In this document: in pieces, positions 1 to 64,000 of the stretch
How the letters are laid out: each line of letters opens with the position of its first letter
Position numbering within the stretch: the first letter of the stretch is position 1
Notes under the pieces: generated by a model
Seen by the model: the letters and a program-made list of their open reading frames with translations, nothing else
Database searches by the model: none
What the model was told of the DNA's origin: nothing
Program-made: the position numbers and the translations under genes
Sequence record: PX880100.1
Source of the DNA: a phage
DNA: 64,000 bases
Strand: one strand, 5' to 3'

Positions 1-464
1 CCTGGCTCAAACCCAAACCATTTACGAACTTCTGCAGCCCACATTTCACGAATAGATGTATTCGTACAGATTACCAAAGTTTTCTGGCCAAATTTATACG
101 CAAGCGCAAGGGCTAGGATAGTTTTACCAAATCCAGGCTTACCATTAATAATACAGGTATCATCGCATTCTTCGTATATTGGAAGCTGATCTTCTTCACG
201 CAGCTTGAACTTAGGTTCTGGTATATCTACCGGAGCTAATGTGCGTTTATCAACTAATTCGTATTTTACTCCTTTAGCATCTAATAAATCCAGACGCGTG
301 ATAGGAATCCACTTAATCTCTTTAGCAACAACACCACTATTCTTATACATAATAGGGTATTTACTAGTCATTGTCTCTATGTGATAAGTGGTTTGCTTAC
401 TACAATAATCCCAAAGTTCATCATCGGGCTTGAAATAGGCTTTATTAGATATAACAACCTTCAT
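1..464 (-). CDS. helicase-like P-loop ATPase, N-terminal part (gene runs past window start)
   Basis: Reverse-strand translation from ATG at 464..462 gives MKVV...INGKPGFGKTILALALAY (Walker A GxxGxGKT); start overlaps the stop of the upstream ORF (ATGA). Confidence 0.55.
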   Translation of the reverse strand, partial: MKVVISNKAYFKPDDELWDYCSKQTTYHIETMTSKYPIMYKNSGVVAKEIKWIPITRLDLLDAKGVKYELVDKRTLAPVDIPEPKFKLREEDQLPIYEECDDTCIINGKPGFGKTILALALAYKFGQKTLVICTNTSIREMWAAEVRKWFGFEP

Positions 465-958
465 AATTTTATTCTAAGTCTAGGAATTTCAGGCTCCTCT
501 TGATGGACTTGATAAATAACAGGGCTATTATTTACCAGAATATAGCTTATATAAGCTGGAACATAGGATAATACAAATGGATATGGAACTTTAGCTACAT
601 AGCATTGGTATTTTCCGTTATAAATTCTAGCTGAATGCAAAACTTTAGAGGTGACAACATCATAGAACGTAGTTTTCTTCCAGTTAATAAGATTTCCATC
701 AGAATCTATAAATTGGCTACGCTTTGACCCAACTAATTGAGACAACATTGATATTCTACCTCTAATAGGATAGAGCTTGTATGGTAATTCTTTCCGTTTC
801 TCAAATAGAATAAGCCTACGTTGAGAAAAAGTGCCAGGCAACTTCCTGTTATCTAGCACATATTTATTATACCTTGTTGTAATTACGGAATAATCACCTT
901 CTTGTTCAATTGATACAAATGCCCGTAAAGCATATACGGGCAATTTGAAATCAAGCAC
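461..958 (-). CDS. hypothetical protein (165 aa)
   Basis: Track ORF; 8-nt overlap with the polymerase gene and ATGA overlap with the downstream helicase gene; no motif recognised. Confidence 0.5.
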   Translation of the reverse strand: MLDFKLPVYALRAFVSIEQEGDYSVITTRYNKYVLDNRKLPGTFSQRRLILFEKRKELPYKLYPIRGRISMLSQLVGSKRSQFIDSDGNLINWKKTTFYDVVTSKVLHSARIYNGKYQCYVAKVPYPFVLSYVPAYISYILVNNSPVIYQVHQEEPEIPRLRIKL

Positions 959-3518
959 CGAGAATCCTTCTCACGTTATCCAAATCTTTACATACAGCAA
1001 TAAACTTATCATCCTTGTATTTGCTATGATCTGGATGCTCTTTATCCATTGCAGCTAGTTTCTTATACTCGAACTCTGCATCAAGTAATACACCCTTGAC
1101 ATAACGAGTATATTCATCATCATCAATACAAGCGATTGATGGGTGCTGTTTCTTCATCTTACCACAAGAATAGTCACGAGAACCTCCAGCTTCAGAATCT
1201 GAGTCAATACCAATCGGACAACCAGGAATACTGATACCACGGTCTTTCTGAATATTACGAATCAGGATTTCATTGTATTGGTCGATCAAATCCTCACGAA
1301 CAATAGCAACTACGGAGTCGTGAACCAGCATAACAATCTTCATCTCTTGTTCTAGGCCAAGAGAAATGATCTCATTATCTGCATCTACAGCACCTAAAAG
1401 GAGACTATCAGAAGAAGCAGACTGAATGATTGCGTTAAATCCAGAACGGATTTCTTCACCCTGAACACCACGGTCTTCGGAATGGATATTATGCAGACGA
1501 CGTTTACGCCCAAAGTGACTATAGATAAATCCATGATTCTTGATCTGGTCGTGACATTTATCAATCCAACGCTTAAGCTGCGGGAACTGACCGAAGTAAG
1601 TTTCGATATAGTCCTTCGCATCCGCAACAGTACACTCTACAAACGGTTCTCCTGTCTTAGCAGCCTGTTCCAAAAGAGCTTCGTTAACAGAATGAGCTAC
1701 CTTAGCCGGGCCAGAACCATACAAAATACCAAAGGTGATTGCTTTAGCTGCTTGACGCAGAGCTGGGAATAACTTTTTAACATCACGAGGCTCGCATTGG
1801 AGCTTAAATACCATGTGTGCGATGTTAGAGTGGAAGTCAGGGTATTTATCTGGTTCATTTCTCATGTTGATAAATACTTGTTGCATATTTCTATCACCAG
1901 ATAGAACAGCAGCATAATAAACTTCCGCAGTTGTTAAGTCCCATGCAATTACACGATACCCGGGAGGGGCTACTACACAACCCTTGATAATAGATTCATC
2001 ACGAGGTAACTGTTGCAGATTCAGTTTACCAGAAGAACTCAGACGACCAGAAGTAGTCATATGTTCATGGAAGCCAGTACGAATGCAACCATCAGCATCA
2101 ATGCTCAGAAGAATCTTCTCAACGTAAGTAGAGATCAGCTTAGTCAGCTTACGAATCTCTAGTAGGGTCTTAGCAATTGGATGCTGCGTAGACAATTCGT
2201 TCAGAGCTTCTGCATCTGTAGAGTCTGCTCCAGTATCCGTCAATTTACCTGTTGGAGTTAAGCCAACATAATCAAACAGAAGAACACGGAGTTGTTTAAC
2301 AGAGTTTGGGTTAAACGCTTCGTTCTGATCTTTCTCTAGCTGAACGACTTCTGGATAAGTATACAGCTTTTCACGAGCTTTATTCAGATTATGAGTTAAC
2401 TGGTACTGTGCTTCTTTCAAGCGATCAATAGAAATTGGTACACCACGATCTTCAACACGCTGGAGAAATACGCAACCAGGCATTAGAACATCATAATACA
2501 GACTGCAAAGTTTTTCATTCTTCTCAATTTTTGGTAAGAAGAAATTGTGCAAACGTAGGGTGGCATCGGTATCTTTTGCAGCGTAAGGCCACATAATATC
2601 AAACGGAATTAAATCATAGGTGAAATCTTCTTTCTTGATCTTATGTGCTTTGCAGTAATCATCCTTGAACTTATCTAGTTCAAAGTCATAGTCACCCATA
2701 TCGGTATACTTCATTGCTAGAGATTTCAAGCCATGAGTACCACGACGTTCATCTAGAACATAATGCTGCAACATAGTATCATGGAGCCTGCGTTCTTTAT
2801 GCGCTTTATCAAAAGTAAGTCCCAGATGGTACTTATAAAAGTGCATATCAAACTTCAAGTTGTGAAAAACAATAGTGTGGTTTTCACTATCCAGAATTTT
2901 CTGGAGATAATATACTGCAACCTCTGTGAGACAATCAGAATCGATATATACACCCTGATATTCTTGGTGAGACATAGAAACACCAAGCAGATAACCATCT
3001 CGACAGTATAGTGCTGAGGTTTCGGAGTCGAATGCGACAGGTCCGATAACCATATTATACACCATCTTGATATATTCTTCCGCCTCGTCAGGGTCAGTAA
3101 TAGGACGGTAATCACCAGCTTTTGCAATCTTCTCACGACCATTGATAATATCGTGGATATTTTCTACTGTTGCATCGAAAACTGGTTTCATTTCAGGCTT
3201 AAAGTGTAACTGGGCTGGGCTGATACTCGCAATCCAGTTAGCATATCCATTATACTCTACACGTTTACCAGTATAGTCACCAATGCCTTTCTTACCTGCG
3301 AAATACAGGAAAGGTTCAGCACCTACCAGTATAACAAAATCATAATCATTCGGGTCAAATGGGTTTTCCGGAGTCCCAATAGTAATATGCTTTTTGAGCA
3401 AACGACCGGATAACTTCTCGTTACACATATGGAATACATCAACTTCCTCGCCGTATAGCTGGAAATGTTTATCGTAACGAGTGTTATTTAGAGCTTTATC
3501 AACTACTGCGATTTTCAA
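951..3518 (-). CDS. DNA polymerase, family A (Pol I-like) with 3'-5' exonuclease domain
   Basis: 855 aa; exonuclease motif FDSETSALY, polymerase motif B KAITFGILYGSG, motif C-like LVHDSVV; matches T5-type replicative polymerase architecture. Confidence 0.93.
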   Translation of the reverse strand: MKIAVVDKALNNTRYDKHFQLYGEEVDVFHMCNEKLSGRLLKKHITIGTPENPFDPNDYDFVILVGAEPFLYFAGKKGIGDYTGKRVEYNGYANWIASISPAQLHFKPEMKPVFDATVENIHDIINGREKIAKAGDYRPITDPDEAEEYIKMVYNMVIGPVAFDSETSALYCRDGYLLGVSMSHQEYQGVYIDSDCLTEVAVYYLQKILDSENHTIVFHNLKFDMHFYKYHLGLTFDKAHKERRLHDTMLQHYVLDERRGTHGLKSLAMKYTDMGDYDFELDKFKDDYCKAHKIKKEDFTYDLIPFDIMWPYAAKDTDATLRLHNFFLPKIEKNEKLCSLYYDVLMPGCVFLQRVEDRGVPISIDRLKEAQYQLTHNLNKAREKLYTYPEVVQLEKDQNEAFNPNSVKQLRVLLFDYVGLTPTGKLTDTGADSTDAEALNELSTQHPIAKTLLEIRKLTKLISTYVEKILLSIDADGCIRTGFHEHMTTSGRLSSSGKLNLQQLPRDESIIKGCVVAPPGYRVIAWDLTTAEVYYAAVLSGDRNMQQVFINMRNEPDKYPDFHSNIAHMVFKLQCEPRDVKKLFPALRQAAKAITFGILYGSGPAKVAHSVNEALLEQAAKTGEPFVECTVADAKDYIETYFGQFPQLKRWIDKCHDQIKNHGFIYSHFGRKRRLHNIHSEDRGVQGEEIRSGFNAIIQSASSDSLLLGAVDADNEIISLGLEQEMKIVMLVHDSVVAIVREDLIDQYNEILIRNIQKDRGISIPGCPIGIDSDSEAGGSRDYSCGKMKKQHPSIACIDDDEYTRYVKGVLLDAEFEYKKLAAMDKEHPDHSKYKDDKFIAVCKDLDNVRRILGA

Positions 3519-3580
3519 ATTTAATCTCCTCTTGGTAAGTAAGTATAACTTCAGTGTTTCTTCTCTAACTTACCAATATA

Positions 3581-4471
3581 TTATACCAAATCTTTAAGCG
3601 ATTCAGCAACTAAAATTTCAATACGTTTTGCTAACATATCAATTTCATCTTTGTTTAAGTCACCTGGATCTTTGCCTTCTGGTAGAAGAAAGTTAGCAAC
3701 TACAGGTGTTAAACGCGTTTTTGTACGAATTAGCTTAGCCAATGCTTGTGCAGCCTTATTACCAGAAGCATCATTATCTAATAAGATAACAACAACTTTA
3801 ACACCAGCAATAATATAAGGACTGAACTTATCTGCAATGTTATCCGAGGTAAACTGATGTGTACCAAAGCAGCAAGAAGCATAGTCTATACCATTATCCT
3901 CTAGGTTCAGCATATCAAAGATACCTTCAACTAGAATAAGAACTGGAGTATTATATCGTACAGGGAAAATCGGTGGTGAAACTTGTTTTGGTTTTACTAA
4001 GTATTTAGGAGGGGCAGAACTGTTTATAGAACGACCCAAAAATAGGATATTGCGTCCAACAGCATCTGTGATTGGGAATACAATTCTGCCTTCCCAGTCT
4101 GCTTGGTGTTGGAAAGCAAAATATTTCTTCAAGGTCTTAGAACTTATACCTCGGAAATCACCTTCGAAAAGGTAAGCAGATTCAGGAATTGCAAGATTTG
4201 TAGATCCATTCCTAATCTCTGAAATCTTTTTACGTACCTGCGATAGTCTTGGGGACTGTCGGTACTGAGTCTCATTAAAATAATGGTAAATGCTCGGTAT
4301 ACCTTTACCGAAGCCACAACTCAAGCAGTGCATAATACCTGTTTCAGGATCAATACGCAAACTTGGGTGTTTATCGTCATGATCTGGATTGAGACAACAG
4401 ATGAGGATGTCCCCACCTGTGTCTTTATATTCAATGCCTTTCAGATCAAGTAGTTCTGTTATTCTACTCAT
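3581..4471 (-). CDS. DNA primase (DnaG-like: zinc-binding region plus TOPRIM)
   Basis: 296 aa; N-terminal CCLNPDHDDKHPS...HCLSCGFG zinc-ribbon-like motif, C-terminal VVVILLDNDASG TOPRIM-like motif; 4-nt overlap with helicase gene. Confidence 0.8.
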   Translation of the reverse strand: MSRITELLDLKGIEYKDTGGDILICCLNPDHDDKHPSLRIDPETGIMHCLSCGFGKGIPSIYHYFNETQYRQSPRLSQVRKKISEIRNGSTNLAIPESAYLFEGDFRGISSKTLKKYFAFQHQADWEGRIVFPITDAVGRNILFLGRSINSSAPPKYLVKPKQVSPPIFPVRYNTPVLILVEGIFDMLNLEDNGIDYASCCFGTHQFTSDNIADKFSPYIIAGVKVVVILLDNDASGNKAAQALAKLIRTKTRLTPVVANFLLPEGKDPGDLNKDEIDMLAKRIEILVAESLKDLV

Positions 4472-5991
4472 ATATCGCTGGCCTGTTCACCTGTTGAATT
4501 TTCAGTTTTGTCTTTCTTAGCACGTTTAGGTTGAGCCGGCTTATCCTTCTCAATAGGGATAACGAACTCAGCTTCCATTTGAGATATATCTTCCATTGCT
4601 AGGTTGGTAGTGTTATCCATTCGCAGAGTTTCCCAGTTCATTTTAGGCATAAACTTCACGCTATCAGAAGAACGAGTCTTAACGAAGTCAAACATAATAG
4701 CACCTTGACCATTATCAGCTTTTGCAGCGTTAAGATTAGCAGCCATGTCGGCGGAATCAAGAATCCCCTTTGACATACGTGTTCTACCATCTTGATCAAT
4801 CTGGTAAGGAGCTACACCAGCCACGTTATGTTTCTGGCAGATAGATTTGAAAGACGAGCTAACAACCATCTGTTCTTTCCAGTCATACATATCAATGGTT
4901 TTAGAGTCTGGAAGTCGGGTTTGGTTAATATAGTCCAGTAAAGCTACTGTAACTTTATCTCCATATCTAGCAACTAATTTATTTAATTCTACGTCAACTG
5001 TTGTAATAGATAGCTCAGGGTCATAAACAATAATCATAGGAGTATGTAGCTCATACCCTTCTATTAGCTTACTTTCCATATCGTAGAAATCACTCATCTT
5101 AGCCATTGTGTACTGTTTAACGAAGTTATCGAAAAGCTCTTCACCCCCATTAAACATTCTAGCTCTAGTTCTGGCTAATCTCAATAGAGCTGCACCTTCT
5201 AGAGTATTATTACGCATTGCTAATGCTGATACACCAGCTAACATGGCTAGATTACGTCTAAATACTTCATGTTCTTTCATCTCAATTGAGAAGTATGGAG
5301 CAATATCTCCATTCAAATATTGCTGAACCTGTATGTTTGAACAGATAATGGATTTACCAGTACCACGCCAACCACCAAGCAGTAACGTTTCTGTGCGAGC
5401 TAAACCAATTTGAGCGTCGAACTCATTACAAATACCAAGAGCGATTAAGTTCAGTTTGGTATCTTCTTCTCTCTGGAAAATACGCATGTTATCTGCGTTG
5501 AATACTTTTCCAGTATTCGTTACTTTCTCTTCTAATTTTAAGTGAAGGGAGGCAACTCGGTTGAGAATTTCTCCCTGATCCAGCATTGTTAAATCTTGAA
5601 GCACGTCTGTTTCTAGAAGCTTCAGGAATAAATCTTGTGTATATTCGGCTTCTAGGACTTCAAGTGCCTGTTCCATGCTCACTTCTGGAATTTGAGTGTT
5701 AGCTAAGACGACTAGAGCTTGAGAAAGGCGGGCGTTCCTATTAGCTTCAAGCATAAGTGCGTCAATGGACGGCATTGTGTTATATTTTTTATAATAATTC
5801 TGGACGGCTTGGTAAATTGAGGAGAAAGCGTCATTAAAATGATCTTTATGCAGTTTTGAGAATGTTTCCAATGCTATTTGCTTCTGTTCGGAAGCTAGAA
5901 GCATCTTCAACACTACAGCTTGCACGTTAAACAAGGTCATTCTCCTTTGCACGCTTTCGTGCCTTCTAAATGCAAAAAGGGGAAGGAGCAT
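4468..5991 (-). CDS. replicative helicase-like RecA-fold ATPase
   Basis: 507 aa; Walker A LLGGWRGTGKS; GGAGG-type RBS before ATG at 5991 (alternative start at 5940); operon with primase and polymerase. Confidence 0.7.
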   Translation of the reverse strand: MLLPLFAFRRHESVQRRMTLFNVQAVVLKMLLASEQKQIALETFSKLHKDHFNDAFSSIYQAVQNYYKKYNTMPSIDALMLEANRNARLSQALVVLANTQIPEVSMEQALEVLEAEYTQDLFLKLLETDVLQDLTMLDQGEILNRVASLHLKLEEKVTNTGKVFNADNMRIFQREEDTKLNLIALGICNEFDAQIGLARTETLLLGGWRGTGKSIICSNIQVQQYLNGDIAPYFSIEMKEHEVFRRNLAMLAGVSALAMRNNTLEGAALLRLARTRARMFNGGEELFDNFVKQYTMAKMSDFYDMESKLIEGYELHTPMIIVYDPELSITTVDVELNKLVARYGDKVTVALLDYINQTRLPDSKTIDMYDWKEQMVVSSSFKSICQKHNVAGVAPYQIDQDGRTRMSKGILDSADMAANLNAAKADNGQGAIMFDFVKTRSSDSVKFMPKMNWETLRMDNTTNLAMEDISQMEAEFVIPIEKDKPAQPKRAKKDKTENSTGEQASDI

Positions 5992-6022
5992 AGCCCCCTC
6001 CCCTTAGGTTTAATTTACCAGA

Positions 6023-6790
6023 TTATTCAGCAGCCGCAGCTTTTGCATCCAGTTTAGCACGCTTAGCGGCACCATCATAGTCCTTAGCAACCAGACCGCG
6101 ACGAGACAGCATAGATTTAACACCGCGCTCAGACTTACCAGTTTTCTCAGCGATCTCAGCAACAGTCATGTTAACCAGATCCAGACCTTCTAACAGATCT
6201 TCACGAGTTTTAGCACTTGAAGTTTCCTGTACCGGCATAGCAGCGATACGACCTTCACGAAGTAGGCTCAGAGCTTTACCACGGATCTGCTTGATATTAC
6301 GACCGAAGTGAGCAGCGATAGCTTCAATAGTAGCACCAGCAACAACCTGATTAACAAAATCAGTTTCTTCATCCGGAGTGAAGGAACGAACAGCAGCAGC
6401 TTTTTCAGTTGGCTTAACAGAAGCGGTCATTTCCAGACTCAGGATCTTACCCTGTACCTGTTTAGCACCGAACTGACCACCAGCTACAGCAGCAGCGATT
6501 TCAGCATAGGTATACTGACCAGCATGAGCGTTCAGGAAATCAACCAGTTCAGCTTCCTGCTCAGGAGTCCACGGGGATTTCTGCACTTCGTTAGCTTTTT
6601 GTACTTCAAAACCTTCTTTACGCAGTTTAGAGCCAACAGAGCGAGCAGTAACATCTTTGCCAGTTTCAGCAGCCAGTTCAGCAGCAATAGCAGCTACTTG
6701 TTCTTGAGAGATTACAGAAACACCCAGAGCAGTGGCTTTTGCTTTCAGAGACTCGGTTACACCTTCTACGTTCCAGTTCAGTTTAGACAT
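6023..6790 (-). CDS. putative DNA-binding protein (T5 D5-like by size and position)
   Basis: 255 aa Ala/Glu/Lys-rich protein between helicase and ligase genes; assignment by synteny, not by motif. Confidence 0.4.
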   Translation of the reverse strand: MSKLNWNVEGVTESLKAKATALGVSVISQEQVAAIAAELAAETGKDVTARSVGSKLRKEGFEVQKANEVQKSPWTPEQEAELVDFLNAHAGQYTYAEIAAAVAGGQFGAKQVQGKILSLEMTASVKPTEKAAAVRSFTPDEETDFVNQVVAGATIEAIAAHFGRNIKQIRGKALSLLREGRIAAMPVQETSSAKTREDLLEGLDLVNMTVAEIAEKTGKSERGVKSMLSRRGLVAKDYDGAAKRAKLDAKAAAAE

Positions 6791-7556
6791 TATTATTTTT
6801 CTCCAATAGTTCTTTAATCGACAGGATTTCTATCCCATTCGTTTCGGCTTTCTTATAAGATGAGGAAGAACGTTTTGATTCATCCTCACAGATTAGGTAT
6901 TTGACGTCTTTGGTAACGGATTTCTTAACCGTATATCCTAGACCTTCTAAATAGTTTGTTGCATCCGTTCGATTTGCAAAATCTTGCAAAGATCCGGTAA
7001 TACATACCGCGATTCCATTTGGCTGGGCAACTAAATCATCAGTAACGACGGTTTTAGCTTTAGCACCAGTTGAGAATTTCCACGGTAGTTCGATAACATC
7101 CTTGCCTTGTGGGGAATTTAGCCAGGCTTTATAATTTTCTCCAGCCTTGCCGTCAGCCTTCACATCGTGGAAGCTAGTGCAATTTTGGGATAATTTCTTT
7201 GCTGCAACCTCTCCAATTAGAGGGATTCCTAAAGAACCGAGAACTGAACCAAAGTCAATGTCTCCGCGAACTTTAGTATTTAATTCGCTAATTAACTTAG
7301 CGGCAACCTTGCTACCCACGGCTCTAACCAAATCTTCTTCGGTTAGGTAAAATAGTTCTGAAATCTTCGTCAGCTCCAGCTTCTCAATAGTTTTCGGGCC
7401 AAAGCCCTTTAACTTCATTTTTGTACAGAAGTTCTCAATTAACTTACTTGATTGCGCTGAACAGTTGGACTTATTACGACAGAATAATTGTCCGTTGACA
7501 AGATCTAGCTTAGAACCACAAGAGGGACATTGTGTTGGAATTTCGATTTTCATCAA
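6783..7556 (-). CDS. NAD-dependent DNA ligase, C-terminal subunit (Zn-finger/HhH/BRCT part)
   Basis: 257 aa; CPSCGSKLDLVNGQLFCRNKSNC zinc finger, helix-hairpin-helix-like GFGPKTIEKL, BRCT-like tail; separate gene from the adenylation part. Confidence 0.8.
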   Translation of the reverse strand: MMKIEIPTQCPSCGSKLDLVNGQLFCRNKSNCSAQSSKLIENFCTKMKLKGFGPKTIEKLELTKISELFYLTEEDLVRAVGSKVAAKLISELNTKVRGDIDFGSVLGSLGIPLIGEVAAKKLSQNCTSFHDVKADGKAGENYKAWLNSPQGKDVIELPWKFSTGAKAKTVVTDDLVAQPNGIAVCITGSLQDFANRTDATNYLEGLGYTVKKSVTKDVKYLICEDESKRSSSSYKKAETNGIEILSIKELLEKNNNV

Positions 7557-7583
7557 ATTTCTTCCTTATCAATTTATATAGAT

Positions 7584-7612
7584 ATTATAGCAAGTATTTA
7601 AGCATTTAGCAA
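7584..7612 (-). promoter_or_regulatory. early promoter (TTGCTA -35, 17-bp spacer, TATAAT -10) for ligase C-terminal subunit gene
   Basis: Reverse strand reads TTGCTAAATGCTTAAATACTTGCTATAATATCTATATAAATTGATAAGGAAG upstream of ATG 7556; coordinates approximate. Confidence 0.6.
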
Positions 7613-7755
7613 CTACAATTTTAACTAACTTTGCTTACCCTCGCCATAACTTTCTATCCCTCAACTGAATGATAATAGTATATACCTAAGCGGCGAAAAT
7701 GTCAATAACCACTTTATAATTCCGATATGGTAGATGGGTAGCAAAGGGTTATGTA

Positions 7756-8730
7756 TTAATCGTATACTCGTTCTACTATGCATGGGATTACACCACCAGC
7801 ACGAATCACTCGAATCTGGCAACCGATCTCTAGATCAAGAGAGTTAATATAATCAACGTTATTAAGAGTCGCTTTAACAATTGTAGCATCATCAATAATT
7901 ACTGGTTCAAAATAACCTACTGGAGTTACTTTACCAGAAGCCCCTACCTGCCATTCAACTTTAGTAAGAGTTGTAATCTCGCCTTCTTCATCCTCTTTAA
8001 TGGCGAATGCTCCACGAGGGAATTTATTAGTCCAGCCTTCACGGAAGAATTTGTTGTTGTCATTAATACGAACAACTTTACCGTCCGTCGGAATCCATTT
8101 AAAAAAGGAACGCACATTAACAACTGTTAAGAAGTTCTCATTCTCTAGCCAAAGCATATCTTTTAAATATGCTTCTGTAATACCTACAGATTCAGCAGAA
8201 CACTGGATACCGTATGCAACGAAGATTAAGCCACCTTCCCCGATACGTTGTACGAAATCATCGCTATCTTTGAGGTTAATAGCACCAGAGGCAAAGTTAC
8301 GTTTATTTTCTACTTCTTTTGTAATTAGAACTTCACCAGTGATTTGAGTAGGTACTTTTTGGGAAATCTTTTTAGGGATGTTCAGCAATCTTACGTTGCT
8401 TGTGACATCATTTCCCAGAATACCGTTACCACGAGTTAATGCTTGAACAAATTCACCGTTAATATATAATAGAGAAATTGCACAACCATCTAACTTATCT
8501 GTTTCTACCTGACCTAAAGGATTAAATGGTGGTTTATCCCCACGATTATAATAAACTTTCTGTAAAGAATACATACGGTACAGATGTGGAATATCACCCT
8601 TAGGCCCGATCTCTTCTTCTAATGGGAAGCGTTTTACCAGGCAATCATACTCCTCATCAGAGATTAAAGACATGCCTTGATAATATGCTTCTTGACAACG
8701 CTTAATAAAGCCTTTTACATTATTCATCAT
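7756..8730 (-). CDS. NAD-dependent DNA ligase, N-terminal adenylation subunit
   Basis: 324 aa; KxDG adenylation motif (ETDKLDGCAISLLY); lies ~200 bp upstream of the C-terminal ligase gene. Confidence 0.82.
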   Translation of the reverse strand: MMNNVKGFIKRCQEAYYQGMSLISDEEYDCLVKRFPLEEEIGPKGDIPHLYRMYSLQKVYYNRGDKPPFNPLGQVETDKLDGCAISLLYINGEFVQALTRGNGILGNDVTSNVRLLNIPKKISQKVPTQITGEVLITKEVENKRNFASGAINLKDSDDFVQRIGEGGLIFVAYGIQCSAESVGITEAYLKDMLWLENENFLTVVNVRSFFKWIPTDGKVVRINDNNKFFREGWTNKFPRGAFAIKEDEEGEITTLTKVEWQVGASGKVTPVGYFEPVIIDDATIVKATLNNVDYINSLDLEIGCQIRVIRAGGVIPCIVERVYD

Positions 8731-8935
8731 CGGCGATTTCCATCTTGAGTTCTTTATTATATTGTGTAACCATATCCATCAAATCAGCAGATTCTTTCAG
8801 AAACGAATCTTTGTACGCCTTTTGATTTACTGTGCCTATGCTATCTTGATAATTAATACGTGCTGTGGAAAGTAGATTAAGTTTTGCTTGAATCTTGGGA
8901 AGTGTTACTGTCATAGCCATGATTGATCCTCTCAT
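8720..8935 (-). CDS. hypothetical protein (71 aa)
   Basis: Track ORF; promoter immediately upstream; overlaps ligase gene start by 11 nt. Confidence 0.5.
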   Translation of the reverse strand: MRGSIMAMTVTLPKIQAKLNLLSTARINYQDSIGTVNQKAYKDSFLKESADLMDMVTQYNKELKMEIADDE

Positions 8936-8949
8936 TAATTTATATAAAT

Positions 8950-8978
8950 ATTATATAACAAAACTGAGTTGAAAGCAA
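8950..8978 (-). promoter_or_regulatory. PN25-type early promoter
   Basis: Reverse strand: TTGCTT -35, 17-bp spacer, TATAAT -10, then ATTTATATAAATTAATGAGAGG; approximate coordinates. Confidence 0.6.
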
Positions 8979-9005
8979 ATACATTTATAAAGAAAAAGCC
9001 AAGAA

Positions 9006-9314
9006 CTAGGCATTCTTGGCTTTTAGTTCTTCAGCTCGTTTCTGTACTTCATGTAAAACCTCAGATTCACTAAGAATCTGTGTAAACGCATAGAAAAGCT
9101 GTGATGTTGTTTCTAGGGTGTAAGGAAAAGAGAAGCCAGATTTCGTTGGAAACCATTCATCATTAATATCAAGAAGCCAGTAACGAATACCCATGTATAG
9201 ATTCCCACGAAATTCAGATACTGTTAATCTTACTTGTTCCCCCTCCTTCTCCCAAAGTATGATGGACTGGTCATCAACGTGTCCTTCATAGTTTTGATTT
9301 ACCTGTTCGCTCAT
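9006..9314 (-). CDS. hypothetical protein (102 aa)
   Basis: Track ORF co-oriented with neighbours; no motif recognised. Confidence 0.5.
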   Translation of the reverse strand: MSEQVNQNYEGHVDDQSIILWEKEGEQVRLTVSEFRGNLYMGIRYWLLDINDEWFPTKSGFSFPYTLETTSQLFYAFTQILSESEVLHEVQKRAEELKAKNA

Positions 9315-9364
9315 TTACATATCCCAAATACACAAAAAGCCCCATATAGGGGCTAATTGTTTTC

Positions 9365-9661
9365 TTATCGGCCTACTGGAGAAGCACGATCTAACTCTGA
9401 TTGGAGGCTAGTCACACGACGGACTTTCTCGACAGGAATAAAACGGAAGCTATCATTAGTACGAGAGAAGACAAGGATTTCATCATCTTTCGCTTTACGG
9501 ATACGTTCGCGTTTAATACGCTCAGCCAGATATTTATCTTGGGCCGGATCAAATTCCATTGTACCCTGAAGGTACGTGGTTCCTTTCTGACGAAGTTTCT
9601 CGTAATGAAGATAAAACTCACCAAATTTTTCGCACTGTGCAATAATTTCAGCTTTAGTCAT
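9365..9661 (-). CDS. hypothetical protein (98 aa)
   Basis: Track ORF co-oriented with neighbours; no motif recognised. Confidence 0.5.
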   Translation of the reverse strand: MTKAEIIAQCEKFGEFYLHYEKLRQKGTTYLQGTMEFDPAQDKYLAERIKRERIRKAKDDEILVFSRTNDSFRFIPVEKVRRVTSLQSELDRASPVGR

Positions 9662-9698
9662 AGCTATAGTTCCTTTTGTTGGTGGATTTATCTAAATA

Positions 9699-10109
9699 TT
9701 ACTTAGTGATAGCTCGGATTGCTTCTGCCAGATGAGCAGCCGCTTTACCGGTCAGTTTGTCGATAATTGCATCATCCAGAAAATCTGGTGCTAGGCCAGC
9801 ATCAGAGAATGCTGAACGAAGGTCGGCATGAGCTTGGGCTTTGGAAGTACGAGAACCGCCAGAAGCTTTTTCTCCAGTAGATGCGCTAGATTTAGAAGCA
9901 GAGCCAGCAGCTTTCTTGATATACAAACCTGCTTTAGTCAGCTTCATACGAAAACCGTTCGGAGTTACACCATTTTCCTGGGCAATTTCGCTAACAATTT
10001 CCATGCTAACACCCGGACGTTCATCCTCTGGGAATTGCTCCATACGAGCAACGTATTCGGAAGACATTTTTTCGAACAGTTCATCAGTCCACTGAGTTGG
10101 AGTAGTCAT
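9699..10109 (-). CDS. hypothetical protein (136 aa)
   Basis: Track ORF; Ser/Ala/Lys-rich C-terminal half; no motif recognised. Confidence 0.5.
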   Translation of the reverse strand: MTTPTQWTDELFEKMSSEYVARMEQFPEDERPGVSMEIVSEIAQENGVTPNGFRMKLTKAGLYIKKAAGSASKSSASTGEKASGGSRTSKAQAHADLRSAFSDAGLAPDFLDDAIIDKLTGKAAAHLAEAIRAITK

Positions 10110-10212
10110 ATTTTATATTTCCTTAATTAAGAATTAAACAGAATAGTTCTTTCAAACTATGAGAATATTATATCAAGAATTATAGGATTAAGCAACTGAA
10201 ATTTTTCAGTAG

Positions 10213-10488
10213 TTACTCCACCAGGCCAACAGCGAGCATATCATCAATGCTGGCAATCTCCCAATCGTCGGCAATAGCTTCGCATACTGTTAATGTAACA
10301 ATCTCACTATAGGGATAATTACCAGCTACCCAGGTATGTTGGGTAACTACATCCGAATCAGTATCCAAAGTTAATAATACTAAACCGTTATTATCGTTAT
10401 TCCAACTTTTACGATACACGGTTTTTGTTTCACCATCTTTGAGCAAATCTGTTAGTTTACTCACGGCGTTTTCCTTTTTCTTTATCAA
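10213..10488 (-). CDS. hypothetical protein (91 aa)
   Basis: Track ORF co-oriented with neighbours; no motif recognised. Confidence 0.45.
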   Translation of the reverse strand: MIKKKENAVSKLTDLLKDGETKTVYRKSWNNDNNGLVLLTLDTDSDVVTQHTWVAGNYPYSEIVTLTVCEAIADDWEIASIDDMLAVGLVE

Positions 10489-11161
10489 GTTTCAGGGCAG
10501 CCTTAACAGCTTCGTTAATCAACGTAATAATTTCTTCACGAGTCCATTTATACCCCAGAGACTTTACATCAACCCCTAGCTTTTCCAGATGTTTAACAGA
10601 GGCCAACTCGTAATTCATATAATGAACGTTCTGTTGTTTGCCTTCTGATAAAAGCCATACACGGTAGCAACCAACAGGATTATCCATTGCTTTTTTGATT
10701 TCACCGATACACTGGTATCCAGGAACCCAAACAAGCTCACCAACTGCAAATTCTTCTGCTACAGCATCATCAGGAATAATCGGAGGATTCAATGGATCTA
10801 CAATATCATTCAAACGAAGTAGAGCACCGTAGCGTTCCAGAACAGATTTAACCATTGCTACAGAGCGATAATTACGATCGGCAATTTCTTCAAAAGAATC
10901 ACCAGATAAATACTGCTCAATAACGTTGGCTAACTCGATGCCTTCAATAAGTGTGCCACGTTTCTTTTTCTTCATTTCGGCAACTTGAATCTGGCGGTCT
11001 TGCCATTCTTCAATCATCCTTTCCATAGTTGGATTGGATGATACGCCGAGCATTTCACATGCTGCTTTCTTAGTACCACCGTTCTCCAGATGCTCTATAA
11101 CCTTTTTAAAGACTTCATCCGGAATTTCATGGATATGTTTCTTTCTACGAGAACCAGCCAT
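10457..11161 (-). CDS. hypothetical protein (234 aa), possible HTH regulator
   Basis: Track ORF; N-terminal LENGGTKKAACEMLGVSSNPTMERMIEEW resembles a helix-turn-helix; headed by a PN25-like promoter. Confidence 0.5.
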   Translation of the reverse strand: MAGSRRKKHIHEIPDEVFKKVIEHLENGGTKKAACEMLGVSSNPTMERMIEEWQDRQIQVAEMKKKKRGTLIEGIELANVIEQYLSGDSFEEIADRNYRSVAMVKSVLERYGALLRLNDIVDPLNPPIIPDDAVAEEFAVGELVWVPGYQCIGEIKKAMDNPVGCYRVWLLSEGKQQNVHYMNYELASVKHLEKLGVDVKSLGYKWTREEIITLINEAVKAALKLDKEKGKRRE

Positions 11162-11192
11162 ATTTAAACTCCTCTCTCAAATTTATGAATCT

Positions 11193-11222
11193 ATTATACA
11201 GAAATTTTTTGCACTATGCAAA
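11193..11222 (-). promoter_or_regulatory. PN25-like early promoter
   Basis: Reverse strand: AAAAATTTATTTGCATAGTGCAAAAAATTTCTGTATAATAGATTCATAAATTTGAGAGAGGAG just upstream of ATG 11161; approximate coordinates. Confidence 0.65.
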
Positions 11223-11229
11223 TAAATTT

Positions 11230-11514
11230 TTACGATTCCTTGAGTAAAGAAGCAAGTTCAGCATAGACTTTATCTAACTCAAAGCCGATGCGAAGAGACA
11301 CGTTTGTTTTCCGTTGTTTAAGTAACCACTCGGATATGTTAGGGATGCCAGCTAATCTATGCGGTACCACCCTACATAGCTTTTCCGAAGTGTCGTAAAC
11401 AGGAACTTTACGTTCCTTTACTGGGAACTTCCTTGTTTCCCATTTTTTATTCTTCACTGTCATTTCTAGCACCCAGCTCTGCCATTGCTTCATCATGCAT
11501 ATGTTTCTCCTCAT
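11230..11514 (-). CDS. hypothetical protein (94 aa)
   Basis: Track ORF overlapping the 3' end of the large ATPase gene; no motif recognised. Confidence 0.4.
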   Translation of the reverse strand: MRRNICMMKQWQSWVLEMTVKNKKWETRKFPVKERKVPVYDTSEKLCRVVPHRLAGIPNISEWLLKQRKTNVSLRIGFELDKVYAELASLLKES

Positions 11515-14236
11515 CAGTCATAAACTTATACGGGATTGGCATACACTCGATTTTACAATAGGTTCTGTACCAGTCTACAATATTCTCCGTGTTCATATCC
11601 TTACCAATACCCATCATACCAAGATACATTCTTGCATATTTTGGGTTAGCACTCTGACCTGTTTTAAGGAAGAAATCTTTCTTCTTACCTTTCAGAGCTT
11701 CTATGAATGGTTTGATAGTGACATTTGAACACTTCTTAATATCTTCCCAGAACATCTCGTGCATCTTATGGAAGAATGCAGCTCGATCATTCGGTTTATC
11801 CTTGATATATTGTTCAACATGCTCAACTGTTACATCTTTAATAGACTCAAGATGATAGTAGCGAACAAGAAGTAGTTTAGCTTCATACGCATCTGCATGG
11901 CGTGGAGCACAATAATCAGGAGTTGAATACAAAATAGCTTTGATTCGCTCTTCCGTATATTCCTTCCCAGCACCTTCGATAGTTCCCCAGCTTTCACTGA
12001 AAATATCAATAGTTGCACCCTGATCAAGCAAGTAATAACGTAAAGTACTAGTATAATTCCTAGACTCCAGCTCCCTGCGACGTGCGTATAATTGCTGTGC
12101 TAACTCCAGCCAACCTTCATCAATGTTATATTGCTCAGAACCTGCGGAGAATCCACTCGTAGATTTATCAATAAAATAATAAATGTTCTGAGCGCCACGG
12201 TCGCGCCTGATTGCTTGGAAACGCATGTTTGGCGCTTGGTTGCTGGTTCTAGTAATAACGAATACGTTATCAAAATAGTTGAAATCAACACCACTAGTTA
12301 CGGATGGGCTACATAATAAGCAATCAATTTGTTGGTCAATTAGCTCATTAGTTGTGTAATCCAGAATACGTCGAATATCCACATCAGATGTGGAGTTTGA
12401 GTGGATTTCCTTAACTAACGCACCCGTATTACGACGCAGCGCCATGCCCTTCTCATTCAGTTCATCAGGACCACAATCAGATACCAGAATAGATTTCTCA
12501 CCCATTTCTAGAGAAGTCTGAAGTGCAACCCAAATACTGGATTCATCCGGGAACTCATAAGCATGAGCTTTTGACAGCATCTTACGGTGATGATTATAAA
12601 ATGCTACTGGTTTATCAAACTCAATCAAAGAGCCATATGCTTCAATTGTTTCTGCACTAATATCCCCATCAGATAATATAATAATTTTTGCAGTTGCAAG
12701 AATGTCCCGAAGAACCTGAATACATTCACGACGTTGTTTAACAACCGGGGCGAATAATAGGTCATTCATTACAGCATCACATTCATCGATAAAGATTGCA
12801 TCAATTTGACCAATAAAACTCTTGAACTTATGCAAAGAGTGAATAGTTGTGGACATACGGTCAATAGCACCACGCTTAAAATTAAGCATATCTACAGACT
12901 TATCATATTGTCCTGCACTGAATTTCTTAGCATTTGAAGACACCAGCGCTCTAGTATTGGTAATTGCTAAGAAATTACCTTTAATAACTCCCGAATCTAA
13001 CCAACGCACAACCGCCGTAGTTTTACCTGTACCTAGACTTGCTTTTACAAAAGTCATATAACCTTCTGGTGGCACAGTATTTAATTTCAAGAAGTTATCA
13101 GTTTCTAGAGAATTAGTTTCTAGCTTTTTAAGTGGAATACCTTTTAAAACATCTGGTATATCACGTTTAGAATTATTAACAAATGCTTTCAGAGCCTGTT
13201 TACGACCATTATTAAAGTAATCTTGAATATTGCGACTATTATCTTTAGTTGCAATATATTCTGATAAGGCTGGACGAATTTCTTTTTCTAGCCATGCAAA
13301 ATCAACACCATCCTCCAAAGCTCTATGATAGAGTTTAGGGATAATACGTAGATACACCCCATCCTCAGCTTCTTCTAGTTCGCTGATAGTTTCCTCTACT
13401 TTATCAGAGGCAGCTTTTTTACCTTTAATTTGATCGAGTAAAGAGTAAAACTCCTCCTTAAACTCACCTCTAGTTGTTTCATAGTCAACCAGATTATTGG
13501 GTAAATTTACTTTAGAACCCTTAACAAATACCAGACGTGAAGCACCCTCCGCTTTAAACGGATCTACTATACCATCAATAAATAACGGATCTGCAAAATA
13601 ATGGAGCTGTACGGAAGAGTAATAAGCTAAGTCGGCAATATCAAAGCCATACTTTTGTCTACTACTTTCGTTGATAGATGTAAATAAGAATTTGATTTGA
13701 CCCTGAGTTACTTTAACATTAGATTCTAGTATTAAGTGCATTCGGATACCTGGTTTTAGCCCAGCCGAAGACGATGCATGAGCAATAAACCCTGCATCAA
13801 GAGGAAACATATCCTCACTAATACTATTTAACATTCTAATAATATGTCGAGCCATGCCAACAAGATCAAACTTGTTACAACCACCTGTATCTACAATACC
13901 ATCCACGTCCATTGCAATTATATGACTTGGGTTAGATACATTAAAGTTGCCCTTCTTACGTCGCACATTATTTTTAGGTGCAAGACATCGACCTCGTACC
14001 GCAACGATATGAGGGTCAGACGTTAAACGTCTCATAAGAGGAAGCATTTCTACTAGGGTTTGAGGATCAACTTCATCAATTACATCAAACTTGAAGGGCA
14101 TTGAAGCTGGTTTACCTTCAGGATGCTTTGAGGAAAATCTTTTAGCAAAAAGATAGTCTTCTGCTTTAACTTCTCGCCAATTGCCTGTGGCTAAATCGCG
14201 ATGAAATCCTGCATGACCTTGTAGGATTGAGAACAC
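11447..14236 (-). CDS. origin-binding/replication-initiation type P-loop helicase-like ATPase (T5 D2-like by size and position)
   Basis: Track ORF 11447..14314; Walker A SLGTGKTTAVV; GTG at 14236 preceded by ACAGGAG RBS is the likelier start; family assignment tentative. Confidence 0.6.
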   Translation of the reverse strand: MFSILQGHAGFHRDLATGNWREVKAEDYLFAKRFSSKHPEGKPASMPFKFDVIDEVDPQTLVEMLPLMRRLTSDPHIVAVRGRCLAPKNNVRRKKGNFNVSNPSHIIAMDVDGIVDTGGCNKFDLVGMARHIIRMLNSISEDMFPLDAGFIAHASSSAGLKPGIRMHLILESNVKVTQGQIKFLFTSINESSRQKYGFDIADLAYYSSVQLHYFADPLFIDGIVDPFKAEGASRLVFVKGSKVNLPNNLVDYETTRGEFKEEFYSLLDQIKGKKAASDKVEETISELEEAEDGVYLRIIPKLYHRALEDGVDFAWLEKEIRPALSEYIATKDNSRNIQDYFNNGRKQALKAFVNNSKRDIPDVLKGIPLKKLETNSLETDNFLKLNTVPPEGYMTFVKASLGTGKTTAVVRWLDSGVIKGNFLAITNTRALVSSNAKKFSAGQYDKSVDMLNFKRGAIDRMSTTIHSLHKFKSFIGQIDAIFIDECDAVMNDLLFAPVVKQRRECIQVLRDILATAKIIILSDGDISAETIEAYGSLIEFDKPVAFYNHHRKMLSKAHAYEFPDESSIWVALQTSLEMGEKSILVSDCGPDELNEKGMALRRNTGALVKEIHSNSTSDVDIRRILDYTTNELIDQQIDCLLCSPSVTSGVDFNYFDNVFVITRTSNQAPNMRFQAIRRDRGAQNIYYFIDKSTSGFSAGSEQYNIDEGWLELAQQLYARRRELESRNYTSTLRYYLLDQGATIDIFSESWGTIEGAGKEYTEERIKAILYSTPDYCAPRHADAYEAKLLLVRYYHLESIKDVTVEHVEQYIKDKPNDRAAFFHKMHEMFWEDIKKCSNVTIKPFIEALKGKKKDFFLKTGQSANPKYARMYLGMMGIGKDMNTENIVDWYRTYCKIECMPIPYKFMTDEEKHMHDEAMAELGARNDSEE

Positions 14237-14359
14237 AACAATACTCCTGTGTTGGAAATGAAATAAGTTTTCTTTAGGACTATTCAGAAAGAATAGAACA
14301 ACTGTTACTGTCAATTTCTCAACAAATTAATTGCAAATACTGAAGTGGGGTGGCAACTT

Positions 14360-14540
14360 CCACTTTCACGCTACACTGCCGCTTCACTATACCGCACAAA
14401 TCCTTGAGGATGGCCGCTAAGCCAGATTTGCTCACCTAATGCTTCATGTACTAGCTCATACTAGATGTAGTATACCTTACGTCATCACTTCTCAGAGTTT
14501 TTCACTCTTCCCGTCTCACTTCACAACCACCTCACACTAG
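14360..14540. repeat. iteron-like TCAC(T) direct repeats in ORF-free leader
   Basis: CTTTCACG, CTTCACTA, ATCACTTC, TTCACTCT, TCACTTCAC, CTCACACT recur at ~10-20 bp spacing in a GC-richer ORF-free stretch. Confidence 0.4.
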
Positions 14541-14735
14541 GTTGCTTCGAGGCCTTACCAGGGTTCCTACGGGATGTAGATCGCTAAGTATTCTATTAAT
14601 TATTTGTTTAAAAACCAACACGTAACAGTTAAAACAACCCTTAATGGGGCAGCCTAACTGTTCCGTATCGCGGATTGTAAACAAGAAAAATTAGCAAAAT
14701 CAATTTTTACTAATGTCTCTCGATTCAATATAAAT

Positions 14736-14764
14736 ATTATATCAAGATTTTGGGCATCCTGCAA
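14736..14764 (-). promoter_or_regulatory. early promoter driving ~500-nt leader and the large ATPase gene
   Basis: Reverse strand: TTGCAG -35, 17-bp spacer, TATAAT -10, ATTTATATTGAAT; approximate coordinates. Confidence 0.55.
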
Positions 14765-14840
14765 GTAAAATTTTCCGGATGGTGCTATCATTGGTCTTGA
14801 GTACGAGTAAAACCGAGCCAAAATGACTCGGTTATGTAGA

Positions 14841-15038
14841 TTAGACACTTAAAATACTTCTAATCTCTTCTATATACTTATCTACTTTTTTAGCATCTAC
14901 TTTACTTAGTTTTCCTATGTCAAAATCAGGATCAGTAAACATTCTAGCTATCTCTATCTCTAGAGACTTACTAATTTTCCCTGTAGTATTCCACTTAGAA
15001 ATCTTACCTTTTATCTTCCAAAATTCCTTATTCATCAT
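14841..15038 (-). CDS. hypothetical protein (65 aa)
   Basis: Track ORF co-oriented with neighbours. Confidence 0.45.
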   Translation of the reverse strand: MMNKEFWKIKGKISKWNTTGKISKSLEIEIARMFTDPDFDIGKLSKVDAKKVDKYIEEIRSILSV

Positions 15039-15118
15039 TTAACCCCGGAACATATATCCCAACACGGTTTAATTGTTCTTTAGCTTCTTTGAGAATATCT
15101 GGAGTGTACTCCCAAATA

Positions 15119-15421
15119 TCATCTTCCACCTGTAAAAAAATGGGGCGAACAACCATCATCCGGCACACGACATATGGCCAAACAACGTGGATGGAACAAA
15201 GAGAAATTTAGGGCAACAATTAAACCCATAGCAGACAATTCATTCCAATCCAATTCCCATTCCCCGGCGTATCCAGACAGGAAAACGCCAATGCATGGAT
15301 CATCTATTTGCTGCTCAGGAAAAGTGAAAGAGACTTGTCTTACCCCCAACCAACGTTGTAGCAGCTTCTCCGCACGTTTCACCAAACTAGGATCAATCTG
15401 ACGCCAATATACTTGTTCCAT
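15119..15421 (-). CDS. hypothetical protein (100 aa), paralog of the adjacent gene
   Basis: Shares DDPCIGVFLSGYAGEWELDWNELSAMGLIVALNFSLF with DEAPCIGLIVQVEEGLEEIVGWKELDEMGLVFALNYKLF in ORF 15431..15859. Confidence 0.55.
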   Translation of the reverse strand: MEQVYWRQIDPSLVKRAEKLLQRWLGVRQVSFTFPEQQIDDPCIGVFLSGYAGEWELDWNELSAMGLIVALNFSLFHPRCLAICRVPDDGCSPHFFTGGR

Positions 15422-15430
15422 TCTGCCTCC

Positions 15431-15859
15431 TTAAGCAGTTAAACCTGGGATCATATACCCGAAACGGCGAAGTTTTTGGATACCATCATTCACTTCTTCT
15501 GGTGAGTAAGACCAACCATAACGTTCATTAACCTGAAAACCAGGAGATTCACTAGTTTTATAGTTAACAACGAGGCGATGCTTAGCAGACATAAACAGCT
15601 TATAGTTTAACGCAAAAACTAAGCCCATTTCATCTAACTCTTTCCAGCCGACAATCTCTTCAAGGCCCTCTTCTACCTGAACAATTAAACCAATACAGGG
15701 GGCCTCATCAATATCATCTTTAAAAGCAAAGGAGATTTCGTTATTCTCACACCATATTTTCAAGGAGTTAATAGCCTCATTATACAGGCTAGCCGGGAGA
15801 GTACGCCAAAAGTTAACCAAAATTGGGTTAGCTTCTTTAGAGAAGACATTATTAAACAT
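15431..15859 (-). CDS. hypothetical protein (142 aa), paralog of the adjacent gene
   Basis: Track ORF; C-terminal half homologous to ORF 15119..15421 (tandem duplication). Confidence 0.55.
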   Translation of the reverse strand: MFNNVFSKEANPILVNFWRTLPASLYNEAINSLKIWCENNEISFAFKDDIDEAPCIGLIVQVEEGLEEIVGWKELDEMGLVFALNYKLFMSAKHRLVVNYKTSESPGFQVNERYGWSYSPEEVNDGIQKLRRFGYMIPGLTA

Positions 15860-15861
15860 AT

Positions 15862-16374
15862 TTACACCTTAAATTGTTGTAGGGCTTTACACATTTCAAG
15901 ATCTGGACTAAATTCTAACATATAGCTAACAGCTTTTAAATCCTGAAGATTTATCCCGGTCCTACCGTTGACTATAACCGTTGGATACTGATACATCATA
16001 GCACCCCCATCATCAAGCACACACCAATGTTTGAGCTTATGCTTTTCAACGAAGCGAAGAACAGAATTACCCCTAGATAATCCACCCCCAGTAAAATCCG
16101 TTGTACCAAGAAAACGATCGATAAGACCTAATCCGGTCATAATCTGAACGTTCTCCATCTCATTTCTGACAGAGAACCAAGATGATACTCCAACAATCAT
16201 TATCGGAGAAGGACGAATAAAGTCCTGAAAAGCCTTGAGAAGCGGTTTGAAAACCCAGTCACTTCCAAAGAAAATCTTTTCATCATCAGGTGCATGATGG
16301 TGGGAGATGCTTGAATTGAGCACCCCATCAATGTCCAGAAAAATAATTGGAGTATTACTTATTTCCTGACACAT
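15862..16374 (-). CDS. HAD-superfamily hydrolase (phosphatase/nucleotidase-like)
   Basis: 170 aa; N-terminal IIFLDIDGVLNS matches HAD motif I (DxDG[TV]); 20-nt overlap with upstream Sir2-like gene. Confidence 0.6.
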   Translation of the reverse strand: MCQEISNTPIIFLDIDGVLNSSISHHHAPDDEKIFFGSDWVFKPLLKAFQDFIRPSPIMIVGVSSWFSVRNEMENVQIMTGLGLIDRFLGTTDFTGGGLSRGNSVLRFVEKHKLKHWCVLDDGGAMMYQYPTVIVNGRTGINLQDLKAVSYMLEFSPDLEMCKALQQFKV

Positions 16375-17170
16375 GAGGTCTACCCCCTAAATGAGCTTCT
16401 ACACGAGCAATAAAATCAGGATCACTGAAAGCATCTACCGCACCTTTACTCCAGTAAGGGATACCGCGTTCTTCCAGCTGGTACATCTCACTACGAGTCA
16501 TACCTTGATAGCCAGGTTCCGCCGCTAGGGCACTATCATAGTAGTTAACAACCATTAGCTTGGCAGCAGTCAAATTAAGAACAGGAAATAGTTCCCAGTA
16601 GAAGTTAATTACTTGGTTAGAGCAACCAACCACAATGATCATATCTTGACTGGTAATACCATCAAAAACATTGTACATTTCCGCATATGCTGGAGCATGC
16701 TCTCCAAAGAAGATTACATTAGGTTTAACCCATTTATAATCATCTGGATCAATAGAATTGTATCCTACATCAATAATCCGTTTATTGCTACTATTGTAGC
16801 TATCAGCTACAACAACCTCTTTTAAATATCCGTGAATGTGCAGAATGTCACTATGTGGAACGCCAGCACGCTCAATAAGGTCATCAACGTTGGTAGTCAA
16901 GTTTACTACTTGACCTGGATATTGTTTATACCATTCACCAATACGCAAATGCGCAAGATTGGGTTCAACAGTTTTTAGCTCTTCACGACGCCTGTTGTAA
17001 AACATATGGGTTTTATGATAAAAATTACCACGAAAGGCATGAATATTGCATACCTCTTCTAAGTCATAATCATCCCACAATGCTTTACCACTAGCAGTAT
17101 CAGTACGGAAGGCTCGTACACCGCTTTCAACACTCAAACCTGCACCGCTAATAACAATTAATCTACGCAT
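16355..17170 (-). CDS. Sir2-family NAD-dependent enzyme (zinc-ribbon-less sirtuin-like protein)
   Basis: 271 aa; GAGLSVESGVRAFR, TTNVDDL, HIHG and NVIFFGE motifs in Sir2 order; no CxxC zinc-ribbon cysteines after the HG motif. Confidence 0.7.
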   Translation of the reverse strand: MRRLIVISGAGLSVESGVRAFRTDTASGKALWDDYDLEEVCNIHAFRGNFYHKTHMFYNRRREELKTVEPNLAHLRIGEWYKQYPGQVVNLTTNVDDLIERAGVPHSDILHIHGYLKEVVVADSYNSSNKRIIDVGYNSIDPDDYKWVKPNVIFFGEHAPAYAEMYNVFDGITSQDMIIVVGCSNQVINFYWELFPVLNLTAAKLMVVNYYDSALAAEPGYQGMTRSEMYQLEERGIPYWSKGAVDAFSDPDFIARVEAHLGGRPHVSGNK

Positions 17171-17384
17171 TTTTCACCTGTTCTCTGAAGTTTTGCCCAA
17201 TACTGTCTAATAGCTCAGCTAATTCTTTATTGCCTTTCTCCATTAAGGTATTAGCAATAACTTCTAGCATAGTAGCGCAGGATTCAATACCATCCTTATA
17301 GCCAGTTTCCCAGTGCTGCATTAATGCGTTTTCCAAAGCGGCGTTTAAACCCTTATCTGGTAGCATCGGCTTCGAGAATGCCAT
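17163..17384 (-). CDS. hypothetical protein (73 aa)
   Basis: Track ORF, overlapping neighbours in an operon-like chain. Confidence 0.45.
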   Translation of the reverse strand: MAFSKPMLPDKGLNAALENALMQHWETGYKDGIESCATMLEVIANTLMEKGNKELAELLDSIGQNFREQVKNA

Positions 17385-17577
17385 AAAGTTTCTCCTCTAG
17401 TTCCATAACACGATTTTCATAAGAGGCACGCAACTTTTCAATTGCCAGCGCACGCACTGTAACCTCATTAGAATTAATAGCTAACTGGGCCAGATCTTCT
17501 GTTTCCATACGTCCGTTGTAAATTAAGCGATATTTAAGGTGCTTCACATTCTTAGTCATTATTAAACTCCACTGCAA
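17353..17577 (-). CDS. hypothetical protein (74 aa)
   Basis: Track ORF, overlapping neighbours in an operon-like chain. Confidence 0.45.
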   Translation of the reverse strand: MQWSLIMTKNVKHLKYRLIYNGRMETEDLAQLAINSNEVTVRALAIEKLRASYENRVMELEEKLYGILEADATR

Positions 17578-17932
17578 CTGTTTCTAGGTCTTCATCAGAA
17601 AAACTAGAGTATATATCTTTAAGATACTGTTTAATACTCCAAGTAATATCTTCATACCCATTGGGGCTACGTTGGTATACTTTTAACACTCTATTATACA
17701 CAAATTCAAGATTACATTTTACTTCATCTCTGTCTTCATCAAACAAGCAATATGGGTTATAAGGCGATACATCTAGATTTGTTCCTACCCAATCGCCAAT
17801 AATGGTAGGGTATGCAACACCCTCTATACGCGAGTAATCACCTGTGGCAGCAAAGACAGCCTCCGCAATATCATCCACACCCAGATGGAAACTACCACAT
17901 GTAGATTCAACTATATAAGGCTTTAATTTCAT
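17552..17932 (-). CDS. hypothetical protein (126 aa)
   Basis: Track ORF; PN25-like promoter immediately upstream. Confidence 0.5.
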   Translation of the reverse strand: MKLKPYIVESTCGSFHLGVDDIAEAVFAATGDYSRIEGVAYPTIIGDWVGTNLDVSPYNPYCLFDEDRDEVKCNLEFVYNRVLKVYQRSPNGYEDITWSIKQYLKDIYSSFSDEDLETVAVEFNND

Positions 17933-17960
17933 ATTTTTCTCCTCTCAAATTTATAAATCT

Positions 17961-17989
17961 ATTATATATAAATTTTTGGCTGAAAGCAA
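17961..17989 (-). promoter_or_regulatory. PN25-like early promoter
   Basis: Reverse strand: TTTATTTGCTTTCAGCCAAAAATTTATATATAATAGATTTATAAATTTGAGAGGAG; approximate coordinates. Confidence 0.65.
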
Positions 17990-18024
17990 ATAAAATAAAA
18001 GCCAGGTCGACTAGCAACCCGGCT
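17990..18024 (-). terminator. putative rho-independent terminator after nrdD
   Basis: Imperfect GC-rich hairpin (GCCAGGT...ACCCGGC) followed on the reverse strand by a T-run; approximate. Confidence 0.45.
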
Positions 18025-18031
18025 GATTAGC

Positions 18032-19906
18032 TTATTTAGCTCGAATATCCTGATGTTTCACCCTGCCCATAACCTCGTGCTGTTTGCCGGGGTTAAATGG
18101 ACGAGCACCCGGATTTCCAAGATACCCACAAACTCGACGAGTTACTTCAAGAGTTTCGGGGTCATGATTACCACAGATAGGGCACTTAAATCCATCTTCG
18201 GATGCTATTGTTTCACCTAAGAATCCACATTTACCACAAGAATCCACTGGAGTATTAATACCGAAGTAATGAACCTTACTAGCCGCATAATTAATAACCC
18301 ATTCCAGTGCATCTGGGAATCGTTTCATATCCGGTAGTTCTACATAGGAAATGCACCCACCAGAAGCAATCGGAGTAAAGTTAGACTCATAATCAAATTT
18401 CACGTTAGGAGCAACTTTACGTTCCACATCAAGGTGGTGAGAGTTAGTGTAGTATCCTTTGGACAGAATATCTTCATGCTCCGGGAAATATTCACGGTCT
18501 AGACGACAAAAACGGTCGCATAGGGATTCTGATGGTGTAGCATACAGACTATAACCTAGTTTAGTTTCTTCCTTCTTCTGATCGACTCTATCCCGCATGT
18601 ACTGCAATACACGCTGAACAAACTTGATGCAGGTCTCGGACATTGTGTCTACATCTTTGCCAAACATGAACTGTAGCATTTCATGGCAGCCAATATACCC
18701 TAGAGATACAGAAGCACGGTTATAGAAATGATCGAATACATATTCCTCAGGCCCCAAGCGTAACCCAAAGGCTCCTGACATATAGAGGATGGGTGCAGCT
18801 TTAGCTTGAATGTATTTTAAGCGATCAACTCTCCACTCCAACGCTTTTAATGCTGTATCCACACGTAGCTCAAGCAAATCAAAGAATAGGTCAATATTTC
18901 CCTCAGCTTCGATAGCAATTCTAGGCAAGTTTACAGAAACAACACCTAAGTTATTACGACCGGCAGTTTCACCATCTTCTGTAGCAGCTAGGAATGAACG
19001 ACAGCCCATAGAAACTTTGTAGTCCCCAGTAACTTCCACAACCTTATCATAGCTGATATAATCTGGATACATACGTTCAGCAGTACATTTCATAGCTAAC
19101 TTCTTGATGTCATAATTAACATCTCCTGGTTTCATGTTAACACCATCACGAAGTACAAATACCAGTTTCGGGAAGATAGCTGTACGTTTATTGATACCTA
19201 AACCATCCATGCGTACTTTCAGTATTGCTTTCTGTACTAGACGTGCTTCCCAAGAAGTTCCTAGACCAAAACCAAAGGTAATAAATGGACTCTGACCGTT
19301 AGAGTTGAACATTGTATTGATTTCATACTCTAGACCCTGACAGGCATCATAGACTTCCTTTTCAGTCATCTCCGTAGCCATTACTGATGCTTTGGCTTCA
19401 TCCTTAGTCCAACGTTTTGCAAACGCATGATTTTTGTCATAGGATTTACGAACATAAGGGGCTAATACTTCATCAAGGCGATCTACAGAAGTACCACCAT
19501 ACTGATGGGAGCTAACCTGAGTGATAATCTGAGCAGTAATAGCCGCCGCAGTAGTAATAGAGTTTGGAGTGCTAATTTCAGCATTACCAACCTTCATACC
19601 ATTCTTCAACATATCTTCCAGAGCTACCAGACAACAGTTAGTCATGCCTAATGCAGCATAATCAGCATCATGGAAATGAATATCCCCAATCATATGAGCA
19701 TTTCGAATCTGAATTGGCATTTCTTCTAGAATCAGATACTTACTCAATTCACCTGCAAGCATATCCCTTTGTGTAGGGAAACGTTCTGAGGGTTTATTAG
19801 CATTATTAAACAGCAGCTCTTCATCTGCTGACCCTTCGATAATCTCTTTGCAGTTTCTAATTAACGCCTGCATTTCTTTATACTTTAGTTCTTCATTGCG
19901 ATTCAT
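18032..19906 (-). CDS. nrdD: anaerobic ribonucleoside-triphosphate reductase (class III RNR)
   Basis: 624 aa; C-terminal zinc ribbon CGKCGF...CPICG and glycyl-radical motif RVCGYLG. Confidence 0.9.
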   Translation of the reverse strand: MNRNEELKYKEMQALIRNCKEIIEGSADEELLFNNANKPSERFPTQRDMLAGELSKYLILEEMPIQIRNAHMIGDIHFHDADYAALGMTNCCLVALEDMLKNGMKVGNAEISTPNSITTAAAITAQIITQVSSHQYGGTSVDRLDEVLAPYVRKSYDKNHAFAKRWTKDEAKASVMATEMTEKEVYDACQGLEYEINTMFNSNGQSPFITFGFGLGTSWEARLVQKAILKVRMDGLGINKRTAIFPKLVFVLRDGVNMKPGDVNYDIKKLAMKCTAERMYPDYISYDKVVEVTGDYKVSMGCRSFLAATEDGETAGRNNLGVVSVNLPRIAIEAEGNIDLFFDLLELRVDTALKALEWRVDRLKYIQAKAAPILYMSGAFGLRLGPEEYVFDHFYNRASVSLGYIGCHEMLQFMFGKDVDTMSETCIKFVQRVLQYMRDRVDQKKEETKLGYSLYATPSESLCDRFCRLDREYFPEHEDILSKGYYTNSHHLDVERKVAPNVKFDYESNFTPIASGGCISYVELPDMKRFPDALEWVINYAASKVHYFGINTPVDSCGKCGFLGETIASEDGFKCPICGNHDPETLEVTRRVCGYLGNPGARPFNPGKQHEVMGRVKHQDIRAK

Positions 19907-19935
19907 TATACTCTCCTTCTCTAACTAAGACTACT

Positions 19936-19964
19936 ATTATAACTCATTCGAGGGCGGATGTCAA
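19936..19964 (-). promoter_or_regulatory. consensus sigma70 promoter for nrdD
   Basis: Reverse strand: TTGACA, 17-bp spacer, TATAAT, ~40 nt upstream of the nrdD ATG; approximate coordinates. Confidence 0.65.
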
Positions 19965-20156
19965 CAATATTTTACTATAAAGTTCTGTAACATGATCTGA
20001 GTCAAAAAATTTTATTTGCCAATCTCTATTAAAAATTGTATAATCACGCACTCGTGCACGCGATATAAAATGATTATCTAGTATCACACATCTCACGTTA
20101 AAAGCAAGCAAATTTTTTATTTAAATGCAATATCATAGGCTTATTTAAAATTGTAG

Positions 20157-20185
20157 TTGCTTTTTACTGTATATATTGGTATAAT
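20157..20185 (+). promoter_or_regulatory. early promoter for phoH operon (divergent from the nrdD promoter)
   Basis: TTGCTT, 17-bp spacer, TATAAT, then ATATTTGTAAGTTGATAAAC; approximate coordinates. Confidence 0.6.
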
Positions 20186-20258
20186 ATATTTGTAAGTTGA
20201 TAAACAAGATCTTTTTGTTGATCCTCTGTTAGCGAAGTACACTATAGGAGTGTTATTT

Positions 20259-21011
20259 ATGGGAAAAGCACGTCAAAAAAGAGAGAACCGCAATGGTTCA
20301 AGAAAGCGTGGCAACAAGTATGAGAATAACGTAATTCAGGCTGATTTTTCTAATGATTACGCTAACCCAGTTGCTAAATCCCTAGTAGGTAAAAACCGCG
20401 AGCAAAAATCATATATCAATATGATCAAGAACAACACAGTGACTGTGGGTATTGGTGAGCCAGGTACAGGTAAAACCTTTATTCCGTCTGTTCTTGCAGC
20501 TCAGGAACTTGTAGACATTCACTCAGATATTGAGCAAGTGATCCTCGTACGTCCTAATGAACCTCTAGGTAAGTCTCTTGGTATGCTTCCTGGTGATCTA
20601 GCGGAAAAGCTAGAGCCTTGGTTGGAGCCAATAGCTGATGGTATGAAATGGGCCATCGGCGATCATGCATATAAAGGATATGTCGAACGTCAGAAAATTA
20701 AATTTTTGGCTATCGAACATGCTCGTGGCAGAACTTTCAACAACTCCTATGTAATTGTCGACGAAGCTCAGAATATTTCCGTTGAGGCAATGATTTGTCT
20801 CCTAACTCGTGTAGGGCAAGACTGCCGTTTAATTATCTGCGGAGATATAGCTCAGAAAGACATTAAAGGTGACTCAGGTCTAGCACTCCTTATGGAAGTC
20901 TATGAGAAATACGAAAATGCCCCCTTCTCAATGATCGAATTGATTGATAACGTTCGTTCTGTTGAGTCTAAAGCATTCTATGATATTTTTAAAGACATGG
21001 GGAAGGTGTAA
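20259..21011 (+). CDS. phoH: PhoH-like P-loop ATPase
   Basis: Walker A GIGEPGTGKTF; ATG at 20259 with AGGAG RBS (track ORF starts at in-frame GTG 20250). Confidence 0.8.
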   Translation: MGKARQKRENRNGSRKRGNKYENNVIQADFSNDYANPVAKSLVGKNREQKSYINMIKNNTVTVGIGEPGTGKTFIPSVLAAQELVDIHSDIEQVILVRPNEPLGKSLGMLPGDLAEKLEPWLEPIADGMKWAIGDHAYKGYVERQKIKFLAIEHARGRTFNNSYVIVDEAQNISVEAMICLLTRVGQDCRLIICGDIAQKDIKGDSGLALLMEVYEKYENAPFSMIELIDNVRSVESKAFYDIFKDMGKV

Positions 21012-21012
21012 T

Positions 21013-21255
21013 ATGGGAAACGTCGTTCATCTGAGCCGTAAAACTAAAATACATCGTACTTCACTGAGTGCTGCTAATATGATTACACGTAAGGAAGGGG
21101 AAGAAAGTCCTAAGACAACCCTAGCGTGGAAAATTGTAACCTCAAATCCAAATAAACCATTCAATTATAACGAGCTAAGCACCTCTATAGATATTCTATT
21201 AAAAGAAGTAGCTAGAGCTAAAGTAATTGAACAAGCTAAAAAGCTAGACTGGTAA
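21013..21255 (+). CDS. hypothetical protein (80 aa)
   Basis: ATG at 21013 directly after the phoH stop, GGAAGGTG RBS; track lists a longer overlapping frame from 20944. Confidence 0.5.
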   Translation: MGNVVHLSRKTKIHRTSLSAANMITRKEGEESPKTTLAWKIVTSNPNKPFNYNELSTSIDILLKEVARAKVIEQAKKLDW

Positions 21256-21376
21256 TATACAGGGCCTGGGTATGAAAATACTCGGGCCTTTTCTATCAGA
21301 AAATTTTATTTGCCTAATGACCGATAATAAAGTAGAATATTCCTTAAATCCTGATAACTATAAAAAGGAAAGCCAA

Positions 21377-23707
21377 ATGAGCCATCGCATTGAAAAAGTA
21401 ATTAAACGTGACGGTACTGTAGAAGACTTTGCTCCTGAAAAACTCAATGGTTGGGCAGAGTATGGTTGCAAAACAGTTGATGTAAGTTGGTCAGCCATTA
21501 CTATGGCTGCTCAAAAAACTCTACCTAAAGGGGTTGTAGATTCCGATACTCTGATGGACGCATTAATTAAGGCTGCCGAAAGTCTTATCAAAGATAACCC
21601 AGCATATGATGTGCCCGCAAAGGAATTACGTCTTGCGCAAATGCGTAAACGTCTTTATGACTCTTTCGAACCGCCTTCTCTGCGCTTCTTCCACGACCAT
21701 ATGGTTAGCGTAGGTGCATGGGAAGACATGAGTGCATGGATTACCGATGAGCAATTTGAAGCTCTGAATCAGGTTATCGACCATGATCGTGACCGTCTTT
21801 TTACTAGTGGTGGACTGAAGCAGTTCTTTGATAAGTATTCCCGGCGTAACATAGCCACTGGTGAAATTTATGAAACTCCGCAGTTTGCCTACATGGGTAT
21901 GGCAATGGCGATGCTATCTCAACCTAACTGGACAATTCTAGATGCAATCGACCTCTACAACGCAATGTCACTCCACAAAATCAACGTTCCTACGCCGCCA
22001 CTGGTTGGTCTGCGCTCTAGTGACCGTGGATTTGCTAGTTGCTGCCTCGTGGATTCCACTGACACGTTGGATTCAATCGACACCGCCGAGCACATCGTCT
22101 TCAAAATGGTCGCAGCCAGAGCGGGAATCGGGTATCATCTTGAAAGCCGATCAATTGCTGATCCGGTGCGAAATGGGGCATTCCCGCATTCCGGAAAACT
22201 GCCATATTATCGACACATTGACCGCTCAGTAAAGGCTAATACTCAGCAAACTCGTGGTGGTTCTGCTACAGTGTCTTATCCATACTTCGATCCTGAAATC
22301 ATTCAATTGATGCAGGTTAAGCAACAACGTGCTACAGATGAGAATAAAATCGATAAGATGGATTATTCTCTGAGCTTCAACAATCTTTTGTTAAAACGTT
22401 ATCTGAAAAATGAAGATATTACGCTAATGTCATACTTCTATGCTCCAGAAGTTCATGAAGCGTTTTATAGTGATGACGAGGCTAAATTTGAAGAAATCTA
22501 CGTGGCAGCGGAGAAACGTGTGGCATCTCTTACAAAGATCGACCACGAAGGAAAAACAGTTCCAGCAGCTCCTAAAGTCTGTGCAAAAGAAATCCTAGAT
22601 ACTTGGCTACGTATCCGAATGGAAACAGGACGTATGTATGCTCATCACATCGGGGAATCTAATCGTCACGGTAACTTCCTTGATCCGATCCGTATGACAA
22701 ACCTTTGTGTTGAAATTACTCAGCCTACACGCCCGTTCCATCATATCACAGAGCTGTATAAGACAAAAGAGCAGCTTGATCAAATGAAGCCGGAGGATAT
22801 TGGTGAAGTATCTCTGTGTAACTTAGGTGGTGTTGTACTTGGACGCATGGAATCTCTGGCTGAGTGGGAAAAAACTTGCTACATCCTTCTGAAATTCGTT
22901 GATACAATTATTGAAATTCAGGATTATCCATTCCCAACTATGGAATATACGGCTAAGAAACGTCGTAATGTTGGTATTGGCCTGATGAACGCAGCAGGTG
23001 CAATGGCAGCAGAAGGTCTGGCTTATGAAGGTATTGAAGCCCGTAACTGGATTCACCGTGAGGCTGAAAAACTGTCTTACTTTCTGCATAAAGCCTCTGT
23101 ACGCCTAGCTAAAGAACAGGGTGCATGTGAGTGGTTTGATCGTACTAAACCATCTAAAGGAATTCTGGTAATCGACACTTACAAGAAAACTGTTGATGAA
23201 CTGGTATCCGTAGGTCTAGAAATGGATTGGGAGTCTCTGCGTGCAGATATTCTGAAATATGGTATGCGTAACTCTGTTCTGACTGCTCAGATGCCGGGAG
23301 AAAGTTCTTCTGTTCTGTTAGGTGTTACTAACTCTATTGAACCGCCTCGTAAGATTGTATCTATCAAAGGTAGTGCAGTGAATAAAGTAATTGCAATTGC
23401 TCCGGGTGCAACCGATTGGGAAACGTTAATGAGCTATAAACTGGCTTATGATGTAGATCGTATTGAGTGGATCAAATGGGTAGCAACTATGCAGAAATTC
23501 TTCAGTCAGTCTATCAGTACGAATATGTACTATGACTACACCAAGTTTGAGAATGAAATCATTCCTGGCCCAGTAGTAGTTCGTGATTTCATGACTGCTG
23601 TTAAGTATGGTTGGAAGACTTTCTATTACGCAAACTTCAACACCGCTAATGGTGGTGGTGCAGGAGAAGAATCCGCAGGCTGCGCTTCTGGTGGTTGTAC
23701 CATCTAA
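21377..23707 (+). CDS. nrdA: ribonucleoside-diphosphate reductase large subunit (class Ia)
   Basis: ATG at 21377 (MSHRIEKVIKRDG, ATP-cone-like start) with AAGGAAAG RBS; long RNR-alpha-like ORF; track lists an extended N-terminus from 21272. Confidence 0.85.
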   Translation: MSHRIEKVIKRDGTVEDFAPEKLNGWAEYGCKTVDVSWSAITMAAQKTLPKGVVDSDTLMDALIKAAESLIKDNPAYDVPAKELRLAQMRKRLYDSFEPPSLRFFHDHMVSVGAWEDMSAWITDEQFEALNQVIDHDRDRLFTSGGLKQFFDKYSRRNIATGEIYETPQFAYMGMAMAMLSQPNWTILDAIDLYNAMSLHKINVPTPPLVGLRSSDRGFASCCLVDSTDTLDSIDTAEHIVFKMVAARAGIGYHLESRSIADPVRNGAFPHSGKLPYYRHIDRSVKANTQQTRGGSATVSYPYFDPEIIQLMQVKQQRATDENKIDKMDYSLSFNNLLLKRYLKNEDITLMSYFYAPEVHEAFYSDDEAKFEEIYVAAEKRVASLTKIDHEGKTVPAAPKVCAKEILDTWLRIRMETGRMYAHHIGESNRHGNFLDPIRMTNLCVEITQPTRPFHHITELYKTKEQLDQMKPEDIGEVSLCNLGGVVLGRMESLAEWEKTCYILLKFVDTIIEIQDYPFPTMEYTAKKRRNVGIGLMNAAGAMAAEGLAYEGIEARNWIHREAEKLSYFLHKASVRLAKEQGACEWFDRTKPSKGILVIDTYKKTVDELVSVGLEMDWESLRADILKYGMRNSVLTAQMPGESSSVLLGVTNSIEPPRKIVSIKGSAVNKVIAIAPGATDWETLMSYKLAYDVDRIEWIKWVATMQKFFSQSISTNMYYDYTKFENEIIPGPVVVRDFMTAVKYGWKTFYYANFNTANGGGAGEESAGCASGGCTI

Positions 23708-23716
23708 TATTAACAA

Positions 23717-23738
23717 GGGGACGTATGTCCCCTTTATT
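23717..23738 (+). terminator. rho-independent terminator after nrdA
   Basis: GGGGAC-GTAT-GTCCCC hairpin followed by TTTATT; approximate coordinates. Confidence 0.6.
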
Positions 23739-23766
23739 AGGCCTTTTATGGCTGTAATTTTAAATT

Positions 23767-24249
23767 ATGGAAGAAAAATACAAAGAAATAGCGGGGTTAT
23801 TTGATTATAATCCAGAAACAGGGATATTTACCCATAAAGCTAGAGAAGATAAATCCTTCAATACTAGATTTGCTGGCAAAGAGGCTGGTTCTCTAGAAAA
23901 ATGCTCTGGATATATTGTAATGCAAGTAAAAGGCACTAAGTATTACGCGCATATCCTAGCATTCCTTATCGTTAATGGGTATATTCCAAAAGAAGTAGAT
24001 CACGATAATAGAATACGGCATGATAACCGAGCTATTAATTTAAAGGCCTCTGACAGACACAGTAATGGTAAAAATGTCGGGGCGCACAAAGATAATAAAT
24101 TAGGTATTAAAAATATTCACCAAAAAGCTAGTGGATCTTACCAGGTACAGATAGCCCGTAAAGGTGTAAAATATACTAAAACATTCAAAGAACTTGAGGA
24201 TGCTATAGAGTGGCGCGATATGAAACTATTGGAGCTTGATAGTTTATAA
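23767..24249 (+). CDS. HNH homing endonuclease-like protein with AP2-like DNA-binding domain
   Basis: 160 aa; HNH-type region EVDHDNRIRHDNRAINL and AP2-like segment GIKNIHQKASGSYQVQIARKGVKYTKTF; free-standing between nrdA and nrdB. Confidence 0.65.
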   Translation: MEEKYKEIAGLFDYNPETGIFTHKAREDKSFNTRFAGKEAGSLEKCSGYIVMQVKGTKYYAHILAFLIVNGYIPKEVDHDNRIRHDNRAINLKASDRHSNGKNVGAHKDNKLGIKNIHQKASGSYQVQIARKGVKYTKTFKELEDAIEWRDMKLLELDSL

Positions 24250-24255
24250 TTTTAC

Positions 24256-24284
24256 TTGCTAATCGCTACCTGATTTGCTATAAT
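24256..24284 (+). promoter_or_regulatory. early promoter upstream of nrdB
   Basis: TTGCTA, 17-bp spacer, TATAAT; approximate coordinates. Confidence 0.55.
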
Positions 24285-24315
24285 ATTCCTGAAATAGTGA
24301 GAAAGAGGAAAATCA

Positions 24316-25461
24316 ATGACTACTTTACTAAACCTGAATTGGGATCATACTAACGCTGATCTTTTCCTGGGCGATTCTCTAGGTATCGCAGATTATGTAC
24401 GTGTAGCACATCCAGAACTAGAACGTCTGGCACTTCTGCAACGCTCTCAATTTTGGACTGAAACTGAAATCAGTCTGGAAGCAGATAAGAAACAATGGCC
24501 CAATCTCCCACGTGAAATCCAGGAAATCACACTCCTGAACTTAGCATGGCAGACTCAAACAGATTCCTTTATCAGTCGTGCTCCTGAAGCAGCTATTATG
24601 CCGCTTGTAAGCCGTCCAGAATTGGAAGGTATGCTCAAGCAGTGGAGCTATTTTGAAGACCTGCATAGTCGTGCTTATAGTAATATTATTCGTAATGTGC
24701 TGACTGATCCAGCAGAATTTATTGATTCTGTAACCAAAAACCAAGAAGCATTCGCACGTATCGCTGATTCTGTTGAGCTGTTCGATGAACTGTACCAGTT
24801 AGGTCAGTATTTCATCGCGGTACGTGATCATCGTGGTGACAATACATATCCAGAAACTGAGTTCCCTGAAGTTAAGCGTGAAACTCAGGCTAAACTGTTA
24901 GATGCTTATTTTGCAATCTACGGTCTGGAAGCAATGCAGTTCTACGCATCCTTTGCATGTACTTTTGCTCTAGCAGAGAACGATATTCTGCAAGGTATTG
25001 CTAAAAATCTGCAATTAATCGCTAAAGATGAGGCTCTGCACACCCAGATGTCTAAAACAATCATCCAGATTATGTTCCAGCAGTTTGACAAAGATCTGGT
25101 AGATGAAGCAGTGGCTAAAGCACCAGCACAGCTCCTGAAAACTCTAAAAACTGAGATTGAATGGGGTCATTTCATTTTCAAAGGTCGTAGTCTGATTGGT
25201 TTGAATGCAGAACTTCTAGAAGAATACTTGTACTTTGTGGGGCGTAATGCATTTATGCACATTGGTGTAGAATGGCCTAGTCACTTACCAGTAATCACTA
25301 AAAACCCTATTCCGTGGATCATGAACTGGTTGGATACTACTTCTCTACAGCCTGCTCCACAAGAAATCCAGATTGGTGCAGCCTACCGTGTAGGTCAGGT
25401 AACTGAGACCTCTACTGATACTCTGGAAGATCTGGGCAATGAATTTGGAGATTTCCTATGA
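24316..25461 (+). CDS. nrdB: ribonucleoside-diphosphate reductase small subunit
   Basis: 381 aa; position after nrdA, iron-ligand-like EALH segment; 4-nt overlap with the DHFR gene. Confidence 0.8.
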   Translation: MTTLLNLNWDHTNADLFLGDSLGIADYVRVAHPELERLALLQRSQFWTETEISLEADKKQWPNLPREIQEITLLNLAWQTQTDSFISRAPEAAIMPLVSRPELEGMLKQWSYFEDLHSRAYSNIIRNVLTDPAEFIDSVTKNQEAFARIADSVELFDELYQLGQYFIAVRDHRGDNTYPETEFPEVKRETQAKLLDAYFAIYGLEAMQFYASFACTFALAENDILQGIAKNLQLIAKDEALHTQMSKTIIQIMFQQFDKDLVDEAVAKAPAQLLKTLKTEIEWGHFIFKGRSLIGLNAELLEEYLYFVGRNAFMHIGVEWPSHLPVITKNPIPWIMNWLDTTSLQPAPQEIQIGAAYRVGQVTETSTDTLEDLGNEFGDFL

Positions 25462-25991
25462 TTACAGCAATGTATGCAGTTGGGCCGAATGGGGAGTTCG
25501 GCCTCCGAGGTAAGCTTCCCTGGGGTTCTTTTAAAGAAGAACTAGATGCTTTTTATTCACAATTAGATGTACTAAATCCTGATAATATTATTATTGGGGC
25601 AGGTACTTATTTAGCTCTTCCATATGCCGTTAGGGAACGTATGATTGGAGCTTCTGACCTATTTATTCGTGCTGATCGTCCACTGCCAGATGATATTACA
25701 CATGATATTTACACTCCCATATCAATGATAGGTGATACATTACCTACTTTTCTAAAAGATCAGCAAACAGTAGTTCTAGGTGGAGCTAATCTTCTTCTAG
25801 AAATGTATCAACATGGGCATATTGAAAGTGCTTTTGTATCTACAATCTTTAGTGAACAGAAGCTAGAGGCAGATACACACCTAGATAGTATGATACTGGA
25901 TTATAACTATGAATCCACTCGATTAGTCTATGCAGTTGGCGCAAACAGTGATAACAGCCTGCGATTTGTACAGGAATTGGTTACTTATTAA
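25458..25991 (+). CDS. frd: dihydrofolate reductase
   Basis: 177 aa; N-terminal MITAMYAVGPNGEFGLRGKLPW typical of DHFR; start overlaps nrdB stop and end overlaps thyA start. Confidence 0.8.
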   Translation: MITAMYAVGPNGEFGLRGKLPWGSFKEELDAFYSQLDVLNPDNIIIGAGTYLALPYAVRERMIGASDLFIRADRPLPDDITHDIYTPISMIGDTLPTFLKDQQTVVLGGANLLLEMYQHGHIESAFVSTIFSEQKLEADTHLDSMILDYNYESTRLVYAVGANSDNSLRFVQELVTY

Positions 25992-26830
25992 TGCAACAAT
26001 ACTTAAAAATTTTGACAGATGTAATTTTACTAGGTGAACCCCGTAATGACCGTACAGGAACAGGCACAGTTTCAATTTTTGATTCCTATGCTAAGTTTGA
26101 CCTACGTGAAGGGTTCCCGGCTGTAACTACTAAACGCCTGGCCTGGAAATCAGTAGTAGGAGAACTCTTATGGTTCCTATCTGGGTCTACAAATCTCCAT
26201 GATCTGCGTGTATTCACATTTGGTCGTGACGAAGGACAGTGGACTATCTGGACCCCAAATTATGAAGACCAAGCTATAAGTATGGGGTATGATAAGGGTA
26301 ACCTAGGACCAGTATATGGTAAACAGTGGCGTAACTTTGGTGGGCGAGATCAGATTCTAGAACTTATTGAAGGACTCAAGAATAATCCTCATGGCCGCAG
26401 ACATCTAGTTTCTGCATGGAACGTAGCTGAACTAGACAAAATGGCGTTACCACCATGTCACTACGGCTTCCAGTGTTATGTAAGTAACGATGGATACCTA
26501 GATCTTAAATGGACACAACGTTCTGTAGATTGTTTCCTCGGTTTACCTTTCAATATTGCTAGTTATGCTTTATTAACGCATATATTAGCAAAACTGACAG
26601 GATTAAAACCTCGTTATCTTATCTTTAGTGGCGGTGATACTCATATCTATAATGACCACATGGAACAGGTAGAAGAACAGGTAAAACGTAAACCTCGTGC
26701 TTTACCTACTCTAGTAATGCCAGAGTTTGTAGATCTTTACGATTTATTAGAAAATAATACGGCAGCTTGGTCATTCCATTTAGAGGGGTATGATCCTCAC
26801 CCAGCTCTTAAAGCTAAGATGTCTTCTTAA
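25991..26830 (+). CDS. thyA: thymidylate synthase
   Basis: 279 aa; catalytic-cysteine motif ALPPCHYGFQCYV. Confidence 0.9.
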   Translation: MQQYLKILTDVILLGEPRNDRTGTGTVSIFDSYAKFDLREGFPAVTTKRLAWKSVVGELLWFLSGSTNLHDLRVFTFGRDEGQWTIWTPNYEDQAISMGYDKGNLGPVYGKQWRNFGGRDQILELIEGLKNNPHGRRHLVSAWNVAELDKMALPPCHYGFQCYVSNDGYLDLKWTQRSVDCFLGLPFNIASYALLTHILAKLTGLKPRYLIFSGGDTHIYNDHMEQVEEQVKRKPRALPTLVMPEFVDLYDLLENNTAAWSFHLEGYDPHPALKAKMSS

Positions 26831-26835
26831 CTCAA

Positions 26836-26860
26836 ATAGCCCTTCGGGGCTATTATATTT
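26836..26860 (+). terminator. rho-independent terminator after thyA
   Basis: ATAGCCC-TTCG-GGGCTAT hairpin followed by a T-rich tract; approximate. Confidence 0.55.
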
Positions 26861-26869
26861 AAATTTCAT

Positions 26870-26898
26870 TTGCTTACTGAGTGAAATTTAGATATAAT
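26870..26898 (+). promoter_or_regulatory. early promoter
   Basis: TTGCTT, 17-bp spacer, TATAAT; approximate. Confidence 0.55.
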
Positions 26899-26922
26899 AT
26901 ATTTTATAAATCGGAGACAACT

Positions 26923-27177
26923 ATGGGACTCTTTAAAAAGAAAGTTTATTTAACACAAAGTCAAGAACGTAGGTTCTTAGCTCTGTCTCAATATTATCAC
27001 TTACCTTTCGATCATTTTGTAGAACGGGCGTTAGAACAATTCCTAGAAAAGGAATTAAAGGCAATTAGACCTGAACCGCCAAGAGTACCAAATGATGCAC
27101 AGAGAGGTCATCCATGTATTCCTCCTATGCCGCCAATTCCTCCAGCGACTAGGGTAATTATAGAAGGCGAAAACTAA
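26923..27177 (+). CDS. hypothetical protein (84 aa)
   Basis: ATG at 26923 with GGAGA RBS downstream of the promoter; track ORF extends upstream to 26881. Confidence 0.5.
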   Translation: MGLFKKKVYLTQSQERRFLALSQYYHLPFDHFVERALEQFLEKELKAIRPEPPRVPNDAQRGHPCIPPMPPIPPATRVIIEGEN

Positions 27178-27446
27178 TGTCTATTCTTTTATCTGCTTTA
27201 GAAGCAAAACAAAATACTATTGCTGTTATTAAACAGGAAGTACTTAATCTAGAGTCACTTATTGCCGTAGAGATTGATAAAGCAATCAAAGAAAAAGAAT
27301 TTAACTGCCATATTCAGGGATTAACTGAATATTCAGAAAACGCCAGAAACAGCGTTATGCAACGACTCACTAAACTAGGCTATGTCGTAGAAGCTAAGTA
27401 TGAGCAGCGTGAAGGTTTTTGGCTTGAAATTGACTGGAGCAAATAA
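27177..27446 (+). CDS. hypothetical protein (89 aa)
   Basis: Track ORF, start overlapping the upstream stop. Confidence 0.5.
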   Translation: MSILLSALEAKQNTIAVIKQEVLNLESLIAVEIDKAIKEKEFNCHIQGLTEYSENARNSVMQRLTKLGYVVEAKYEQREGFWLEIDWSK

Positions 27447-27922
27447 TGTCGGTTTTCCACATTTACACAGATGGTGCTTGTAAGTCTAACCCAGGTCCAG
27501 GTGCTTGGGGTTTTATTGTCTATGATGATAACGACGATCGTTTAGGTTCTAAATCTGGTTATAATCCTAAAACTACAAATAATGAGATGGAACTCACAGC
27601 TATTGTAGAAGCTCTACGTTGGTCTGTTAAAAAAGATAATAGACCAATTGCTATCTATACTGACTCTGCTTATTGCAAAAATGGCATGGAAAGTTGGATG
27701 TTTTCTTGGCAAAAGAAAGGCTGGAAGAAAGCAGATGGTGAAGTTCCTCTTAATCTAGAACTTTGGCAGGAAGCATTTAAATTAACACAGCAGTATATCA
27801 ACTTTCATAATACTAATCCTACCTTTATTAAGGTTAAAGGGCATTCTGGTATTAGTGGTAATGAAGCTGTAGATGCATTGTGTAATACAGTTATTACCGA
27901 GCAAGAACTTGCCGATATGTAA
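27446..27922 (+). CDS. rnhA: ribonuclease H (RNase HI-like)
   Basis: 158 aa; MSVFHIYTDGACKSNPGPGAWG N-terminal motif typical of RNase HI. Confidence 0.85.
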   Translation: MSVFHIYTDGACKSNPGPGAWGFIVYDDNDDRLGSKSGYNPKTTNNEMELTAIVEALRWSVKKDNRPIAIYTDSAYCKNGMESWMFSWQKKGWKKADGEVPLNLELWQEAFKLTQQYINFHNTNPTFIKVKGHSGISGNEAVDALCNTVITEQELADM

Positions 27923-27942
27923 TAAATAAATTAAAAATTTTC

Positions 27943-27971
27943 TTGCTTAAAGCCCTCTAATTTAGTATAAT
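27943..27971 (+). promoter_or_regulatory. early promoter
   Basis: TTGCTT, 17-bp spacer, TATAAT; approximate. Confidence 0.55.
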
Positions 27972-27998
27972 ATTCGTATTGAAAGTGAGGAGGGCTTT

Positions 27999-28277
27999 AT
28001 GCGAATTTATAACTCAAATTCACTAGGATTTAAACCATTGAGAAAACGTGCACAATCACCTCGTCAAATAAGAAAGGCTAATATTGGTGAGCCAGAAACA
28101 CGTCTTCCACCCCCTCCAGAACAACGTTTAGTTTATCTGGACGAAGAATTAGCTAAACGCGAAAGAAAAGCTCAAGAAGAGATTGAGCGTAAGAAAATGT
28201 GTACTGCTCCGGCGTATAATAAAGGAGCGTATCAATATGTCTCAGATGCTGAACAAGCTAAGATGGTTGGTAGATAA
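27999..28277 (+). CDS. hypothetical protein (92 aa)
   Basis: Track ORF directly downstream of promoter and RBS. Confidence 0.5.
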   Translation: MRIYNSNSLGFKPLRKRAQSPRQIRKANIGEPETRLPPPPEQRLVYLDEELAKRERKAQEEIERKKMCTAPAYNKGAYQYVSDAEQAKMVGR

Positions 28278-28293
28278 TTTTTAAAAAATTCAT

Positions 28294-28322
28294 TTGCTAA
28301 ACGCTTCAAATTCTCGTATAAT
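28294..28322 (+). promoter_or_regulatory. PN25-type early promoter
   Basis: TTGCTA, 17-bp spacer, TATAAT, then ATACTTCATAAATTGATAAAC; approximate. Confidence 0.6.
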
Positions 28323-28360
28323 ATACTTCATAAATTGATAAACAAAAAGGAAAACAAATA

Positions 28361-28876
28361 ATGGCTAAGCAGAAAAACGCAAAAACTCAAGCAGCTCCGG
28401 CAGTTAAAACTTTCCCGCAGACTGAGGCTAATCGCAAAGCTCGTCTGGAACGTCACCTGCGTAAGCATCCTACCGATGCTCAGGCTGCTCAAGCACTGAA
28501 TAATCCGGCTCCGATTCGTCAGAAGCCTAAAGCTAAAAATGCCACCCGTAAATCCTACAAAATGGTTATGTATGTAGAAAATTACGGACACAAATCTGTC
28601 CCAGTTTCCCTGAGCTTCAACGCTGGGGCTGAATTGTTCTCTCGTAATGGTATGTCTATGAAAGACTATGAGAAGGCAGTTAACCAGAAACGTAAACCAA
28701 CAGCAGATGTATTGCGTGATACTCGTGGACAGTTTGGTTCTGTTAAGCCAAATATCTTTGGCGTAGAGTATAGTAAAGATAATGTTCGTGCTCTGTGTTA
28801 CGGTGTAGGCATTAAGTTCACGGGTGATTCTGCTCGTAAATCTGCTAAACCAGCTCGCAAGCGTAAAGCGAAGTAA
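28361..28876 (+). CDS. hypothetical basic protein (171 aa)
   Basis: Track ORF; Lys/Arg/Ala-rich, possibly nucleic-acid binding; no specific motif. Confidence 0.5.
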   Translation: MAKQKNAKTQAAPAVKTFPQTEANRKARLERHLRKHPTDAQAAQALNNPAPIRQKPKAKNATRKSYKMVMYVENYGHKSVPVSLSFNAGAELFSRNGMSMKDYEKAVNQKRKPTADVLRDTRGQFGSVKPNIFGVEYSKDNVRALCYGVGIKFTGDSARKSAKPARKRKAK

Positions 28877-28939
28877 TAGATAAATAGGGGCAGAAGCCCC
28901 TACAATCTACTAATTCTCTAACTAATCAAGGATATTTTT

Positions 28940-29155
28940 ATGTTCTCTAAGAAACCACGCTCCGTTACTGAAATCGTTGCTTCCTTTACCACTATCACTG
29001 ATGAGCTTCAAGCTCGTATTGAGGCTGATCAAAAAATTGCTGCGGATATTCAGAAACAGCAGGAAGAACTCGCTTTAAAGTTGGCTGAAACCAACAAGAG
29101 TGAAAAATCTGCCCAAACTATTATGGAAAATATCCTTAAACTGCTGGGCAAGTGA
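28940..29155 (+). CDS. hypothetical protein (71 aa)
   Basis: Track ORF followed by a terminator hairpin. Confidence 0.5.
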   Translation: MFSKKPRSVTEIVASFTTITDELQARIEADQKIAADIQKQQEELALKLAETNKSEKSAQTIMENILKLLGK

Positions 29156-29163
29156 TTTAAATC

Positions 29164-29188
29164 AGGGGGCGAAAGCCCCTCTTATTTG
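29164..29188 (+). terminator. rho-independent terminator
   Basis: AGGGGGC-GAAA-GCCCCT hairpin followed by CTTATTTGG; approximate. Confidence 0.55.
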
Positions 29189-29196
29189 GAGAAACT

Positions 29197-29433
29197 ATGC
29201 GTAATTTTGTAGCAAAGAATGATTTTAACCGTGCTAGCACTCATAAGTCCGCTAGAGATTATACACGACTTTCTAGTCATGAGGTAATGGATACCTGTTA
29301 TGAAGAGCTGGAAGGTAGCTGGAATGAGTGGCCCGACTTCTCTATGGAAGAGAACTGGGATGTCAGTGAGGATATGCTTCCTGGTTTTAAAGACCCCAAG
29401 AAGTGGGAGTCTATTAAAGAGACAGCTCTTTAA
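29197..29433 (+). CDS. hypothetical protein (78 aa)
   Basis: Track ORF, no motif. Confidence 0.45.
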   Translation: MRNFVAKNDFNRASTHKSARDYTRLSSHEVMDTCYEELEGSWNEWPDFSMEENWDVSEDMLPGFKDPKKWESIKETAL

Positions 29434-29461
29434 TAGTTTTCTACACAATAAAGGATAAGTT

Positions 29462-30163
29462 ATGAAAGTAAAACCATTTGGTATGCTAGATATTGAATCT
29501 CTGGGAACTCCAGGAGATTGTGGTACTACTCATATCGCAATGCCTTCTTTCGCTTTTGTGGCTATGCATGGAATTGATAAAGACCCTGATCTAATATTTG
29601 TTACTTTGGATGTACAAGATCAGCTTAATTCTGGTGCCAAAGTTACAGCATCTACTCTAGCATTCTGGATGGATCAAGCTAAAAATAGCCCGTCTGCTAT
29701 CCACATTATGGAAGCTATGAAGGAACGTAATCCAAAACTGATTGCCTTCCAAAATGGTAAACATCATTGCACTAATAAACTCGGCTCTAACTATGCTGCC
29801 TACTCTATGGCTAAAAATATTATGGAGTTGGCTTTAGGCGAAAATGCTTTGTATTATGGCAACGGTCCAGAGTTTGATATGACTATCTACTCTGCAAACA
29901 CGTTCCATGCTGGAACCAATGAAGAGGTAGTTCCGTGGAAATTCTGGAATTTGGGTAATGTTCGATCTCTTCGTAACCTCTGGATGCAAGCTGGATACAG
30001 TTATAAAGCTCTAGAGACCGAAGGTATTAGCTGGGCAATAGCTAAAATGGAGAAGATGGACACCATTCGTTATGGGATCTATCCGGTTAAGCACGACCCA
30101 GCATTTGATGCCTTAGTTGAAAGCTATTGTGTTGCAGCTATGATCGAAAAAATGAAAATTTGA
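29462..30163 (+). CDS. putative DEDDh-type 3'-5' exonuclease
   Basis: 233 aa; N-terminal FGMLDIESLG (exo motif I-like D-x-E) and C-terminal YPVKHDPAFDALVE (H-x4-D motif III-like); tentative. Confidence 0.4.
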   Translation: MKVKPFGMLDIESLGTPGDCGTTHIAMPSFAFVAMHGIDKDPDLIFVTLDVQDQLNSGAKVTASTLAFWMDQAKNSPSAIHIMEAMKERNPKLIAFQNGKHHCTNKLGSNYAAYSMAKNIMELALGENALYYGNGPEFDMTIYSANTFHAGTNEEVVPWKFWNLGNVRSLRNLWMQAGYSYKALETEGISWAIAKMEKMDTIRYGIYPVKHDPAFDALVESYCVAAMIEKMKI

Positions 30164-30164
30164 T

Positions 30165-30193
30165 TTGCTTCCGGCCCCAAAATTCTGTATAAT
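30165..30193 (+). promoter_or_regulatory. PN25-type early promoter
   Basis: TTGCTT, 17-bp spacer, TATAAT, then ATATTCATAAATTTGAGAAAAC; approximate. Confidence 0.6.
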
Positions 30194-30233
30194 ATATTCA
30201 TAAATTTGAGAAAACAACAAAAGGAAAACAAAT

Positions 30234-30416
30234 ATGCCAGTATCTAAAAATGTTCGTAAAAATGGTAAGAAAGCTACTCGTAATCTGGGTATCCGTCGTA
30301 TGGCTGAACGTCAATCAGGTGTCCAGAAAATCTTTGATCTGCTAAATCGTGCTAATCCTAAAATTGATAACAGTAAAGATACTGTTCTGCGTACCTTACT
30401 GGCAATGGGTCTGTAA
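30234..30416 (+). CDS. hypothetical protein (60 aa)
   Basis: Track ORF directly downstream of promoter. Confidence 0.45.
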   Translation: MPVSKNVRKNGKKATRNLGIRRMAERQSGVQKIFDLLNRANPKIDNSKDTVLRTLLAMGL

Positions 30417-30468
30417 TAGACCAACTTTAAACAAATTCAAATCTTAAACTTCATATAAGGAAGAAACA

Positions 30469-31107
30469 ATGACCACTCGTATTTCTAAAACTCGTGCTCT
30501 GGCAACCATCAAATCTCTGGAAGCTAAAATCCGTAAAGCTACTGAACAACAGCTTCTGATCGCTGTTGGTGAAGGTAAGGATAAAAACCAGGTTGTAGTT
30601 GGCGCTGCAATCGAAGTAGCTGATCTGTCTACTCGTATTAAGACTGATTTCCAGTCTCTGCTGGATATGATGTCCCAGCGCGATCGTATCAAAGCTGCTC
30701 TGATTAAAAGCAATGCGGAAACAATCGTTGAGATTGGCTCTCGTAAGATGACTGTTGCGGAAGCAATTGAAGCTAAGCGTTCTATGGAACTTAAAGCTCA
30801 ACTGCTGGCTAACATGCGTAAGCAGTTCCATGCCGCTACAGTTAAGTTTAATGCGCAGAAAGCACAGTTTGATGCTAAATATGAGCGTTTGCAGGATAGC
30901 ATGGCTACCCGCGATAAGAAAACTTCCGAAGATGAAGTTAAAATGCAGCTCAACCTGCTGGAACTCAAGAATACTCCATTCTTGATTGATCCGCTGGAAC
31001 TGGAGAAGCTGATTAAGCAGCATGACGAGGAATACCAGGACTTTGCAACAAATGTTGACTTTGTTCTGTCCGAGTCTAACGCCTCTACCTTCATTGAAGT
31101 AGAGTAA
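30469..31107 (+). CDS. hypothetical coiled-coil protein (212 aa)
   Basis: Track ORF; Ala/Glu/Lys-rich helical sequence. Confidence 0.5.
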   Translation: MTTRISKTRALATIKSLEAKIRKATEQQLLIAVGEGKDKNQVVVGAAIEVADLSTRIKTDFQSLLDMMSQRDRIKAALIKSNAETIVEIGSRKMTVAEAIEAKRSMELKAQLLANMRKQFHAATVKFNAQKAQFDAKYERLQDSMATRDKKTSEDEVKMQLNLLELKNTPFLIDPLELEKLIKQHDEEYQDFATNVDFVLSESNASTFIEVE

Positions 31108-31490
31108 TAATTTAAAAGCTAGTAAATCGGTAGACGAAAGCCCAAGCATCTTACCTCGCAGCAGCGGTTGAAATACGAGGTTAAATAAGACCGCTGACCA
31201 TACTATAAAGTATAATCTATTGGAGATTATGTTTATTACACCAGCCTTTTAAGCTGACACGTAAGAACAAAGCGTCGTTGATATTACCGACACAACTTCA
31301 AAGATCAACATTTAAGTATGAAAGCTGAAAAGTTTAAAGAACTCAAACTTCTAAACTTCTAAAGCTAAAAGATGCAAAGTATTCGTTGATGATTCAAACC
31401 CTAGATCAAAGGTACATGGCTCATAAGATATGGCCTGTGGCGCCTCTAGGCTGTTTATCGGTTTACTAGTTTCACAATTTAAAAATGTAT

Positions 31491-31519
31491 TTGCTAATTT
31501 ATTAAGTTATCTGTATAAT
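31491..31519 (+). promoter_or_regulatory. early promoter
   Basis: TTGCTA, 17-bp spacer, TATAAT; approximate. Confidence 0.55.
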
Positions 31520-31549
31520 ATATTTTTAAATTGATGAAACGAGGCTATT

Positions 31550-31867
31550 ATGACTTTTCATATTTTGATTGATGATGTGCGTAATCTTCACGGAATGGAC
31601 ATTATCATTCGAACCCCAGAAGCCGCTGTAGAGTTTCTGAATAAAACTGATACCACCGGCCATTTCGTTTATATGGATAATGACTTGGCTGTAGATGGTA
31701 TGGAAGGTTATCAAATTCTTCGTTTACTCTTAGAATTTGGGCAGAGACCAAAGAAAGTGGTACTAGTAACCTCGAACCCAGTAGCTAAGCAAAATATGCG
31801 TAATGATTTGCTTGACTTAGGGTATAAAGAAAATCCCAATCGTGTTGAATATGATTGGCAGGAGTAA
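31550..31867 (+). CDS. hypothetical protein (105 aa)
   Basis: Track ORF downstream of promoter. Confidence 0.5.
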   Translation: MTFHILIDDVRNLHGMDIIIRTPEAAVEFLNKTDTTGHFVYMDNDLAVDGMEGYQILRLLLEFGQRPKKVVLVTSNPVAKQNMRNDLLDLGYKENPNRVEYDWQE

Positions 31868-31872
31868 AAAGA

Positions 31873-32322
31873 ATGAAGGCAGCTTTGCTTTTAGTAGCTG
31901 CCCTTACCTTCAGCTTTAGTAGTCAGGCATCGCACGATGCAAAAGAAATAGATTGCATTGCTAAAAATATCTATTTCGAAAGTCGTGGTGAGGGCATAAA
32001 GGGAATGACGGCGATTGCACATGTTACTAAAAACCGTGTAAACTCCGGTAAATTCCCAGATTCCTACTGTAAAGTAGTATATCAGTCTAACCAGTTCTCT
32101 TGGGTATCTAAGAGACCAAAAGTTGATAAAACTGATGAGGCTTGGCAAACCGCTAAGAATTTAGCTAGAGTGATATACTACGTTGATTTACCACAAGATC
32201 CTACATATGGAGCACTTTACTTCCATAGTGGTAAAGATAAACCTTACTGGACAAAGAAGTTTAAGAAAACAACTAAGATTAAGGGACATACGTTTTATAA
32301 ACCTGTTGTCACTAAAACTTAA
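31873..32322 (+). CDS. secreted SleB/CwlJ-like cell-wall hydrolase
   Basis: ATG at 31873 with GGAG RBS; signal peptide MKAALLLVAALTFSFSSQA; conserved segment IAKNIYFESRGEGIKGMTAIAHVTKNRVNSGKFPDSYCKVVYQSNQFSW. Confidence 0.6.
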   Translation: MKAALLLVAALTFSFSSQASHDAKEIDCIAKNIYFESRGEGIKGMTAIAHVTKNRVNSGKFPDSYCKVVYQSNQFSWVSKRPKVDKTDEAWQTAKNLARVIYYVDLPQDPTYGALYFHSGKDKPYWTKKFKKTTKIKGHTFYKPVVTKT

Positions 32323-32330
32323 AAATTTAC

Positions 32331-32359
32331 TTGCTTAAATACTTAAATTTCCGTATAAT
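32331..32359 (+). promoter_or_regulatory. early promoter
   Basis: TTGCTT, 17-bp spacer, TATAAT; approximate. Confidence 0.55.
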
Positions 32360-32390
32360 ACTTCCATAAATTAATGAGAGGAAGCGAAAT

Positions 32391-32561
32391 ATGAAATCAG
32401 TTGTAATTATTGGTGTTAACACTCGCGGTATTCGTACTACGAAAACTGTTAAAACTTCCAACGTTGCTGAGATCACTACGAACCCTAAAAAGTTTGATTT
32501 CGCCAAAGTCTCAGCAGTTATGACAGAACAATCTTTTAACCAAGCGTTAGGAATGAAATAA
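32391..32561 (+). CDS. hypothetical small protein (56 aa, below track cutoff)
   Basis: ATG at 32391 with GAGAGGAAG RBS after the promoter; stop overlaps ATG of next gene (TAATG). Confidence 0.5.
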   Translation: MKSVVIIGVNTRGIRTTKTVKTSNVAEITTNPKKFDFAKVSAVMTEQSFNQALGMK

Positions 32562-33004
32562 TGGAAGAGAATATTTTAGATGTTTTGCGTAGAGCTTTGC
32601 AGGATTCTAAGTTTAATGGTTCTGATAAAGAAGTCGCTAAAAGCTATCAGACCATAATCGGGGATCTTCAGCGTATTGATAAAGATTTCATCACTTCTGA
32701 ACAATTTGTGTCTTATCTCAAAGCTCAACTAAAAAGCATTAACCAGATGAAAGCTAAACTTCATGGTCAAGATCTTGATAGTTATAGCTTGCAGTCCGCT
32801 CAGTATGAATACATTCTAAATAAGTGGTTGCAGGAGTATCTGCCTCCTCAGTTATCTGATACTGAGATTCGTAAATACTTTGCAGAATTAGTTAAGCTAA
32901 ACCCTGGAATTACAAAAGGTATGCTGATGAAAGCGATTAAGGAAGAATTTCCTGGGCGTTATGATGGTGGTACTGCTGCTCAGATTGCTGGCGAATTTAA
33001 TTAA
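32561..33004 (+). CDS. hypothetical protein (147 aa)
   Basis: Track ORF; translationally coupled to the upstream small ORF. Confidence 0.5.
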   Translation: MEENILDVLRRALQDSKFNGSDKEVAKSYQTIIGDLQRIDKDFITSEQFVSYLKAQLKSINQMKAKLHGQDLDSYSLQSAQYEYILNKWLQEYLPPQLSDTEIRKYFAELVKLNPGITKGMLMKAIKEEFPGRYDGGTAAQIAGEFN

Positions 33005-33012
33005 AAATTTAT

Positions 33013-33041
33013 TTGCTAAATGCTTATAAATTCTGTATAAT
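33013..33041 (+). promoter_or_regulatory. PN25-type early promoter feeding an ORF-free RNA region
   Basis: TTGCTA, 17-bp spacer, TATAAT, ATATTCATAAATTAGAGAAC; no ORF for the next ~800 bp; approximate. Confidence 0.6.
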
Positions 33042-33264
33042 ATATTCATAAATTAGAGAACAGCGAGCCGATTACGCTGAGTGCAGAATCCCAACCGGAG
33101 CGCATTGAATAGAGTCGGTGGGTTAGTTGTAAAACTAGTACACAGGGGGCGGCAATCCCGGTTAGTGGCTAGAACGTGTAAAATGAGGCGTCTGAAACCT
33201 CTCCCCTAAACTCTTCTCTAATTTATAAATAGTGGGGTGTGGAAATCACTTATGTAGTAACACT

Positions 33265-33336
33265 GCCGTCCTAGTATAATTGGTATTATCAAGCCGTAAC
33301 TGGTGGAAGATGTAGGTTCGAATCCTACGGTCGGTA
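33265..33336 (+). ncRNA. tRNA-like element (T-arm and acceptor stem present, anticodon arm not foldable by eye)
   Basis: GTAGG-TTCGAAT-CCTAC T-arm and GCCGTCC/GGTCGGT acceptor pairing (one mismatch); no convincing anticodon stem; possible pseudo-tRNA. Confidence 0.3.
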
Positions 33337-33838
33337 AGAACTGGATAACTGATGCTTTTAACGTAAAAGCTTCCGAGGTTAGTTGCGCACTGCCTAAACC
33401 ACGCGGTAGTTGGTTCCAGACTAACCAACCAGTCTGCTGAATAGTTTTATTACGATTTAACTATGTCCAGGCTAAAGAAGAACTTTAGAAGGTATTCTAG
33501 GATAGTGAAGTTCTTTCTCCACATCGGAGTAGTTTTTCAAGCTATCCACAAAGTGGGAAATGCTGACATGAGAGATGTCACTAATGGTGCACAATAGCAC
33601 AGGTAATTCGCGATAATTCCTGTTGAGTAGCAGCAAAAGGCGGGAAGTCATGACCCCAAGCCTAACCGAGTCCTCAATATACCGCAGGACATAACCACTA
33701 AGTCACCCTGACTTAAACTGGAAAATAATAGACGTTACTGTATTTTGTCTTGAAATACTTAATGAGTGAGACTTATGACTCTCCCGGTATCGTCTGTATT
33801 TTTAAGAGTTTTTACGAGAGTTCTTAAAAATACTTAAA

Positions 33839-33913
33839 CGGGGTGTAGTCTAAGGGAGAGGCAGGAGTCTTCTAAATTCCTTTATGCAGGTTCGAATCCT
33901 GTCACCTCGGCCA
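33839..33913 (+). tRNA. tRNA-Arg (anticodon UCU)
   Basis: Acceptor CGGGGTG/CACCTCG, D-arm GTCT..AGGC, anticodon arm GGAGT-CTTCTAA-ATTCC, T-arm GCAGG-TTCGAAT-CCTGT, encoded CCA. Confidence 0.7.
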
Positions 33914-33947
33914 ATTTTATTAACTGTAACTAAAACAAAGGAAATAT

Positions 33948-34895
33948 ATGTTTAATACTAAAAATATGAAAGAACTGACTTCTGAGCAGAAAGTAATTCG
34001 TACTATTAAACGTTGGGGGATTGGTGCTGTAGTTGGTTTAGCAGGTTTAGTTCTAGCTCTTAACTCCTATACCGTTGTTCAAGACGGTACTGTTAAGACC
34101 CAGACTTTCTTGGGTAAAGTTGATCCTAATCCAGTATTACCTGGTTTCCATGTTGTAAATCCTTTTGCTTCTTTTGATACTTTTAGTACTAAAGATATTG
34201 CTCTAAAATTAGATAAACTTCAGGTTCCTAGTCAGGATAAGTTTAAATCCACTGTTGACCTGACTGTTATGTTGCAGTTTGATGGTTCTAAAGCACCGAT
34301 TAACCGTATTAATGCAGGTAATCAGGATCAAGCGTTAGACAAATATGTAACTGAAAAATTACTGTCTACTATTCGTGAGTTTGGTAAGTCTGTACCTAAA
34401 GCACAAGATTTATTTGATGCTAAAATTCAGGCTCAATTGCAAACTGCAATTCAACAGGAAGTTGAAGAGTATGCACGCCCATATGGTTACACAGTTAAGC
34501 AGGTGTTCCTTCAGGATATTACTTTGCCACCGGTAATCATGGAACAGGTACAGAATACCAAAGTTCGTGAAGAACAGGTTAATGCTGCTAAAGCTGAATT
34601 AGCTCGTGTTGAACAGGAAGCACAGCAAAAAGTTAAACAAGCAGAAGCAGATCGTGAAGCTCGCAACAACCAAGCTATTGCTAATGAACGTGACGCAGAT
34701 GCTAAACTGTACGCAGCTAAGAAAGAAGCTGAAGCTAACGCCGCATTGCAACGTACCATTACTCCTGAGATGATTCGCTGGAAGCAACTGGAAGTTGAAA
34801 TGATCCGTGCTCAGAAGTATCAAGGTGGTGTACCACAGACGGTAGTTGGTACTGGTTATGATGGCCAAATGATCATGGATATGCGTAATAAATAA
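33948..34895 (+). CDS. SPFH/band-7 (prohibitin/HflC-like) membrane protein
   Basis: 315 aa; N-terminal TM helix (WGIGAVVGLAGLVLALN), central SPFH-like region, C-terminal coiled coil rich in A/E/Q/K/R. Confidence 0.6.
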   Translation: MFNTKNMKELTSEQKVIRTIKRWGIGAVVGLAGLVLALNSYTVVQDGTVKTQTFLGKVDPNPVLPGFHVVNPFASFDTFSTKDIALKLDKLQVPSQDKFKSTVDLTVMLQFDGSKAPINRINAGNQDQALDKYVTEKLLSTIREFGKSVPKAQDLFDAKIQAQLQTAIQQEVEEYARPYGYTVKQVFLQDITLPPVIMEQVQNTKVREEQVNAAKAELARVEQEAQQKVKQAEADREARNNQAIANERDADAKLYAAKKEAEANAALQRTITPEMIRWKQLEVEMIRAQKYQGGVPQTVVGTGYDGQMIMDMRNK

Positions 34896-34919
34896 TACCC
34901 GCATGTAACATCTGAAGTA

Positions 34920-34954
34920 AGCCCTGCGTTTCCTGGAGAGCGCAGGGCTTTTCT
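34920..34954 (+). terminator. rho-independent terminator
   Basis: AGCCCTGCG...CGCAGGGCT hairpin followed by TTTCT; approximate. Confidence 0.6.
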
Positions 34955-34991
34955 ATATAATGTAATTATAAAACTAACTAGGAGATTAAAC

Positions 34992-35510
34992 ATGGGTGTT
35001 GATGAATTAACACAGCATCTTCTATCTAGAGGATTTGATGCAGATAAATATCATTGCTGGTTAAGTCCGGAAGGATGGCTAACAGTCCCGTTGTATGATT
35101 TCTCTGGGATGTTGAGGGGCTATCAAACTTATAATCCTTCTGCTCCAAAAGGTCATGGTAAGTATCCCTTTGAAGCTAAATATTTTACCTATTCTACTAC
35201 CCAGTGTGTATGGGGATTAGAAACTCTCAATGGAGATGAAAAAGTAGTATTGATCGCTGAATCTGTATTTAAGGCAGTTGCGTTACATAACGCTGGTTAT
35301 CCAGCCCTAGCAATGTTGGGTTCTTCTCCAGGAAAAGCGTTATTAAAGCAACTGAAATTATTACCTTTTAAATTGGTAGCTGTCGGGGATAACGATCCTG
35401 CGGGTGAAAAATTTGCTAGAAAATTAAACGGCTTTGTTTCTCCTGTAGATGTGGATGAGATGTCTACCGAAAACTTGAAAAATTTTCTTGCTATGAAGCT
35501 AAATTTCTAA
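34992..35510 (+). CDS. hypothetical protein (172 aa)
   Basis: Track ORF with GGAGA RBS. Confidence 0.5.
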   Translation: MGVDELTQHLLSRGFDADKYHCWLSPEGWLTVPLYDFSGMLRGYQTYNPSAPKGHGKYPFEAKYFTYSTTQCVWGLETLNGDEKVVLIAESVFKAVALHNAGYPALAMLGSSPGKALLKQLKLLPFKLVAVGDNDPAGEKFARKLNGFVSPVDVDEMSTENLKNFLAMKLNF

Positions 35511-35531
35511 TATAATATATCTTATAAATTC

Positions 35532-35620
35532 GGAAGAATAGCATAACGGTATTGCAGCAGATTGCTAATCTGTCGGTTTGAAATATAGCCTTGTGGGTTC
35601 GATTCCCACTTCTTCCGCCA
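35532..35620 (+). tRNA. tRNA-Ser (anticodon GCU), class II
   Basis: Acceptor GGAAGAA/TTCTTCC, 3-bp D-stem, anticodon arm GCAGA-TTGCTAA-TCTGT, long variable arm, T-arm GTGGG-TTCGATT-CCCAC, encoded CCA. Confidence 0.7.
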
Positions 35621-35626
35621 AATTCT

Positions 35627-35704
35627 GGTTCTCAAGCTCATATGGTATGAGCACCCAGCTCATAACTGGAAGGTACGTAGGTTCGAATCCTCGGGGAGCC
35701 ACCA
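35627..35704 (+). tRNA. tRNA with CAU anticodon (Met or Ile2 type)
   Basis: Acceptor GGTTCTC/GGGAGCC with G-U pairs, D-arm GCTC..GAGC, anticodon loop CTCATAA, encoded CCA; T-stem has two mismatches, so fold is uncertain. Confidence 0.5.
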
Positions 35705-35922
35705 ACTTAATTAGGGGATTACAAGTGGAATTATACATAGTTTATGTTGTGTTTATTCAAGATAGAGAATACCCTGATGAATATAAAAAAGGATATAGGT
35801 TAGCCAGAGCTACCTCTGAAGTCCAAGCTATGGATAAAGTGGCAGATTATATGATTACGGTAGAAAACGTACACTATATCGACTACCTTGAGGCCTCAAA
35901 AGTAATTGACTAAGGAGACTAT

Positions 35923-36108
35923 ATGTCCAAGTTTCAAGAACTCAAGCAAGAGCTAGAAGAATGTGCCTGCCCTGAGTGTAGGGGAATTGGTGAAAGTTCT
36001 GATGCAGAAGCAGGAGATACTTTTTGCAATATCTGGGTTTGCCCAAATTGCAATGGTACAGGTATTAATCCTAACTGTGGTATTTCTCTAGATATTGAAA
36101 GAGGGTAA
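35923..36108 (+). CDS. small zinc-ribbon-like protein (61 aa)
   Basis: Track ORF; CxxC...CxxC cysteine pairs (CACPECRG, CPNCNG); AAGGAG RBS. Confidence 0.5.
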   Translation: MSKFQELKQELEECACPECRGIGESSDAEAGDTFCNIWVCPNCNGTGINPNCGISLDIERG

Positions 36109-36209
36109 TATCTGTGAAACTAAAAGATTATTATATTGGTTGGTTTGTGGGACTAGTAGTAGGATTTTCACTAGGCTATAATATGTATCAACTAATAAAC
36201 TGATTACAC

Positions 36210-36286
36210 GGGGGTGTAATCGAATTGGCATAGGTACTGGACTTAAAATTCAGGTTTTGTGGGTTCGAATCCCACCACCCCTACCA
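36210..36286 (+). tRNA. tRNA with UAA anticodon (Leu-type anticodon, short variable arm)
   Basis: Acceptor GGGGGTG/CACCCCT, anticodon arm CTGGA-CTTAAAA-TTCAG, T-arm GTGGG-TTCGAAT-CCCAC, encoded CCA; D-arm not cleanly resolved. Confidence 0.5.
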
Positions 36287-36301
36287 AATTAAGGAAATAA
36301 G

Positions 36302-36469
36302 ATGTATAGACCTCCACCTCCGCCAACACGTCGTTCTAGAGAAGTTATCCTCATGGAATTGACTAAAAACTTCAAGGCAACTCTTGAAGATAGAGATTTA
36401 GGCACGGATGAAGACATTGATTTTATTTGTAGACTATTAAAGATGAAACTGGAGAAACAACATGGCTAA
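36302..36469 (+). CDS. hypothetical small protein (55 aa, below track cutoff)
   Basis: ATG at 36302 with AAGGAAATAAG RBS right after the tRNA; proline-rich N-terminus; overlaps the next ORF start. Confidence 0.5.
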   Translation: MYRPPPPPTRRSREVILMELTKNFKATLEDRDLGTDEDIDFICRLLKMKLEKQHG

Positions 36470-36668
36470 TCCTGAAATTACCGCACAACGTTTCATGCTT
36501 AAAGGCATGATTGCTGAAGCAGGTATGACTCAAGAGGTTGCAGACTTTCATAAGCAAATTCTTGATATTATAACTCTAGCTAAAGAGACTGGAGAAAAAG
36601 AGCACGCAGCAGCAATTATGGCTATATCTCTTATTAGTCTAGACTTGGCTGAAGAATCTGGAGTTTAG
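36462..36668 (+). CDS. hypothetical protein (68 aa)
   Basis: Track ORF. Confidence 0.5.
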   Translation: MANPEITAQRFMLKGMIAEAGMTQEVADFHKQILDIITLAKETGEKEHAAAIMAISLISLDLAEESGV

Positions 36669-36698
36669 CTCCTCCAAATAGAATTTTTAAAAATGTAC

Positions 36699-36728
36699 TT
36701 GCCTTTTGCTTTAAATTTCTGATATAAT
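36699..36728 (+). promoter_or_regulatory. early promoter
   Basis: TTGCCT, 18-bp spacer, TATAAT, then AGTTATATAAATTGATGAAGGAG; approximate. Confidence 0.55.
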
Positions 36729-36758
36729 AGTTATATAAATTGATGAAGGAGTTAACTA

Positions 36759-37034
36759 ATGCAAAATCGTGTTATAGCAACTGGTATTGAAAGTGCAATC
36801 TGTAAATCCTGGGAAGGCTGGGAAGGTGAGATTGAATGGCTTTATTTCTATGATGTAGAACTTCTGCCGGAAGTTAAAGCTAAATGTGTTGAAGCTGGAA
36901 TGGCTCCAGATGCAAAAGCTGATATTGATATTTCAATGTCTGAACTTAAAGGCCGTGTAATTACTGTTAGTGATGAGGGTGAAGAAGTTTTCGAACTTCC
37001 ATTCTCCTTAACTGTCACTCCTAAGTTCGACTAA
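36759..37034 (+). CDS. hypothetical protein (91 aa)
   Basis: Track ORF downstream of promoter. Confidence 0.5.
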   Translation: MQNRVIATGIESAICKSWEGWEGEIEWLYFYDVELLPEVKAKCVEAGMAPDAKADIDISMSELKGRVITVSDEGEEVFELPFSLTVTPKFD

Positions 37035-37070
37035 CTAATACAGCACTGAGCAAGTTCTTTAAAATTTGAC

Positions 37071-37099
37071 TTGCTCAGTGCCTTAAAACTTGGTATAAT
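37071..37099 (+). promoter_or_regulatory. early promoter feeding a tRNA block
   Basis: TTGCTC, 17-bp spacer, TATAAT; followed by a 14-bp inverted-repeat leader hairpin and tRNAs; approximate. Confidence 0.5.
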
Positions 37100-37161
37100 A
37101 GTTATCTAATTTGGAAACATATTTAAAAGTGTTTAAACTAGTATTTGAATACTTTTAAATA

Positions 37162-37267
37162 TGTTGGATTAGTATCGTAGAGGTAGCGAAGCAGACTGTA
37201 AATCTGCCGACTCGGAAGGGTCTCGGGTGGTTCGACTCCATCATCCATCATCCATCATCCAACACCA
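37162..37267 (+). tRNA. tRNA-Tyr-like (anticodon GUA), class II, atypically long; boundaries uncertain
   Basis: Perfect anticodon arm GCAGA-CTGTAAA-TCTGC, D-stem TCG/CGA, T-arm GGTGG-TTCGACT-CCATC; 3' region carries ATCCATC-ATCCATC-ATCCAAC then ACCA; GTTGGAT pairs with the last copy. Confidence 0.5.
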
Positions 37268-37274
37268 AATTTAA

Positions 37275-37351
37275 GTCCTGTTAGACAAACTGGTAAAGTC
37301 ACTACCCTTTCAAGGTAGGATTTGCGGGTTCGATCCCCGCACAGGACGCCA
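37275..37351 (+). tRNA. tRNA-Glu (anticodon UUC)
   Basis: Acceptor GTCCTGT/ACAGGAC, anticodon arm CTACC-CTTTCAA-GGTAG, T-arm GCGGG-TTCGATC-CCCGC, encoded CCA. Confidence 0.8.
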
Positions 37352-37360
37352 ATTTCTGCA

Positions 37361-37436
37361 TTCCTAGAGTGTTACTGGACAGCATGTCGGTCTCCAAAAT
37401 CGTACGGTCTAGGTTCGAGTCCTAGTAGGTTTGCCA
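37361..37436 (+). tRNA. tRNA-Trp-like (anticodon CCA), acceptor pairing unresolved
   Basis: Anticodon arm TCGGT-CTCCAAA-ATCGT and T-arm CTAGG-TTCGAGT-CCTAG with encoded CCA; spacing to neighbouring tRNAs fits, but 5' acceptor strand could not be paired by eye. Confidence 0.4.
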
Positions 37437-37442
37437 AAATTT

Positions 37443-37517
37443 GCACCTTTAGCTGAGATGGATTAGCGCTTGCCTGAAGAGCTTGAGAGGTTCGTTCGAT
37501 ACGAACAGGGTGCACCA
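37443..37517 (+). tRNA. tRNA-Phe-like (anticodon GAA)
   Basis: Acceptor GCACCTT/AGGGTGC, D-arm GCTG..TAGC, T-arm GTTCG-TTCGATA-CGAAC, encoded CCA; anticodon loop CTGAAGA but stem has two U-U mismatches. Confidence 0.55.
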
Positions 37518-37519
37518 AA

Positions 37520-37807
37520 TTGAGGGGGCTGCTGATGCATCCTGAAAACTTCTTTATTTACTGCGCTGATAAGTCGCTGAAACGTAGAATTAACAAAGTC
37601 TATCATTATCGTGCTAGTCAACAGCCTTATGTATATGCTTTTGACGGTGATCACATTCCATTAGAACAATTATCTTGTGATTACATGATATTGAAGAACT
37701 TTGACGAGACAAAGATCTCAAGCGTTCATAATCGACAGAATCCCTTAACGTGGAAATATAAGAAGAAAAAGAAAGGCATCAAATTCTTAAAAAATGTAGT
37801 TGCTTAG
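37520..37807 (+). CDS. hypothetical protein (95 aa)
   Basis: Track ORF starting 3 nt after the tRNA; TTG start. Confidence 0.45.
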   Translation: MRGLLMHPENFFIYCADKSLKRRINKVYHYRASQQPYVYAFDGDHIPLEQLSCDYMILKNFDETKISSVHNRQNPLTWKYKKKKKGIKFLKNVVA

Positions 37808-37828
37808 TTTCCAAAAGTTCTGTATAAT
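37800..37828 (+). promoter_or_regulatory. PN25-type early promoter
   Basis: TTGCTT, 17-bp spacer, TATAAT, then AATTACATAAATTGAACTGGAG; approximate. Confidence 0.55.
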
Positions 37829-37857
37829 AATTACATAAATTGAACTGGAGAAGCAAC

Positions 37858-38082
37858 ATGACAGAACAAGAATTGAATGAACGTAAGCTGGTAATGCTCC
37901 GCTTACTAAACATTTTCTCTGGTATGGATGGGGGTATTGACTTTGTTCATCTACGTTCTTTTGTAGAAGAAGCAGAAGGTGAATCTATCACTAAAATCCT
38001 TAAACATATGGGTTTACTATTAGATGCTGCTGGTGTAGCAACGGAATATAACCTCGAAGATCTACCGGAGCGTATTAAATGA
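37858..38082 (+). CDS. hypothetical protein (75 aa)
   Basis: ATG at 37858 with GGAG RBS; track lists an extended frame from 37840. Confidence 0.5.
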   Translation: MTEQELNERKLVMLRLLNIFSGMDGGIDFVHLRSFVEEAEGESITKILKHMGLLLDAAGVATEYNLEDLPERIK

Positions 38083-38267
38083 AGAAGCCAAAAGCTAAAT
38101 TAGTTAAGTTCGACTGTTGTGACACAGAAATCTTATTCACTAAGTTTGGTGAATTTAAGATGTGTGAATGTGGAACATGTGGTTATGATCATGGTGATGG
38201 ATATTATTGCAGGACTCTTGGACCAGCAAATCTAATCCACTTTTCATGGCCGGAAGATAAAGAATAA
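38079..38267 (+). CDS. small zinc-ribbon-like protein (62 aa)
   Basis: Track ORF; cysteine clusters FDCCDTE and CECGTCGYDHGDGYYC; 4-nt overlap with upstream gene. Confidence 0.5.
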   Translation: MKKPKAKLVKFDCCDTEILFTKFGEFKMCECGTCGYDHGDGYYCRTLGPANLIHFSWPEDKE

Positions 38268-38269
38268 TT

Positions 38270-38344
38270 GCATCCTTGTCCGAGTGGCTTAGGTGACGGT
38301 CTGCAAAATCGTCTAGGTTGGTTCAATTCCAGCAGGGTGCTCCA
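38270..38344 (+). tRNA. tRNA-Cys (anticodon GCA)
   Basis: Acceptor GCATCCT/AGGGTGC, anticodon arm ACGGT-CTGCAAA-ATCGT, T-arm GTTGG-TTCAATT-CCAGC, encoded CCA. Confidence 0.7.
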
Positions 38345-38350
38345 AATTCA

Positions 38351-38433
38351 GGGTCGTTAGCCAAGCGGTTTGGCGGTGGACTGTTAATCCATGTCGAAAG
38401 ACAACGTAGGTTCGAATCCTACACGGCCCGCCA
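38351..38433 (+). tRNA. tRNA-Asn (anticodon GUU) with an enlarged (~13-nt) variable region
   Basis: Acceptor GGGTCGT/ACGGCCC, D-arm GCCA..TGGC, anticodon arm GTGGA-CTGTTAA-TCCAT, T-arm GTAGG-TTCGAAT-CCTAC, encoded CCA. Confidence 0.65.
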
Positions 38434-38535
38434 AATTCTGTGTAGAGTTAAGTAAACCGGTAGCCAACCAGCTATCATTGCTGACATCGAATTCAGCCAC
38501 AGATACCATTTTCATTAATAACTGAGGAAACAAGC

Positions 38536-38721
38536 ATGTCCAAGAATGTAATTGCGCAGCTAGAAGTTCATCGTGATAGCACTATCAACAATATTGAAGT
38601 TGAGAAGAAATACATCGAAGAACTTAAACATGATATACTAGTAAGTCTCAACCGTCTTAATGTACGAAAAGAGTTTCTTAAAGAACTTAATGCAGCTATT
38701 GAAAAACTCAAAGCTGAGTAA
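38536..38721 (+). CDS. hypothetical protein (61 aa)
   Basis: Track ORF with GAGGAAAC RBS. Confidence 0.5.
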   Translation: MSKNVIAQLEVHRDSTINNIEVEKKYIEELKHDILVSLNRLNVRKEFLKELNAAIEKLKAE

Positions 38722-38730
38722 ATGAATTAT

Positions 38731-38807
38731 GCGACCGGGGCTGGCTTGGTAATGGTACTCCCCTGTCACGGGAGGGAATGTGGGTTCAAATCCCATCGGT
38801 CGCGCCA
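38731..38807 (+). tRNA. tRNA-Asp (anticodon GUC)
   Basis: Acceptor GCGACCG/CGGTCGC, anticodon arm CTCCC-CTGTCAC-GGGAG, T-arm GTGGG-TTCAAAT-CCCAT, encoded CCA. Confidence 0.8.
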
Positions 38808-38824
38808 AATAAGGTAGGTTAGCT

Positions 38825-38983
38825 ATGGAACGTAGAGAGTTTACTCCAGAAGAGATAGAGCAGATAAAAGAATCTGCTACGAAAAATGCTAGAATATCTC
38901 TGTCACTAGAAGGTATCATTATTAGTGATGTAAACTTTGAAAAAATCAAAGCCATAGCTGATGAACTGGAAAAAGTAATTTAA
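38825..38983 (+). CDS. hypothetical small protein (52 aa, below track cutoff)
   Basis: ATG at 38825 with AAGGTAGG RBS between two tRNAs; acidic helical peptide. Confidence 0.45.
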   Translation: MERREFTPEEIEQIKESATKNARISLSLEGIIISDVNFEKIKAIADELEKVI

Positions 38984-38984
38984 T

Positions 38985-39060
38985 ACATCCATAGCTCAAT
39001 GGTTAGAGCTACCGCCTCTTAAGCGGAGGGTTCTAGGTTCAAGTCCTAGTGGGTGTACCA
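38985..39060 (+). tRNA. tRNA-Lys (anticodon CUU)
   Basis: Acceptor ACATCCA/TGGGTGT, D-arm GCTC..GAGC, anticodon arm CCGC-CTCTTAA-GCGG, T-arm CTAGG-TTCAAGT-CCTAG, encoded CCA. Confidence 0.65.
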
Positions 39061-39086
39061 AACTAAACTAGCACGAGAAATATACT

Positions 39087-39434
39087 ATGCGTAATGCTAA
39101 AGAAGAGTTGTTACTTGCCTTAAAAAATACTAATTCTGAAGTTAAGTGTATTAAAATAGAATTCGGGTATTATGGGGACAAAAAAGTTTGGGTATTACCT
39201 CTGGGGTATACAGAAGAAGATATTGGGGATTTTCTTAATAACCTAGACTTTGAGTATGATTCTGGTTATGGTGGACAACTACTTTATGGTAATGTATGGT
39301 TTGCCGATGGAACCTGGCTAGAACGTGGGGAATATGATGGAGCTGAGTGGTGGGAATACAAGGCTACTCCAGCAATTCCAGAGGAATGCCGAACAATTAA
39401 TGGTGAAGTAGATAATACTTTAAGGTTAAACTAA
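39087..39434 (+). CDS. hypothetical protein (115 aa)
   Basis: Track ORF. Confidence 0.5.
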   Translation: MRNAKEELLLALKNTNSEVKCIKIEFGYYGDKKVWVLPLGYTEEDIGDFLNNLDFEYDSGYGGQLLYGNVWFADGTWLERGEYDGAEWWEYKATPAIPEECRTINGEVDNTLRLN

Positions 39435-39438
39435 TAAA

Positions 39439-39538
39439 ATTTCAGTGCAGAACACGGAGCTAGCAATTCGGAAGTGCTGACTCATGATAAGCTGCCTATG
39501 TACTTGCAAAGCGGTCGTGTCCAAGACTCGGACTCTTG
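39439..39538 (+). ncRNA. structured ORF-free element closed by a ~10-bp long-range stem
   Basis: TTCAGTGCAG at the 5' end pairs with CTTGCACTGAA at the 3' end, enclosing internal hairpins (GTCC-AAGACTC-GGAC); no ORF. Confidence 0.35.
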
Positions 39539-39556
39539 CACTGAAAACAATCAAAC

Positions 39557-39684
39557 ATTCTAGCGTGGTTGATGGGGAAACCAGCTTGGCTAGGGCAGAA
39601 GCTCGTTCGATTCGAGTGAAAGAATGGTTCTCGTAAGTCCGCACAAGTGATAATAGGTTCGAGTCCTGTCTAGAATGACACTAT
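39557..39684 (+). ncRNA. tRNA-like element of atypical length (~128 nt)
   Basis: ATTCTAG...CTAGAAT acceptor-like pairing, D-arm-like GGTT-GATGGGGA-AACC, two T-arm-like motifs; too long for a canonical tRNA. Confidence 0.3.
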
Positions 39685-39826
39685 AAAGTTTACTTATTAT
39701 GTAGGTTCCGATAGATCGGCGGGTCTATTCTGGCATTTAAGAGAGGTCTCGCAAACTTCTTTGTCAGCCGTGGGGTTGGTAGCCTCCAGGTGGCCTACAC
39801 AATAAGTAAATTTATTAAAAATTCAT

Positions 39827-39855
39827 TTGCTATTTCTCTTAATTATCTGTATAAT
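39827..39855 (+). promoter_or_regulatory. PN25-type early promoter
   Basis: TTGCTA, 17-bp spacer, TATAAT, then ATATTTTATAAAGTGAAGAGAAGG; approximate. Confidence 0.55.
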
Positions 39856-39887
39856 ATATTTTATAAAGTGAAGAGAAGGAAAGCAAA

Positions 39888-40046
39888 ATGAAACACAAGA
39901 TAGCTCAAGTTTTTATGGCATTATGGTGTATGCCAATAGCTATAACAGCATTTAATCTAGATACTTTTACTATAGAAGAAAAATGTATCGGATTAGTTAG
40001 TGGCTTTAGTATGCTTGGCTTATCTTTGTTGTGGTTGAAGAAATAA
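39888..40046 (+). CDS. hypothetical small membrane peptide (52 aa, below track cutoff)
   Basis: ATG at 39888 with GAAGGAAAG RBS after the promoter; hydrophobic sequence; stops 4 nt before tRNA-Pro. Confidence 0.5.
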   Translation: MKHKIAQVFMALWCMPIAITAFNLDTFTIEEKCIGLVSGFSMLGLSLLWLKK

Positions 40047-40050
40047 TATT

Positions 40051-40128
40051 CTCCGTGTAGCTCAGTTTGGCCAGAGCGTTTCGTTTGGGGCGATAGGGTC
40101 GGGGGTTCAAATCCTCCCACGGAGACCA
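40051..40128 (+). tRNA. tRNA-Pro (anticodon UGG)
   Basis: Acceptor CTCCGTG/CACGGAG, D-arm GCTC..GAGC, anticodon loop TTTGGGG (stem with one U-U), T-arm GGGGG-TTCAAAT-CCTCC, encoded CCA. Confidence 0.7.
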
Positions 40129-40134
40129 AACAAT

Positions 40135-40212
40135 TGCGGGTTAGATCTCTGGTAGAGATCGCTAGTCTCATAAGCTAGAAAGAGGTAGGTTCGATTCCTG
40201 CACCCGCTTCCA
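40135..40212 (+). tRNA. tRNA with CAU anticodon (Met-type; T-T mismatch at pair 1-72)
   Basis: Acceptor TGCGGGT/ACCCGCT, D-arm GATC..GATC, anticodon arm CTAGT-CTCATAA-GCTAG, T-arm GTAGG-TTCGATT-CCTGC, encoded CCA. Confidence 0.6.
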
Positions 40213-40232
40213 TTTTAATAGAGGATTTCGAA

Positions 40233-40400
40233 ATGAAAGTATTTCGATTAGTAGTAAGTGACAAACGCTTAGGTAAGAATACATCAAAATCCTTACTTGC
40301 TCATTATGGTAGAAATTGGGATGAAGTAATGGCAGAGTTTAGTACTAATCACTCTTACTTGAAAGTTCACTCTATTAAAGAAGTATACAATGGTTACTAA
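40233..40400 (+). CDS. hypothetical small protein (55 aa, below track cutoff)
   Basis: ATG at 40233 with GAGGA RBS between tRNAs. Confidence 0.45.
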   Translation: MKVFRLVVSDKRLGKNTSKSLLAHYGRNWDEVMAEFSTNHSYLKVHSIKEVYNGY

Positions 40401-40401
40401 T

Positions 40402-40480
40402 AGATCGCTAGCTCAATAGGTTTAGTAGCATCCGACTTTTAATCGGAAGGTTCTGGGTTCAAGTCCCAGGCGATCTACCA
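40402..40480 (+). tRNA. tRNA-Lys (anticodon UUU)
   Basis: Acceptor AGATCGC/GCGATCT, anticodon arm TCCGA-CTTTTAA-TCGGA, T-arm CTGGG-TTCAAGT-CCCAG, encoded CCA. Confidence 0.8.
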
Positions 40481-40484
40481 ATTT

Positions 40485-40558
40485 GCTCGGTTAGTTTAAT
40501 GGGAGAACCCCGTCTTTACATGGCGGTTGAGATAGTTCGATTCTATCACCGGGTACCA
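40485..40558 (+). tRNA. tRNA-Val (anticodon UAC)
   Basis: Acceptor GCTCGGT/ACCGGGT, anticodon arm CCGTC-TTTACAT-GGCGG, T-arm GATAG-TTCGATT-CTATC, encoded CCA. Confidence 0.8.
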
Positions 40559-40577
40559 ATTAACTCAAAATAAGGAA

Positions 40578-40937
40578 TTGCAAATGCAATTATCAAGCAA
40601 GATTCAAGGTTATTTCGGTCATGTGACAATGGAGTTCGCTATCTCTAAAGGTTGGGACTTCGAACAAGATTTAGCTGAGTTCTACAAAGATATTGATCTG
40701 AACGTACCGTACATGGGACTTTCTACTGGTCAGGAGATCACAGAAGCCGATGTATTCAAGGCAAGTCAAGGTGAGGTAACACCTAGTTTTGCCGAGTTCT
40801 GGTTAGGCATTACGTTAAAAGAAGATGCACCAGATAGTGGTGTACTAATGTCTAGTATGCACTCTGGAAGTTCCGATTACCTTTTCATTAGCGATGTTAA
40901 GGAAATACAAGAAGTCTGCAAAAATGTACTTGCTTGA
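40578..40937 (+). CDS. hypothetical protein (119 aa)
   Basis: Track ORF (TTG start; in-frame ATG at 40584) with AAGGAATTG RBS. Confidence 0.5.
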   Translation: MQMQLSSKIQGYFGHVTMEFAISKGWDFEQDLAEFYKDIDLNVPYMGLSTGQEITEADVFKASQGEVTPSFAEFWLGITLKEDAPDSGVLMSSMHSGSSDYLFISDVKEIQEVCKNVLA

Positions 40938-40957
40938 TGCTTAATTTCTTGTTATAA
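40929..40957 (+). promoter_or_regulatory. PN25-type early promoter feeding an ORF-free leader and tRNAs
   Basis: TTGCTT, 17-bp spacer, TATAAT, then ATTTATATAAATTGATGAGGAG; approximate. Confidence 0.55.
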
Positions 40958-41195
40958 TATTTATATAAATTGATGAGGAGAAATCCTCATCATAGTTCAC
41001 TAAGGTATTAGCTCGACCTAGGACTGGCTGCCAAAAAGCACGATCCCTACGATTCGGGAGAAGTTCTAGATTGGTCCACTAGATTCAGCGGCAACTGAAT
41101 AGTGTATTGGGTTTGCGAGATGACGTAGTTCCTTCCGCTCTAAGCGAAGGTGCTGTAGTTACGCCGAGCTAATAGCCTTAGTAAACTAAAGAATT

Positions 41196-41274
41196 TGGGG
41201 AATGGGTCTGCATGGAGTGGACACCTCGCTTGCACCGAGGACATCAGAACGGTTCGATTCCGTTATTCTCCACC
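41196..41274 (+). tRNA. tRNA-Ala (anticodon UGC)
   Basis: Acceptor GGGGAAT/ATTCTCC, D-arm GTCT..GGAC, anticodon arm CCTCG-CTTGCAC-CGAGG, T-arm AACGG-TTCGATT-CCGTT, encoded CCA. Confidence 0.8.
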
Positions 41275-41279
41275 AAATA

Positions 41280-41356
41280 CGCGTGATTGATGGAATTGGC
41301 ATACATACCGTCCTTAGAAGTCGGGTTTTGAGGGTTCGAATCCCTTGTCACGCACC
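41280..41356 (+). tRNA. tRNA with UAG anticodon (Leu-type anticodon, short variable arm)
   Basis: Acceptor GCGTGAT/GTCACGC, anticodon arm CCGTC-CTTAGAA-GTCGG (one mismatch), T-arm GAGGG-TTCGAAT-CCCTT, encoded CCA. Confidence 0.5.
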
Positions 41357-41468
41357 AAATTTGATGGTCAGAGTAAATTAAACCTACTATCTCGGTTGAG
41401 CTGTTTTAATGGGTTCGAATCCCAGCGAGGCGTAACTGCCTGGTGTGATAGAGGCATCATCTTATTAT

Positions 41469-41559
41469 TGGAAGAGCAAATCGAATTGGCGACGAAAACC
41501 GCTTGGAAAGTGGCTGACTGGTAAAACGGCTTGAGAGTTCAAATCTCTCCTCTTCCGCC
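41469..41559 (+). tRNA. tRNA-Ser (anticodon GGA), class II
   Basis: Acceptor GGAAGAG/CTCTTCC, anticodon arm ACCGC-TTGGAAA-GTGGC, long variable arm, T-arm GAGAG-TTCAAAT-CTCTC, encoded CCA. Confidence 0.7.
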
Positions 41560-41571
41560 AAACAATTTATA

Positions 41572-41666
41572 TGGTAGGTCAATCCAATGGCTGGCGTGGG
41601 ACTCCGACTTGAAATCGGTTGATCGTAGTGATACGGTGTAAGGGTTCGATCCCCTTACCTACCTCC
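41572..41666 (+). tRNA. tRNA-Ser (anticodon UGA), class II
   Basis: Acceptor GGTAGGT/ACCTACC, anticodon arm TCCGA-CTTGAAA-TCGGT, long variable arm, T-arm AAGGG-TTCGATC-CCCTT, encoded CCA. Confidence 0.7.
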
Positions 41667-42032
41667 AAATCTTGAAGTATGCCGGAATCGGTAGACGGGG
41701 CTGCCTAAAAGGTTTATAGGGAACATCCACTCCCTGCAACATACCCCATAAAGCGGCTGAGATAAATGGTCTATCTCGTGAAGGTTCAAGTCCTTCTGCT
41801 TCTTGATACATCAATGGCTCAAAGTGTAACGGCGCTATTTGATGCGCTTAGTAAGACTTCCCCGACATGCGTTCGGGAGTAAGCTGCTAAGGCTAGAGTA
41901 GAAGAGTTTCTGAGAGCCGCCACAATTGAAGATTCGTACTCGTCTTGAGCTGCGTGCAATAGGAGATAACTTGATTAGTATTCTAGAACATGCTAATTGA
42001 GGAAGGTTTCGCTAACCCTGCGAGTTTTCAAT

Positions 42033-42109
42033 TGTGGCTATATCATAATTGGTTAATGATCCTGATTGTGAATCAGGCCTATGTGGATTCGAATTCCACT
42101 AGCCACCCC
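42033..42109 (+). tRNA. tRNA-His (anticodon GUG)
   Basis: Acceptor GTGGCTA/TAGCCAC, D-arm TCAT..ATGA, anticodon arm CCTGA-TTGTGAA-TCAGG, T-arm GTGGA-TTCGAAT-TCCAC, encoded CCA. Confidence 0.85.
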
Positions 42110-42135
42110 AAATTAACTTAAATAGGAAATAAAAT

Positions 42136-42330
42136 ATGGCTGATTTCTGCAAACAATGCTCCATTGATATGTGGGGCAGAGATACTGGTGATCTTTCTGG
42201 TTTGATTACAGAAGCTGAAGTTAAAGAAGGCTACGGTGCTGTTGTGATTTGCGAGGGATGCGGAGTTATTCGAGTAGATCATGAAGGCAAACGTTTGGAA
42301 GAATCTGAGCCAACAACAATTTTTCCGTAG
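42136..42330 (+). CDS. small zinc-ribbon-like protein (64 aa)
   Basis: Track ORF; CKQCS...CEGCG cysteine pairs; AGGAAATAAA RBS. Confidence 0.5.
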   Translation: MADFCKQCSIDMWGRDTGDLSGLITEAEVKEGYGAVVICEGCGVIRVDHEGKRLEESEPTTIFP

Positions 42331-42342
42331 AATAAAAATTAT

Positions 42343-42418
42343 TGGGATGTAGATCAATTGGCAGATCGTCGGCCTCTGACTCCGAAGGCTCCACGTTCGA
42401 TCCGTGGCATCCCAGCCA
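42343..42418 (+). tRNA. tRNA-Gln (anticodon CUG)
   Basis: Acceptor TGGGATG/CATCCCA, D-arm GATC..GATC, anticodon loop CTCTGAC, T-arm CCACG-TTCGATC-CGTGG, encoded CCA. Confidence 0.7.
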
Positions 42419-42424
42419 AATAAT

Positions 42425-42500
42425 TGGAGAGTAGTGTAACGGTTAGCACAACGGCCTTTGACTCCGTTAATGGTAGGTTCGATTCCTCCTTCTCCAGCCA
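42425..42500 (+). tRNA. tRNA-Gln (anticodon UUG)
   Basis: Acceptor TGGAGAG/TTCTCCA, D-arm GTGT..GCAC, anticodon loop CTTTGAC, T-arm GTAGG-TTCGATT-CCTCC, encoded CCA. Confidence 0.7.
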
Positions 42501-42508
42501 AATAATAA

Positions 42509-42584
42509 GCGGTTAAGCACACGGGTTGTGTCGCAGGCCTTCCAAGCCTCGCTGAGTAGGGTTCGATTCCCTCTAGCCGCTCCA
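42509..42584 (+). tRNA. tRNA-Gly (anticodon UCC)
   Basis: Acceptor GCGGTTA/TAGCCGC, anticodon arm AGGC-CTTCCAA-GCCT, T-loop TTCGATT, encoded CCA. Confidence 0.65.
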
Positions 42585-42600
42585 ACTTTAAGGGGACATT

Positions 42601-42822
42601 ATGCACGTTTTTGAGTTTCGTAATAAAAGTACCGATAAACGAGTTATTGTTATCGGGGAAACATACCGAGCATACGAACAAACTGACGGCTCTGTTATCC
42701 TGAATGACGAAAAAGGAGGTTTTAGCTTTTATCCCAAAGAAACTTACGAAGAATTTCGTACAAAGTTTCTTCTACCAGACTGGCTAGAAGTAGCGCAGCA
42801 ACGAGAACCCGAAGATGGCTGA
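42601..42822 (+). CDS. hypothetical protein (73 aa)
   Basis: Track ORF with AAGGGGAC RBS. Confidence 0.5.
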   Translation: MHVFEFRNKSTDKRVIVIGETYRAYEQTDGSVILNDEKGGFSFYPKETYEEFRTKFLLPDWLEVAQQREPEDG

Positions 42823-42979
42823 TAACCTAAAAGTCAAGATCGATAAACAAAAGAAACGTGTCGAAGTAGAGATTGGTGAAGAACGTGTAGCCTTCACCTT
42901 TGAATTTCTACAACAAATGGCAATGACAGTTATGACTGATAAGTCTCCTGTTATTGAAAAAGAAATCCCGTTGAAATAA
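42815..42979 (+). CDS. hypothetical small protein (54 aa, below track cutoff)
   Basis: ATG at 42815 overlapping the upstream stop; ends 10 nt before tRNA-Thr. Confidence 0.4.
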   Translation: MADNLKVKIDKQKKRVEVEIGEERVAFTFEFLQQMAMTVMTDKSPVIEKEIPLK

Positions 42980-42988
42980 CGGGCTATC

Positions 42989-43063
42989 GCTCCTAAAGCA
43001 TTGTTGGCGATGCAGTTGCCTTGTAAGCATCTGAACCGGGTTCGATTCCTGGTGGGAGCACCA
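42989..43063 (+). tRNA. tRNA-Thr (anticodon UGU)
   Basis: Acceptor GCTCCTA/TGGGAGC, D-arm GCAT..ATGC, anticodon loop CTTGTAA, T-arm CCGGG-TTCGATT-CCTGG, encoded CCA. Confidence 0.75.
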
Positions 43064-43078
43064 AATTTAAAAATTCAT

Positions 43079-43107
43079 TTGCTTTCTCTCTTATTTCTTG
43101 TTATAAT
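43079..43107 (+). promoter_or_regulatory. PN25-type early promoter
   Basis: TTGCTT, 17-bp spacer, TATAAT, then ATTTATATAAATTAATGAGAGGG; approximate. Confidence 0.55.
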
Positions 43108-43137
43108 ATTTATATAAATTAATGAGAGGGAAGCCAA

Positions 43138-43431
43138 ATGAAACGTTATCTTTCTGTTGTGTTCCAAACTGGTGGTCAGCGCTATACTTACGAATTTCCT
43201 GGCTCTTGGAAAGTCAAAGAAGGTGATCAAGTAGTTGTATTAACACCGCGTGACGGGTATAAGGTAGTAACGGTTAAGCAAGTATTTTCAAAAGACTATG
43301 AACCGTCTAAGTCTATTAACTATAAGATGATTCATGGTGTAGTTCGTCAAGTACCACGAGCGGAAGTCGAAATCAAAGTAGATAAAGATGATAAACTTAA
43401 ATATACCTCTTGCATAGACGAGTTGCTATAA
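43138..43431 (+). CDS. hypothetical protein (97 aa)
   Basis: Track ORF downstream of promoter. Confidence 0.5.
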   Translation: MKRYLSVVFQTGGQRYTYEFPGSWKVKEGDQVVVLTPRDGYKVVTVKQVFSKDYEPSKSINYKMIHGVVRQVPRAEVEIKVDKDDKLKYTSCIDELL

Positions 43432-43637
43432 TGAGGATTACTTTTACAGAAAAGATTATGAGTAATGGTGTTATGATCATTACCGCATGGGACAGTAATC
43501 AGTGGTGTAGTGTTTCAGGTATTAAGCCTGAAGAACAAACACTAGAAAATATCTCAAAGATTAAGCGAAGAATGGCAGAACGTGCACGACTTCCAGGTGC
43601 ACCTAGAAATGGCAAACGTTCTGCTGTGAAATGTTAA
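43431..43637 (+). CDS. hypothetical protein (68 aa)
   Basis: ATG at 43431 overlapping the upstream TAA (TAATG); track lists a longer frame from 43410. Confidence 0.45.
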   Translation: MRITFTEKIMSNGVMIITAWDSNQWCSVSGIKPEEQTLENISKIKRRMAERARLPGAPRNGKRSAVKC

Positions 43638-43638
43638 T

Positions 43639-43715
43639 GCTTCGGTAGCTTAGCGATCTAAAGCACTCGGCTGATAACCGAGAGATCGGGGGTTTAAATC
43701 CCTCCCGGAGTACCA
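43639..43715 (+). tRNA. tRNA-Ile (anticodon GAU)
   Basis: Acceptor GCTTCGG/CCGGAGT, D-arm GCTT..AAGC, anticodon arm CTCGG-CTGATAA-CCGAG, T-arm GGGGG-TTTAAAT-CCCTC, encoded CCA. Confidence 0.8.
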
Positions 43716-43811
43716 AATTTAGGAATTAAGACTATGCGTCCAGGAAAGTTTAGAAAAGCTAATTGGTCTAAAGAGTATAAAGAATACTTACTTAGTCTAG
43801 TAAAACATAAC

Positions 43812-43887
43812 AGTTAGTTGGCAGAGTGGTTATGCACCTCCTTCATACGGAGCGACTACAGTGGTTCAAATCCACTACTAACTACCA
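43812..43887 (+). tRNA. tRNA-Met (anticodon CAU)
   Basis: Acceptor AGTTAGT/ACTAACT, anticodon loop TTCATAC, T-arm AGTGG-TTCAAAT-CCACT, encoded CCA. Confidence 0.7.
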
Positions 43888-43924
43888 TTAAAACAGCTAG
43901 AGATAGCTAAATATAGGAGCAATT

Positions 43925-44119
43925 ATGTTAACAGTTAAAATAATGTCCACTGATGGTGGTGAGCAGATTCATGTTGGTAAAAGCGTAGGGTTTAACCCCA
44001 GAAATAAAAGCATAGCTATTTCTGGAATAGATCAAGCAATCTTCTTAAAAGAAGATGAAGTAGCATACGTTATGAACCAAACCGGTAAGACAGTTTCTGT
44101 ATATCGTGGTAAACTATAG
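43925..44119 (+). CDS. hypothetical protein (64 aa)
   Basis: Track ORF with AGGAG RBS. Confidence 0.5.
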   Translation: MLTVKIMSTDGGEQIHVGKSVGFNPRNKSIAISGIDQAIFLKEDEVAYVMNQTGKTVSVYRGKL

Positions 44120-44161
44120 AGAATAAAGAGCTGAGCCAATTTCTAACATCAGGGAGATCTA

Positions 44162-44530
44162 ATGAAAGCATATCAAAATCTTAAATCTGGAGTAATCAAC
44201 CTCGTTCATGAAAATCAGATCATTCAACTATACTCCGATAACGGTGAACTTAAACAGAAAGTTCTAGTTGAAGACCTAGAAGGTATCACACCACAATTCG
44301 ATCCCGAAGCCTTCCGTGAGGTCAAAGTGGAAGTCGCCCCTCAAATCGAAGGTGGTCAACACCTAAACGTCAATGTGTTAAGCCGTGATCAGCTTTTGGA
44401 TGCGCAGAAACATCCTGAAAAATACCCTCAATTAACTATCCGTGTTTCAGGGTACGCTGTACGTTTTAACGCACTGACGCGTGAACAACAGAACGACGTT
44501 ATTAGTCGTACATTTACTCAGGCGATGTAA
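44162..44530 (+). CDS. autonomous glycyl-radical cofactor-like protein (GrcA/YfiD-like)
   Basis: 122 aa; C-terminal [31 protein letters not shown] closely resembles the glycyl-radical motif RVSGYAVRF of GrcA and pyruvate formate-lyase C-termini. Confidence 0.7.
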
Positions 44531-44611
44531 TGGGGTTTGGATACGGTTTCTCCGAACTACGCAAGGTAGTCGAGCAAACTCCATTTATCTCTCAAGTTTT
44601 AGGAGAAATGT

Positions 44612-44926
44612 GTGGATCGAGCATTAAGACGTCATCACCGCCAACGTGTGAAGAACAACCGCAAGAAGTATTGGACAGTCTTTCCACATGAAGAAAGCCC
44701 TAAGCGGTTAGGTATTATCACTACTACTCCTTGCATCTGTTCTTGTTGGATGTGTGGGGACCCTCGCAAATACTATAAGAATAGTAAAGCAGGCATGAAA
44801 ATTTCGGAGATTAGAAAAATGGAAGCAATGATTATGGGCATCTCAAATGATGAATTTGATGGCTTTGTAGGATTCGGAGAAGGAATTAGCTCAGGCTGTT
44901 TCGAAGATGAACGCCCCGATCTGTAA
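44612..44926 (+). CDS. hypothetical protein (104 aa)
   Basis: Track ORF (GTG start) followed by a terminator. Confidence 0.45.
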   Translation: MDRALRRHHRQRVKNNRKKYWTVFPHEESPKRLGIITTTPCICSCWMCGDPRKYYKNSKAGMKISEIRKMEAMIMGISNDEFDGFVGFGEGISSGCFEDERPDL

Positions 44927-44934
44927 TTAATAAC

Positions 44935-44971
44935 AAACCCCAGCTATTGAATAAGTAGTCTGGGGTTTTTC
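44935..44971 (+). terminator. rho-independent terminator
   Basis: ACCCCAG...CTGGGGT hairpin followed by TTTTTCT; approximate. Confidence 0.6.
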
Positions 44972-45047
44972 TGTATACAGGTAAATAATCTATGTATAAT
45001 AAAATTCATCCACATTAGGTTAATTTAAAAGACTTAATGGAGGTAAT

Positions 45048-45395
45048 ATGAGCCGTACTTATCGTAAACAATCTGGTGATCAGTGGTGGAAGTCTAAAGA
45101 ACACTTCTCTCAAGAATATTCTTTCTTCAAAGAAAATGGCTACTGGATTCGTGTTATTTATGCCAAATCCTGGGACGACATCAAAAAAGAAATGAAGGAA
45201 GCAACCATTCGTAATGAGAAAAAGGATGGTTATAACTGGAATTCCATTAGTAAGAATGTTAAGTGGCACTCTAATAAAATGGTTCGTCAAGGGAATCGTC
45301 AAGAACTCCACCGCGTGATGAAAGATCCAGAAAATTACGATTATAATCGCGATCATGACATGCGTAAGCGTGGGTTATGGTGGTGCTATGACTAA
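45048..45395 (+). CDS. hypothetical protein (115 aa)
   Basis: Track ORF with GGAGG RBS. Confidence 0.5.
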   Translation: MSRTYRKQSGDQWWKSKEHFSQEYSFFKENGYWIRVIYAKSWDDIKKEMKEATIRNEKKDGYNWNSISKNVKWHSNKMVRQGNRQELHRVMKDPENYDYNRDHDMRKRGLWWCYD

Positions 45396-45412
45396 ATTCT
45401 GAAATAATTCAT

Positions 45413-45441
45413 TTGCTAAACCTCTCTTTTCTTGCTATAAT
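45413..45441 (+). promoter_or_regulatory. PN25-type early promoter
   Basis: TTGCTA, 17-bp spacer, TATAAT, then ATATTTATAAATTGATGAGAGAGG; approximate. Confidence 0.55.
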
Positions 45442-45471
45442 ATATTTATAAATTGATGAGAGAGGTTTGAA

Positions 45472-45753
45472 ATGAAAAATCGCCTAGACTGTGCCATTCA
45501 TGTTCTTGAACATGATGTTACTGGAACCTGTATGTCCTACCATGAAGCAGGTCGTTTAATTAAAGAACGTGTGGCAGATGTGTGCGGATTGAAGATTACT
45601 GCTGAGGAAGCTGATGATCTTTTAGGTCAAGCACTGGAGAAAACCGAAATGTTCCTCTGCGATTCTTGTTCTTGGTGGTGTGAAGCTCACGAACGTTCTT
45701 TCAACGATTATGATGTATGTCGTGATTGTAGTGGGGAGGATGAAGATGAATAA
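45472..45753 (+). CDS. hypothetical Cys-rich protein (93 aa)
   Basis: Track ORF; CDSCSWWC...CRDCSG cysteine pairs; acidic C-terminal tail GEDEDE. Confidence 0.5.
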   Translation: MKNRLDCAIHVLEHDVTGTCMSYHEAGRLIKERVADVCGLKITAEEADDLLGQALEKTEMFLCDSCSWWCEAHERSFNDYDVCRDCSGEDEDE

Positions 45754-46045
45754 GTTTATTATTGCACTGATGATCTCCGCAGTTAGTTTCGGTTCTCTGG
45801 CGTCTACCAAAGTTTCTATGAAAAATGGTAATGTTAAAGTCCAACAGAGCGGCATTATTACCGAGTATGGTAAAGTTCGTGATGTTAAAGAACGTAATGG
45901 TAAGGTAGAAATCTATACTAATAAAAACTTCTCTACTCCAGCCGTTACTATTAGCAAACGCGGTGAAATAACCACTCAACGTACTAATAGCTCCAGTTCT
46001 TTTACTTGTCGTTATGATTGCGACTTTGAAGGTGAAGATGAATAA
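45746..46045 (+). CDS. hypothetical secreted protein with signal peptide (99 aa)
   Basis: ATG at 45746 inside GAAGATGAATAA junction; N-terminal MNKFIIALMISAVSFGSLAS signal-like sequence; track frame extends upstream to 45680. Confidence 0.5.
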   Translation: MNKFIIALMISAVSFGSLASTKVSMKNGNVKVQQSGIITEYGKVRDVKERNGKVEIYTNKNFSTPAVTISKRGEITTQRTNSSSSFTCRYDCDFEGEDE

Positions 46046-46433
46046 TTTAGACCCTAGAATTAAATTTGCAATTACAGAAATCCAAGATCAAATTGATGAG
46101 GACTTCACTGTTTGGTCAAGGTCTGGTAATGGAGAATATTGCCAGCTTTATAGCATGAAAATGGGTATCTCAATTGAGCTTAATATCAACTCTGAAGGCA
46201 GAGTAGAAGCCCAACCCATGTTCAGTGTTCCAGGCTTCTCTGGATTTGTTGCAGGTATAAAATTGTGTCTACCAAATAACCATCTTCATCGAGTTATTTG
46301 TCAGCTAGAGACTATTAAGCATTTCTTGCCAGAAGATAACATTAATGACTACTACCACGAAGTTGTAGCAGCTCATATGATGAAAGAATCTAAACGTCGG
46401 AGAGAAGAACGTGAAAAGACTAAACATCAATAG
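46038..46433 (+). CDS. hypothetical protein (131 aa)
   Basis: ATG at 46038 inside a second GAAGATGAATAA junction; track frame starts at 46014. Confidence 0.5.
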   Translation: MNNLDPRIKFAITEIQDQIDEDFTVWSRSGNGEYCQLYSMKMGISIELNINSEGRVEAQPMFSVPGFSGFVAGIKLCLPNNHLHRVICQLETIKHFLPEDNINDYYHEVVAAHMMKESKRRREEREKTKHQ

Positions 46434-46707
46434 CACAGTGCAGATTCCAGCAACTAAGGATGTTTTAACATTCCTACGGAGTGAAAACGCTCAGTTTTGG
46501 CATGATCATGTTGTAAAGAACGGTAGTACTCCAGATGTAGTTGCCTTTGCTAAAAAACGTATCGAAGAATATAAAGATCCAGAGATTAAAGATGGGATGA
46601 TTACTATGCAATTGTGGGTAGCCATGAATACGTTTGGACCTACTATGAGTCTAGGAGTTACTCCACTGTTTACTAATATTCTAATTAATGAAAAGGATCT
46701 GAAATGA
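46411..46707 (+). CDS. hypothetical protein (98 aa)
   Basis: Track ORF overlapping neighbours. Confidence 0.45.
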   Translation: MKRLNINSTVQIPATKDVLTFLRSENAQFWHDHVVKNGSTPDVVAFAKKRIEEYKDPEIKDGMITMQLWVAMNTFGPTMSLGVTPLFTNILINEKDLK

Positions 46708-46988
46708 TTATCTCTCCATTTGCTCTTTGGTTCGTCATTGGATCTATAGTAGCTATTTACAGCTTGGTTGATGATCTGTATATTTCTAAGAATAAAGATG
46801 TAATATTATACGTTATACATAAAACTCGACCGTTAGATCTGCCTCCTCTTGATGATAAAACATTACTCAGATGTGCTAGATCTATGATATTTATTGTGGA
46901 TATTCTTCTAGGCCCAACATCTGTATTTTTCTTTTATAGAAAGACTCGTAATATGAAAAAATTTAAAGCTGAAATGCAGAATACCTAA
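46704..46988 (+). CDS. hypothetical membrane protein (94 aa)
   Basis: Track ORF; hydrophobic N-terminus ISPFALWFVIGSIVAIYSL. Confidence 0.45.
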   Translation: MIISPFALWFVIGSIVAIYSLVDDLYISKNKDVILYVIHKTRPLDLPPLDDKTLLRCARSMIFIVDILLGPTSVFFFYRKTRNMKKFKAEMQNT

Positions 46989-47098
46989 AGAACTCGCGTA
47001 GGACCGAGTTGCGTCACCTGCAGCTGTTACGGATAAGGGAGTCGTGCCCCTTAGTGCGGTAAGTGGTGAGGTGGCTGCTAGCCATAACTGGAGATAAT

Positions 47099-47443
47099 AT
47101 GACTACATTACTAATTCTTGTTACAACTTGGTTTTTAATCGGTGCTGGATATGCGATAGCTATTATTAGACATCTGGACGAATATTCTGCTGAATGGTTT
47201 GTTAAGTATCTACGTATTGATGATCAAGAACAGAAGTTTAAAGATGAAAAGCAGAAAAAAGCAGTAAATAATATGACAGCCAAAGAATGCTTGTTCTACA
47301 TGCGTATTGTAGGGTTCTTTGGACTATTAGTTGCTGGCCCAATTGGTTCTACCATTGCCCCGTATAAAGAAACAGTTGCTGACATCAAATTGTGGAGAAA
47401 TGCAGGGGTACTACGCAAAGCTAGAGAAACTAATATTACATAA
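47099..47443 (+). CDS. hypothetical membrane protein (114 aa)
   Basis: ATG at 47099 with GGAGATAAT RBS; two predicted TM segments; track frame starts at 47063. Confidence 0.5.
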   Translation: MTTLLILVTTWFLIGAGYAIAIIRHLDEYSAEWFVKYLRIDDQEQKFKDEKQKKAVNNMTAKECLFYMRIVGFFGLLVAGPIGSTIAPYKETVADIKLWRNAGVLRKARETNIT

Positions 47444-47538
47444 GATTGATATTAAAATCAACTTACTAGCAAAAGCAAATAATGACAAAGCCCAGCCTGC
47501 AAAGTTGCGACTGGGCTATTTTTATAATAAAATTTTAG

Positions 47539-47567
47539 TTGCTTAGATGCCCAAACTTTTGTATAAT
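47539..47567 (+). promoter_or_regulatory. early promoter
   Basis: TTGCTT, 17-bp spacer, TATAAT; approximate. Confidence 0.55.
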
Positions 47568-47598
47568 ATGTTTATAGATTGAGGCAAGAGGATTAAAT

Positions 47599-48297
47599 AT
47601 GAGGATTATTTCTAAGTTCGCCGATGTGTATGATTTGCAGAACAGTTTGTTAGACCCAGATCGTGTTTGGGAACGTAAAACTGAAGAGTTGCTGGTTAAA
47701 GTAACCGATGATGCAGAAAAGAACATTGTGCACACTCGCCAGGTATTTCGTGATGGTTCGCTATCTTTCCGTGGTGATTTCGAATATTTTGTAAACCCAC
47801 TATTTGTTGCAGGTGAAGTTTACTGGTTACACGAGCTATACTGCTGGCATCCAGCATTTAGCTTCAAAACGTTTAATCTCGACACTATGTTCGATAAAAT
47901 GGAAGAGATGGGATTGCATGCTCGTTCTTACTTAATGGATAAGAGTCGCGGAGATGTTCGTGAAACAATGCGTGATTTGCTCGCTGAAGCAAAACCTAAA
48001 GCAGAACGTATCTTATCCGAACTGCGTGTACCGATTGCATATGTGAAAGGTATTAAAAAGAACGATAACGATGATGTTCGTAACTTCGTGATTCAGACTA
48101 ACATTCGTTTCCATCAGTCAGGTATTCCGTGGCAGGAAATTGAAAGTAACTTATACCGTTTACACCAAGTTCTCGAACAGTATATCTTTGGAGTACTAGG
48201 AACTGGTGAGCCTGATATGATTAAAGTATCAGATAAAGACAGGTTAGCAGCGCATGGATTTGATACAAAAACTTCTTTCAGGAATATGGCACGGTAA
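47599..48297 (+). CDS. hypothetical protein (232 aa)
   Basis: Track ORF with AGAGGAT RBS. Confidence 0.5.
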   Translation: MRIISKFADVYDLQNSLLDPDRVWERKTEELLVKVTDDAEKNIVHTRQVFRDGSLSFRGDFEYFVNPLFVAGEVYWLHELYCWHPAFSFKTFNLDTMFDKMEEMGLHARSYLMDKSRGDVRETMRDLLAEAKPKAERILSELRVPIAYVKGIKKNDNDDVRNFVIQTNIRFHQSGIPWQEIESNLYRLHQVLEQYIFGVLGTGEPDMIKVSDKDRLAAHGFDTKTSFRNMAR

Positions 48298-48703
48298 GTG
48301 GTATATCCTGGGAGCAGGTCTAGCGATAGGCATCGGGTTTGGTACTTATCACTTAGTAGATAAAGTGGAGACTCTAGCAGGTGATCTTGCAGTAGCTACT
48401 AAAAAGATCTCTTCTCTAGAGACTTCGCTTAATAAGGTGAAAGCTGAAAGCGAACTTCGTGAGACTAGAATGAATCAGTATTTCACGATGAATAACATTT
48501 CGCAAACAGATCTAGACAAAAAGATTAAGCAGTTAGATAAAGCTCTTAGTCGACAAGATATTATAGCTGCAAAGCCTGGATTGGTAACATTAATTGCTAA
48601 AAAGCAGAGTAAAGAGTTCGAGGAAAGATTAGCGTGTTTAACTGGAAACTTGGAATACTGCTCGCAGCCGCAATCACAATCACAGGCTGTGCAGAAGAAA
48701 TAA
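48254..48703 (+). CDS. candidate i-spanin (TM anchor plus coiled coil)
   Basis: 149 aa; one N-terminal TM helix (WYILGAGLAIGIGFGTY) followed by helical, charged periplasmic-type sequence; lipoprotein gene embedded in its 3' end. Confidence 0.45.
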   Translation: MDLIQKLLSGIWHGKWYILGAGLAIGIGFGTYHLVDKVETLAGDLAVATKKISSLETSLNKVKAESELRETRMNQYFTMNNISQTDLDKKIKQLDKALSRQDIIAAKPGLVTLIAKKQSKEFEERLACLTGNLEYCSQPQSQSQAVQKK

Positions 48704-48987
48704 AACCAGAGCCATCTCATGAGTTAAAGCAAGCTCATGTAGACTGGCCTAAAGGACTTCAACCGTGTAGCTTTGACTTTAAGTTTGAAAAGAAATTAGC
48801 TACAAATGGAGAAGATGGCGTAGTAGTTGTTGTACCATATAAAGATTGGAATATGTTGGCAAAATGCCGTGAGGCAGAATATTCATATATTTCACGACTG
48901 ACTGGTATGGTTTGCTTCTATCGCCAAGATTTACAAGAAAAACGTTGCTTAGTTTACTATCCACCAATTAACAATAGGAAAGATTAA
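48634..48987 (+). CDS. candidate o-spanin (outer-membrane lipoprotein)
   Basis: 117 aa; GTG start with GAGGAAAG RBS inside the preceding gene; signal peptide with lipobox-like LAAAITITGC; stop overlaps dNMP kinase ATG. Confidence 0.45.
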   Translation: MFNWKLGILLAAAITITGCAEEIKPEPSHELKQAHVDWPKGLQPCSFDFKFEKKLATNGEDGVVVVVPYKDWNMLAKCREAEYSYISRLTGMVCFYRQDLQEKRCLVYYPPINNRKD

Positions 48988-49739
48988 TGTCAGTATTAGT
49001 CGGTTTACATGGTGAAGCTGGTTCGGGAAAAGATACCGTTGCAAAATTAATTATCGATTGGTGTAATGACACGTATCCAACGTGTTTATCCCGTCGTTAT
49101 AGTTTTGCTAAGCCCGTTTATGAACTTGCATCCGTAATCCTCGGTGTAACTCCAGAGTTTCTAGGAGAGCGCAGGGGAAAAGAGATTGACCAATGGTTTA
49201 CGGTCACACAATCTCAGTTGGAGCGAGCCAGGGATGTATGGTTTAAGTACGGTATCGATAAGTTCGAAGATTTCTCGTACGTTTGGCCTATTTTTGAGGA
49301 AAAATATCTTAATCCTCAACAACTTATATCAGAGAATAAAGAAGACGGTCTTTATAGTTTATTTATTTCTCCGAGAAAAATGTTACAGCTCGTAGGAACA
49401 GAGCTAGGAAGGCAGCTGGTGCATGAACGCATTTGGCTCATAATTCTGGAGCAATCCATCTCTAAAGACGACCCAGATGTCGCCGTAATAACAGATGTTA
49501 GATTCCCCAATGAAGGAGAGCTACTCAGAGAAACAAACCATTTAGATATGGATTCTTTGATAGTAAATGTAGTACCAGCTGAGCAGAAGTTCACTATTAA
49601 ATCAGATCATCCATCTGAAAGTGGTATTCCTGCAAAATATATTACTCACGAATTAGTTAATAAATTCGATGGTATCAATAACCTTAAACTAGAAGTTTAT
49701 AACTTCTGTGACTTAGAGCTAGAACCACTAGTTGGATAA
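48987..49739 (+). CDS. dnk: deoxynucleoside monophosphate kinase
   Basis: 250 aa; P-loop LVGLHGEAGSGKDT at the N-terminus. Confidence 0.7.
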   Translation: MSVLVGLHGEAGSGKDTVAKLIIDWCNDTYPTCLSRRYSFAKPVYELASVILGVTPEFLGERRGKEIDQWFTVTQSQLERARDVWFKYGIDKFEDFSYVWPIFEEKYLNPQQLISENKEDGLYSLFISPRKMLQLVGTELGRQLVHERIWLIILEQSISKDDPDVAVITDVRFPNEGELLRETNHLDMDSLIVNVVPAEQKFTIKSDHPSESGIPAKYITHELVNKFDGINNLKLEVYNFCDLELEPLVG

Positions 49740-49751
49740 TCAAGGATCGCT

Positions 49752-50351
49752 ATGACTAATAAAAAAGAAGAAAAGACTAACCTGTTTCACTCCATTCGCC
49801 AATCTAATGAGTATACCTTTTTCTTTGATGAAGAATTAGGCCCGCCGGATGAATACCGTGATTTATCAATGGTACTTATGCAGGCAAATGAGGACGACGA
49901 AATTAATCTGATGATTAATGGCCCAGGTGGTTATGTTGATACTGCTGCACAGTTATCTAACTTAATTGCTAATTGCCGTGGAACAGTTATAGGGCATCTG
50001 GTTGGTCCTAGTGCTTCTGCTTACTGTACAATTTTCCTATCCTGTCATGGATGGGTAGTACATCCACATGCTACGCTAATGGGACACACGTTCTCTGGCG
50101 GATTCTGTGAGAAGGGTCAAGAAATCAAGAAAGCCTATGAATCTTACAACAAGTTCGTAGAAGATATGATGCTAGATGTCTACTATCCGTTCTTCTCAAT
50201 AGACGAAATCGACGAGATGGTAAAAGACAACAAAAATATCTATCTAGATAGCAAAGAAATCCATAAGCGTATTGAAATCTTGGCGAAATATCGATCTGAG
50301 CAGTATAATAAAGCCCAGTTACCTCAATCCGAGGAGTATAACGAAGAGTAA
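49752..50351 (+). CDS. ClpP-like serine peptidase (S14 family-like)
   Basis: 199 aa; INGPGGYVDTAAQ (cf. ClpP INSPGG), GPSASAYCTIF (catalytic Ser context), VVHPH (His). Confidence 0.55.
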   Translation: MTNKKEEKTNLFHSIRQSNEYTFFFDEELGPPDEYRDLSMVLMQANEDDEINLMINGPGGYVDTAAQLSNLIANCRGTVIGHLVGPSASAYCTIFLSCHGWVVHPHATLMGHTFSGGFCEKGQEIKKAYESYNKFVEDMMLDVYYPFFSIDEIDEMVKDNKNIYLDSKEIHKRIEILAKYRSEQYNKAQLPQSEEYNEE

Positions 50352-50360
50352 GTAGTTTTA

Positions 50361-50393
50361 AGCCAGGGTTTAACGACCCTGGCTTTTCTTTTA
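50361..50393 (+). terminator. rho-independent terminator
   Basis: AGCCAGGG...CCCTGGCT hairpin followed by TTTCTTTTAT; approximate. Confidence 0.6.
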
Positions 50394-50454
50394 TCTAAAA
50401 TTCTTCTTGACAACGACAAAATTTTGTGCTCCAAAGAAAATCTTTAAAAACACA

Positions 50455-50482
50455 TTGTAATTTTCCTCCAAAATTAGTATAA
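50455..50482 (+). promoter_or_regulatory. promoter for the holin-endolysin pair
   Basis: TTGTAA -35-like, 16-bp spacer, TATAAT; approximate. Confidence 0.45.
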
Positions 50483-50507
50483 TGGTACTGGTTAGAGGAG
50501 GTTACAA

Positions 50508-51164
50508 TTGGAAAAGTTCTTACAATTATTAACGGTACTGCTCCAAGAAGCGAAAGATCCAGCATCGCTTCTTAAACGTCTGCTAACTATCTTAGTTGCT
50601 GTCATTATTTTCTTATTTGTTAGTAATACTAGCGAGGTGATGTCATTCTTAAAGACTTTCTCCACGTCTGCGGTTCTACAGGATGTTCAAACTCAAAGGA
50701 TAGATAACTTTCCTAATGTAGCTAGAGAAAAGAGCATGGTACTCTTTTCTCAAACGGGTGCGGATGCTGTTTTTGTAGTCAAGTATAAACCCGATGCCAT
50801 TAATGATTATTCTAACATTATTGCATGGGAAAGCAATGCGCAATTAGATAGGGCTGACTTGGCCGATAAAGCAGTAAATAAAACGTCTGAGCTATACAGA
50901 CGTCACTTAGAGGGCTTTAACTACGCATCGGATTTAAGTGTAAGAGTAAATAAATATACGGGGTTAAATATACCTGCGTTTAAGAATGTTACTTTTAATT
51001 ACATATACACTTGTCCATATTTCAATCTAAACAATATCTATGCTGGATATATTGGTATTGCTTGGAAAGATAATCCTGTAGATGCAGCCGATTCTGAGAA
51101 ATTCAAGGAATATTTAACAAAGCTCTGTTCCCCACAACAGAGATCTTTAGGTAGATCAATATGA
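50508..51164 (+). CDS. holin-like membrane protein
   Basis: 218 aa; TTG start after GAGGAGG RBS; TM segment LLTILVAVIIFLFV; stop overlaps endolysin ATG (ATGA). Confidence 0.5.
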   Translation: MEKFLQLLTVLLQEAKDPASLLKRLLTILVAVIIFLFVSNTSEVMSFLKTFSTSAVLQDVQTQRIDNFPNVAREKSMVLFSQTGADAVFVVKYKPDAINDYSNIIAWESNAQLDRADLADKAVNKTSELYRRHLEGFNYASDLSVRVNKYTGLNIPAFKNVTFNYIYTCPYFNLNNIYAGYIGIAWKDNPVDAADSEKFKEYLTKLCSPQQRSLGRSI

Positions 51165-51574
51165 GTTTTAAATTTGGTAAAAACAGCGAAAAACAATTAG
51201 CTACCGTTAAGCCAGAGCTACAAAAAGTAGCTCGTAGAGCTTTAGAATTATCTCCATATGATTTCACGATCGTACAGGGTATTCGTACAGTAGCACAAAG
51301 TGCCCAGAATATTGCTAATGGTACCTCATTTTTAAAAGATCCTAGTAAAAGCAAGCATATTACTGGGGATGCGCTTGATTTTGCTCCATATATTAATGGC
51401 AAAATTGATTGGAATGACTTAGAAGCATTTTGGGCGGTTAAAAAGGCTTTTGAACAAGCGGGTAAAGAACTAGGTATTAAACTTCGTTTTGGTGCTGATT
51501 GGAATAACTCCGGAGACTATCACGATGAAATAAAACGTGGTACCTATGACGGCGGTCATGTCGAACTAGTTTAA
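51161..51574 (+). CDS. lys: endolysin, L-alanyl-D-glutamate peptidase (M15 family)
   Basis: 137 aa; zinc-ligand pattern SKHITGDALDF ... GDYHDEIKRGTYDGGHVE typical of M15/VanY-type peptidases. Confidence 0.8.
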   Translation: MSFKFGKNSEKQLATVKPELQKVARRALELSPYDFTIVQGIRTVAQSAQNIANGTSFLKDPSKSKHITGDALDFAPYINGKIDWNDLEAFWAVKKAFEQAGKELGIKLRFGADWNNSGDYHDEIKRGTYDGGHVELV

Positions 51575-51585
51575 TTAATAACTGA

Positions 51586-51608
51586 GGCGGGAATATTCCC
51601 GCCTTTTT
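51586..51608 (+). terminator. rho-independent terminator after endolysin
   Basis: GGCGGG-AATATT-CCCGCC hairpin followed by TTTTT. Confidence 0.65.
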
Positions 51609-51651
51609 AGGCAAAGGGGGCTTTAATAATTTTTGAAGATAGGAGAAAGCC

Positions 51652-52068
51652 ATGTTTGCAGAACTATTCACTATGATGCTGCTAGGTATCTGGAAAATAA
51701 GTCTAGTAGTATTCGTTTTAATGATAGTCTTCACTATCATTGCATTAACTACCCGAAATAGCTTATTAATAAAGGTTATTCACGGACTAGAGTATATAAT
51801 TATGGGTTCATTCGGCGTTTGTAAATGCAATTGCCATAGAGATACGAAATATTGTTGGTTATGGATGGAACTAGAGAATCCTATATCCATAGCTTTGGCT
51901 GTTTCATTCGGTATGATTCTTATGGCCCTTACTCTAGCATTAATACCTTTGATGTTAGCTGGGGGAGTTACAGCGTATTTCACCCTTTTCTCCCCGATAC
52001 TTATGTACTCAATTTACCCAGTAACTATGTATCTAGTTAGGAAAAAATTTATACATGCAGTAGATTAA
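51652..52068 (+). CDS. hypothetical multi-pass membrane protein (138 aa)
   Basis: Track ORF; several hydrophobic segments. Confidence 0.5.
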   Translation: MFAELFTMMLLGIWKISLVVFVLMIVFTIIALTTRNSLLIKVIHGLEYIIMGSFGVCKCNCHRDTKYCWLWMELENPISIALAVSFGMILMALTLALIPLMLAGGVTAYFTLFSPILMYSIYPVTMYLVRKKFIHAVD

Positions 52069-52081
52069 GATAAAAAAGTAG

Positions 52082-52110
52082 TTGACTTTTAGCCCTAGTT
52101 ATTATATAAT
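52082..52110 (+). promoter_or_regulatory. early promoter
   Basis: TTGACT, 17-bp spacer, TATAAT, then ATATACATAAATTAGTTAAGAGAGG; approximate. Confidence 0.55.
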
Positions 52111-52143
52111 ATATACATAAATTAGTTAAGAGAGGTATATATT

Positions 52144-52575
52144 ATGTCTGATCGTTTCTATACTCAAATGGCGGAGCATTTTCGTATACCACATTACGAG
52201 CTAAACATTGCACTCCGTGATCATGACTCTCCTGAGTACAAAAAGCTCGAAAAGAAAGCGGAAAAATCTATTGATACAAAGGTAGGTGCATCTATGTCTA
52301 AGGGCAAAAAGTTAACTCGTCTTGATCTTAATAAAATTTTAACTGAACTTTTGGGTACTGATATTGAGGGTGCTAAATTACCGCTTATTGTACTAGAGAC
52401 TATGATTAAAAAGGTCAAAAATAAAGAATATAAGAAGGTAGAAGTCCCAGAAGGCAGATTAAAGGCTCCTTATCAGGAAGCATTAACCGAGTGTTTGGGT
52501 GTAAATCTTGATCTGAGCACCGCAACCGTAAAAACTATGAAAAACTTCTTAGAGGCCATTAATAACTATGAGTAA
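52144..52575 (+). CDS. hypothetical protein (143 aa)
   Basis: Track ORF downstream of promoter. Confidence 0.5.
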   Translation: MSDRFYTQMAEHFRIPHYELNIALRDHDSPEYKKLEKKAEKSIDTKVGASMSKGKKLTRLDLNKILTELLGTDIEGAKLPLIVLETMIKKVKNKEYKKVEVPEGRLKAPYQEALTECLGVNLDLSTATVKTMKNFLEAINNYE

Positions 52576-52858
52576 ATTAGTATATCTATTGAAAGGTTCC
52601 ACCTGCAATCCTTGCAAGATGTTTGAGCCAGTATTTGATAAAGTAGTCAGTGACTATAATTTGGAAATCCATAAAGAGACTGATAATACAGAATTAATGC
52701 AGAAATTTGGTGTGCGCCAAGTTCCTGTAGTAGTTCTAGCAGATCGCTTACCTAATGGTCGAGTAGAAGCCAATCATATTTTGATTGGACGTCAGCTTCG
52801 TAAAGAAACTATGCACGAAGCTATTAAAAATTTCCTGGATGATAATCCAGAGGACTAA
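52568..52858 (+). CDS. thioredoxin/glutaredoxin-like protein
   Basis: 96 aa; N-terminal CxxC active-site-like motif STCNPCK. Confidence 0.55.
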   Translation: MSKLVYLLKGSTCNPCKMFEPVFDKVVSDYNLEIHKETDNTELMQKFGVRQVPVVVLADRLPNGRVEANHILIGRQLRKETMHEAIKNFLDDNPED

Positions 52859-52865
52859 TAAACAA

Positions 52866-52896
52866 AGCCTGATCTTAGCGGATCAGGCTTTTATTT
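52866..52896 (+). terminator. rho-independent terminator
   Basis: AGCCTGATC...GATCAGGCT hairpin followed by TTTATTTTAC; approximate. Confidence 0.6.
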
Positions 52897-52899
52897 TAC

Positions 52900-52928
52900 T
52901 TGCTTTTTGCTAAAAATTTTGGTATAAT
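52900..52928 (+). promoter_or_regulatory. early promoter
   Basis: TTGCTT, 17-bp spacer, TATAAT; approximate. Confidence 0.55.
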
Positions 52929-52955
52929 ACTTATATAAATTGATTGGAGGATTAA

Positions 52956-53201
52956 ATGTTAGCGGAACAGGCAAAACGTTTAGCCAGGATAAATAGAGCT
53001 GCCCTTCTTAAGAGCAGAAAGAAACCATATAAATATGTTAAAAAGAGAATAGTTTCTTCTGTGGGGATTGGAGGTTCTTTTGTACAGTTTAATCGTGATG
53101 AAATCAGTTATGAGGCTATAAAAGCCCTCTATAAAGAGGGTTATACTCTACAACTATCTAATGATTATGGCACAACTATTTTAACTGTTATTTGGGAATA
53201 A
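52956..53201 (+). CDS. hypothetical protein (81 aa)
   Basis: Track ORF. Confidence 0.5.
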   Translation: MLAEQAKRLARINRAALLKSRKKPYKYVKKRIVSSVGIGGSFVQFNRDEISYEAIKALYKEGYTLQLSNDYGTTILTVIWE

Positions 53202-53203
53202 TT

Positions 53204-54067
53204 ATGAAAAAAGAATTTAATGTACATAAAACTCTAGTAGTGCCAGATGACGCCAACTTGTTTTTCGTCGGTGATATTCATGGATGCAATGATTTGCTAG
53301 AAGATGCACTGAAATTAGCTGGGTATAATAGCAAAAAAGATTGCTTAGTATGTGTTGGTGACTTAATTGACCGAGGCACACAAAACCTACAAGTTTTAGC
53401 CAAATTCCTGTATAATCCACATTTTGTCAGTGTCCGTGGTAATCACGACCAGTTTATGATTGCAGGAGATTGGGCTAATTGGATGTATAACGGTGGTATA
53501 TGGGCTATGGAAGAGCTGGATGCAGACACCATTAAAAATATCGCCGAAGATATGGCTGAAAAAATGCCAGTATTCCTAACTGTTAGACATCGTGGTAAGA
53601 AGTATGGTGTTGTTCATGGTGGTGTACCTTTTACATACAAAGAATGCGGTAATGAGGTAGAAACCCCAGTATGGGATAATCTTATTGCACAAGTAGAAGC
53701 AGCTAAGGAAGACCCACATGACCATCCTGGATACCATATTGAACCATATTTATGGGATCGAGATGTAATCCAAGAAATAGGCTTCTACTTGTCCAAAAAC
53801 GGTGAGGAACATCCGTATTTTCAGCGTTATGCAGGATTTAAAGAAAAATACATGGTAGAAGTGCCCGAAGTTAAAGGGGTAGATTTCGTGTTTCATGGAC
53901 ATACTGGAGTACCTTACCCACTTCTTTATAAAAACCGTGTTTACCTTGATACTGGCGGTGTTTTCAACGGGCAGTTGACGGTTGCGCAAGTTAACGATGA
54001 AACTGGCAAAATCACCACATTTACCACAGACAAAAATAATAGCTGCGGTGTACAGAGGATTCTTTAA
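53204..54067 (+). CDS. Ser/Thr protein phosphatase (calcineurin-like metallophosphoesterase)
   Basis: Motifs GDIHGC, GDLIDRG, GNHD in canonical order; ATG at 53204 (track frame begins at TTG 53192). Confidence 0.8.
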   Translation: MKKEFNVHKTLVVPDDANLFFVGDIHGCNDLLEDALKLAGYNSKKDCLVCVGDLIDRGTQNLQVLAKFLYNPHFVSVRGNHDQFMIAGDWANWMYNGGIWAMEELDADTIKNIAEDMAEKMPVFLTVRHRGKKYGVVHGGVPFTYKECGNEVETPVWDNLIAQVEAAKEDPHDHPGYHIEPYLWDRDVIQEIGFYLSKNGEEHPYFQRYAGFKEKYMVEVPEVKGVDFVFHGHTGVPYPLLYKNRVYLDTGGVFNGQLTVAQVNDETGKITTFTTDKNNSCGVQRIL

Positions 54068-54366
54068 TGAATGATAGAATGAAAGAGGTACGAGAAGAAT
54101 TACAAGCCATGCATATTGATGCCCTTCGTTGGAGGGCATTAGTTAATGCTTTCGTCAAAGGAGATACCGGAGTAATATATTCTGGAATAGCAGTCAATTT
54201 TTGTTTTAATTCTCCTGCTGAAATAGAGATAGAGACAAGGCTTACTACCTATCTTAATGAGGTAGACCTTAAGGAAGGAGAGACTCCTGAGGAGTTTAAA
54301 ACCAAAGTGTTAACCTCTTGGGTTGATAGTTTAATACAGAATAAGGAAAAGAGTAATGAAAGTTAA
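54067..54366 (+). CDS. hypothetical protein (99 aa)
   Basis: Track ORF, start overlapping upstream stop. Confidence 0.5.
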   Translation: MNDRMKEVREELQAMHIDALRWRALVNAFVKGDTGVIYSGIAVNFCFNSPAEIEIETRLTTYLNEVDLKEGETPEEFKTKVLTSWVDSLIQNKEKSNES

Positions 54367-54946
54367 ATTCTGGTCAGACTTGCACTTAGACCACCCTGGA
54401 GCGTTACGTTTCCGTCCGTGGTTTAAGAACATGAAAGAGCACGATGAGTATATTCTAGATACTTTGTCCAAGCATATTGGTAAGCGAACAAAACTTATTT
54501 TGCTAGGGGATATTGCAGTAGGTCGTGAAGGTCTGGCCAAATTAAAGTCGGTTATCCACAATGTTCCTAACCAACTCATTATGGGTAATCATGATGCGGA
54601 ACGTCAAGGACTGAGCATTAGGGACTTAGCAGAAGTTTATGATGATATTCAGGCTCTAGGTAAACAGACTGGAGGTGGCAAAAAGTTTTGGCTATCTCAC
54701 TGCCCTTTACATCCTAATGAACTTCGTGGCAAACTAAATATTCACGGACATGTACATACTATTTCTTTACGTGACCCACGTTATATTAATGTCTCATTTG
54801 AAATGAGTAAAACTCCAGTTCCACTAGAGGATATTGTGTCTGGTAAGTTTACTAGCTATGACAGAGTAGTTAATTGTACTACCGGTGAAGTATTACAAAT
54901 AGGGGAAGATGTAGCTGCTGTATTACGTGGTGATATAAATGTCTGA
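54356..54946 (+). CDS. metallophosphoesterase (second calcineurin-like phosphatase)
   Basis: 196 aa; LGDIAVGREG and MGNHD motifs, GHVH near C-terminus. Confidence 0.65.
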   Translation: MKVKFWSDLHLDHPGALRFRPWFKNMKEHDEYILDTLSKHIGKRTKLILLGDIAVGREGLAKLKSVIHNVPNQLIMGNHDAERQGLSIRDLAEVYDDIQALGKQTGGGKKFWLSHCPLHPNELRGKLNIHGHVHTISLRDPRYINVSFEMSKTPVPLEDIVSGKFTSYDRVVNCTTGEVLQIGEDVAAVLRGDINV

Positions 54947-55054
54947 GTATATAGCTGAGGCTATTATTAAACGAATCATACAAGCGATAGCAATACTTAT
55001 AATCCTTTGTATTGCTATTGGTACGGGATTAGGCATTTTAATTAAAAGTTTTAT

Positions 55055-55083
55055 TTGCTAAAATGCTTAAGTTTCTGTATAAT
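55055..55083 (+). promoter_or_regulatory. early promoter
   Basis: TTGCTA, 17-bp spacer, TATAAT; approximate. Confidence 0.55.
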
Positions 55084-55113
55084 TACTTTATAAATTGATG
55101 AGAAGGAATCAAA

Positions 55114-55545
55114 ATGAACAAAGTTGATAAAGCTCTAGTTTTCGCAGCAGCAGATAAGTTTGAACAAGTTAAGGCAACTTTCCGAACCCTGTTCCAGTCT
55201 TACGTTCAGGATAAGTCTAATCCTATTTCTGAACGTTTGATGGTCTGGGAATGCCATGCCTGCAATGCCCTATTAATTGCGGATTATCGTAGCGATATAG
55301 ATAAAGATCTGTGCGAAATCCTTATCCCTGAGGAGGCAGAACGTTATCAGTTAATCTCTTTCCAAGATTTGGCGGAACATATCATTCCTGATGATCTTTG
55401 GGATAAATACTACGGTGATCCTGAGGACGAAGGAATGACTCCAGAAGCCTGTATTGAGCTGATCTGCAAAGATCATCCTGAAATTGCAGAGAAATTTGAA
55501 AAAGTTTTTGCTTCTGAGTTCTCCGGCGTTGTTAACGATTGGTAA
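55114..55545 (+). CDS. hypothetical acidic protein (143 aa)
   Basis: Track ORF downstream of promoter. Confidence 0.5.
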   Translation: MNKVDKALVFAAADKFEQVKATFRTLFQSYVQDKSNPISERLMVWECHACNALLIADYRSDIDKDLCEILIPEEAERYQLISFQDLAEHIIPDDLWDKYYGDPEDEGMTPEACIELICKDHPEIAEKFEKVFASEFSGVVNDW

Positions 55546-55562
55546 GTAATTAAAAAATTCAG

Positions 55563-55591
55563 TTGCTTTAAGCCTTAAAATTCTGTATAAT
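55563..55591 (+). promoter_or_regulatory. PN25-type early promoter
   Basis: TTGCTT, 17-bp spacer, TATAAT, then AAGTTCATAAATTAATGAGAGAGG; approximate. Confidence 0.55.
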
Positions 55592-55623
55592 AAGTTCATA
55601 AATTAATGAGAGAGGAAATTCTA

Positions 55624-55875
55624 ATGGAAAACATGACTAAAAACGAAATGGCTAACGTTCTGGCAATTCTCCTCGACATGCAGGGTTTTGAGGGTCAGCT
55701 CATGAAGATGTCTATTCCGGCAATGAAAAAGATGTATGATTCTCTGAATAAGAATGCTATGGCGTTCAACCTCGCAAAACAGGAAGCACGTTTTGCGAAA
55801 GAGCATCAAGCGACTGCCGAACGTCGTGCAGCATCTTTTGAGCGTGAAGTTAAGCAACTGAAAGGTAAGAAATAA
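55624..55875 (+). CDS. hypothetical protein (83 aa)
   Basis: ATG at 55624; track frame begins at 55606. Confidence 0.5.
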   Translation: MENMTKNEMANVLAILLDMQGFEGQLMKMSIPAMKKMYDSLNKNAMAFNLAKQEARFAKEHQATAERRAASFEREVKQLKGKK

Positions 55876-56039
55876 TGGAAAGGGTATCAATTGCACTCCT
55901 ATCATTACTTATAGGAATACTAGTATATAATATGGTTGCTCTTAACATACACTTAACCGAAGTAGACAAGTCTCTCCATGAGCTAAATGTAGAGATTTGC
56001 AAAGTAACTCCAAATAACGAAAAATGTAAGGGTATTTAA
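55875..56039 (+). CDS. hypothetical small membrane peptide (54 aa, below track cutoff)
   Basis: ATG overlapping the upstream TAA (TAATG) and stop overlapping the next ATG; hydrophobic core IALLSLLIGILVYNMVAL. Confidence 0.45.
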   Translation: MERVSIALLSLLIGILVYNMVALNIHLTEVDKSLHELNVEICKVTPNNEKCKGI

Positions 56040-56320
56040 TGTTAATTGAAATTCTTATTGGATTGTTAGTGCTTATGACACTAGCAGCGATTGGTGGGAT
56101 TATTGGTATTGTAAGCATACGAAAAAATATGGAGAGTATGCTTATTACTAATAGTGGACTCCACTGTCGCTTAATAGAACAAGAACAAGATATTGAACTA
56201 GCACAAAGACGCTCAGATATTCTAAAAGAAAAACTAAACAATATTGAAGCAATAGTTGGGAATACAAAATTACCTAATAAAGTGATGCGTGCACAGATAA
56301 TTACGGAGATTAAAAAATGA
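56039..56320 (+). CDS. hypothetical membrane protein (93 aa)
   Basis: Track ORF; N-terminal TM segment. Confidence 0.5.
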   Translation: MLIEILIGLLVLMTLAAIGGIIGIVSIRKNMESMLITNSGLHCRLIEQEQDIELAQRRSDILKEKLNNIEAIVGNTKLPNKVMRAQIITEIKK

Positions 56321-56562
56321 TGATGTTTATTCTAGCGTTTTATCTAATTGTGGTTGGTGTACTGGTTACTAAATACCACACATGGACGCCAAAGAATGTT
56401 GTTAAGGTAGCCTTATTTGTTATCCCAGTTCCACTTATTATCTTTTCTATGTTACTGGTGATGTTAGTTGGTAAAGTAACAAAAACCGATATTAAACGTA
56501 TTGCTGATGAATTACAACAGTCTTGTGATATGGTAGAGGATATTCTCAAAGATGAAGCTTAA
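56317..56562 (+). CDS. hypothetical membrane protein (81 aa)
   Basis: Track ORF; two hydrophobic segments. Confidence 0.5.
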   Translation: MMMFILAFYLIVVGVLVTKYHTWTPKNVVKVALFVIPVPLIIFSMLLVMLVGKVTKTDIKRIADELQQSCDMVEDILKDEA

Positions 56563-56878
56563 TTTTAATGAATTAAATACCTTACATGAGATACTACAGT
56601 TTGTAAATAATAATATTAGTATTCCAGATGATACATTAGAAGTTCTCACGTTAATCGAGAAAAAGGTAGGAATTGAGATTGAGGACTCTTGGAAACCACT
56701 CTCTGTATTAACACCACTTAATATGAAAGTGATAGTTAAAAATATTGATACTGGTGAAGAGTGTGAAATGATTCGTAAAGAACTAGCTGATAGCTATTCA
56801 CCAAAGTCTGTAGTAATGTACCATGATGATACCGCTAAGACTCTACAGACAGCTAATTACGTATGGCGTCTCCCATGA
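56552..56878 (+). CDS. hypothetical protein (108 aa)
   Basis: Track ORF. Confidence 0.5.
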   Translation: MKLNFNELNTLHEILQFVNNNISIPDDTLEVLTLIEKKVGIEIEDSWKPLSVLTPLNMKVIVKNIDTGEECEMIRKELADSYSPKSVVMYHDDTAKTLQTANYVWRLP

Positions 56879-56977
56879 TTGATTTAGTACCAATTACTGC
56901 GGGGCTACTAGCACTATTAGTGCTCGCAGTTTTTATTATTGTGGAGCAGGCCAAAGTAATAAGGAGACTTAAAAACA

Positions 56978-57178
56978 ATGATAAAACGTCTTGTTTATCA
57001 GGCACCAAAGATTGTAACTGAGTATTTTGTATTACTGCCTCAGATTGTATTTCTAACAGCGTTATTTAATATACTTTTTCAACATCTAGGAATAACGGAA
57101 AATATCTTCTACACTTCTGAACTACTTCCTTTTATGTACGAAGGCATCATCGTGGCAATTAACGGAGTTCGTAAATGA
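56978..57178 (+). CDS. hypothetical membrane protein (66 aa)
   Basis: Track ORF; hydrophobic. Confidence 0.45.
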   Translation: MIKRLVYQAPKIVTEYFVLLPQIVFLTALFNILFQHLGITENIFYTSELLPFMYEGIIVAINGVRK

Positions 57179-57636
57179 CAGCACTACAACAACTACAGAA
57201 TTACTGGTTTGATAACCAATTTAACGATCTCTTTATCCAGTTATTTGTCGAAACGAACGGACGCTTCAACTACCGATTCTTTAATAAGTTTCACGAAACA
57301 AAATTCTCGCATACAGAAATTAATGCAGCGATCCAAGACCTAACTGGTTCTAAAGTAATCCAGTATCGTGAAGTCTACTTCACACCAGATTGTTTTGGGT
57401 TTGAATTGTTTAAGAAAGCATATAAATTTGGTAAGTTTGAAGATGCTCGTCAATGGGTTTACGATTTCTGGTACAACACTGATATTGTTCCTAGTCGTGT
57501 GCTGATTCTTAACTGGATTGCTAAGCAACATCCACCTAAAGCTCAATCGTCCTTCTTACCAACTGACACAGGAAATCTCTACCATGACAGAAAAGAAAAA
57601 TCCATTGCTGGAGCAGATGAAGGAATGGGAGAGTAA
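57175..57636 (+). CDS. hypothetical protein (153 aa)
   Basis: Track ORF. Confidence 0.5.
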   Translation: MTALQQLQNYWFDNQFNDLFIQLFVETNGRFNYRFFNKFHETKFSHTEINAAIQDLTGSKVIQYREVYFTPDCFGFELFKKAYKFGKFEDARQWVYDFWYNTDIVPSRVLILNWIAKQHPPKAQSSFLPTDTGNLYHDRKEKSIAGADEGMGE

Positions 57637-57955
57637 TATTGAATCTGGTCTAGTAGACGGAGAAGATATTGTTAACTCTATGTTAGAAGTAACAATAGAT
57701 AATATTAACCCTATTTTGGCCAGTGAAACCTCAGATCTTATAGGACTTTCTAGTACTTTCGATTCTTTAGCTAAATTAGCTTTAGATGATGAAGAGATAA
57801 CCAAAGAAGATCTCGCCTCAGCTATGAATATGGCTATTAACGCTTACATTGGCAAACGTACCGATGAACTTGACAAACAAATCAAAAAGCGTGATACAAC
57901 GTTAAATCTTATGGAAACGGCCACTATTTTAAGAAGTGGTAAACAACTTCATTAA
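57584..57955 (+). CDS. hypothetical acidic protein (123 aa)
   Basis: ATG at 57584 with AGGAAA RBS, in frame with track ORF 57518..57955. Confidence 0.45.
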   Translation: MTEKKNPLLEQMKEWESNIESGLVDGEDIVNSMLEVTIDNINPILASETSDLIGLSSTFDSLAKLALDDEEITKEDLASAMNMAINAYIGKRTDELDKQIKKRDTTLNLMETATILRSGKQLH

Positions 57956-57960
57956 TTCTA

Positions 57961-57994
57961 GAGGCCAGGACTTAATTGTTCTGGCCTTTTGTGT
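57961..57994 (+). terminator. rho-independent terminator
   Basis: GGCCAGGA...TCTGGCC hairpin followed by TTTTGTGTTT; approximate. Confidence 0.55.
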
Positions 57995-58009
57995 TTCAAG
58001 GAACTTCAA

Positions 58010-58213
58010 ATGCAAGTATATGTCCTTACTAGAGATATAAATGAGTATAATCAGGATGGAGAGTATTTTGTAAAAGTATTCGCTGAAAAGCCAAGTAAAC
58101 AACAATTATTAGATGCTGGAGTACCAGAAGACCAGGCTAAGTGTATACTACAAGATAAAGAGTTTACTGGTGATGCTTACGAATGTTTCTACCTTAGCTG
58201 TGAGAATATCTAA
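58010..58213 (+). CDS. hypothetical protein (67 aa)
   Basis: ATG in frame with track ORF 57989..58213. Confidence 0.45.
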   Translation: MQVYVLTRDINEYNQDGEYFVKVFAEKPSKQQLLDAGVPEDQAKCILQDKEFTGDAYECFYLSCENI

Positions 58214-58214
58214 T

Positions 58215-58661
58215 ATGAGAGAAAAAGTAAATGAATTATTAATCGAGGAAGCTAACAACTTCCCAATAAATAGGTTTATCAAATCGGATGGATCTATTAA
58301 TAGAACTAAGATTAAGCAGCTACATCCCGACTTTCAACAAGAAGCGCTAAACCTTATATTTATCAAGAAAGCTGTTGCAGCTCATGGAGTTTTCTTTGGG
58401 TATGAACGTGTAAATTATAAGACAATGCAACAGCAAGTAGAGATCTATTGTCCAGATCATGATGGTTATTACTGGCAAACTGCTAGATCTCATTTAGAAG
58501 GGCATGGTTGTCGACTGTGTGCACACAAGGTTGTGCAGCGTGTCACGGATTATGGAACTTATACAGTACCAGCATGTTATCATAAATTTGTAATTGACGA
58601 TAATCATATAGTTTGGTATAATAAGTTTTCAAAGTTAAGAATGGAGATAAATAGTGAGTAG
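58215..58661 (+). CDS. hypothetical protein (148 aa)
   Basis: ATG at 58215 in frame with track ORF 58113..58661; Cys/His cluster CPDHDGYYW...HGCRLCAHK. Confidence 0.45.
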   Translation: MREKVNELLIEEANNFPINRFIKSDGSINRTKIKQLHPDFQQEALNLIFIKKAVAAHGVFFGYERVNYKTMQQQVEIYCPDHDGYYWQTARSHLEGHGCRLCAHKVVQRVTDYGTYTVPACYHKFVIDDNHIVWYNKFSKLRMEINSE

Positions 58662-58944
58662 CTATATTATATGGTCAAACCCATTAGCAGCACTTAGTAA
58701 CAAACTATTTAAAACAACGTGGGGATATAATGAAATAGACTTAAGCAGTCGCCCAATATCAAATACATGCTCTCTAGTCCCAGATCTGTATAAAGTAGTA
58801 ATAAATAGCGTAGAATATTTGGTTGACGAATTTGATAGAAGACATATACTAGAGGGCATTTATGATAACAATACATCAATGAATGAATTGATAGAACATG
58901 CCCAAATGTGTGATAAAAGCTGGATGTTAATATGGAAGTCATAG
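58654..58944 (+). CDS. hypothetical protein (96 aa)
   Basis: Track ORF. Confidence 0.45.
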   Translation: MSSYIIWSNPLAALSNKLFKTTWGYNEIDLSSRPISNTCSLVPDLYKVVINSVEYLVDEFDRRHILEGIYDNNTSMNELIEHAQMCDKSWMLIWKS

Positions 58945-59165
58945 CAATTATTTTAGTAATTATGTTATTCATCGTAATACTTGTATCTTTTGCTATTATG
59001 CATAGAGCCAGAGAATTAGCAGAAGATGTAGTAAAATTACGGGGTGAGTTGGCCGCTCTCAAACTACAACGTGAAGCTCTCAAGCTATTCGTAGCTCAAG
59101 GTAGCGTGGAGCATACAGCGGAAGACTTCATCATATATCTCAAACGTTACATGGGAATCAAATAA
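58932..59165 (+). CDS. hypothetical membrane protein (77 aa)
   Basis: Track ORF; N-terminal TM segment. Confidence 0.45.
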   Translation: MEVIAIILVIMLFIVILVSFAIMHRARELAEDVVKLRGELAALKLQREALKLFVAQGSVEHTAEDFIIYLKRYMGIK

Positions 59166-59350
59166 TGGAAACTCTTTTTCTTTTAATGCTCGTAGGTTCA
59201 CTGCTATTAATACTAGCACTTCTGCTAATCTGCAACATTCTTAATAATAAGAATCTAGAGTTAAAGTGTGAGAACCAAATCCTTAACCGTGAACTTAAAC
59301 AATATAATCTAGCAGCCCATAAACTGTTAGACAAACTGGAGAATAAATAA
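59165..59350 (+). CDS. hypothetical membrane protein (61 aa)
   Basis: Track ORF; N-terminal TM segment. Confidence 0.45.
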   Translation: METLFLLMLVGSLLLILALLLICNILNNKNLELKCENQILNRELKQYNLAAHKLLDKLENK

Positions 59351-59964
59351 TGTTTACACAACAACCTATTCAAGTAGTACCAGACCATGAACTGAACACA
59401 TGGGATTATAGCTTTAAAGATTTAACTGCTACTGTACAATTCAAATCTATGAAGCTAACATTTGCACACACTGACCTTAGAGCCTGTAAAGATCTTGAAA
59501 GTAAGCTCGAAGATGCTCGTAAGATTTTTGGCACGGCTCGCATCCCGGCTGATAACCTGATTAATGCACTGATCGATGCAGGGTACAAACTTGTGAAGAC
59601 TGAGGTAAATCGTCCCAGTACCCCAGTGACTATTAGAGATCCGTGGCAATCAGGGCCAATCGCAATGCTAAATAACTCCGATAAAAGATTAATGTCGGAT
59701 ATGCACAATGTTCCTTGTGGGGGTGTGATAAGTAGTACGCAGTCATATAAGTTTGCGGAAGATTACGGCCCATCTGTGCAGTTAAAACATACTCAAGAAG
59801 CTTTTGAATCTGATATACGAAGCGCAGCACCTGCGGATGCTGGAGTTTCTAGGAGTTCTGTTTGTACTACTCATTTTAATAATCCTAGTAAACATGGAAG
59901 TTTAGAGGATGCTATTATGGAGGCGTTAGGAGCTGCTCTTAATGAAGATAAGAGAGGTAATTAA
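59350..59964 (+). CDS. hypothetical protein (204 aa)
   Basis: Track ORF, start overlapping upstream stop. Confidence 0.5.
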   Translation: MFTQQPIQVVPDHELNTWDYSFKDLTATVQFKSMKLTFAHTDLRACKDLESKLEDARKIFGTARIPADNLINALIDAGYKLVKTEVNRPSTPVTIRDPWQSGPIAMLNNSDKRLMSDMHNVPCGGVISSTQSYKFAEDYGPSVQLKHTQEAFESDIRSAAPADAGVSRSSVCTTHFNNPSKHGSLEDAIMEALGAALNEDKRGN

Positions 59965-60854
59965 TGGGATTTTATAGTAATAGAAAACCAAAAGGTGTAA
60001 CTGGTAAATTCGCAGTTGAAGAAAGACCTTTTCCACCAGTAGATGTAGAGAAACTACGTGAACTTCTAGAAATGCTAGAAGGTTGCCATGAACGTTGTTA
60101 TTCTGAACTCTCTTTAAATGAGAAACGTGTTGTTGAGATGTTCTGTATTCGTTCAGCTAGAACAGCTAAAGGTACTTCTCCAAAAGATGAAGTAAAAGAA
60201 TACAGAGTTCTAGTGATGCATGCTTGGGCACAACGTTTTGCAGTTCATTCACTTCAGGAATGGTTTAATCTTCCAGCATATAAAGATTTCCATGTTTATG
60301 AAGATGAAGTTATGAATTATAATGAGTTGTATGGTTTGTCTTTCAAAAAGACAGGCTCACCGATGCATGATGCACTCAATTCATTCCCTGATCATTACCT
60401 TCCAGTTCGTGAATACAGAGATCGTGAAGGAAATAAACCCTGCTTCACTATTTGGAACAAGTCTAAGACGATATCTGATCTAGATAATTATTGGTTCCGC
60501 ACAAAAGAAGGATTCCTAGGAACAGAGCCTTTACCTAAGGATCTCAAACCTATCCTTCCGCCTGCGAAACCTAAGCATGAAGTAACGATTGCTATTAATA
60601 GAATAATTCTAGGAGCAGATGATCTTACTAAACAAATCGCCGCAGTTATCGCAGTTCTATTTGATGGTACAAATTCTTCTGCACGTTATGAGAAGCTAAC
60701 AGGTAACAAATTGCAGATACCTAACGAGTTATATGAGAGTTCGTGCAAGATCTATGATAATTTTAGTAAAGTAGATTACCCCGTGAGGTCCATCAAAGAA
60801 CTCATGGAGTATGCGGAGATGGGGATGAAAGGAAATCTCATGTTCGATGAATAA
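59964..60854 (+). CDS. hypothetical protein (296 aa)
   Basis: Track ORF; last rightward gene before the repeat region. Confidence 0.5.
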   Translation: MGFYSNRKPKGVTGKFAVEERPFPPVDVEKLRELLEMLEGCHERCYSELSLNEKRVVEMFCIRSARTAKGTSPKDEVKEYRVLVMHAWAQRFAVHSLQEWFNLPAYKDFHVYEDEVMNYNELYGLSFKKTGSPMHDALNSFPDHYLPVREYRDREGNKPCFTIWNKSKTISDLDNYWFRTKEGFLGTEPLPKDLKPILPPAKPKHEVTIAINRIILGADDLTKQIAAVIAVLFDGTNSSARYEKLTGNKLQIPNELYESSCKIYDNFSKVDYPVRSIKELMEYAEMGMKGNLMFDE

Positions 60855-60861
60855 ACTCTAC

Positions 60862-60890
60862 TTGACGTTATGATTTCTGCATGTTATAAT
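60862..60890 (+). promoter_or_regulatory. promoter directed into the ORF-free repeat region
   Basis: TTGACG, 17-bp spacer, TATAAT; no ORF downstream; approximate. Confidence 0.45.
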
Positions 60891-61193
60891 AACTCTATGA
60901 AATAACATAGAATAAAGAGATCCACCCGGATACGGATAGTGGATGGGAAACTTCTATTTCCCCCGTAGCTTGTCGGAGGGCTAGGGAAATCTTAAGAAGT
61001 TTTGTACCATCTCACGCAATTCGTATCCCAGGGGTGGAGCATCTCTTCCAATCTTTGGGGGATCTTATATTTAAATTAAAGGTAAAACTTTTGACCACAT
61101 AATTTACATTCAAGATGATACACTTGTTGCCACCGCTCTTCCTAGGATGGCACGACACTTTCTAGTAGACTCCTAAGTTTCTAGGAAAATCCT

Positions 61194-61930
61194 GTCGTAT
61201 TTGCACATATTATAGGGCAGTTTCTCTCCTGCTATAAATATCCTAGGCCGGTTTTCCTACACAGGGCGGTTATTGGGAGGGCGGTTATTTCTAGAAGACA
61301 TTTTTCCAAAACACATTTCCAGAATTCATTGTCGGATTCGCACATTGTGTTTCTAGAAATTTATGGTCGGATTTGCACAATCGCCTAAGTTTTTAGGAAC
61401 ATATAATCTCCTGAAAATGGCAGCATTATTTCGGGCCGAAGGCCCATGATTGCCTGAGTTTTTAGAGCCACAAGAATTTTCGCTTGTCAAGCTATTTTGC
61501 CCCATTTAGCTAATAAAATTTTACCTTTTCTGCACTTATCTCAAATTAACCCAAATCTTCTCAACTCTTCCCCAAAATCCCCGCAAATCAGGTGCTCCGC
61601 ACCAAACATGCACCTCTCTCACAGTTCTCTCAAATTTTTCTCGCTCTCTCAACTTCTCCCCGAACTCATACAATCACACACCCTCTAATCGAAGTCACAA
61701 AAATCTTGTCGGATTCGCACAAATAAACCCATGTCGGATCTGCACATACTCTAGCTAATTCCACAGGATTGATGCGCAGCATCGGATTGCTGGAGTTTTT
61801 GGGAAAATTCATTGTCGGATTTGCACACTATAAAAATTTTTCGGGTCGGATTTGCACACTACCAAAAATTGTCGGATTTGCACATACACGCCCACGCGTA
61901 ATCCATGGGGGCAAATGTCGGATTTGCACA
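61194..61930. repeat. nine dispersed copies of a 14-bp motif GTCGGAT(T/C)(T/C)GCACA
   Basis: Copies at about 61194, 61331, 61366, 61708, 61733, 61814, 61845, 61871, 61917, all in the same orientation with irregular spacing (25-342 bp). Confidence 0.7.
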
Positions 61931-61934
61931 AAAG

Positions 61935-61952
61935 CGCAGGGCAATTGCCCTG
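61935..61952. repeat. perfect 18-bp palindrome GCAGGGCAATTGCCCTGC
   Basis: Read directly; could form a hairpin or cruciform. Confidence 0.7.
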
Positions 61953-61972
61953 CTCGCCTGAATGCGAATAAA

Positions 61973-62150
61973 AATGAGAATGATTCTCATTTAAAAAGCG
62001 GAATGCGAATGATAATGATTCGTATTTAAGAATGGAAATGAGAATTATTCAGGAAGTGAAACGATTCTCATTTAAAAAGTGGAATGATTATTAGTTACAT
62101 AGTAAAACGCGAATGATAATGATTCGTATTTAAGAATGGAAGAGAGAAAC
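61973..62150. repeat. interleaved direct repeats and palindromes
   Basis: Unit GATTCTCATTTAAAAAG(C/T)GGAATG occurs twice and unit GCGAATGATAATGATTCGTATTTAAGAATGGAA twice; palindromes AATGAGAATGATTCTCATT and CGAATGATAATGATTCG inside. Confidence 0.65.
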
Positions 62151-62163
62151 ACTATTATTTAAG

Positions 62164-62172
62164 TTATCCACA
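62164..62172 (+). promoter_or_regulatory. DnaA box (TTATCCACA)
   Basis: Exact 9-mer consensus; second copy 73 bp downstream. Confidence 0.55.
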
Positions 62173-62236
62173 GACTTATTAACAGCACGATTTGACTTGA
62201 CAGAATCCTAGCCATTTTGAGGCGTTATTAACAGAC

Positions 62237-62245
62237 TTATCCACA
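62237..62245 (+). promoter_or_regulatory. DnaA box (TTATCCACA)
   Basis: Exact 9-mer consensus; flanked by permuted CAGACTTAT / TTAACAG motifs shared with the first box. Confidence 0.55.
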
Positions 62246-62263
62246 GCTTATCCTACTGTATAA

Positions 62264-62283
62264 ATATACAGTATTCCTACGCA
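62264..62283. promoter_or_regulatory. LexA (SOS) box-like palindrome TACTGTATAAATATACAGTA
   Basis: CTGT-N8-ACAG with AT-rich spacer and palindromic flanks, matching the E. coli LexA-box consensus pattern. Confidence 0.45.
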
Positions 62284-62467
62284 GTGAATAATTCTAATAT
62301 AGCGTTAAAACGTCCTAGATCGCATTCTAACGCGTTTAATTTTGTTGGGGATACTAAAACAAGGGCAAAATTGGAGGAGGCTTAGAAATTAGTTAGCTCG
62401 CTAACGATCACACAAGGCGACACGTAACACCCTAACCATTAGCAGGCTAACCATCGCGGGCGCGGTC

Positions 62468-62488
62468 AAATGAGAATCATTCTCATTT
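62468..62488. repeat. palindrome AAATGAGAATCATTCTCATTT
   Basis: Read directly; related to the AATGAGAATGATTCTCATT palindrome ~500 bp upstream. Confidence 0.65.
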
Positions 62489-62639
62489 GAGAATTGGGGG
62501 CACTTCCCGATAGTTGCGCCCCGTGATTATTACAGTAGTGGGCAACCGTTACGTTTTGCCCACTCCCGCCACTCATCTTGATACCTAGACTTGCGACGGC
62601 GTACTAAAAACCGTTTATACCAGTGATTAAACCATTGTT

Positions 62640-62873
62640 TCATAAATCCTCCTCCGGTAGTCGATGCGTGATTTTTTCCTCCTCCCCGTAGGAATCCGCC
62701 AAATGCTGATAATAACCATCGTGATCATAAATCACTTTATCATACTCGCCACGCTCGACCGCTTGCCGATTCTCCGGCGTATCGGGCACATAAAAAACAT
62801 CAACCATTGTACTAGTTTTGGTCACAATAATTTTATTGCTCATAATAACTCCTAGTAAATATATTTTTGCCAA
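62640..62873 (-). CDS. hypothetical protein (77 aa)
   Basis: Track ORF; higher GC than the rest of the window; GGAGG-type RBS upstream on the reverse strand. Confidence 0.5.
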   Translation of the reverse strand: MAKIYLLGVIMSNKIIVTKTSTMVDVFYVPDTPENRQAVERGEYDKVIYDHDGYYQHLADSYGEEEKITHRLPEEDL

Positions 62874-62943
62874 TAGTGGCGAACGTTATCGCCACCAGCG
62901 GAATCATTAGCTGCCTCAACATTACCAACGAAAATATATAATT

Positions 62944-63327
62944 TCATTGCGCCACCTTTCGAAACGCTGTTTCAATACTATCAGCGGTGGATTGAATATA
63001 CGCGCCTTTCATTATCAGGCGCTCGGTGCACACCTTGCGGAAAATATTAATAAAATCATCTTCATTTTCTGCAATTAACGCTTCACCCATAACCTGAACA
63101 TCACAAGATGCAAAGGTCAAAAATTGAAACGCTAGTTCACGGGCAACGACCGCATTGATTTTATAATGCGCCTTGCCCTCATAAATATTAATAACGCCCT
63201 TATAAGCGGGTGAAAGCTGATTCAAATAGTTTGCTAGTAATGCCGGACGGCAATTAGCAACAAAACGATTGCCTTCATAAATAACCATTTTATAACACCC
63301 CACGAAACGCAGCGTAAAAGGTGGCAA
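62944..63327 (-). CDS. hypothetical protein (127 aa; alternative start at 63288)
   Basis: Track ORF; the ATG at 63288 lies 1 nt after the upstream gene stop, suggesting coupling. Confidence 0.5.
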   Translation of the reverse strand: MPPFTLRFVGCYKMVIYEGNRFVANCRPALLANYLNQLSPAYKGVINIYEGKAHYKINAVVARELAFQFLTFASCDVQVMGEALIAENEDDFINIFRKVCTERLIMKGAYIQSTADSIETAFRKVAQ

Positions 63328-63502
63328 AGTGTTTAACCGTTTCAGCGATCACGTTGCCGCGCTTGTCGAATTTTTTCTCAGTAACACGAAAGGCATTTTT
63401 ATTACGTGCTACATATTCGATTTTACAGTCTTCACGCTCGAACGTGTTAACGTCCACCAGCTTAAAGCCTTTCGAACGTGCAAGGGAAACGTTACGAATC
63501 AT
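63290..63502 (-). CDS. hypothetical protein (70 aa)
   Basis: Track ORF with reverse-strand GGAGA RBS. Confidence 0.5.
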   Translation of the reverse strand: MIRNVSLARSKGFKLVDVNTFEREDCKIEYVARNKNAFRVTEKKFDKRGNVIAETVKHFATFYAAFRGVL

Positions 63503-63519
63503 TTTTATTCTCCTTTACC

Positions 63520-63652
63520 AGTCATGCAGCCCAGCAGATAAGAAAACGCAGCAATTACCGCGCCAATAATAACGGCGTGAACACCGAAAGCTATTGCAAA
63601 CAACGATAAAATAGCGCCCAAGATACCCGCCAGAATAGCTCGAAAAATAATC
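63520..63652 (-). CDS. hypothetical small membrane peptide (about 44 aa, below track cutoff)
   Basis: Reverse-strand ATG with AGGAGA RBS; product MIIFRAILAGILGAILSLFAIAFGVHAVIIGAVIAAF is one TM helix; coordinates approximate. Confidence 0.4.
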
Positions 63653-63700
63653 ATTTTTATTCTCCTAGTCAGTGGGGGATATAATATCCCCCGTTACTAA

Positions 63701-63931
63701 TTACATTAAAACAATTTTTGCAGCTTGTTTTTTAGTACAGTGTTCCGCTTTCAGCGTGTCCAGCAAAAAGCCCGCCGTTTGCTGATCGATTTTATCGGCG
63801 TTGTATAGTTCTTGGATGGTGTTATAAGTTTTAGCAATGCCGAACTCCTGCACCATTTCATGAATGATTACGCGATTAGACACCCAACCTTGAGCGGTGA
63901 ACAGATGACTAGCAGAAGAGTATGCAACCAT
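63701..63931 (-). CDS. hypothetical protein (76 aa)
   Basis: Track ORF; followed on the reverse strand by the GGGGGATAT-A-ATATCCCCC hairpin. Confidence 0.5.
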   Translation of the reverse strand: MVAYSSASHLFTAQGWVSNRVIIHEMVQEFGIAKTYNTIQELYNADKIDQQTAGFLLDTLKAEHCTKKQAAKIVLM

Positions 63932-64000
63932 TTTAAGCCTCCAAATTTTTGGGAAATTTTCAATCCACCGTTTTGGTGTAAAGGCATTATAACAAAAAAG

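What the first reader, a model, noticed from the sequence alone, without database searches (positions are those of the whole stretch)
6783..8730. NAD-dependent DNA ligase split into two genes with a promoter in the gap
The adenylation domain with its KxDG motif (7756..8730) and the Zn-finger/HhH/BRCT part (6783..7556) are separate ORFs about 200 bp apart. The gap contains a full early promoter and RBS for the downstream half, so the two halves can be transcribed separately. This implies a two-subunit ligase or a decayed intervening element.
Basis: partly seen in the sequence, partly recalled or inferred. Interest (0 to 1): 0.4.

Follow-up and report, generated by a model that had tools for sequence, protein, structure and literature searches.

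The report
Known two-gene DNA ligase of T5-like phage
This is the already described two-gene NAD-dependent DNA ligase (ligA plus ligB) of phage T5 and its relatives, with the known T5 promoters between the two genes; it is real and apparently functional, but not new.

Summary
The window is a T5-like phage (96-97% nucleotide identity to ECOP18, chee24 and DT57C).

- **The two genes.** ligA (7756..8730, minus strand) encodes domain Ia, the KLDG adenylation domain and the OB fold. ligB (6783..7553) encodes the four-cysteine zinc finger, HhH and BRCT. About 200 bp separate them, with stops in every frame.
- **The gap.** It holds two sigma-70 promoters, not one. They are identical in sequence to the stretches annotated P-K28b and P-K28a in T5, and a Shine-Dalgarno site follows.
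- **Already known.** T5 and hundreds of relatives are annotated ligA/ligB. A 2006 paper calls it the "split NAD+-dependent DNA ligase" of T5. PDB 9HU3/9I5I hold both chains of the Providencia phage PR1 homologue.
- **Conservation.** The split lies at the same OB|zinc-finger junction in every member of the family I examined, including 21 distinct environmental contigs. A consensus promoter precedes ligB in nearly all (weak in IME260 and two Vibrio phages). Both genes are under purifying selection.
- **No decayed element here.** The window's gap holds no intron or endonuclease remnant. In relatives the same slot carries cargo, including a GIY-YIG homing endonuclease in two phages.

Verdict: a two-subunit ligase, already known, low interest.

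The parts
7756..8730 (-). ligA: catalytic subunit with a shortened domain Ia, the nucleotidyltransferase domain (KLDG) and the OB fold. It ends where E. coli LigA reaches about residue 400.
   Evidence: ORF. Pfam adenylation and OB domains. 99% amino-acid identity to T5 ligA T5.116. Alignment to E. coli LigA keeps K115, D117, G118, R136, E173, R200, K314, Y35 and D36. E=2.6e-103 to PDB 9hu3_A.
7554..7755 (-). Intergenic gap of 202 bp between the ligA stop and the ligB ATG. It is AT-rich, has stops in all frames, and holds no ORF longer than 8 codons.
   Evidence: No Rfam match. Nearly identical to the T5 and DT57C gaps, and the promoter core is conserved in Klebsiella phage IME260.
7677..7705 (-). 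Distal promoter TTGACA-17-TATACT, equivalent to T5 P-K28b.
   Evidence: Scan, 11 of 12 matches. Lies in the stretch identical to the annotated T5 P-K28b. A promoter sits at the same distance from ligB in Proteus, Providencia and Vibrio phages.
7584..7612 (-). Proximal promoter TTGCTA-17-TGcTATAAT, equivalent to T5 P-K28a.
   Evidence: Scan, 10 of 12 matches plus an extended TG. Annotated T5 P-K28a. A consensus TTGAC(A/T)-17-TATAAT lies at this position in 21 of 21 distinct marine T5-like contigs.
7561..7567 (-). Shine-Dalgarno sequence AAGGAAG, 7 nt upstream of the ligB ATG.
   Evidence: Read from the sequence. Conserved in T5, DT57C and IME260.
6783..7553 (-). ligB: DNA-binding subunit with a four-cysteine zinc finger, HhH repeats and BRCT. 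It starts where E. coli LigA is at about residue 401.
   Evidence: ORF. Pfam BRCT and HhH. 96% identity to T5 ligB T5.117. Alignment to E. coli LigA keeps C408, C411, C432, G455, G489 and G521; the fourth cysteine (E. coli C426) is present but offset by one column, and the BRCT region aligns. E=4.2e-82 to PDB 9hu3_B.
6023..6790 (-). D5 DNA-binding protein gene. Its ATG overlaps the ligB stop by 8 nt (ATGTCTAA), so ligB and D5 form one unit downstream of the gap promoters.
   Evidence: ligB is followed by a D5 homologue in the relatives where that flank was readable: the annotated isolates and the environmental contigs long enough to reach it.
5977..6005 (-). Terminator-like hairpin (13-pair stem followed by a T run) after D5. 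It probably ends the ligB-D5 unit.
8950..8978 (-). Promoter cassette TTGCTT-17-TATAAT upstream of a small ORF and ligA. Its -10 and downstream sequence (TATAATATTTATATAAATT.AT.AG) resemble the proximal ligB promoter.
   Evidence: Identical to the T5 stretch annotated as a promoter upstream of ligA. It falls below the scan threshold because its -35 hexamer matches only 3 of 6.
8720..8935 (-). Small ORF between the ligA promoter and ligA. It is 64-71 aa depending on the start chosen, its stop overlaps the ligA start, and it is absent from T5 itself.
   Evidence: No Pfam match.

Best explanation
This is the T5-type two-subunit NAD+-dependent DNA ligase.

**LigA (324 aa).** It carries a shortened domain Ia, the adenylation domain with the active-site lysine in KLDG, and the OB fold. 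It reacts with NAD+ to form ligase-AMP and carries out the chemistry.

**LigB (256 aa).** It carries the zinc finger, HhH and BRCT modules. In single-chain LigA these modules bind the nicked duplex and close the protein clamp around it.

**Assembly.** The break falls in the short flexible linker between the OB fold and the zinc finger. Only about six linker residues are missing, and no extra dimerisation domain has been added. The two proteins must therefore assemble non-covalently into the equivalent of one LigA chain, probably stabilised on DNA. The assembled enzyme would seal nicks and Okazaki fragments during T5 replication.

**The gap.** It is a regulatory module, not debris. Two tandem sigma-70 promoters (T5 P-K28b and P-K28a) plus a ribosome-binding site start a ligB-D5 transcription unit. 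ligA has its own promoter cassette of the same type. No terminator follows ligA, so ligB can also be reached by read-through.

**Shown here:** the anatomy, the conserved residues, the conservation, the purifying selection, and identity to the annotated T5 features. Subunit association is suggested rather than shown: the two chains are deposited together in two PDB entries for a 58-65% identical homologue, and I could not inspect the interface.

**Inferred:** that this phage's two proteins associate and ligate, and that the promoters give ligB a higher or separately timed expression.
For: **Identity with T5**
- The region is 96-97% identical to many T5-like phages annotated ligA/ligB, and 431 records cover at least 80% of it.
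- T5 NC_005859 annotates ligA, P-K28b, P-K28a, ligB and D5 in this order, and the gap aligns almost base for base.

**Domain content**
- Pfam domains split cleanly between the two ORFs.
- The alignment to E. coli LigA shows A ending, and B starting, either side of a linker of about six residues. Catalytic, zinc-finger and HhH residues are invariant across the seven phage sequences aligned (window, T5 and five other genera).

**Structure of a homologue**
- PDB 9hu3/9i5i contain both chains ('DNA ligase (NAD(+))' and 'DNA ligase subunit B'), with E=2.6e-103 and 4.2e-82 to the window proteins.
- They are the Providencia phage PR1 proteins.

**Selection and spread**
- dN/dS against T5 and DT57C is 0.03 for ligA and 0.23-0.26 for ligB.
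- The split is kept in Tequintavirus, Sugarlandvirus, Novosibvirus, Priunavirus, Vipunavirus, Thalassavirus and an unclassified Vibrio phage. It is also kept in 21 of 21 distinct environmental contigs with T5 synteny.
- More than 100 clusters (at 50% identity) of stand-alone LigB-like proteins of about 250 aa exist.

**Biochemical precedent**
- A LigA-type ligase truncated after the OB fold adenylates itself but cannot ligate. [quoted passage not shown]
Against: - No ligation or pull-down data for the T5 proteins themselves were found in the searchable literature.
- No paper describing 9HU3/9I5I was found, so I could not read how the subunits contact each other.
- The proteins depart from E. 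coli LigA in three ways: domain Ia is shortened, motif IV Lys290 is Arg, and the fourth HhH is shortened by 12 residues in this lineage. Their effect on activity is untested.
- Promoter use in this phage is inferred from identity to annotated T5 promoters. It was not measured.
Confidence: 0.9

Rival explanations
1. The split is the lasting scar of an ancient mobile-element insertion (a free-standing homing endonuclease or similar cassette) into the OB|zinc-finger linker. The element has since been lost from this genome, and the slot is still revisited by such elements in relatives. This concerns origin and is compatible with the two-subunit function.
For: - A 219-aa GIY-YIG homing endonuclease sits exactly between the ligA stop and the promoter module in Klebsiella phage AmPh_EK80. 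A 58% identical homologue sits there in Serratia phage Kamaji.
- Compared with its sister phage IME260, the AmPh_EK80 insertion is a precise cassette of about 650 bp, and the last 12 ligA codons are recoded.
- Marine relatives carry a T5orf172/GIY-YIG-superfamily ORF in the same slot.
- Other cargo (NADAR, DprA-like) occupies the slot in Proteus and Vibrio phages.
Against: - The window's gap has no remnant: no ORF, no tblastn similarity to the endonuclease, and no Rfam intron match.
- The endonuclease is present in only 2 of roughly 930 phage records with LigB. That fits a recent visit to a pre-existing intergenic site, not the cause of the split.
- The shortest gaps (62-83 bp) hold only a promoter.
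- The origin event is too old to reconstruct from these data.
Confidence: 0.2
2. The gap in this genome is itself the decayed remnant of an intron, intein or endonuclease gene.
For: An 8-codon mini-ORF with its own SD-like GAGGGA follows the distal promoter (7647..7621). It could be read as the stump of a lost gene.
Against: - The roughly 200 bp are taken up by two promoters at fixed distances from ligB, an arrangement shared with Proteus, Providencia and Vibrio phages.
- The mini-ORF's ATG is not kept in Klebsiella phage IME260.
- There is no Rfam hit, and the halves are in different frames with stops in all frames.
- In relatives, cargo always lies upstream of this promoter module, not inside it.
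Confidence: 0.03
3. Sequencing error or pseudogene: a single-chain ligase broken by a frameshift or nonsense mutation, with one or both halves inactive.
For: None found.
Against: - The same arrangement occurs in more than 430 independent phage records and in environmental contigs.
- A 199-bp non-coding gap with stops in all frames cannot be repaired by one frameshift.
- Both halves are under strong purifying selection.
- Both chains of a homologue have been expressed and their structure solved.
Confidence: 0.01
4. The halves act largely on their own. LigB, made from two strong promoters together with D5, would be a DNA-binding or BRCT scaffold protein with a role beyond ligation. LigA would work alone or with another partner.
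For: - ligB is translationally coupled to D5 and has its own tandem promoters.
- ligB-D5 adjacency holds in the relatives where that flank was readable.
- ligB evolves faster than ligA, with dN/dS 0.25 against 0.03.
Against: - ligA and ligB co-occur as neighbours wherever both flanks were readable.
- A LigA-type ligase lacking the zinc finger, HhH and BRCT adenylates itself but does not ligate (PMC1684257).
- The PDB entries hold both chains together.
- A natural single-chain fusion exists in a T5-syntenic contig.
Confidence: 0.08

Closest known systems
Phage T5 ligA (T5.116) / ligB (T5.117) with promoters P-K28b and P-K28a (NC_005859; Wang et al. 2005, as cited in PMC1684257)
   Same: Same genes, same order, and same gap with the same two promoters. 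Amino-acid identity is 99% for LigA and 96% for LigB.
   Different: Only strain-level differences. The window has an extra small ORF between the ligA promoter and ligA that T5 lacks, and LigB has a 3-residue indel in the HhH-BRCT linker.
Providencia phage vB_PreS_PR1 LigA/LigB, PDB 9HU3 and 9I5I
   Same: Same family (Demerecviridae), same split point, and both chains solved together.
   Different: LigB is 58% identical and LigA about 60-65%. PR1 has an annotated terminator after ligA, where the window has none. No paper was found, so activity and interface details are unknown to me.
Single-chain bacterial LigA (E. coli LigA, PDB 2OWO)
   Same: Same domain order Ia-NTase-OB-Zn-HhH-BRCT, and the same catalytic and zinc-finger residues.
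   Different: - E. coli LigA is one 671-aa chain, against 324 + 256 aa here.
- The phage version has a shorter domain Ia and deletions in the NTase domain.
- Lys290 is Arg, and the fourth HhH is shortened.
- Identity is about 30%.
Genes split by a free-standing homing endonuclease, such as Aeromonas phage Aeh1 nrdA split by mobE and T4 topoisomerase genes 39/60 (from my own knowledge, not checked here)
   Same: An enzyme cut at a domain boundary into two adjacent genes whose products reassemble. In two relatives a GIY-YIG endonuclease gene sits in the gap.
   Different: In this window and in most relatives no endonuclease is present. The conserved occupant of the gap is a promoter module, and the split is fixed across a whole virus family.
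Compact single-chain relatives (555-578 aa) from metagenomes, such as P0105
   Same: Same compact clade, 35-42% identical to LigA and 30-38% to LigB. P0105 lies in T5-type synteny (PC4-like, ligase, D5-like, DnaB, primase).
   Different: The halves are covalently joined by a linker of about 7 residues. P0105 is a singleton whose nearest relatives (51-59% identity) are all split A subunits, so it is probably a secondary fusion or an assembly artefact.

Membership tests
NAD+-dependent DNA ligase (LigA) family | Nucleotidyltransferase domain with the motif I lysine (KxDG) and motifs III and V | tested here: met
   KLDG is present. K115, D117, G118, R136, E173, R200 and K314 (E. coli numbering) are invariant in the 8-sequence alignment. 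Pfam PF01653 scores 83.5 bits against a cut-off of 27. Motif IV K290 is Arg.
NAD+-dependent DNA ligase (LigA) family | Domain Ia, which confers NAD+ specificity (Y22, H23, D32, Y35 and D36 in E. coli) | tested here: inconclusive
   A shortened N-terminal segment keeps E34, Y35 and D36, and an Asp (Asn in two relatives) at position 32. The Y22/H23 region aligns ambiguously (AYYQG). Cofactor use was not testable.
NAD+-dependent DNA ligase (LigA) family | OB-fold domain following the NTase domain | tested here: met
   Pfam PF03120 scores 78.4 bits against a cut-off of 32.9, at residues 253-322 of LigA.
NAD+-dependent DNA ligase (LigA) family | Four-cysteine zinc finger, HhH domain and BRCT domain | tested here: met
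   LigB starts MKIEIPTQCPSCGSKLDLVNGQLFCRNKSNC. C408, C411, C432, G455, G489 and G521 are invariant; the fourth cysteine (E. coli C426) is present in all but sits one column off in the alignment. BRCT scores 32.7 bits against a cut-off of 21.3. The fourth HhH is shortened by 12 residues.
NAD+-dependent DNA ligase (LigA) family | All domains on one polypeptide | tested here: not met
   There are two ORFs in different frames, 199-202 bp apart. This is the feature that defines the T5-type variant.
T5-type split ligase LigA/LigB (Demerecviridae) | Break between the OB fold and the zinc finger, with ligA immediately upstream of ligB | tested here: met
   A subunits end within about 3 residues of each other, and B subunits start 3-6 residues before the first Cys, in the window, T5 and five other genera.
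T5-type split ligase LigA/LigB (Demerecviridae) | Replication-module synteny D2-D3-T5.115-ligA-ligB-D5-dnaB | tested here: met
   Window ORFs and the DT57C and T5 annotations agree. The same order is found in environmental contigs.
T5-type split ligase LigA/LigB (Demerecviridae) | Promoter module directly upstream of ligB (P-K28a/b in T5) | tested here: met
T5-type split ligase LigA/LigB (Demerecviridae) | The two proteins form a complex with nick-sealing activity | not testable with these tools
   The only support is indirect. The PDB entries 9hu3/9i5i hold both chains of the PR1 homologue. A LigA-type ligase lacking the C-terminal half is inactive in ligation (PMC1684257).
Gene split by a resident homing endonuclease or intron | An endonuclease gene, intron or intein between or within the halves | tested here: not met
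   The window gap has no ORF over 8 codons, no Rfam hit, and no similarity to the GIY-YIG endonuclease of AmPh_EK80. The feature is met in two relatives only.

The most novel reading that the evidence does not exclude
The split may be kept by selection, not by accident. The OB|zinc-finger linker hosts a promoter cassette conserved across the family, and this cassette starts a ligB-D5 unit. LigB would then be made at a different dose or time from LigA. That could tune ligase activity, for example around the nicks of T5 DNA, or give LigB a second role alongside D5. Immediately upstream, the same junction serves as a recurrent landing slot for mobile and accessory genes: a GIY-YIG endonuclease, NADAR, a DprA-like gene and a T5orf172-like gene. 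I found no paper describing either pattern, but my literature access is partial.
Probability: 0.2. Interest if true: 0.4.

Novelty: already known. Interest (0 to 1): 0.12.

Why it matters
For the scan, this finding can be closed. It is a correctly read, textbook-level peculiarity of T5-like phages, annotated in hundreds of genomes and backed by a solved structure of a homologue.

What remains is comparative. The split and a promoter in front of ligB were found across the virus family wherever I looked. The junction is also a cargo slot that sometimes holds a homing endonuclease. That makes the locus a reasonable natural system for asking why genes-in-pieces persist, but it does not change the understanding of the ligase.

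Tried and rejected
- **RNA families.** An Rfam scan of the gap and its flanks at E<=1 found nothing.
- **Frameshift or read-through.** Rejected: stops in all three frames, and the genes are in different frames.
- **Mini-ORF after the distal promoter.** Its ATG is not conserved in Klebsiella phage IME260, so I do not count it as a gene.
- **Literature.**
  - Searches for 9HU3/9I5I and for 'split', 'heterodimeric' or 'two-subunit' ligase returned nothing relevant.
  - A search for the Bujard promoter papers returned nothing.
  - The 'early' class of P-K28a/b therefore rests on the T5 record's annotation, the position in the early D-gene region (PMC3632103) and my own recollection.
- **Locus of the fused protein P0028.** Scans of viral and metagenome contigs found only split relatives at 43% identity or less. 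They did supply the 21 environmental split loci.
- **Cargo ORFs.** Those of Vibrio phage 234P1 (98 aa), Vibrio phage Gary (134 aa) and two small ORFs in L024/L035 matched no family.
- **Modelling the complex.** Not attempted, because the structure tool takes one chain from the window only.
Full report
**What the window is.** The stretch 6600-8950 matches 474 phage records. 431 of them cover at least 80% of it in one place. The best are T5-like phages at 96-97% identity: ECOP18, chee24, DT57C and IrisVonRoten. [quoted passage not shown] The neighbours are the T5 replication genes D2, D3, T5.115, D5, dnaB (D6) and primase.

**Checking the observation.**
- ligA is 7756..8730 on the minus strand, 324 aa. 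It matches the Pfam NAD-ligase adenylation domain and OB domain, and it contains KLDG.
- ligB was given as 6783..7556 from a TTG. The ATG at 7553 is the likelier start. T5 is annotated from MKIEIP, the PDB homologue starts MKIQIP, and AAGGAAG lies 7 nt upstream.
- LigB begins with CxxC...C-x5-C and has HhH and BRCT matches.
- The gap is 199-202 bp and 32% G+C. It has stops in all frames and the genes are in different frames, so no frameshift can restore one ORF.
- The gap has two promoter matches: TTGACA-17-TATACT (7705..7677) and TTGCTA-17-TATAAT with an extended TG (7612..7584). There is no terminator-like site after ligA.

**It is already known.**
- The T5 reference record annotates ligA (T5.116), 'promoter P-K 28b', 'promoter P-K 28a', ligB (T5.117) and D5 in this order. 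The window's gap aligns to that stretch almost base for base.
- A genome note on phage Stitch mentions the A and B subunits (PMC4319617).
- The PDB holds two entries, 9HU3 and 9I5I. Each contains a chain named 'DNA ligase (NAD(+))' (339 aa) and a chain named 'DNA ligase subunit B' (248 aa). Their E-values to the window's proteins are 2.6e-103 and 4.2e-82.
- These chains are the proteins of Providencia phage vB_PreS_PR1/PSTCR5, another member of Demerecviridae.
- I found no paper for these entries in the searchable library.

**How the two halves relate to single-chain LigA.** I aligned the window, T5 and five other phage genera with E. coli LigA.
- The A subunits cover E. coli residues 1 to about 400 and end just after the last OB strand (...IPCIVERVYD).
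- The B subunits start at about residue 401, a few residues before the first zinc-finger cysteine.
- Only about six linker residues are missing, and nothing has been added at the new ends.
- Invariant in subunit A: K115, D117, G118, R136, E173, R200 and K314, plus E34, Y35 and D36 of domain Ia.
- Invariant in subunit B: C408, C411 and C432, the HhH glycines G455, G489 and G521, and several BRCT positions. The fourth cysteine is present, offset by one alignment column.
- Departures from E. coli: a shortened domain Ia, deletions in the NTase domain, Arg in place of Lys290, and a fourth HhH shortened by 12 residues in the Tequintavirus, Sugarlandvirus and Novosibvirus proteins.

**Are both halves functional?**
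- Against T5 and DT57C, dN/dS is 0.03 for ligA and 0.23-0.26 for ligB.
- The split occurs in Tequintavirus, Sugarlandvirus, Novosibvirus, Priunavirus, Vipunavirus, Thalassavirus and an unclassified Vibrio phage.
- I fetched viral and metagenome contigs with a related query. 21 distinct loci carry T5-type synteny, and all 21 are split at the same junction.
- An exhaustive HMMER search with LigB found more than 100 clusters (at 50% identity) of stand-alone proteins of 240-260 aa. These rank above canonical single-chain LigA of about 650 aa.
- A LigA-type ligase cut after the OB fold adenylates itself normally but cannot ligate (PMC1684257). This is the expected behaviour of subunit A alone and explains why B is retained.

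**The gap is a regulatory module.**
- In the enterobacterial phages examined and in Vibrio phage 234P1, two promoters sit at fixed distances from ligB, about 140 and 45 nt. Klebsiella phage IME260 and Vibrio phages VPT02 and Gary showed only the distal one at my threshold.
- In the marine contigs a single consensus TTGAC(A/T)-17-TATAAT lies 41-47 nt upstream, even where the whole gap is only 62-83 bp.
- ligB overlaps the D5 start by 8 nt, and a strong hairpin follows D5. The promoters therefore head a ligB-D5 unit.
- ligA has its own promoter cassette at 8978..8950. Its -10 and downstream sequence closely resemble those of the proximal ligB promoter, and the stretch is identical to one annotated as a promoter in T5.
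- Both halves are thus served by the same kind of T5 promoter. ligB can in addition be reached by read-through from ligA.
- That this gives LigB a different dose or timing is my inference. It was not measured.

**Is there a decayed intervening element?**
- Not in this window. The gap has no ORF longer than 8 codons, no Rfam match, and no similarity to endonucleases.
- The mini-ORF after the distal promoter is not conserved in IME260.
- In relatives, however, the space between the ligA stop and the promoter module is a cargo slot:

| Relative | Cargo in the slot |
|---|---|
| Proteus phage Stubb | NADAR protein |
| Vibrio phages VPT02 and Gary | DprA-like protein (phrog_768) |
| Marine contigs L024, L035 | T5orf172/GIY-YIG-superfamily ORF; also a DUF6552 protein in L024 |
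| Klebsiella phage AmPh_EK80, Serratia phage Kamaji | 219-aa GIY-YIG homing endonuclease |

- Against its sister phage IME260, the AmPh_EK80 endonuclease is a precise insertion of about 650 bp. The last 12 ligA codons are recoded, and the sequence is identical from the promoter module onward.
- Only 2 of roughly 930 phage records with LigB carry this endonuclease.
- I read this as a mobile gene visiting an existing intergenic site. It leaves open, but does not show, that a similar event created the split.

**Rare fused forms.**
- Ten of the best 150 HMMER representatives are single chains of 555-578 aa from the same compact clade.
- One of them, P0105, lies in a T5-syntenic contig.
- P0105 is a singleton, and its nearest relatives (51-59% identity) are all split A subunits of about 306-315 aa.
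- It is probably a secondary fusion or an assembly artefact. It does show that the two halves can work as one chain.

**Verdict.** The finding is real and correctly interpreted as a two-subunit ligase with its own promoter for the second half. It is the known ligA/ligB arrangement of T5 and its family, so novelty is 'already known' and interest is low. The comparative points may not have been described: the family-wide promoter in the split, and the cargo slot with an occasional homing endonuclease. They are modest.

Noticed in passing
L096:1256-1915 (Klebsiella phage AmPh_EK80); L097:1600-2214 (Serratia phage Kamaji): A GIY-YIG homing endonuclease gene sits exactly between ligA and the ligB promoter module in two of roughly 930 phage records. 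In AmPh_EK80 it is a precise insertion of about 650 bp relative to sister phage IME260, with the last 12 ligA codons recoded.
   Followed up: yes
L004:3495-4112 (Proteus phage Stubb); L005:3673-4236 and L007:3867-4427 (Vibrio phages); L024:5224-5924 and L035:3640-4002 (marine contigs): The same slot carries other cargo. Proteus phage Stubb has a NADAR-domain protein. The Vibrio phages have a DprA-like protein (phrog_768). The marine contigs have a T5orf172/GIY-YIG-superfamily ORF, and L024 also has a DUF6552 membrane protein. Several small ORFs there match nothing.
   Followed up: partly
L095:5001-6674, with a promoter-like site at L095:5992-6020: P0105 is a singleton 557-aa single-chain version of the compact ligase in a T5-syntenic metagenome contig. 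Its nearest relatives are all split. A TTGACA-17-TGcCATAAT match lies inside its zinc-finger coding part, which may be chance.
   Followed up: partly
window 7621..7647 (minus strand): An 8-codon mini-ORF (MARVSKVS) with an SD-like GAGGGA follows the distal promoter. Providencia PR1 also has a short ORF at this place, but Klebsiella IME260 lacks the ATG.
   Followed up: partly
window 8720..8978 (minus strand): Between the ligA promoter cassette (8978..8950) and ligA lies a small ORF of 64-71 aa with no family match. DT57C shares it; T5 lacks it, and there the promoter runs straight into ligA. This is an indel polymorphism at the other end of ligA.
   Followed up: partly
window 33839..43887 (plus strand): A cluster of 24 tRNA genes, as expected for a T5-like genome.
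   Followed up: no
window 6023..6790 (minus strand): The D5 protein gives weak helix-turn-helix and sigma-70 region 4 matches (Sigma70_r4_2, 28.8 bits). Its gene is translationally coupled to ligB, and ligB-D5 adjacency is kept in the relatives where that flank could be read.
   Followed up: no
window 7756..8730 and 6783..7553 (protein level): E. coli LigA Lys290 (motif IV) is Arg in all seven phage A subunits aligned. The fourth HhH of LigB is 12 residues shorter in Tequintavirus, Sugarlandvirus and Novosibvirus than in the Vibrio phages.
   Followed up: no

What the first reader, a model, noticed from the sequence alone, without database searches (positions are those of the whole stretch)
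14237..14840. ORF-free ~600-bp leader with iteron-like repeats upstream of the origin-binding-type ATPase gene
Upstream (in transcription sense) of the ~930-aa ATPase gene lies a ~600-bp stretch with no credible ORF, visibly GC-richer than its surroundings, carrying repeated TCAC(T) motifs at ~10-20 bp spacing on one strand, and preceded by its own promoter (~14736..14764). Iteron-like repeats beside a gene for an origin-binding-type protein are the usual signature of a replication origin; alternatively the long leader may be a regulatory or structured RNA.
Basis: partly seen in the sequence, partly recalled or inferred. Interest (0 to 1): 0.55.

Follow-up and report, generated by a model that had tools for sequence, protein, structure and literature searches.

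The report
Large structured leader RNA in T5-like phages
The "iteron-like" stretch is not a repeat-type replication origin; it encodes a roughly 490-nt, intricately folded RNA, absent from Rfam, that T5 and its enterobacterial relatives transcribe just ahead of a key DNA-replication gene, and whose function is unknown.

Summary
The window comes from a T5-like phage. The interval holds, on the minus strand, a terminator (14833-14805), an early sigma-70 promoter (-35 at 14764-14759, TGn plus -10 at 14744-14736) and a ~490-nt untranslated leader. The leader runs to the GTG start (14236) of the gene that records annotate as "replication origin binding protein", primase or helicase.

There is no credible ORF, the promoter sits at the stated coordinates, and TCAC is enriched. 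But there are no true iterons. The TCAC enrichment is missing from T5 itself and from other relatives. Only the core is GC-rich.

What is conserved is RNA secondary structure. Compensatory base changes support about 15 helices within and between lineages. These include a long closing helix, a helix that takes four different sequences, and a three-way junction capped by an invariant CUUAGCGG loop. A covariance model built from T5-type sequences alone ranks the syntenic site first in four of the five other lineage variants searched. Rfam 15 has no match, and no paper on this RNA was found.

Function is unknown. I favour a leader or partner RNA of the replication gene, possibly excised at its closing helix. 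An RNA-dependent (R-loop) origin is not excluded. An iteron origin is unlikely.

The parts
14805..14833 (-). Rho-independent terminator of the upstream operon: hairpin AACCGAGTCA/TGGCTCGGTT followed by a T run.
   Evidence: Inverted repeat I12, arms 14811-14820 and 14824-14833. The homologous T5 site is annotated as a terminator.
14736..14764 (-). Early sigma-70 promoter: -35 TTGCAG at 14764-14759, 17-nt spacer, TG at 14744-14743, -10 TATAAT at 14741-14736. The expected transcription start is near 14729.
   Evidence: Read. Conserved in all relatives. T5 annotates a promoter at 58999-59073.
14237..14735 (-). The untranslated leader, i.e. the structured RNA. RNA index i corresponds to window coordinate 14736-i.
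   Evidence: MFE is -138.6 kcal/mol (z -2.8) on this strand against -118.1 on the other.
14674..14729 (-). P1: a 5' hairpin with outer stem GAGAGA/UUUUCU and inner stem AUUAGUAAAA/UUUUGCUAAU.
   Evidence: Predicted in every lineage. The stems differ in DU_PP_V, My1 and the Klebsiella phage but still pair.
14644..14669 (-). Near-invariant junction segment GAUACGGAACAGUUAGGCUGCCCCAU. It includes a small hairpin, GG-AA-CAGU-UAG-GCUG-CC.
   Evidence: The core ACGGAACAGUUnGGCUGCCCC is exact in the 30 viral contigs found by the pattern scan and in the T5-like and Pectobacterium leaders aligned here. The Klebsiella phage has ACAGAACAGUCCGGCUGCUAC.
14598..14631 (-). P2, 5' strand: the long AU-rich closing helix of the core domain.
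   Evidence: Pairs with 14299-14331. Cross-lineage changes: CUGUUAC/GUAACAG, CUAUUAC/GUAAUAG; the DU_PP_V and My1 versions (GAUUAUUAUACAG/CUGUAUAAUAAUU and GGUUAUUAUAUAAC/GUUAUAUAAUAACC) were read by eye from the sequences.
14299..14331 (-). P2, 3' strand.
   Evidence: As for the P2 5' strand.
14574..14579 (-). P3, 5' strand (CUACAU).
   Evidence: Pairs with 14371-14376 (GUGUAG). Four versions occur in relatives: CUACAU/GUGUAG, CUGCGU/GCGCAG, CUGUGU/GCACAG and CUACAC/GUGUAG.
14371..14376 (-). P3, 3' strand (GUGUAG).
14482..14573 (-). P4-P5-P6 arm. P4 is CCCGU/ACGGG, P5 is GCAACC/GGUUGU, P6 is AGAGU-GAAAA-ACUCU. A conserved CUGAGAAGUG(AUGA) follows. Most of the GUGA (= TCAC) motifs lie here.
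   Evidence: Compensatory versions in L011, DU_PP_V and My1. The GUGA positions fall mostly in loops and junctions.
14383..14478 (-). Three-way junction P7/P8/Ha/Hb. It carries the invariant loop motif CUUAGCGG at 14414-14421.
   Evidence: Covariance model R2 gives 42.9 bits, E 2e-7, the only hit in the 64-kb window. R1, built from T5-type sequences only, also places its only reported match in the window (E 0.99) here. 22 of 28 pairs covary. Independent 60-nt folds give the same hairpin in 10 of 11 enterobacterial-phage sequences.
14344..14364 (-). 3' hairpin AGUGG/CCACU with the conserved loop GUUGCCA.
   Evidence: A compensatory U-A to G-C change in L024. The loop is conserved in DU_PP_V and My1.
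14280..14296 (-). Small hairpin CUAUUC/GAAUAG between the core and the ribosome-binding site. No U-tract follows it, so it is not a terminator.
   Evidence: No terminator-like site was found in 13500-15500.
14234..14248 (-). Shine-Dalgarno AGGAG (14248-14244) and the GTG start codon (14236-14234) of the replication gene.
   Evidence: The start aligns with the annotated T5.108 start and with ATG starts in DU_PP_V, My1 and the Klebsiella phage.
11447..14236 (-). 929-aa replication protein. The N-terminal ~380 aa are uncharacterised. They are followed by a helicase/Rep-like ATPase domain.
   Evidence: PHROG 3712 'replication origin binding' covers the full length. Pfam Herpes_ori_bp covers residues 394-533 only. 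NCBIfam CyRepA1 covers 393-722. PDB matches to UL9-type proteins cover the same short stretch.

Best explanation
The interval is a transcription unit for a large structured RNA.

An early sigma-70 promoter drives a ~490-nt untranslated transcript that continues into the primase/helicase-like replication gene. The transcript folds into a 5' hairpin (P1), a near-invariant junction segment, and a ~330-nt core. The core is closed by a long AU-rich helix (P2). Inside it are P3, a P4-P6 arm, a three-way junction capped by the invariant loop CUUAGCGG, and a 3' hairpin with the loop GUUGCCA. The TCAC 'repeats' are the DNA image of GUGA motifs, which sit mostly in loops and junctions of one sequence variant of this RNA.

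Shown: the fold is under selection as RNA on this strand. It is conserved in T5-like, Pectobacterium, Klebsiella and Proteus members of Demerecviridae.

Inferred: the RNA acts together with, or on the expression of, the replication gene it always precedes. This could be as a protein-binding leader (autogenous control or RNP partner). It may work after the core is released by cleavage of P2, in the way rRNA is excised from its flanking stem.

My estimates: structured functional RNA ~0.9; cis or partner role with the replication gene ~0.4; stand-alone trans-acting RNA ~0.3; R-loop or primer origin ~0.15.
For: Conservation of the locus:
- The same ~470-770-nt non-coding gap precedes the gene in T5, Pectobacterium DU_PP_V and My1, Klebsiella, Providencia and Proteus phages.

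Covariation:
- T5-type leaders (18 sequences): 151 pairs, 99.7% paired. 12 pairs changed on both sides, against 0-1 when the partners are slid; 0 of 500 shuffles reach this.
- Window-type leaders (9 sequences): 6 double changes against 0-1.
- Cross-lineage anchored alignment: 34 double changes against 8-14, and 90% paired against 37-52%.
- Three-way junction aligned by covariance model across 5 lineage variants (the two T5-like variants, DU_PP_V, My1 and a Klebsiella phage): 22 of 28 pairs covary, and 92% are paired against 35-45%.

Homology:
- A model trained on T5-type sequences only puts its best hit at the syntenic site in the window, in a window-type relative, and in the DU_PP_V, Klebsiella and My1 loci, although the core is only ~42% identical.
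- Model R2 finds the Proteus site.

Strand:
- Many G-U pairs, and G-U to A-U or G-C changes, fit only the sense strand. The MFE is -138.6 on this strand against -118.1 on the other.

Other:
- No conserved ORF.
- The sequence is not host-derived: no match in 5,426 complete E. coli genomes.
Against: - No expression data were found. No T5 transcriptome paper was located.
- No conserved expression platform is evident. The predicted accessibility of the ribosome-binding site equals the RNA-wide average, and its pairing partners differ between lineages. No terminator follows the core in T5-like phages.
- The individual covariance-model E-values for distant lineages are weak (0.03-2), and one false hit scored equally well.
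- The covariance-model alignment is fitted to the structure, which inflates the pair counts.
- Homology to the 600-1060-nt upstream regions of the Vibrio and Aeromonas relatives is not established.
- Synteny with the gene could simply reflect the conserved gene order of the family.
Confidence: 0.6

Rival explanations
1. Stand-alone non-coding RNA gene. The core is an independent, probably processed, stable RNA that acts in trans, for example in host take-over or counter-defence, or as a cofactor of another machine. It only shares a promoter with the replication gene.
For: - The core is a self-contained domain closed by a helix of at least ~20 bp (P2) and lies 60-70 nt from the ribosome-binding site.
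- The ribosome-binding site is not consistently sequestered.
- In Proteus phages a consensus TTGACA-17-TATAAT promoter lies between the RNA and the gene.
- In Vibrio 70E35-1 two terminator-like hairpins separate the upstream non-coding region from the gene. The same appears to hold in Aeromonas TS3, by eye from the sequence.
- Its size and branching resemble large phage-associated RNAs of unknown function.
Against: - No terminator or clear 3' end exists in T5-like phages.
- Processing at P2 is only inferred.
- The position directly upstream of the same gene is kept wherever the RNA is recognisable.
- No target is known.
Confidence: 0.3
2. Transcription-dependent replication origin. The promoter transcript forms a persistent RNA-DNA hybrid (R-loop) or a primer next to the gene for the initiator, primase or helicase. 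This would resemble ColE1 RNA II or the T4 ori(uvsY)/ori(34) origins. The RNA fold is selected because it directs hybrid formation.
For: - A strong early promoter and a long folded untranslated RNA sit beside the replication-initiator-like gene.
- The T5 locus lies at 48.5% of the genome.
- A 1976 electron-microscopy study reported multiple internal origins in T5, as cited.
- The RNA strand is G-rich relative to C.
Against: - Recombitron editing across the T5 genome showed a uniform strand preference. [quoted passage not shown]
- There is no unwinding element or DnaA box.
- The skew minimum of the window is at ~20 kb.
- The G over C excess is the same in the neighbouring genes.
- Invariant loops and junctions suggest recognition of the folded RNA rather than hybrid formation.
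Confidence: 0.15
3. Iteron-type origin. The TCAC(T) repeats are double-stranded DNA binding sites for the neighbouring 'origin-binding' protein.
For: - TCAC is enriched 4- to 5-fold and is strand-asymmetric.
- The neighbouring gene carries a UL9-like or plasmid-Rep-like helicase domain.
Against: - There is no repeat unit longer than 5 nt with more than two copies.
- The spacing is irregular, 5-53 nt.
- The enrichment is absent from T5, rutana, DU_PP_V, My1 and the Klebsiella phage. Yet the protein is 90-95% identical between the two T5-like variants, and about 100% identical over its C-terminal half.
- The motifs fall mostly in loops and junctions of a covarying RNA fold.
- The 'origin-binding' name comes from the helicase motifs only.
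Confidence: 0.03
4. Metabolite- or signal-sensing cis-regulator (a riboswitch-like or attenuator leader) that controls the replication gene.
For: - It lies in the 5' UTR.
- It has invariant junction nucleotides.
- In T5-like phages a segment (UAACUGUUAC) can pair either with the upstream AACAGUUA or with the distal P2 strand.
- Terminators follow the region in some distant relatives.
Against: - It is far larger than known riboswitches.
- The alternative pairing is not conserved in DU_PP_V or My1.
- No conserved terminator or ribosome-binding-site sequestration was found.
- No Rfam riboswitch match was found.
Confidence: 0.08

Closest known systems
Large phage- and bacteria-associated structured RNAs of unknown function (GOLLD, ROOL, HEARO-type 'ornate' RNAs in Rfam)
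   Same: It is several hundred nucleotides long, multi-branched, supported by covariation, and has invariant nucleotides in loops and junctions. It is carried by a tRNA-rich phage genome (24 tRNA genes in the window).
   Different: No Rfam model matches, even at E up to 10. It has a fixed position as the 5' leader of one particular gene. It is restricted, as far as shown, to Demerecviridae of enterobacteria.
ColE1 RNA II pre-primer and the T4 ori(uvsY)/ori(34) R-loop origins
   Same: A promoter-driven untranslated RNA of ~500 nt lies next to replication functions. In ColE1 the fold of the RNA matters for function (own knowledge).
   Different: No hybrid-forming G/C tracts or unwinding element were seen. 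The transcript runs on into an ORF. Published strand-bias data for T5 do not show a mid-genome origin.
Iteron origins bound by primase-helicase or initiator proteins (P4 ori/crr with the alpha protein, plasmid iterons, HSV oriS with UL9)
   Same: A short motif recurs beside a gene with a UL9-like or Rep-like helicase domain.
   Different: There are no iteron-length units, the motif is not conserved in relatives, and the sequence is constrained as a folded RNA.
Long autoregulatory 5' UTRs and translational operators (E. coli rne leader, T4 gene 32 and gene 43 operators)
   Same: A structured leader lies in front of a nucleic-acid enzyme gene, which makes binding by its own product plausible (own knowledge of those systems).
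   Different: It is much larger and more branched than the T4 operators. There is no evidence of ribosome-binding-site occlusion. No protein binding has been tested.
Pre-rRNA processing stems cut by RNase III
   Same: Sequences flanking a compact structured core pair over at least ~20 bp (P2).
   Different: Cleavage is purely inferred. No RNase III site can be predicted from the sequence.

Membership tests
Iteron-type replication origin | Three or more direct repeats of roughly 17-22 bp (initiator binding sites) in regular phase | tested here: not met
   Only two 2-copy families of 10-15 nt were found. TCAC is a 4-nt motif at spacings of 5-53 nt.
Iteron-type replication origin | Repeats conserved in relatives that have a near-identical initiator | tested here: not met
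   GUGA/TCAC counts are 8 in the window against 2 in T5, 2 in DU_PP_V, 1 in My1 and 3 in the Klebsiella phage. The protein is 90-95% identical between the two T5-like variants.
Iteron-type replication origin | Adjacent AT-rich unwinding element and/or DnaA boxes | tested here: not met
   40-nt windows of at least 80% AT occur only at the promoter, in the first ~35 nt of the transcript (P1), and near 14851. No DnaA-box-like site lies inside the interval.
Iteron-type replication origin | Replication starts here, and the initiator binds this DNA | not testable with these tools
   Only indirect evidence is available: the T5 strand-bias data point to replication from one end, and the skew minimum of the window is at ~20 kb.
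Any curated Rfam family (including GOLLD, ROOL, RNase P, group I/II introns, riboswitches, C/D-box sRNAs) | Covariance-model score at or above the family's gathering threshold | tested here: not met
   No family reaches its threshold in the window. The best sub-threshold hit is sR17, at 17.6 bits against a threshold of 36, E 0.17. Nothing was found for T5, DU_PP_V, My1, or the Klebsiella, Providencia, Proteus, Vibrio or Aeromonas loci.
Evolutionarily conserved structured RNA (general criterion) | Base pairs maintained by compensatory changes, more often than in controls | tested here: met
   Pairs changed on both sides, observed against slid controls: 12 against 0-1, 6 against 0-1, 34 against 8-14, and 22 of 28 against 4-12.
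Evolutionarily conserved structured RNA (general criterion) | Strand specificity (G-U pairs on the transcribed strand) | tested here: met
   There are more than 20 invariant G-U pairs, plus G-U to A-U or G-C changes, on the sense strand. The MFE is -138.6 against -118.1 kcal/mol.
Evolutionarily conserved structured RNA (general criterion) | The RNA is actually transcribed | not testable with these tools
   The promoter is predicted and is annotated in T5. No transcriptome data were found.
Riboswitch or attenuator-type cis-regulator | A conserved expression platform: an intrinsic terminator, or sequestration of the ribosome-binding site, coupled to the sensor | tested here: not met
   No terminator lies between the core and the gene in the window. 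P(unpaired) of the ribosome-binding site is 0.27-0.48 in 7 of 8 lineages, about the RNA-wide mean, and its partners differ between lineages.
R-loop or primer-RNA origin (ColE1 RNA II, T4 oriF/oriG type) | A promoter whose transcript forms a persistent hybrid and primes DNA synthesis | not testable with these tools
   The promoter is present. Hybrid formation and priming cannot be assessed. The indirect evidence is mixed.

The most novel reading that the evidence does not exclude
The RNA is a dedicated partner of the phage primase/helicase-like replication protein. It would be a folded RNA that the protein recognises through the invariant UUAG(C)G loops and the junction segment, and it would nucleate or prime initiation of T5-type DNA replication. 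That would make it an RNA-II-like or RNP-type initiator in a lytic phage. Its sequence comes in exchangeable variants that co-segregate with the N-terminal half of the protein.
Probability: 0.15. Interest if true: 0.9.

Novelty: new member of a known kind. Interest (0 to 1): 0.68.

Why it matters
T5 is a classical model phage, and its relatives are widely isolated and used for biocontrol. How T5 replication starts is still unclear.

A ~490-nt RNA with about 15 covariation-supported helices lies directly in front of the replication initiator/primase/helicase gene. It is present in several hundred sequenced phages, and I found it in neither Rfam nor the papers searched. That makes it a concrete, genetically tractable object. 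Deleting it, or making compensatory mutations in it, in T5 would show whether it controls the replication gene, acts as a separate RNA, or takes part in initiation.

It also warns that the 'hypothetical protein' ORFs annotated inside this interval in many GenBank records are probably spurious. The 'replication origin binding' label of the neighbouring gene rests on helicase motifs only.

Tried and rejected
- Rfam at gathering and at permissive thresholds, on the window and on 11 related loci: no family.
- RNase P-like, group I/II intron and tmRNA readings, considered because of short motif resemblances (ACAGAAC..CCGGCU, GGCUUA): dropped because no model scores.
- C/D-box sRNA hit (sR17): sub-threshold noise caused by a CUGA...GUGAUGA motif.
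- Structure of the protein's N-terminal domain. Single-sequence AlphaFold failed (pLDDT 37). The homologue search returned only two fragments. Pfam and PDB profile searches of the N-terminal alignment gave nothing. Whether this domain is a primase therefore remains untested.
- Conserved small ORF in the leader: rejected.
- Conserved sequestration of the ribosome-binding site: not found.
- Second promoter between the RNA and the gene. The TATAAT boxes in DU_PP_V and My1 lie inside the P2 helix, so they are doubtful. Only Proteus has a full consensus promoter.
- Vibrio and Aeromonas upstream regions. The model did not hit them, the MFE z-scores were mixed (-3.3 to +1.9), and there was too little diversity for covariation.
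- Host origin of the sequence: no match in E. coli genomes.
- Literature on a T5 origin, the T5 transcriptome or T5.108: nothing specific was found. The 1976 electron-microscopy paper is not held.
Full report
**What the region is**

The window is a T5-like phage of the family Demerecviridae. The 700 bp around the finding are 98-99% identical to Escherichia and Salmonella phages such as KS_S14, Spc35 and LmqsSP1, and 535 phage records hold at least part of it. Genes around the finding lie on the minus strand.

Read on that strand, the interval contains three things:
- A hairpin followed by a T run, which ends the upstream operon (14833-14805; inverted repeat I12).
- A promoter with -35 TTGCAG (14764-14759), a 17-nt spacer and an extended -10 TGaTATAAT (14744-14736).
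- 499 nt without a credible ORF, running to AGGAG (14248-14244) and a GTG start at 14236.

The T5 reference record annotates a terminator, a promoter and then nothing until the start of T5.108, 'replication origin binding', at the homologous positions. The mechanical ORF list extends the gene to a TTG at 14314. The start at 14236 is the one that aligns with the annotated starts in T5, and with the ATG starts in Pectobacterium and Klebsiella phages.

**Checking the observation**

- 'ORF-free' holds. The sense-strand ORFs are 25-65 aa, mostly start with GTG or TTG, and their positions differ in every lineage.
- The TCAC enrichment is real: 8 copies on the + strand against 0 GTGA. The window average is 1.7 per 604 nt, the shuffle P is 0.001-0.006, and this is the densest stretch of the whole window.
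- The repeats are not iterons. The repeat finder finds only two 2-copy families of 10-15 nt, and the TCAC spacings run from 5 to 53 nt.
- 'GC-richer' is true only of the core 14330-14590 (0.47, 97th percentile). The whole interval equals the window mean.
- The 'origin-binding' character of the gene rests on its helicase motifs. Pfam Herpes_ori_bp covers residues 394-533 only. PDB UL9-type proteins match the same short stretch. NCBIfam gives a better match, CyRepA1 plasmid replication protein, over residues 393-722. Different records call the protein origin-binding protein, primase or helicase. I could not determine the fold of its N-terminal 380 residues.

**The long non-coding gap is a family trait**

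T5 has the same ~497-nt leader. Related phages have the following gaps upstream of the same gene:

| Phage group | Gap upstream of the gene |
|---|---|
| Pectobacterium DU_PP_V and My1 (another subfamily) | 474-487 nt |
| Klebsiella Sugarlandvirus | ~487 nt |
| Providencia | ~615 nt |
| Proteus | ~767 nt |

Vibrio and Aeromonas relatives have 600-1060 nt without credible genes at the same place. A few metagenomic relatives lack the gap.

Within the T5-like phages the first ~110 nt and the last ~90 nt of the leader are more than 90% identical. The central ~300 nt come in two variants that are only ~42% identical. The window's variant ('type B') is closer to the Pectobacterium phages (51-56%) than to T5 ('type A'). 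Two islands are invariant in the T5-like and Pectobacterium leaders: ACGGAACAGUUnGGCUGCCCC and CUUAGCGG (the Klebsiella phage differs in the first).

**The conserved feature is RNA secondary structure**

- *T5-type leaders.* In the alignment of 18 distinct sequences, RNAalifold predicts 151 pairs in 18 helices, and 99.7% of cells are paired. 12 pairs have changes on both sides, against 0-1 when the 3' partners are slid by 1-3 columns. None of 500 shuffles reaches the observed values.
- *Window-type leaders.* The 9-sequence alignment gives 6 double changes against 0-1.
- *Across lineages.* An alignment anchored on the invariant motifs gives 34 pairs with double changes against 8-14, and 90% paired against 37-52%.
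- *P3.* This helix takes four forms: CUACAU/GUGUAG, CUGCGU/GCGCAG, CUGUGU/GCACAG and CUACAC/GUGUAG.
- *The helix flanking CUUAGCGG.* Its sequence differs among the lineages compared (for example AAAUCU/GGAUUU, AUAGAAUC/GGUUCUAU, UCAGAAUC/GGUUCUGA, GUGCGGGU/ACCCUGCAC, AUACGGG/CUCGUAU, CCACCU/AGGUGG and CCACGUAU/AUAUCGUGG). Independent folds of 60-nt windows return the same hairpin in 10 of 11 enterobacterial-phage sequences.
- *Model test.* A covariance model was built only from T5-type sequences of the three-way junction. It places its only reported match in the window (E 0.99), and the best hit in each of four of the other loci searched (type B relative, DU_PP_V, Klebsiella, My1), at the syntenic site. 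The E-values are individually weak (0.03-1.6), and one false hit scored equally well.
- *Model-aligned junction.* On the resulting alignment of five lineage variants, 22 of 28 pairs covary. 92% are paired, against 35-45% for the slid controls. This alignment is fitted to the structure, which favours it.
- *Second model.* The model built from that alignment scores the window at 42.9 bits (E 2e-7). This is the only hit in 64 kb, though a close relative of the window was in the training set. It also finds the Proteus site at E 0.19.
- *Strand.* The many G-U pairs, the G-U to A-U or G-C exchanges and the lower free energy of the minus-strand transcript show that the constraint acts on the sense strand.

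**Anatomy in the window** (RNA index i = 14736 - i)

- P1 hairpin: 14729-14674.
- Near-invariant junction segment: 14669-14644.
- P2, a long AU-rich closing helix: 14631-14598 pairs with 14331-14299.
- P3: 14579-14574 pairs with 14376-14371.
- P4-P6 arm and the conserved CUGAGAAGUG: 14573-14482.
- Three-way junction P7/P8/Ha/Hb, with the CUUAGCGG loop at 14421-14414: 14478-14383.
- Hairpin with the loop GUUGCCA: 14364-14344.
- A small hairpin (14296-14280), followed by the ribosome-binding site.

The eight TCAC motifs are GUGA on the RNA. They lie mostly in loops and junction strands of the type B core.

**Why not an iteron origin**

The GUGA/TCAC enrichment is confined to type B T5-like leaders (6-8 copies). 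T5 and rutana have 2, DU_PP_V 2, My1 1 and the Klebsiella phage 3. The proteins of type A and type B phages are nonetheless 90-95% identical overall, and about 100% identical over their C-terminal halves.

There is no DnaA box and no AT-rich element apart from the promoter. The cumulative GC-skew minimum of the window is at ~20 kb, where transcription changes direction.

For T5 itself, a retron-recombineering study found a uniform strand preference at sites across the genome. [quoted passage not shown] This contrasts with the 1976 electron-microscopy report of multiple internal origins (PMC10055335; PMC3632103). None of this excludes a minor or early origin here. But it removes the positive evidence for one.

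**What it does**

This is not shown, and several leads were negative.

- Rfam 15 has no match for any lineage.
- The sequence is not in E. coli genomes.
- I found no paper on it.
- A simple riboregulator is not supported. No terminator follows the core in T5-like phages. The predicted accessibility of the ribosome-binding site equals the RNA-wide average, with different partners in different lineages. The alternative pairing of UAACUGUUAC with either the upstream AACAGUUA or the distal P2 strand is not conserved outside T5-like phages.
- The core looks like an autonomous domain. It is closed by a helix of at least ~20 bp and lies 60-70 nt from the ribosome-binding site. In Proteus phages a consensus promoter lies between it and the gene. 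In Vibrio 70E35-1 and Aeromonas TS3 (by eye), terminator-like hairpins separate the upstream region from the gene.
- The two core variants co-segregate with variants of the N-terminal half of the protein. Adjacency in one recombination block could explain this.

I therefore commit to the following. It is a functional structured RNA (about 0.9). Most likely it works with, or on, the replication gene it precedes, as a protein-binding leader or RNP partner, possibly after excision at P2 (about 0.4). A trans-acting stand-alone RNA (about 0.3) and an RNA-II-like or R-loop role in initiation (about 0.15) are the live rivals. A riboswitch-like sensor (below 0.1) and an iteron origin (about 0.03) are unlikely.

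**Comparison and novelty**

The element works like a large structured leader or non-coding RNA. It is not a member of any curated RNA family tested, and it fails the defining tests of an iteron origin. I class it as a new member of a known kind, namely a large conserved structured RNA of phages. It is notable because it sits in a classical model phage, next to the gene at the centre of an unresolved replication-initiation question, and because it is directly testable by T5 genetics.

**Limits**

- No expression or probing data are available.
- The covariance-model E-values for distant lineages are weak.
- Homology of the Vibrio and Aeromonas regions is unproven.
- Large computational surveys of phage RNAs may already list this region without a name. 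I could not check their supplements.

Noticed in passing
L013:235-332, L021:521-618, L036:285-382 (also L051, L064, L075; the SP1a and HildyBeyeler hits show the same ~97-bp extra length); the site corresponds to window ~14690: Some relatives carry an identical 97-98-nt insertion just after the P1 hairpin, bordered by a duplicated TTTTTCTT. It occurs in both leader variants (type A and type B), is 99-100% identical between them, and folds on its own (-22.5 kcal/mol). Within the loci held, it is found only at this site. It may be a small mobile or recombining module.
   Followed up: partly
window 14299-14631 versus T5 L001:4200-4530; protein residues 1-550: The RNA core exists in two variants that are ~42% identical. 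They co-segregate with variants of the N-terminal half of the replication protein: 88-92% identity, and only 66% over residues 350-400. The C-terminal half is ~100% identical. This looks like a recombination block, or possibly RNA-protein co-variation.
   Followed up: partly
window 33265-43887, + strand: A cluster of 24 tRNA genes, typical of T5-like phages.
   Followed up: no
window ~20000: The cumulative GC skew has its minimum here, where genes switch from the minus to the plus strand. A second reversal lies near 60 kb.
   Followed up: no
window 14482-14495 (RNA CUGAGAAGUGAUGA): A D-box-like CUGA next to a C-box-like GUGAUGA, which could form a kink-turn-type motif. It explains the sub-threshold Rfam hits to archaeal C/D-box sRNAs (sR17, 17.6 bits). 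CUGAGAAGUG is conserved in DU_PP_V and My1, and the Klebsiella phage has AAGAAGUG.
   Followed up: partly
L005:316-768 (phage mar003J3); also L008, L023, L026: In mar003J3 a homing-endonuclease gene lies just upstream of the leader promoter. mar003J3 and three other relatives share a variant of the first ~10 transcribed nucleotides (ATTCCCAT--AAA instead of ATTTATATTGAAT).
   Followed up: no
L041:1282-1345 and L042:~1180-1262: In Vibrio 70E35-1 and Aeromonas TS3 the long upstream non-coding region ends in terminator-like hairpins. A shared sequence follows (UUUUUUGCACyCU...AUUUC...ACUUACGU) ahead of the replication gene. This suggests a further conserved control element in those lineages.
   Followed up: no
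L042:~425-470 (Aeromonas phage TS3): GACGGAAC, CUUAGCGG and UUAGGCUCC occur together within about 40 nt and fold into one hairpin capped by the CUUAGCGG loop. The same two motifs are separate in T5-like RNAs. This hints that the Aeromonas RNA is a distant homologue.
   Followed up: partly
window 14237-14840 in GenBank relatives: Several records annotate one to four 'hypothetical protein' CDSs inside this interval (for example SaI_NFG_5581, Baret and GEC_vB_N5). Given the covarying RNA fold and the lack of conserved ORFs, these are probably over-predictions.
   Followed up: partly
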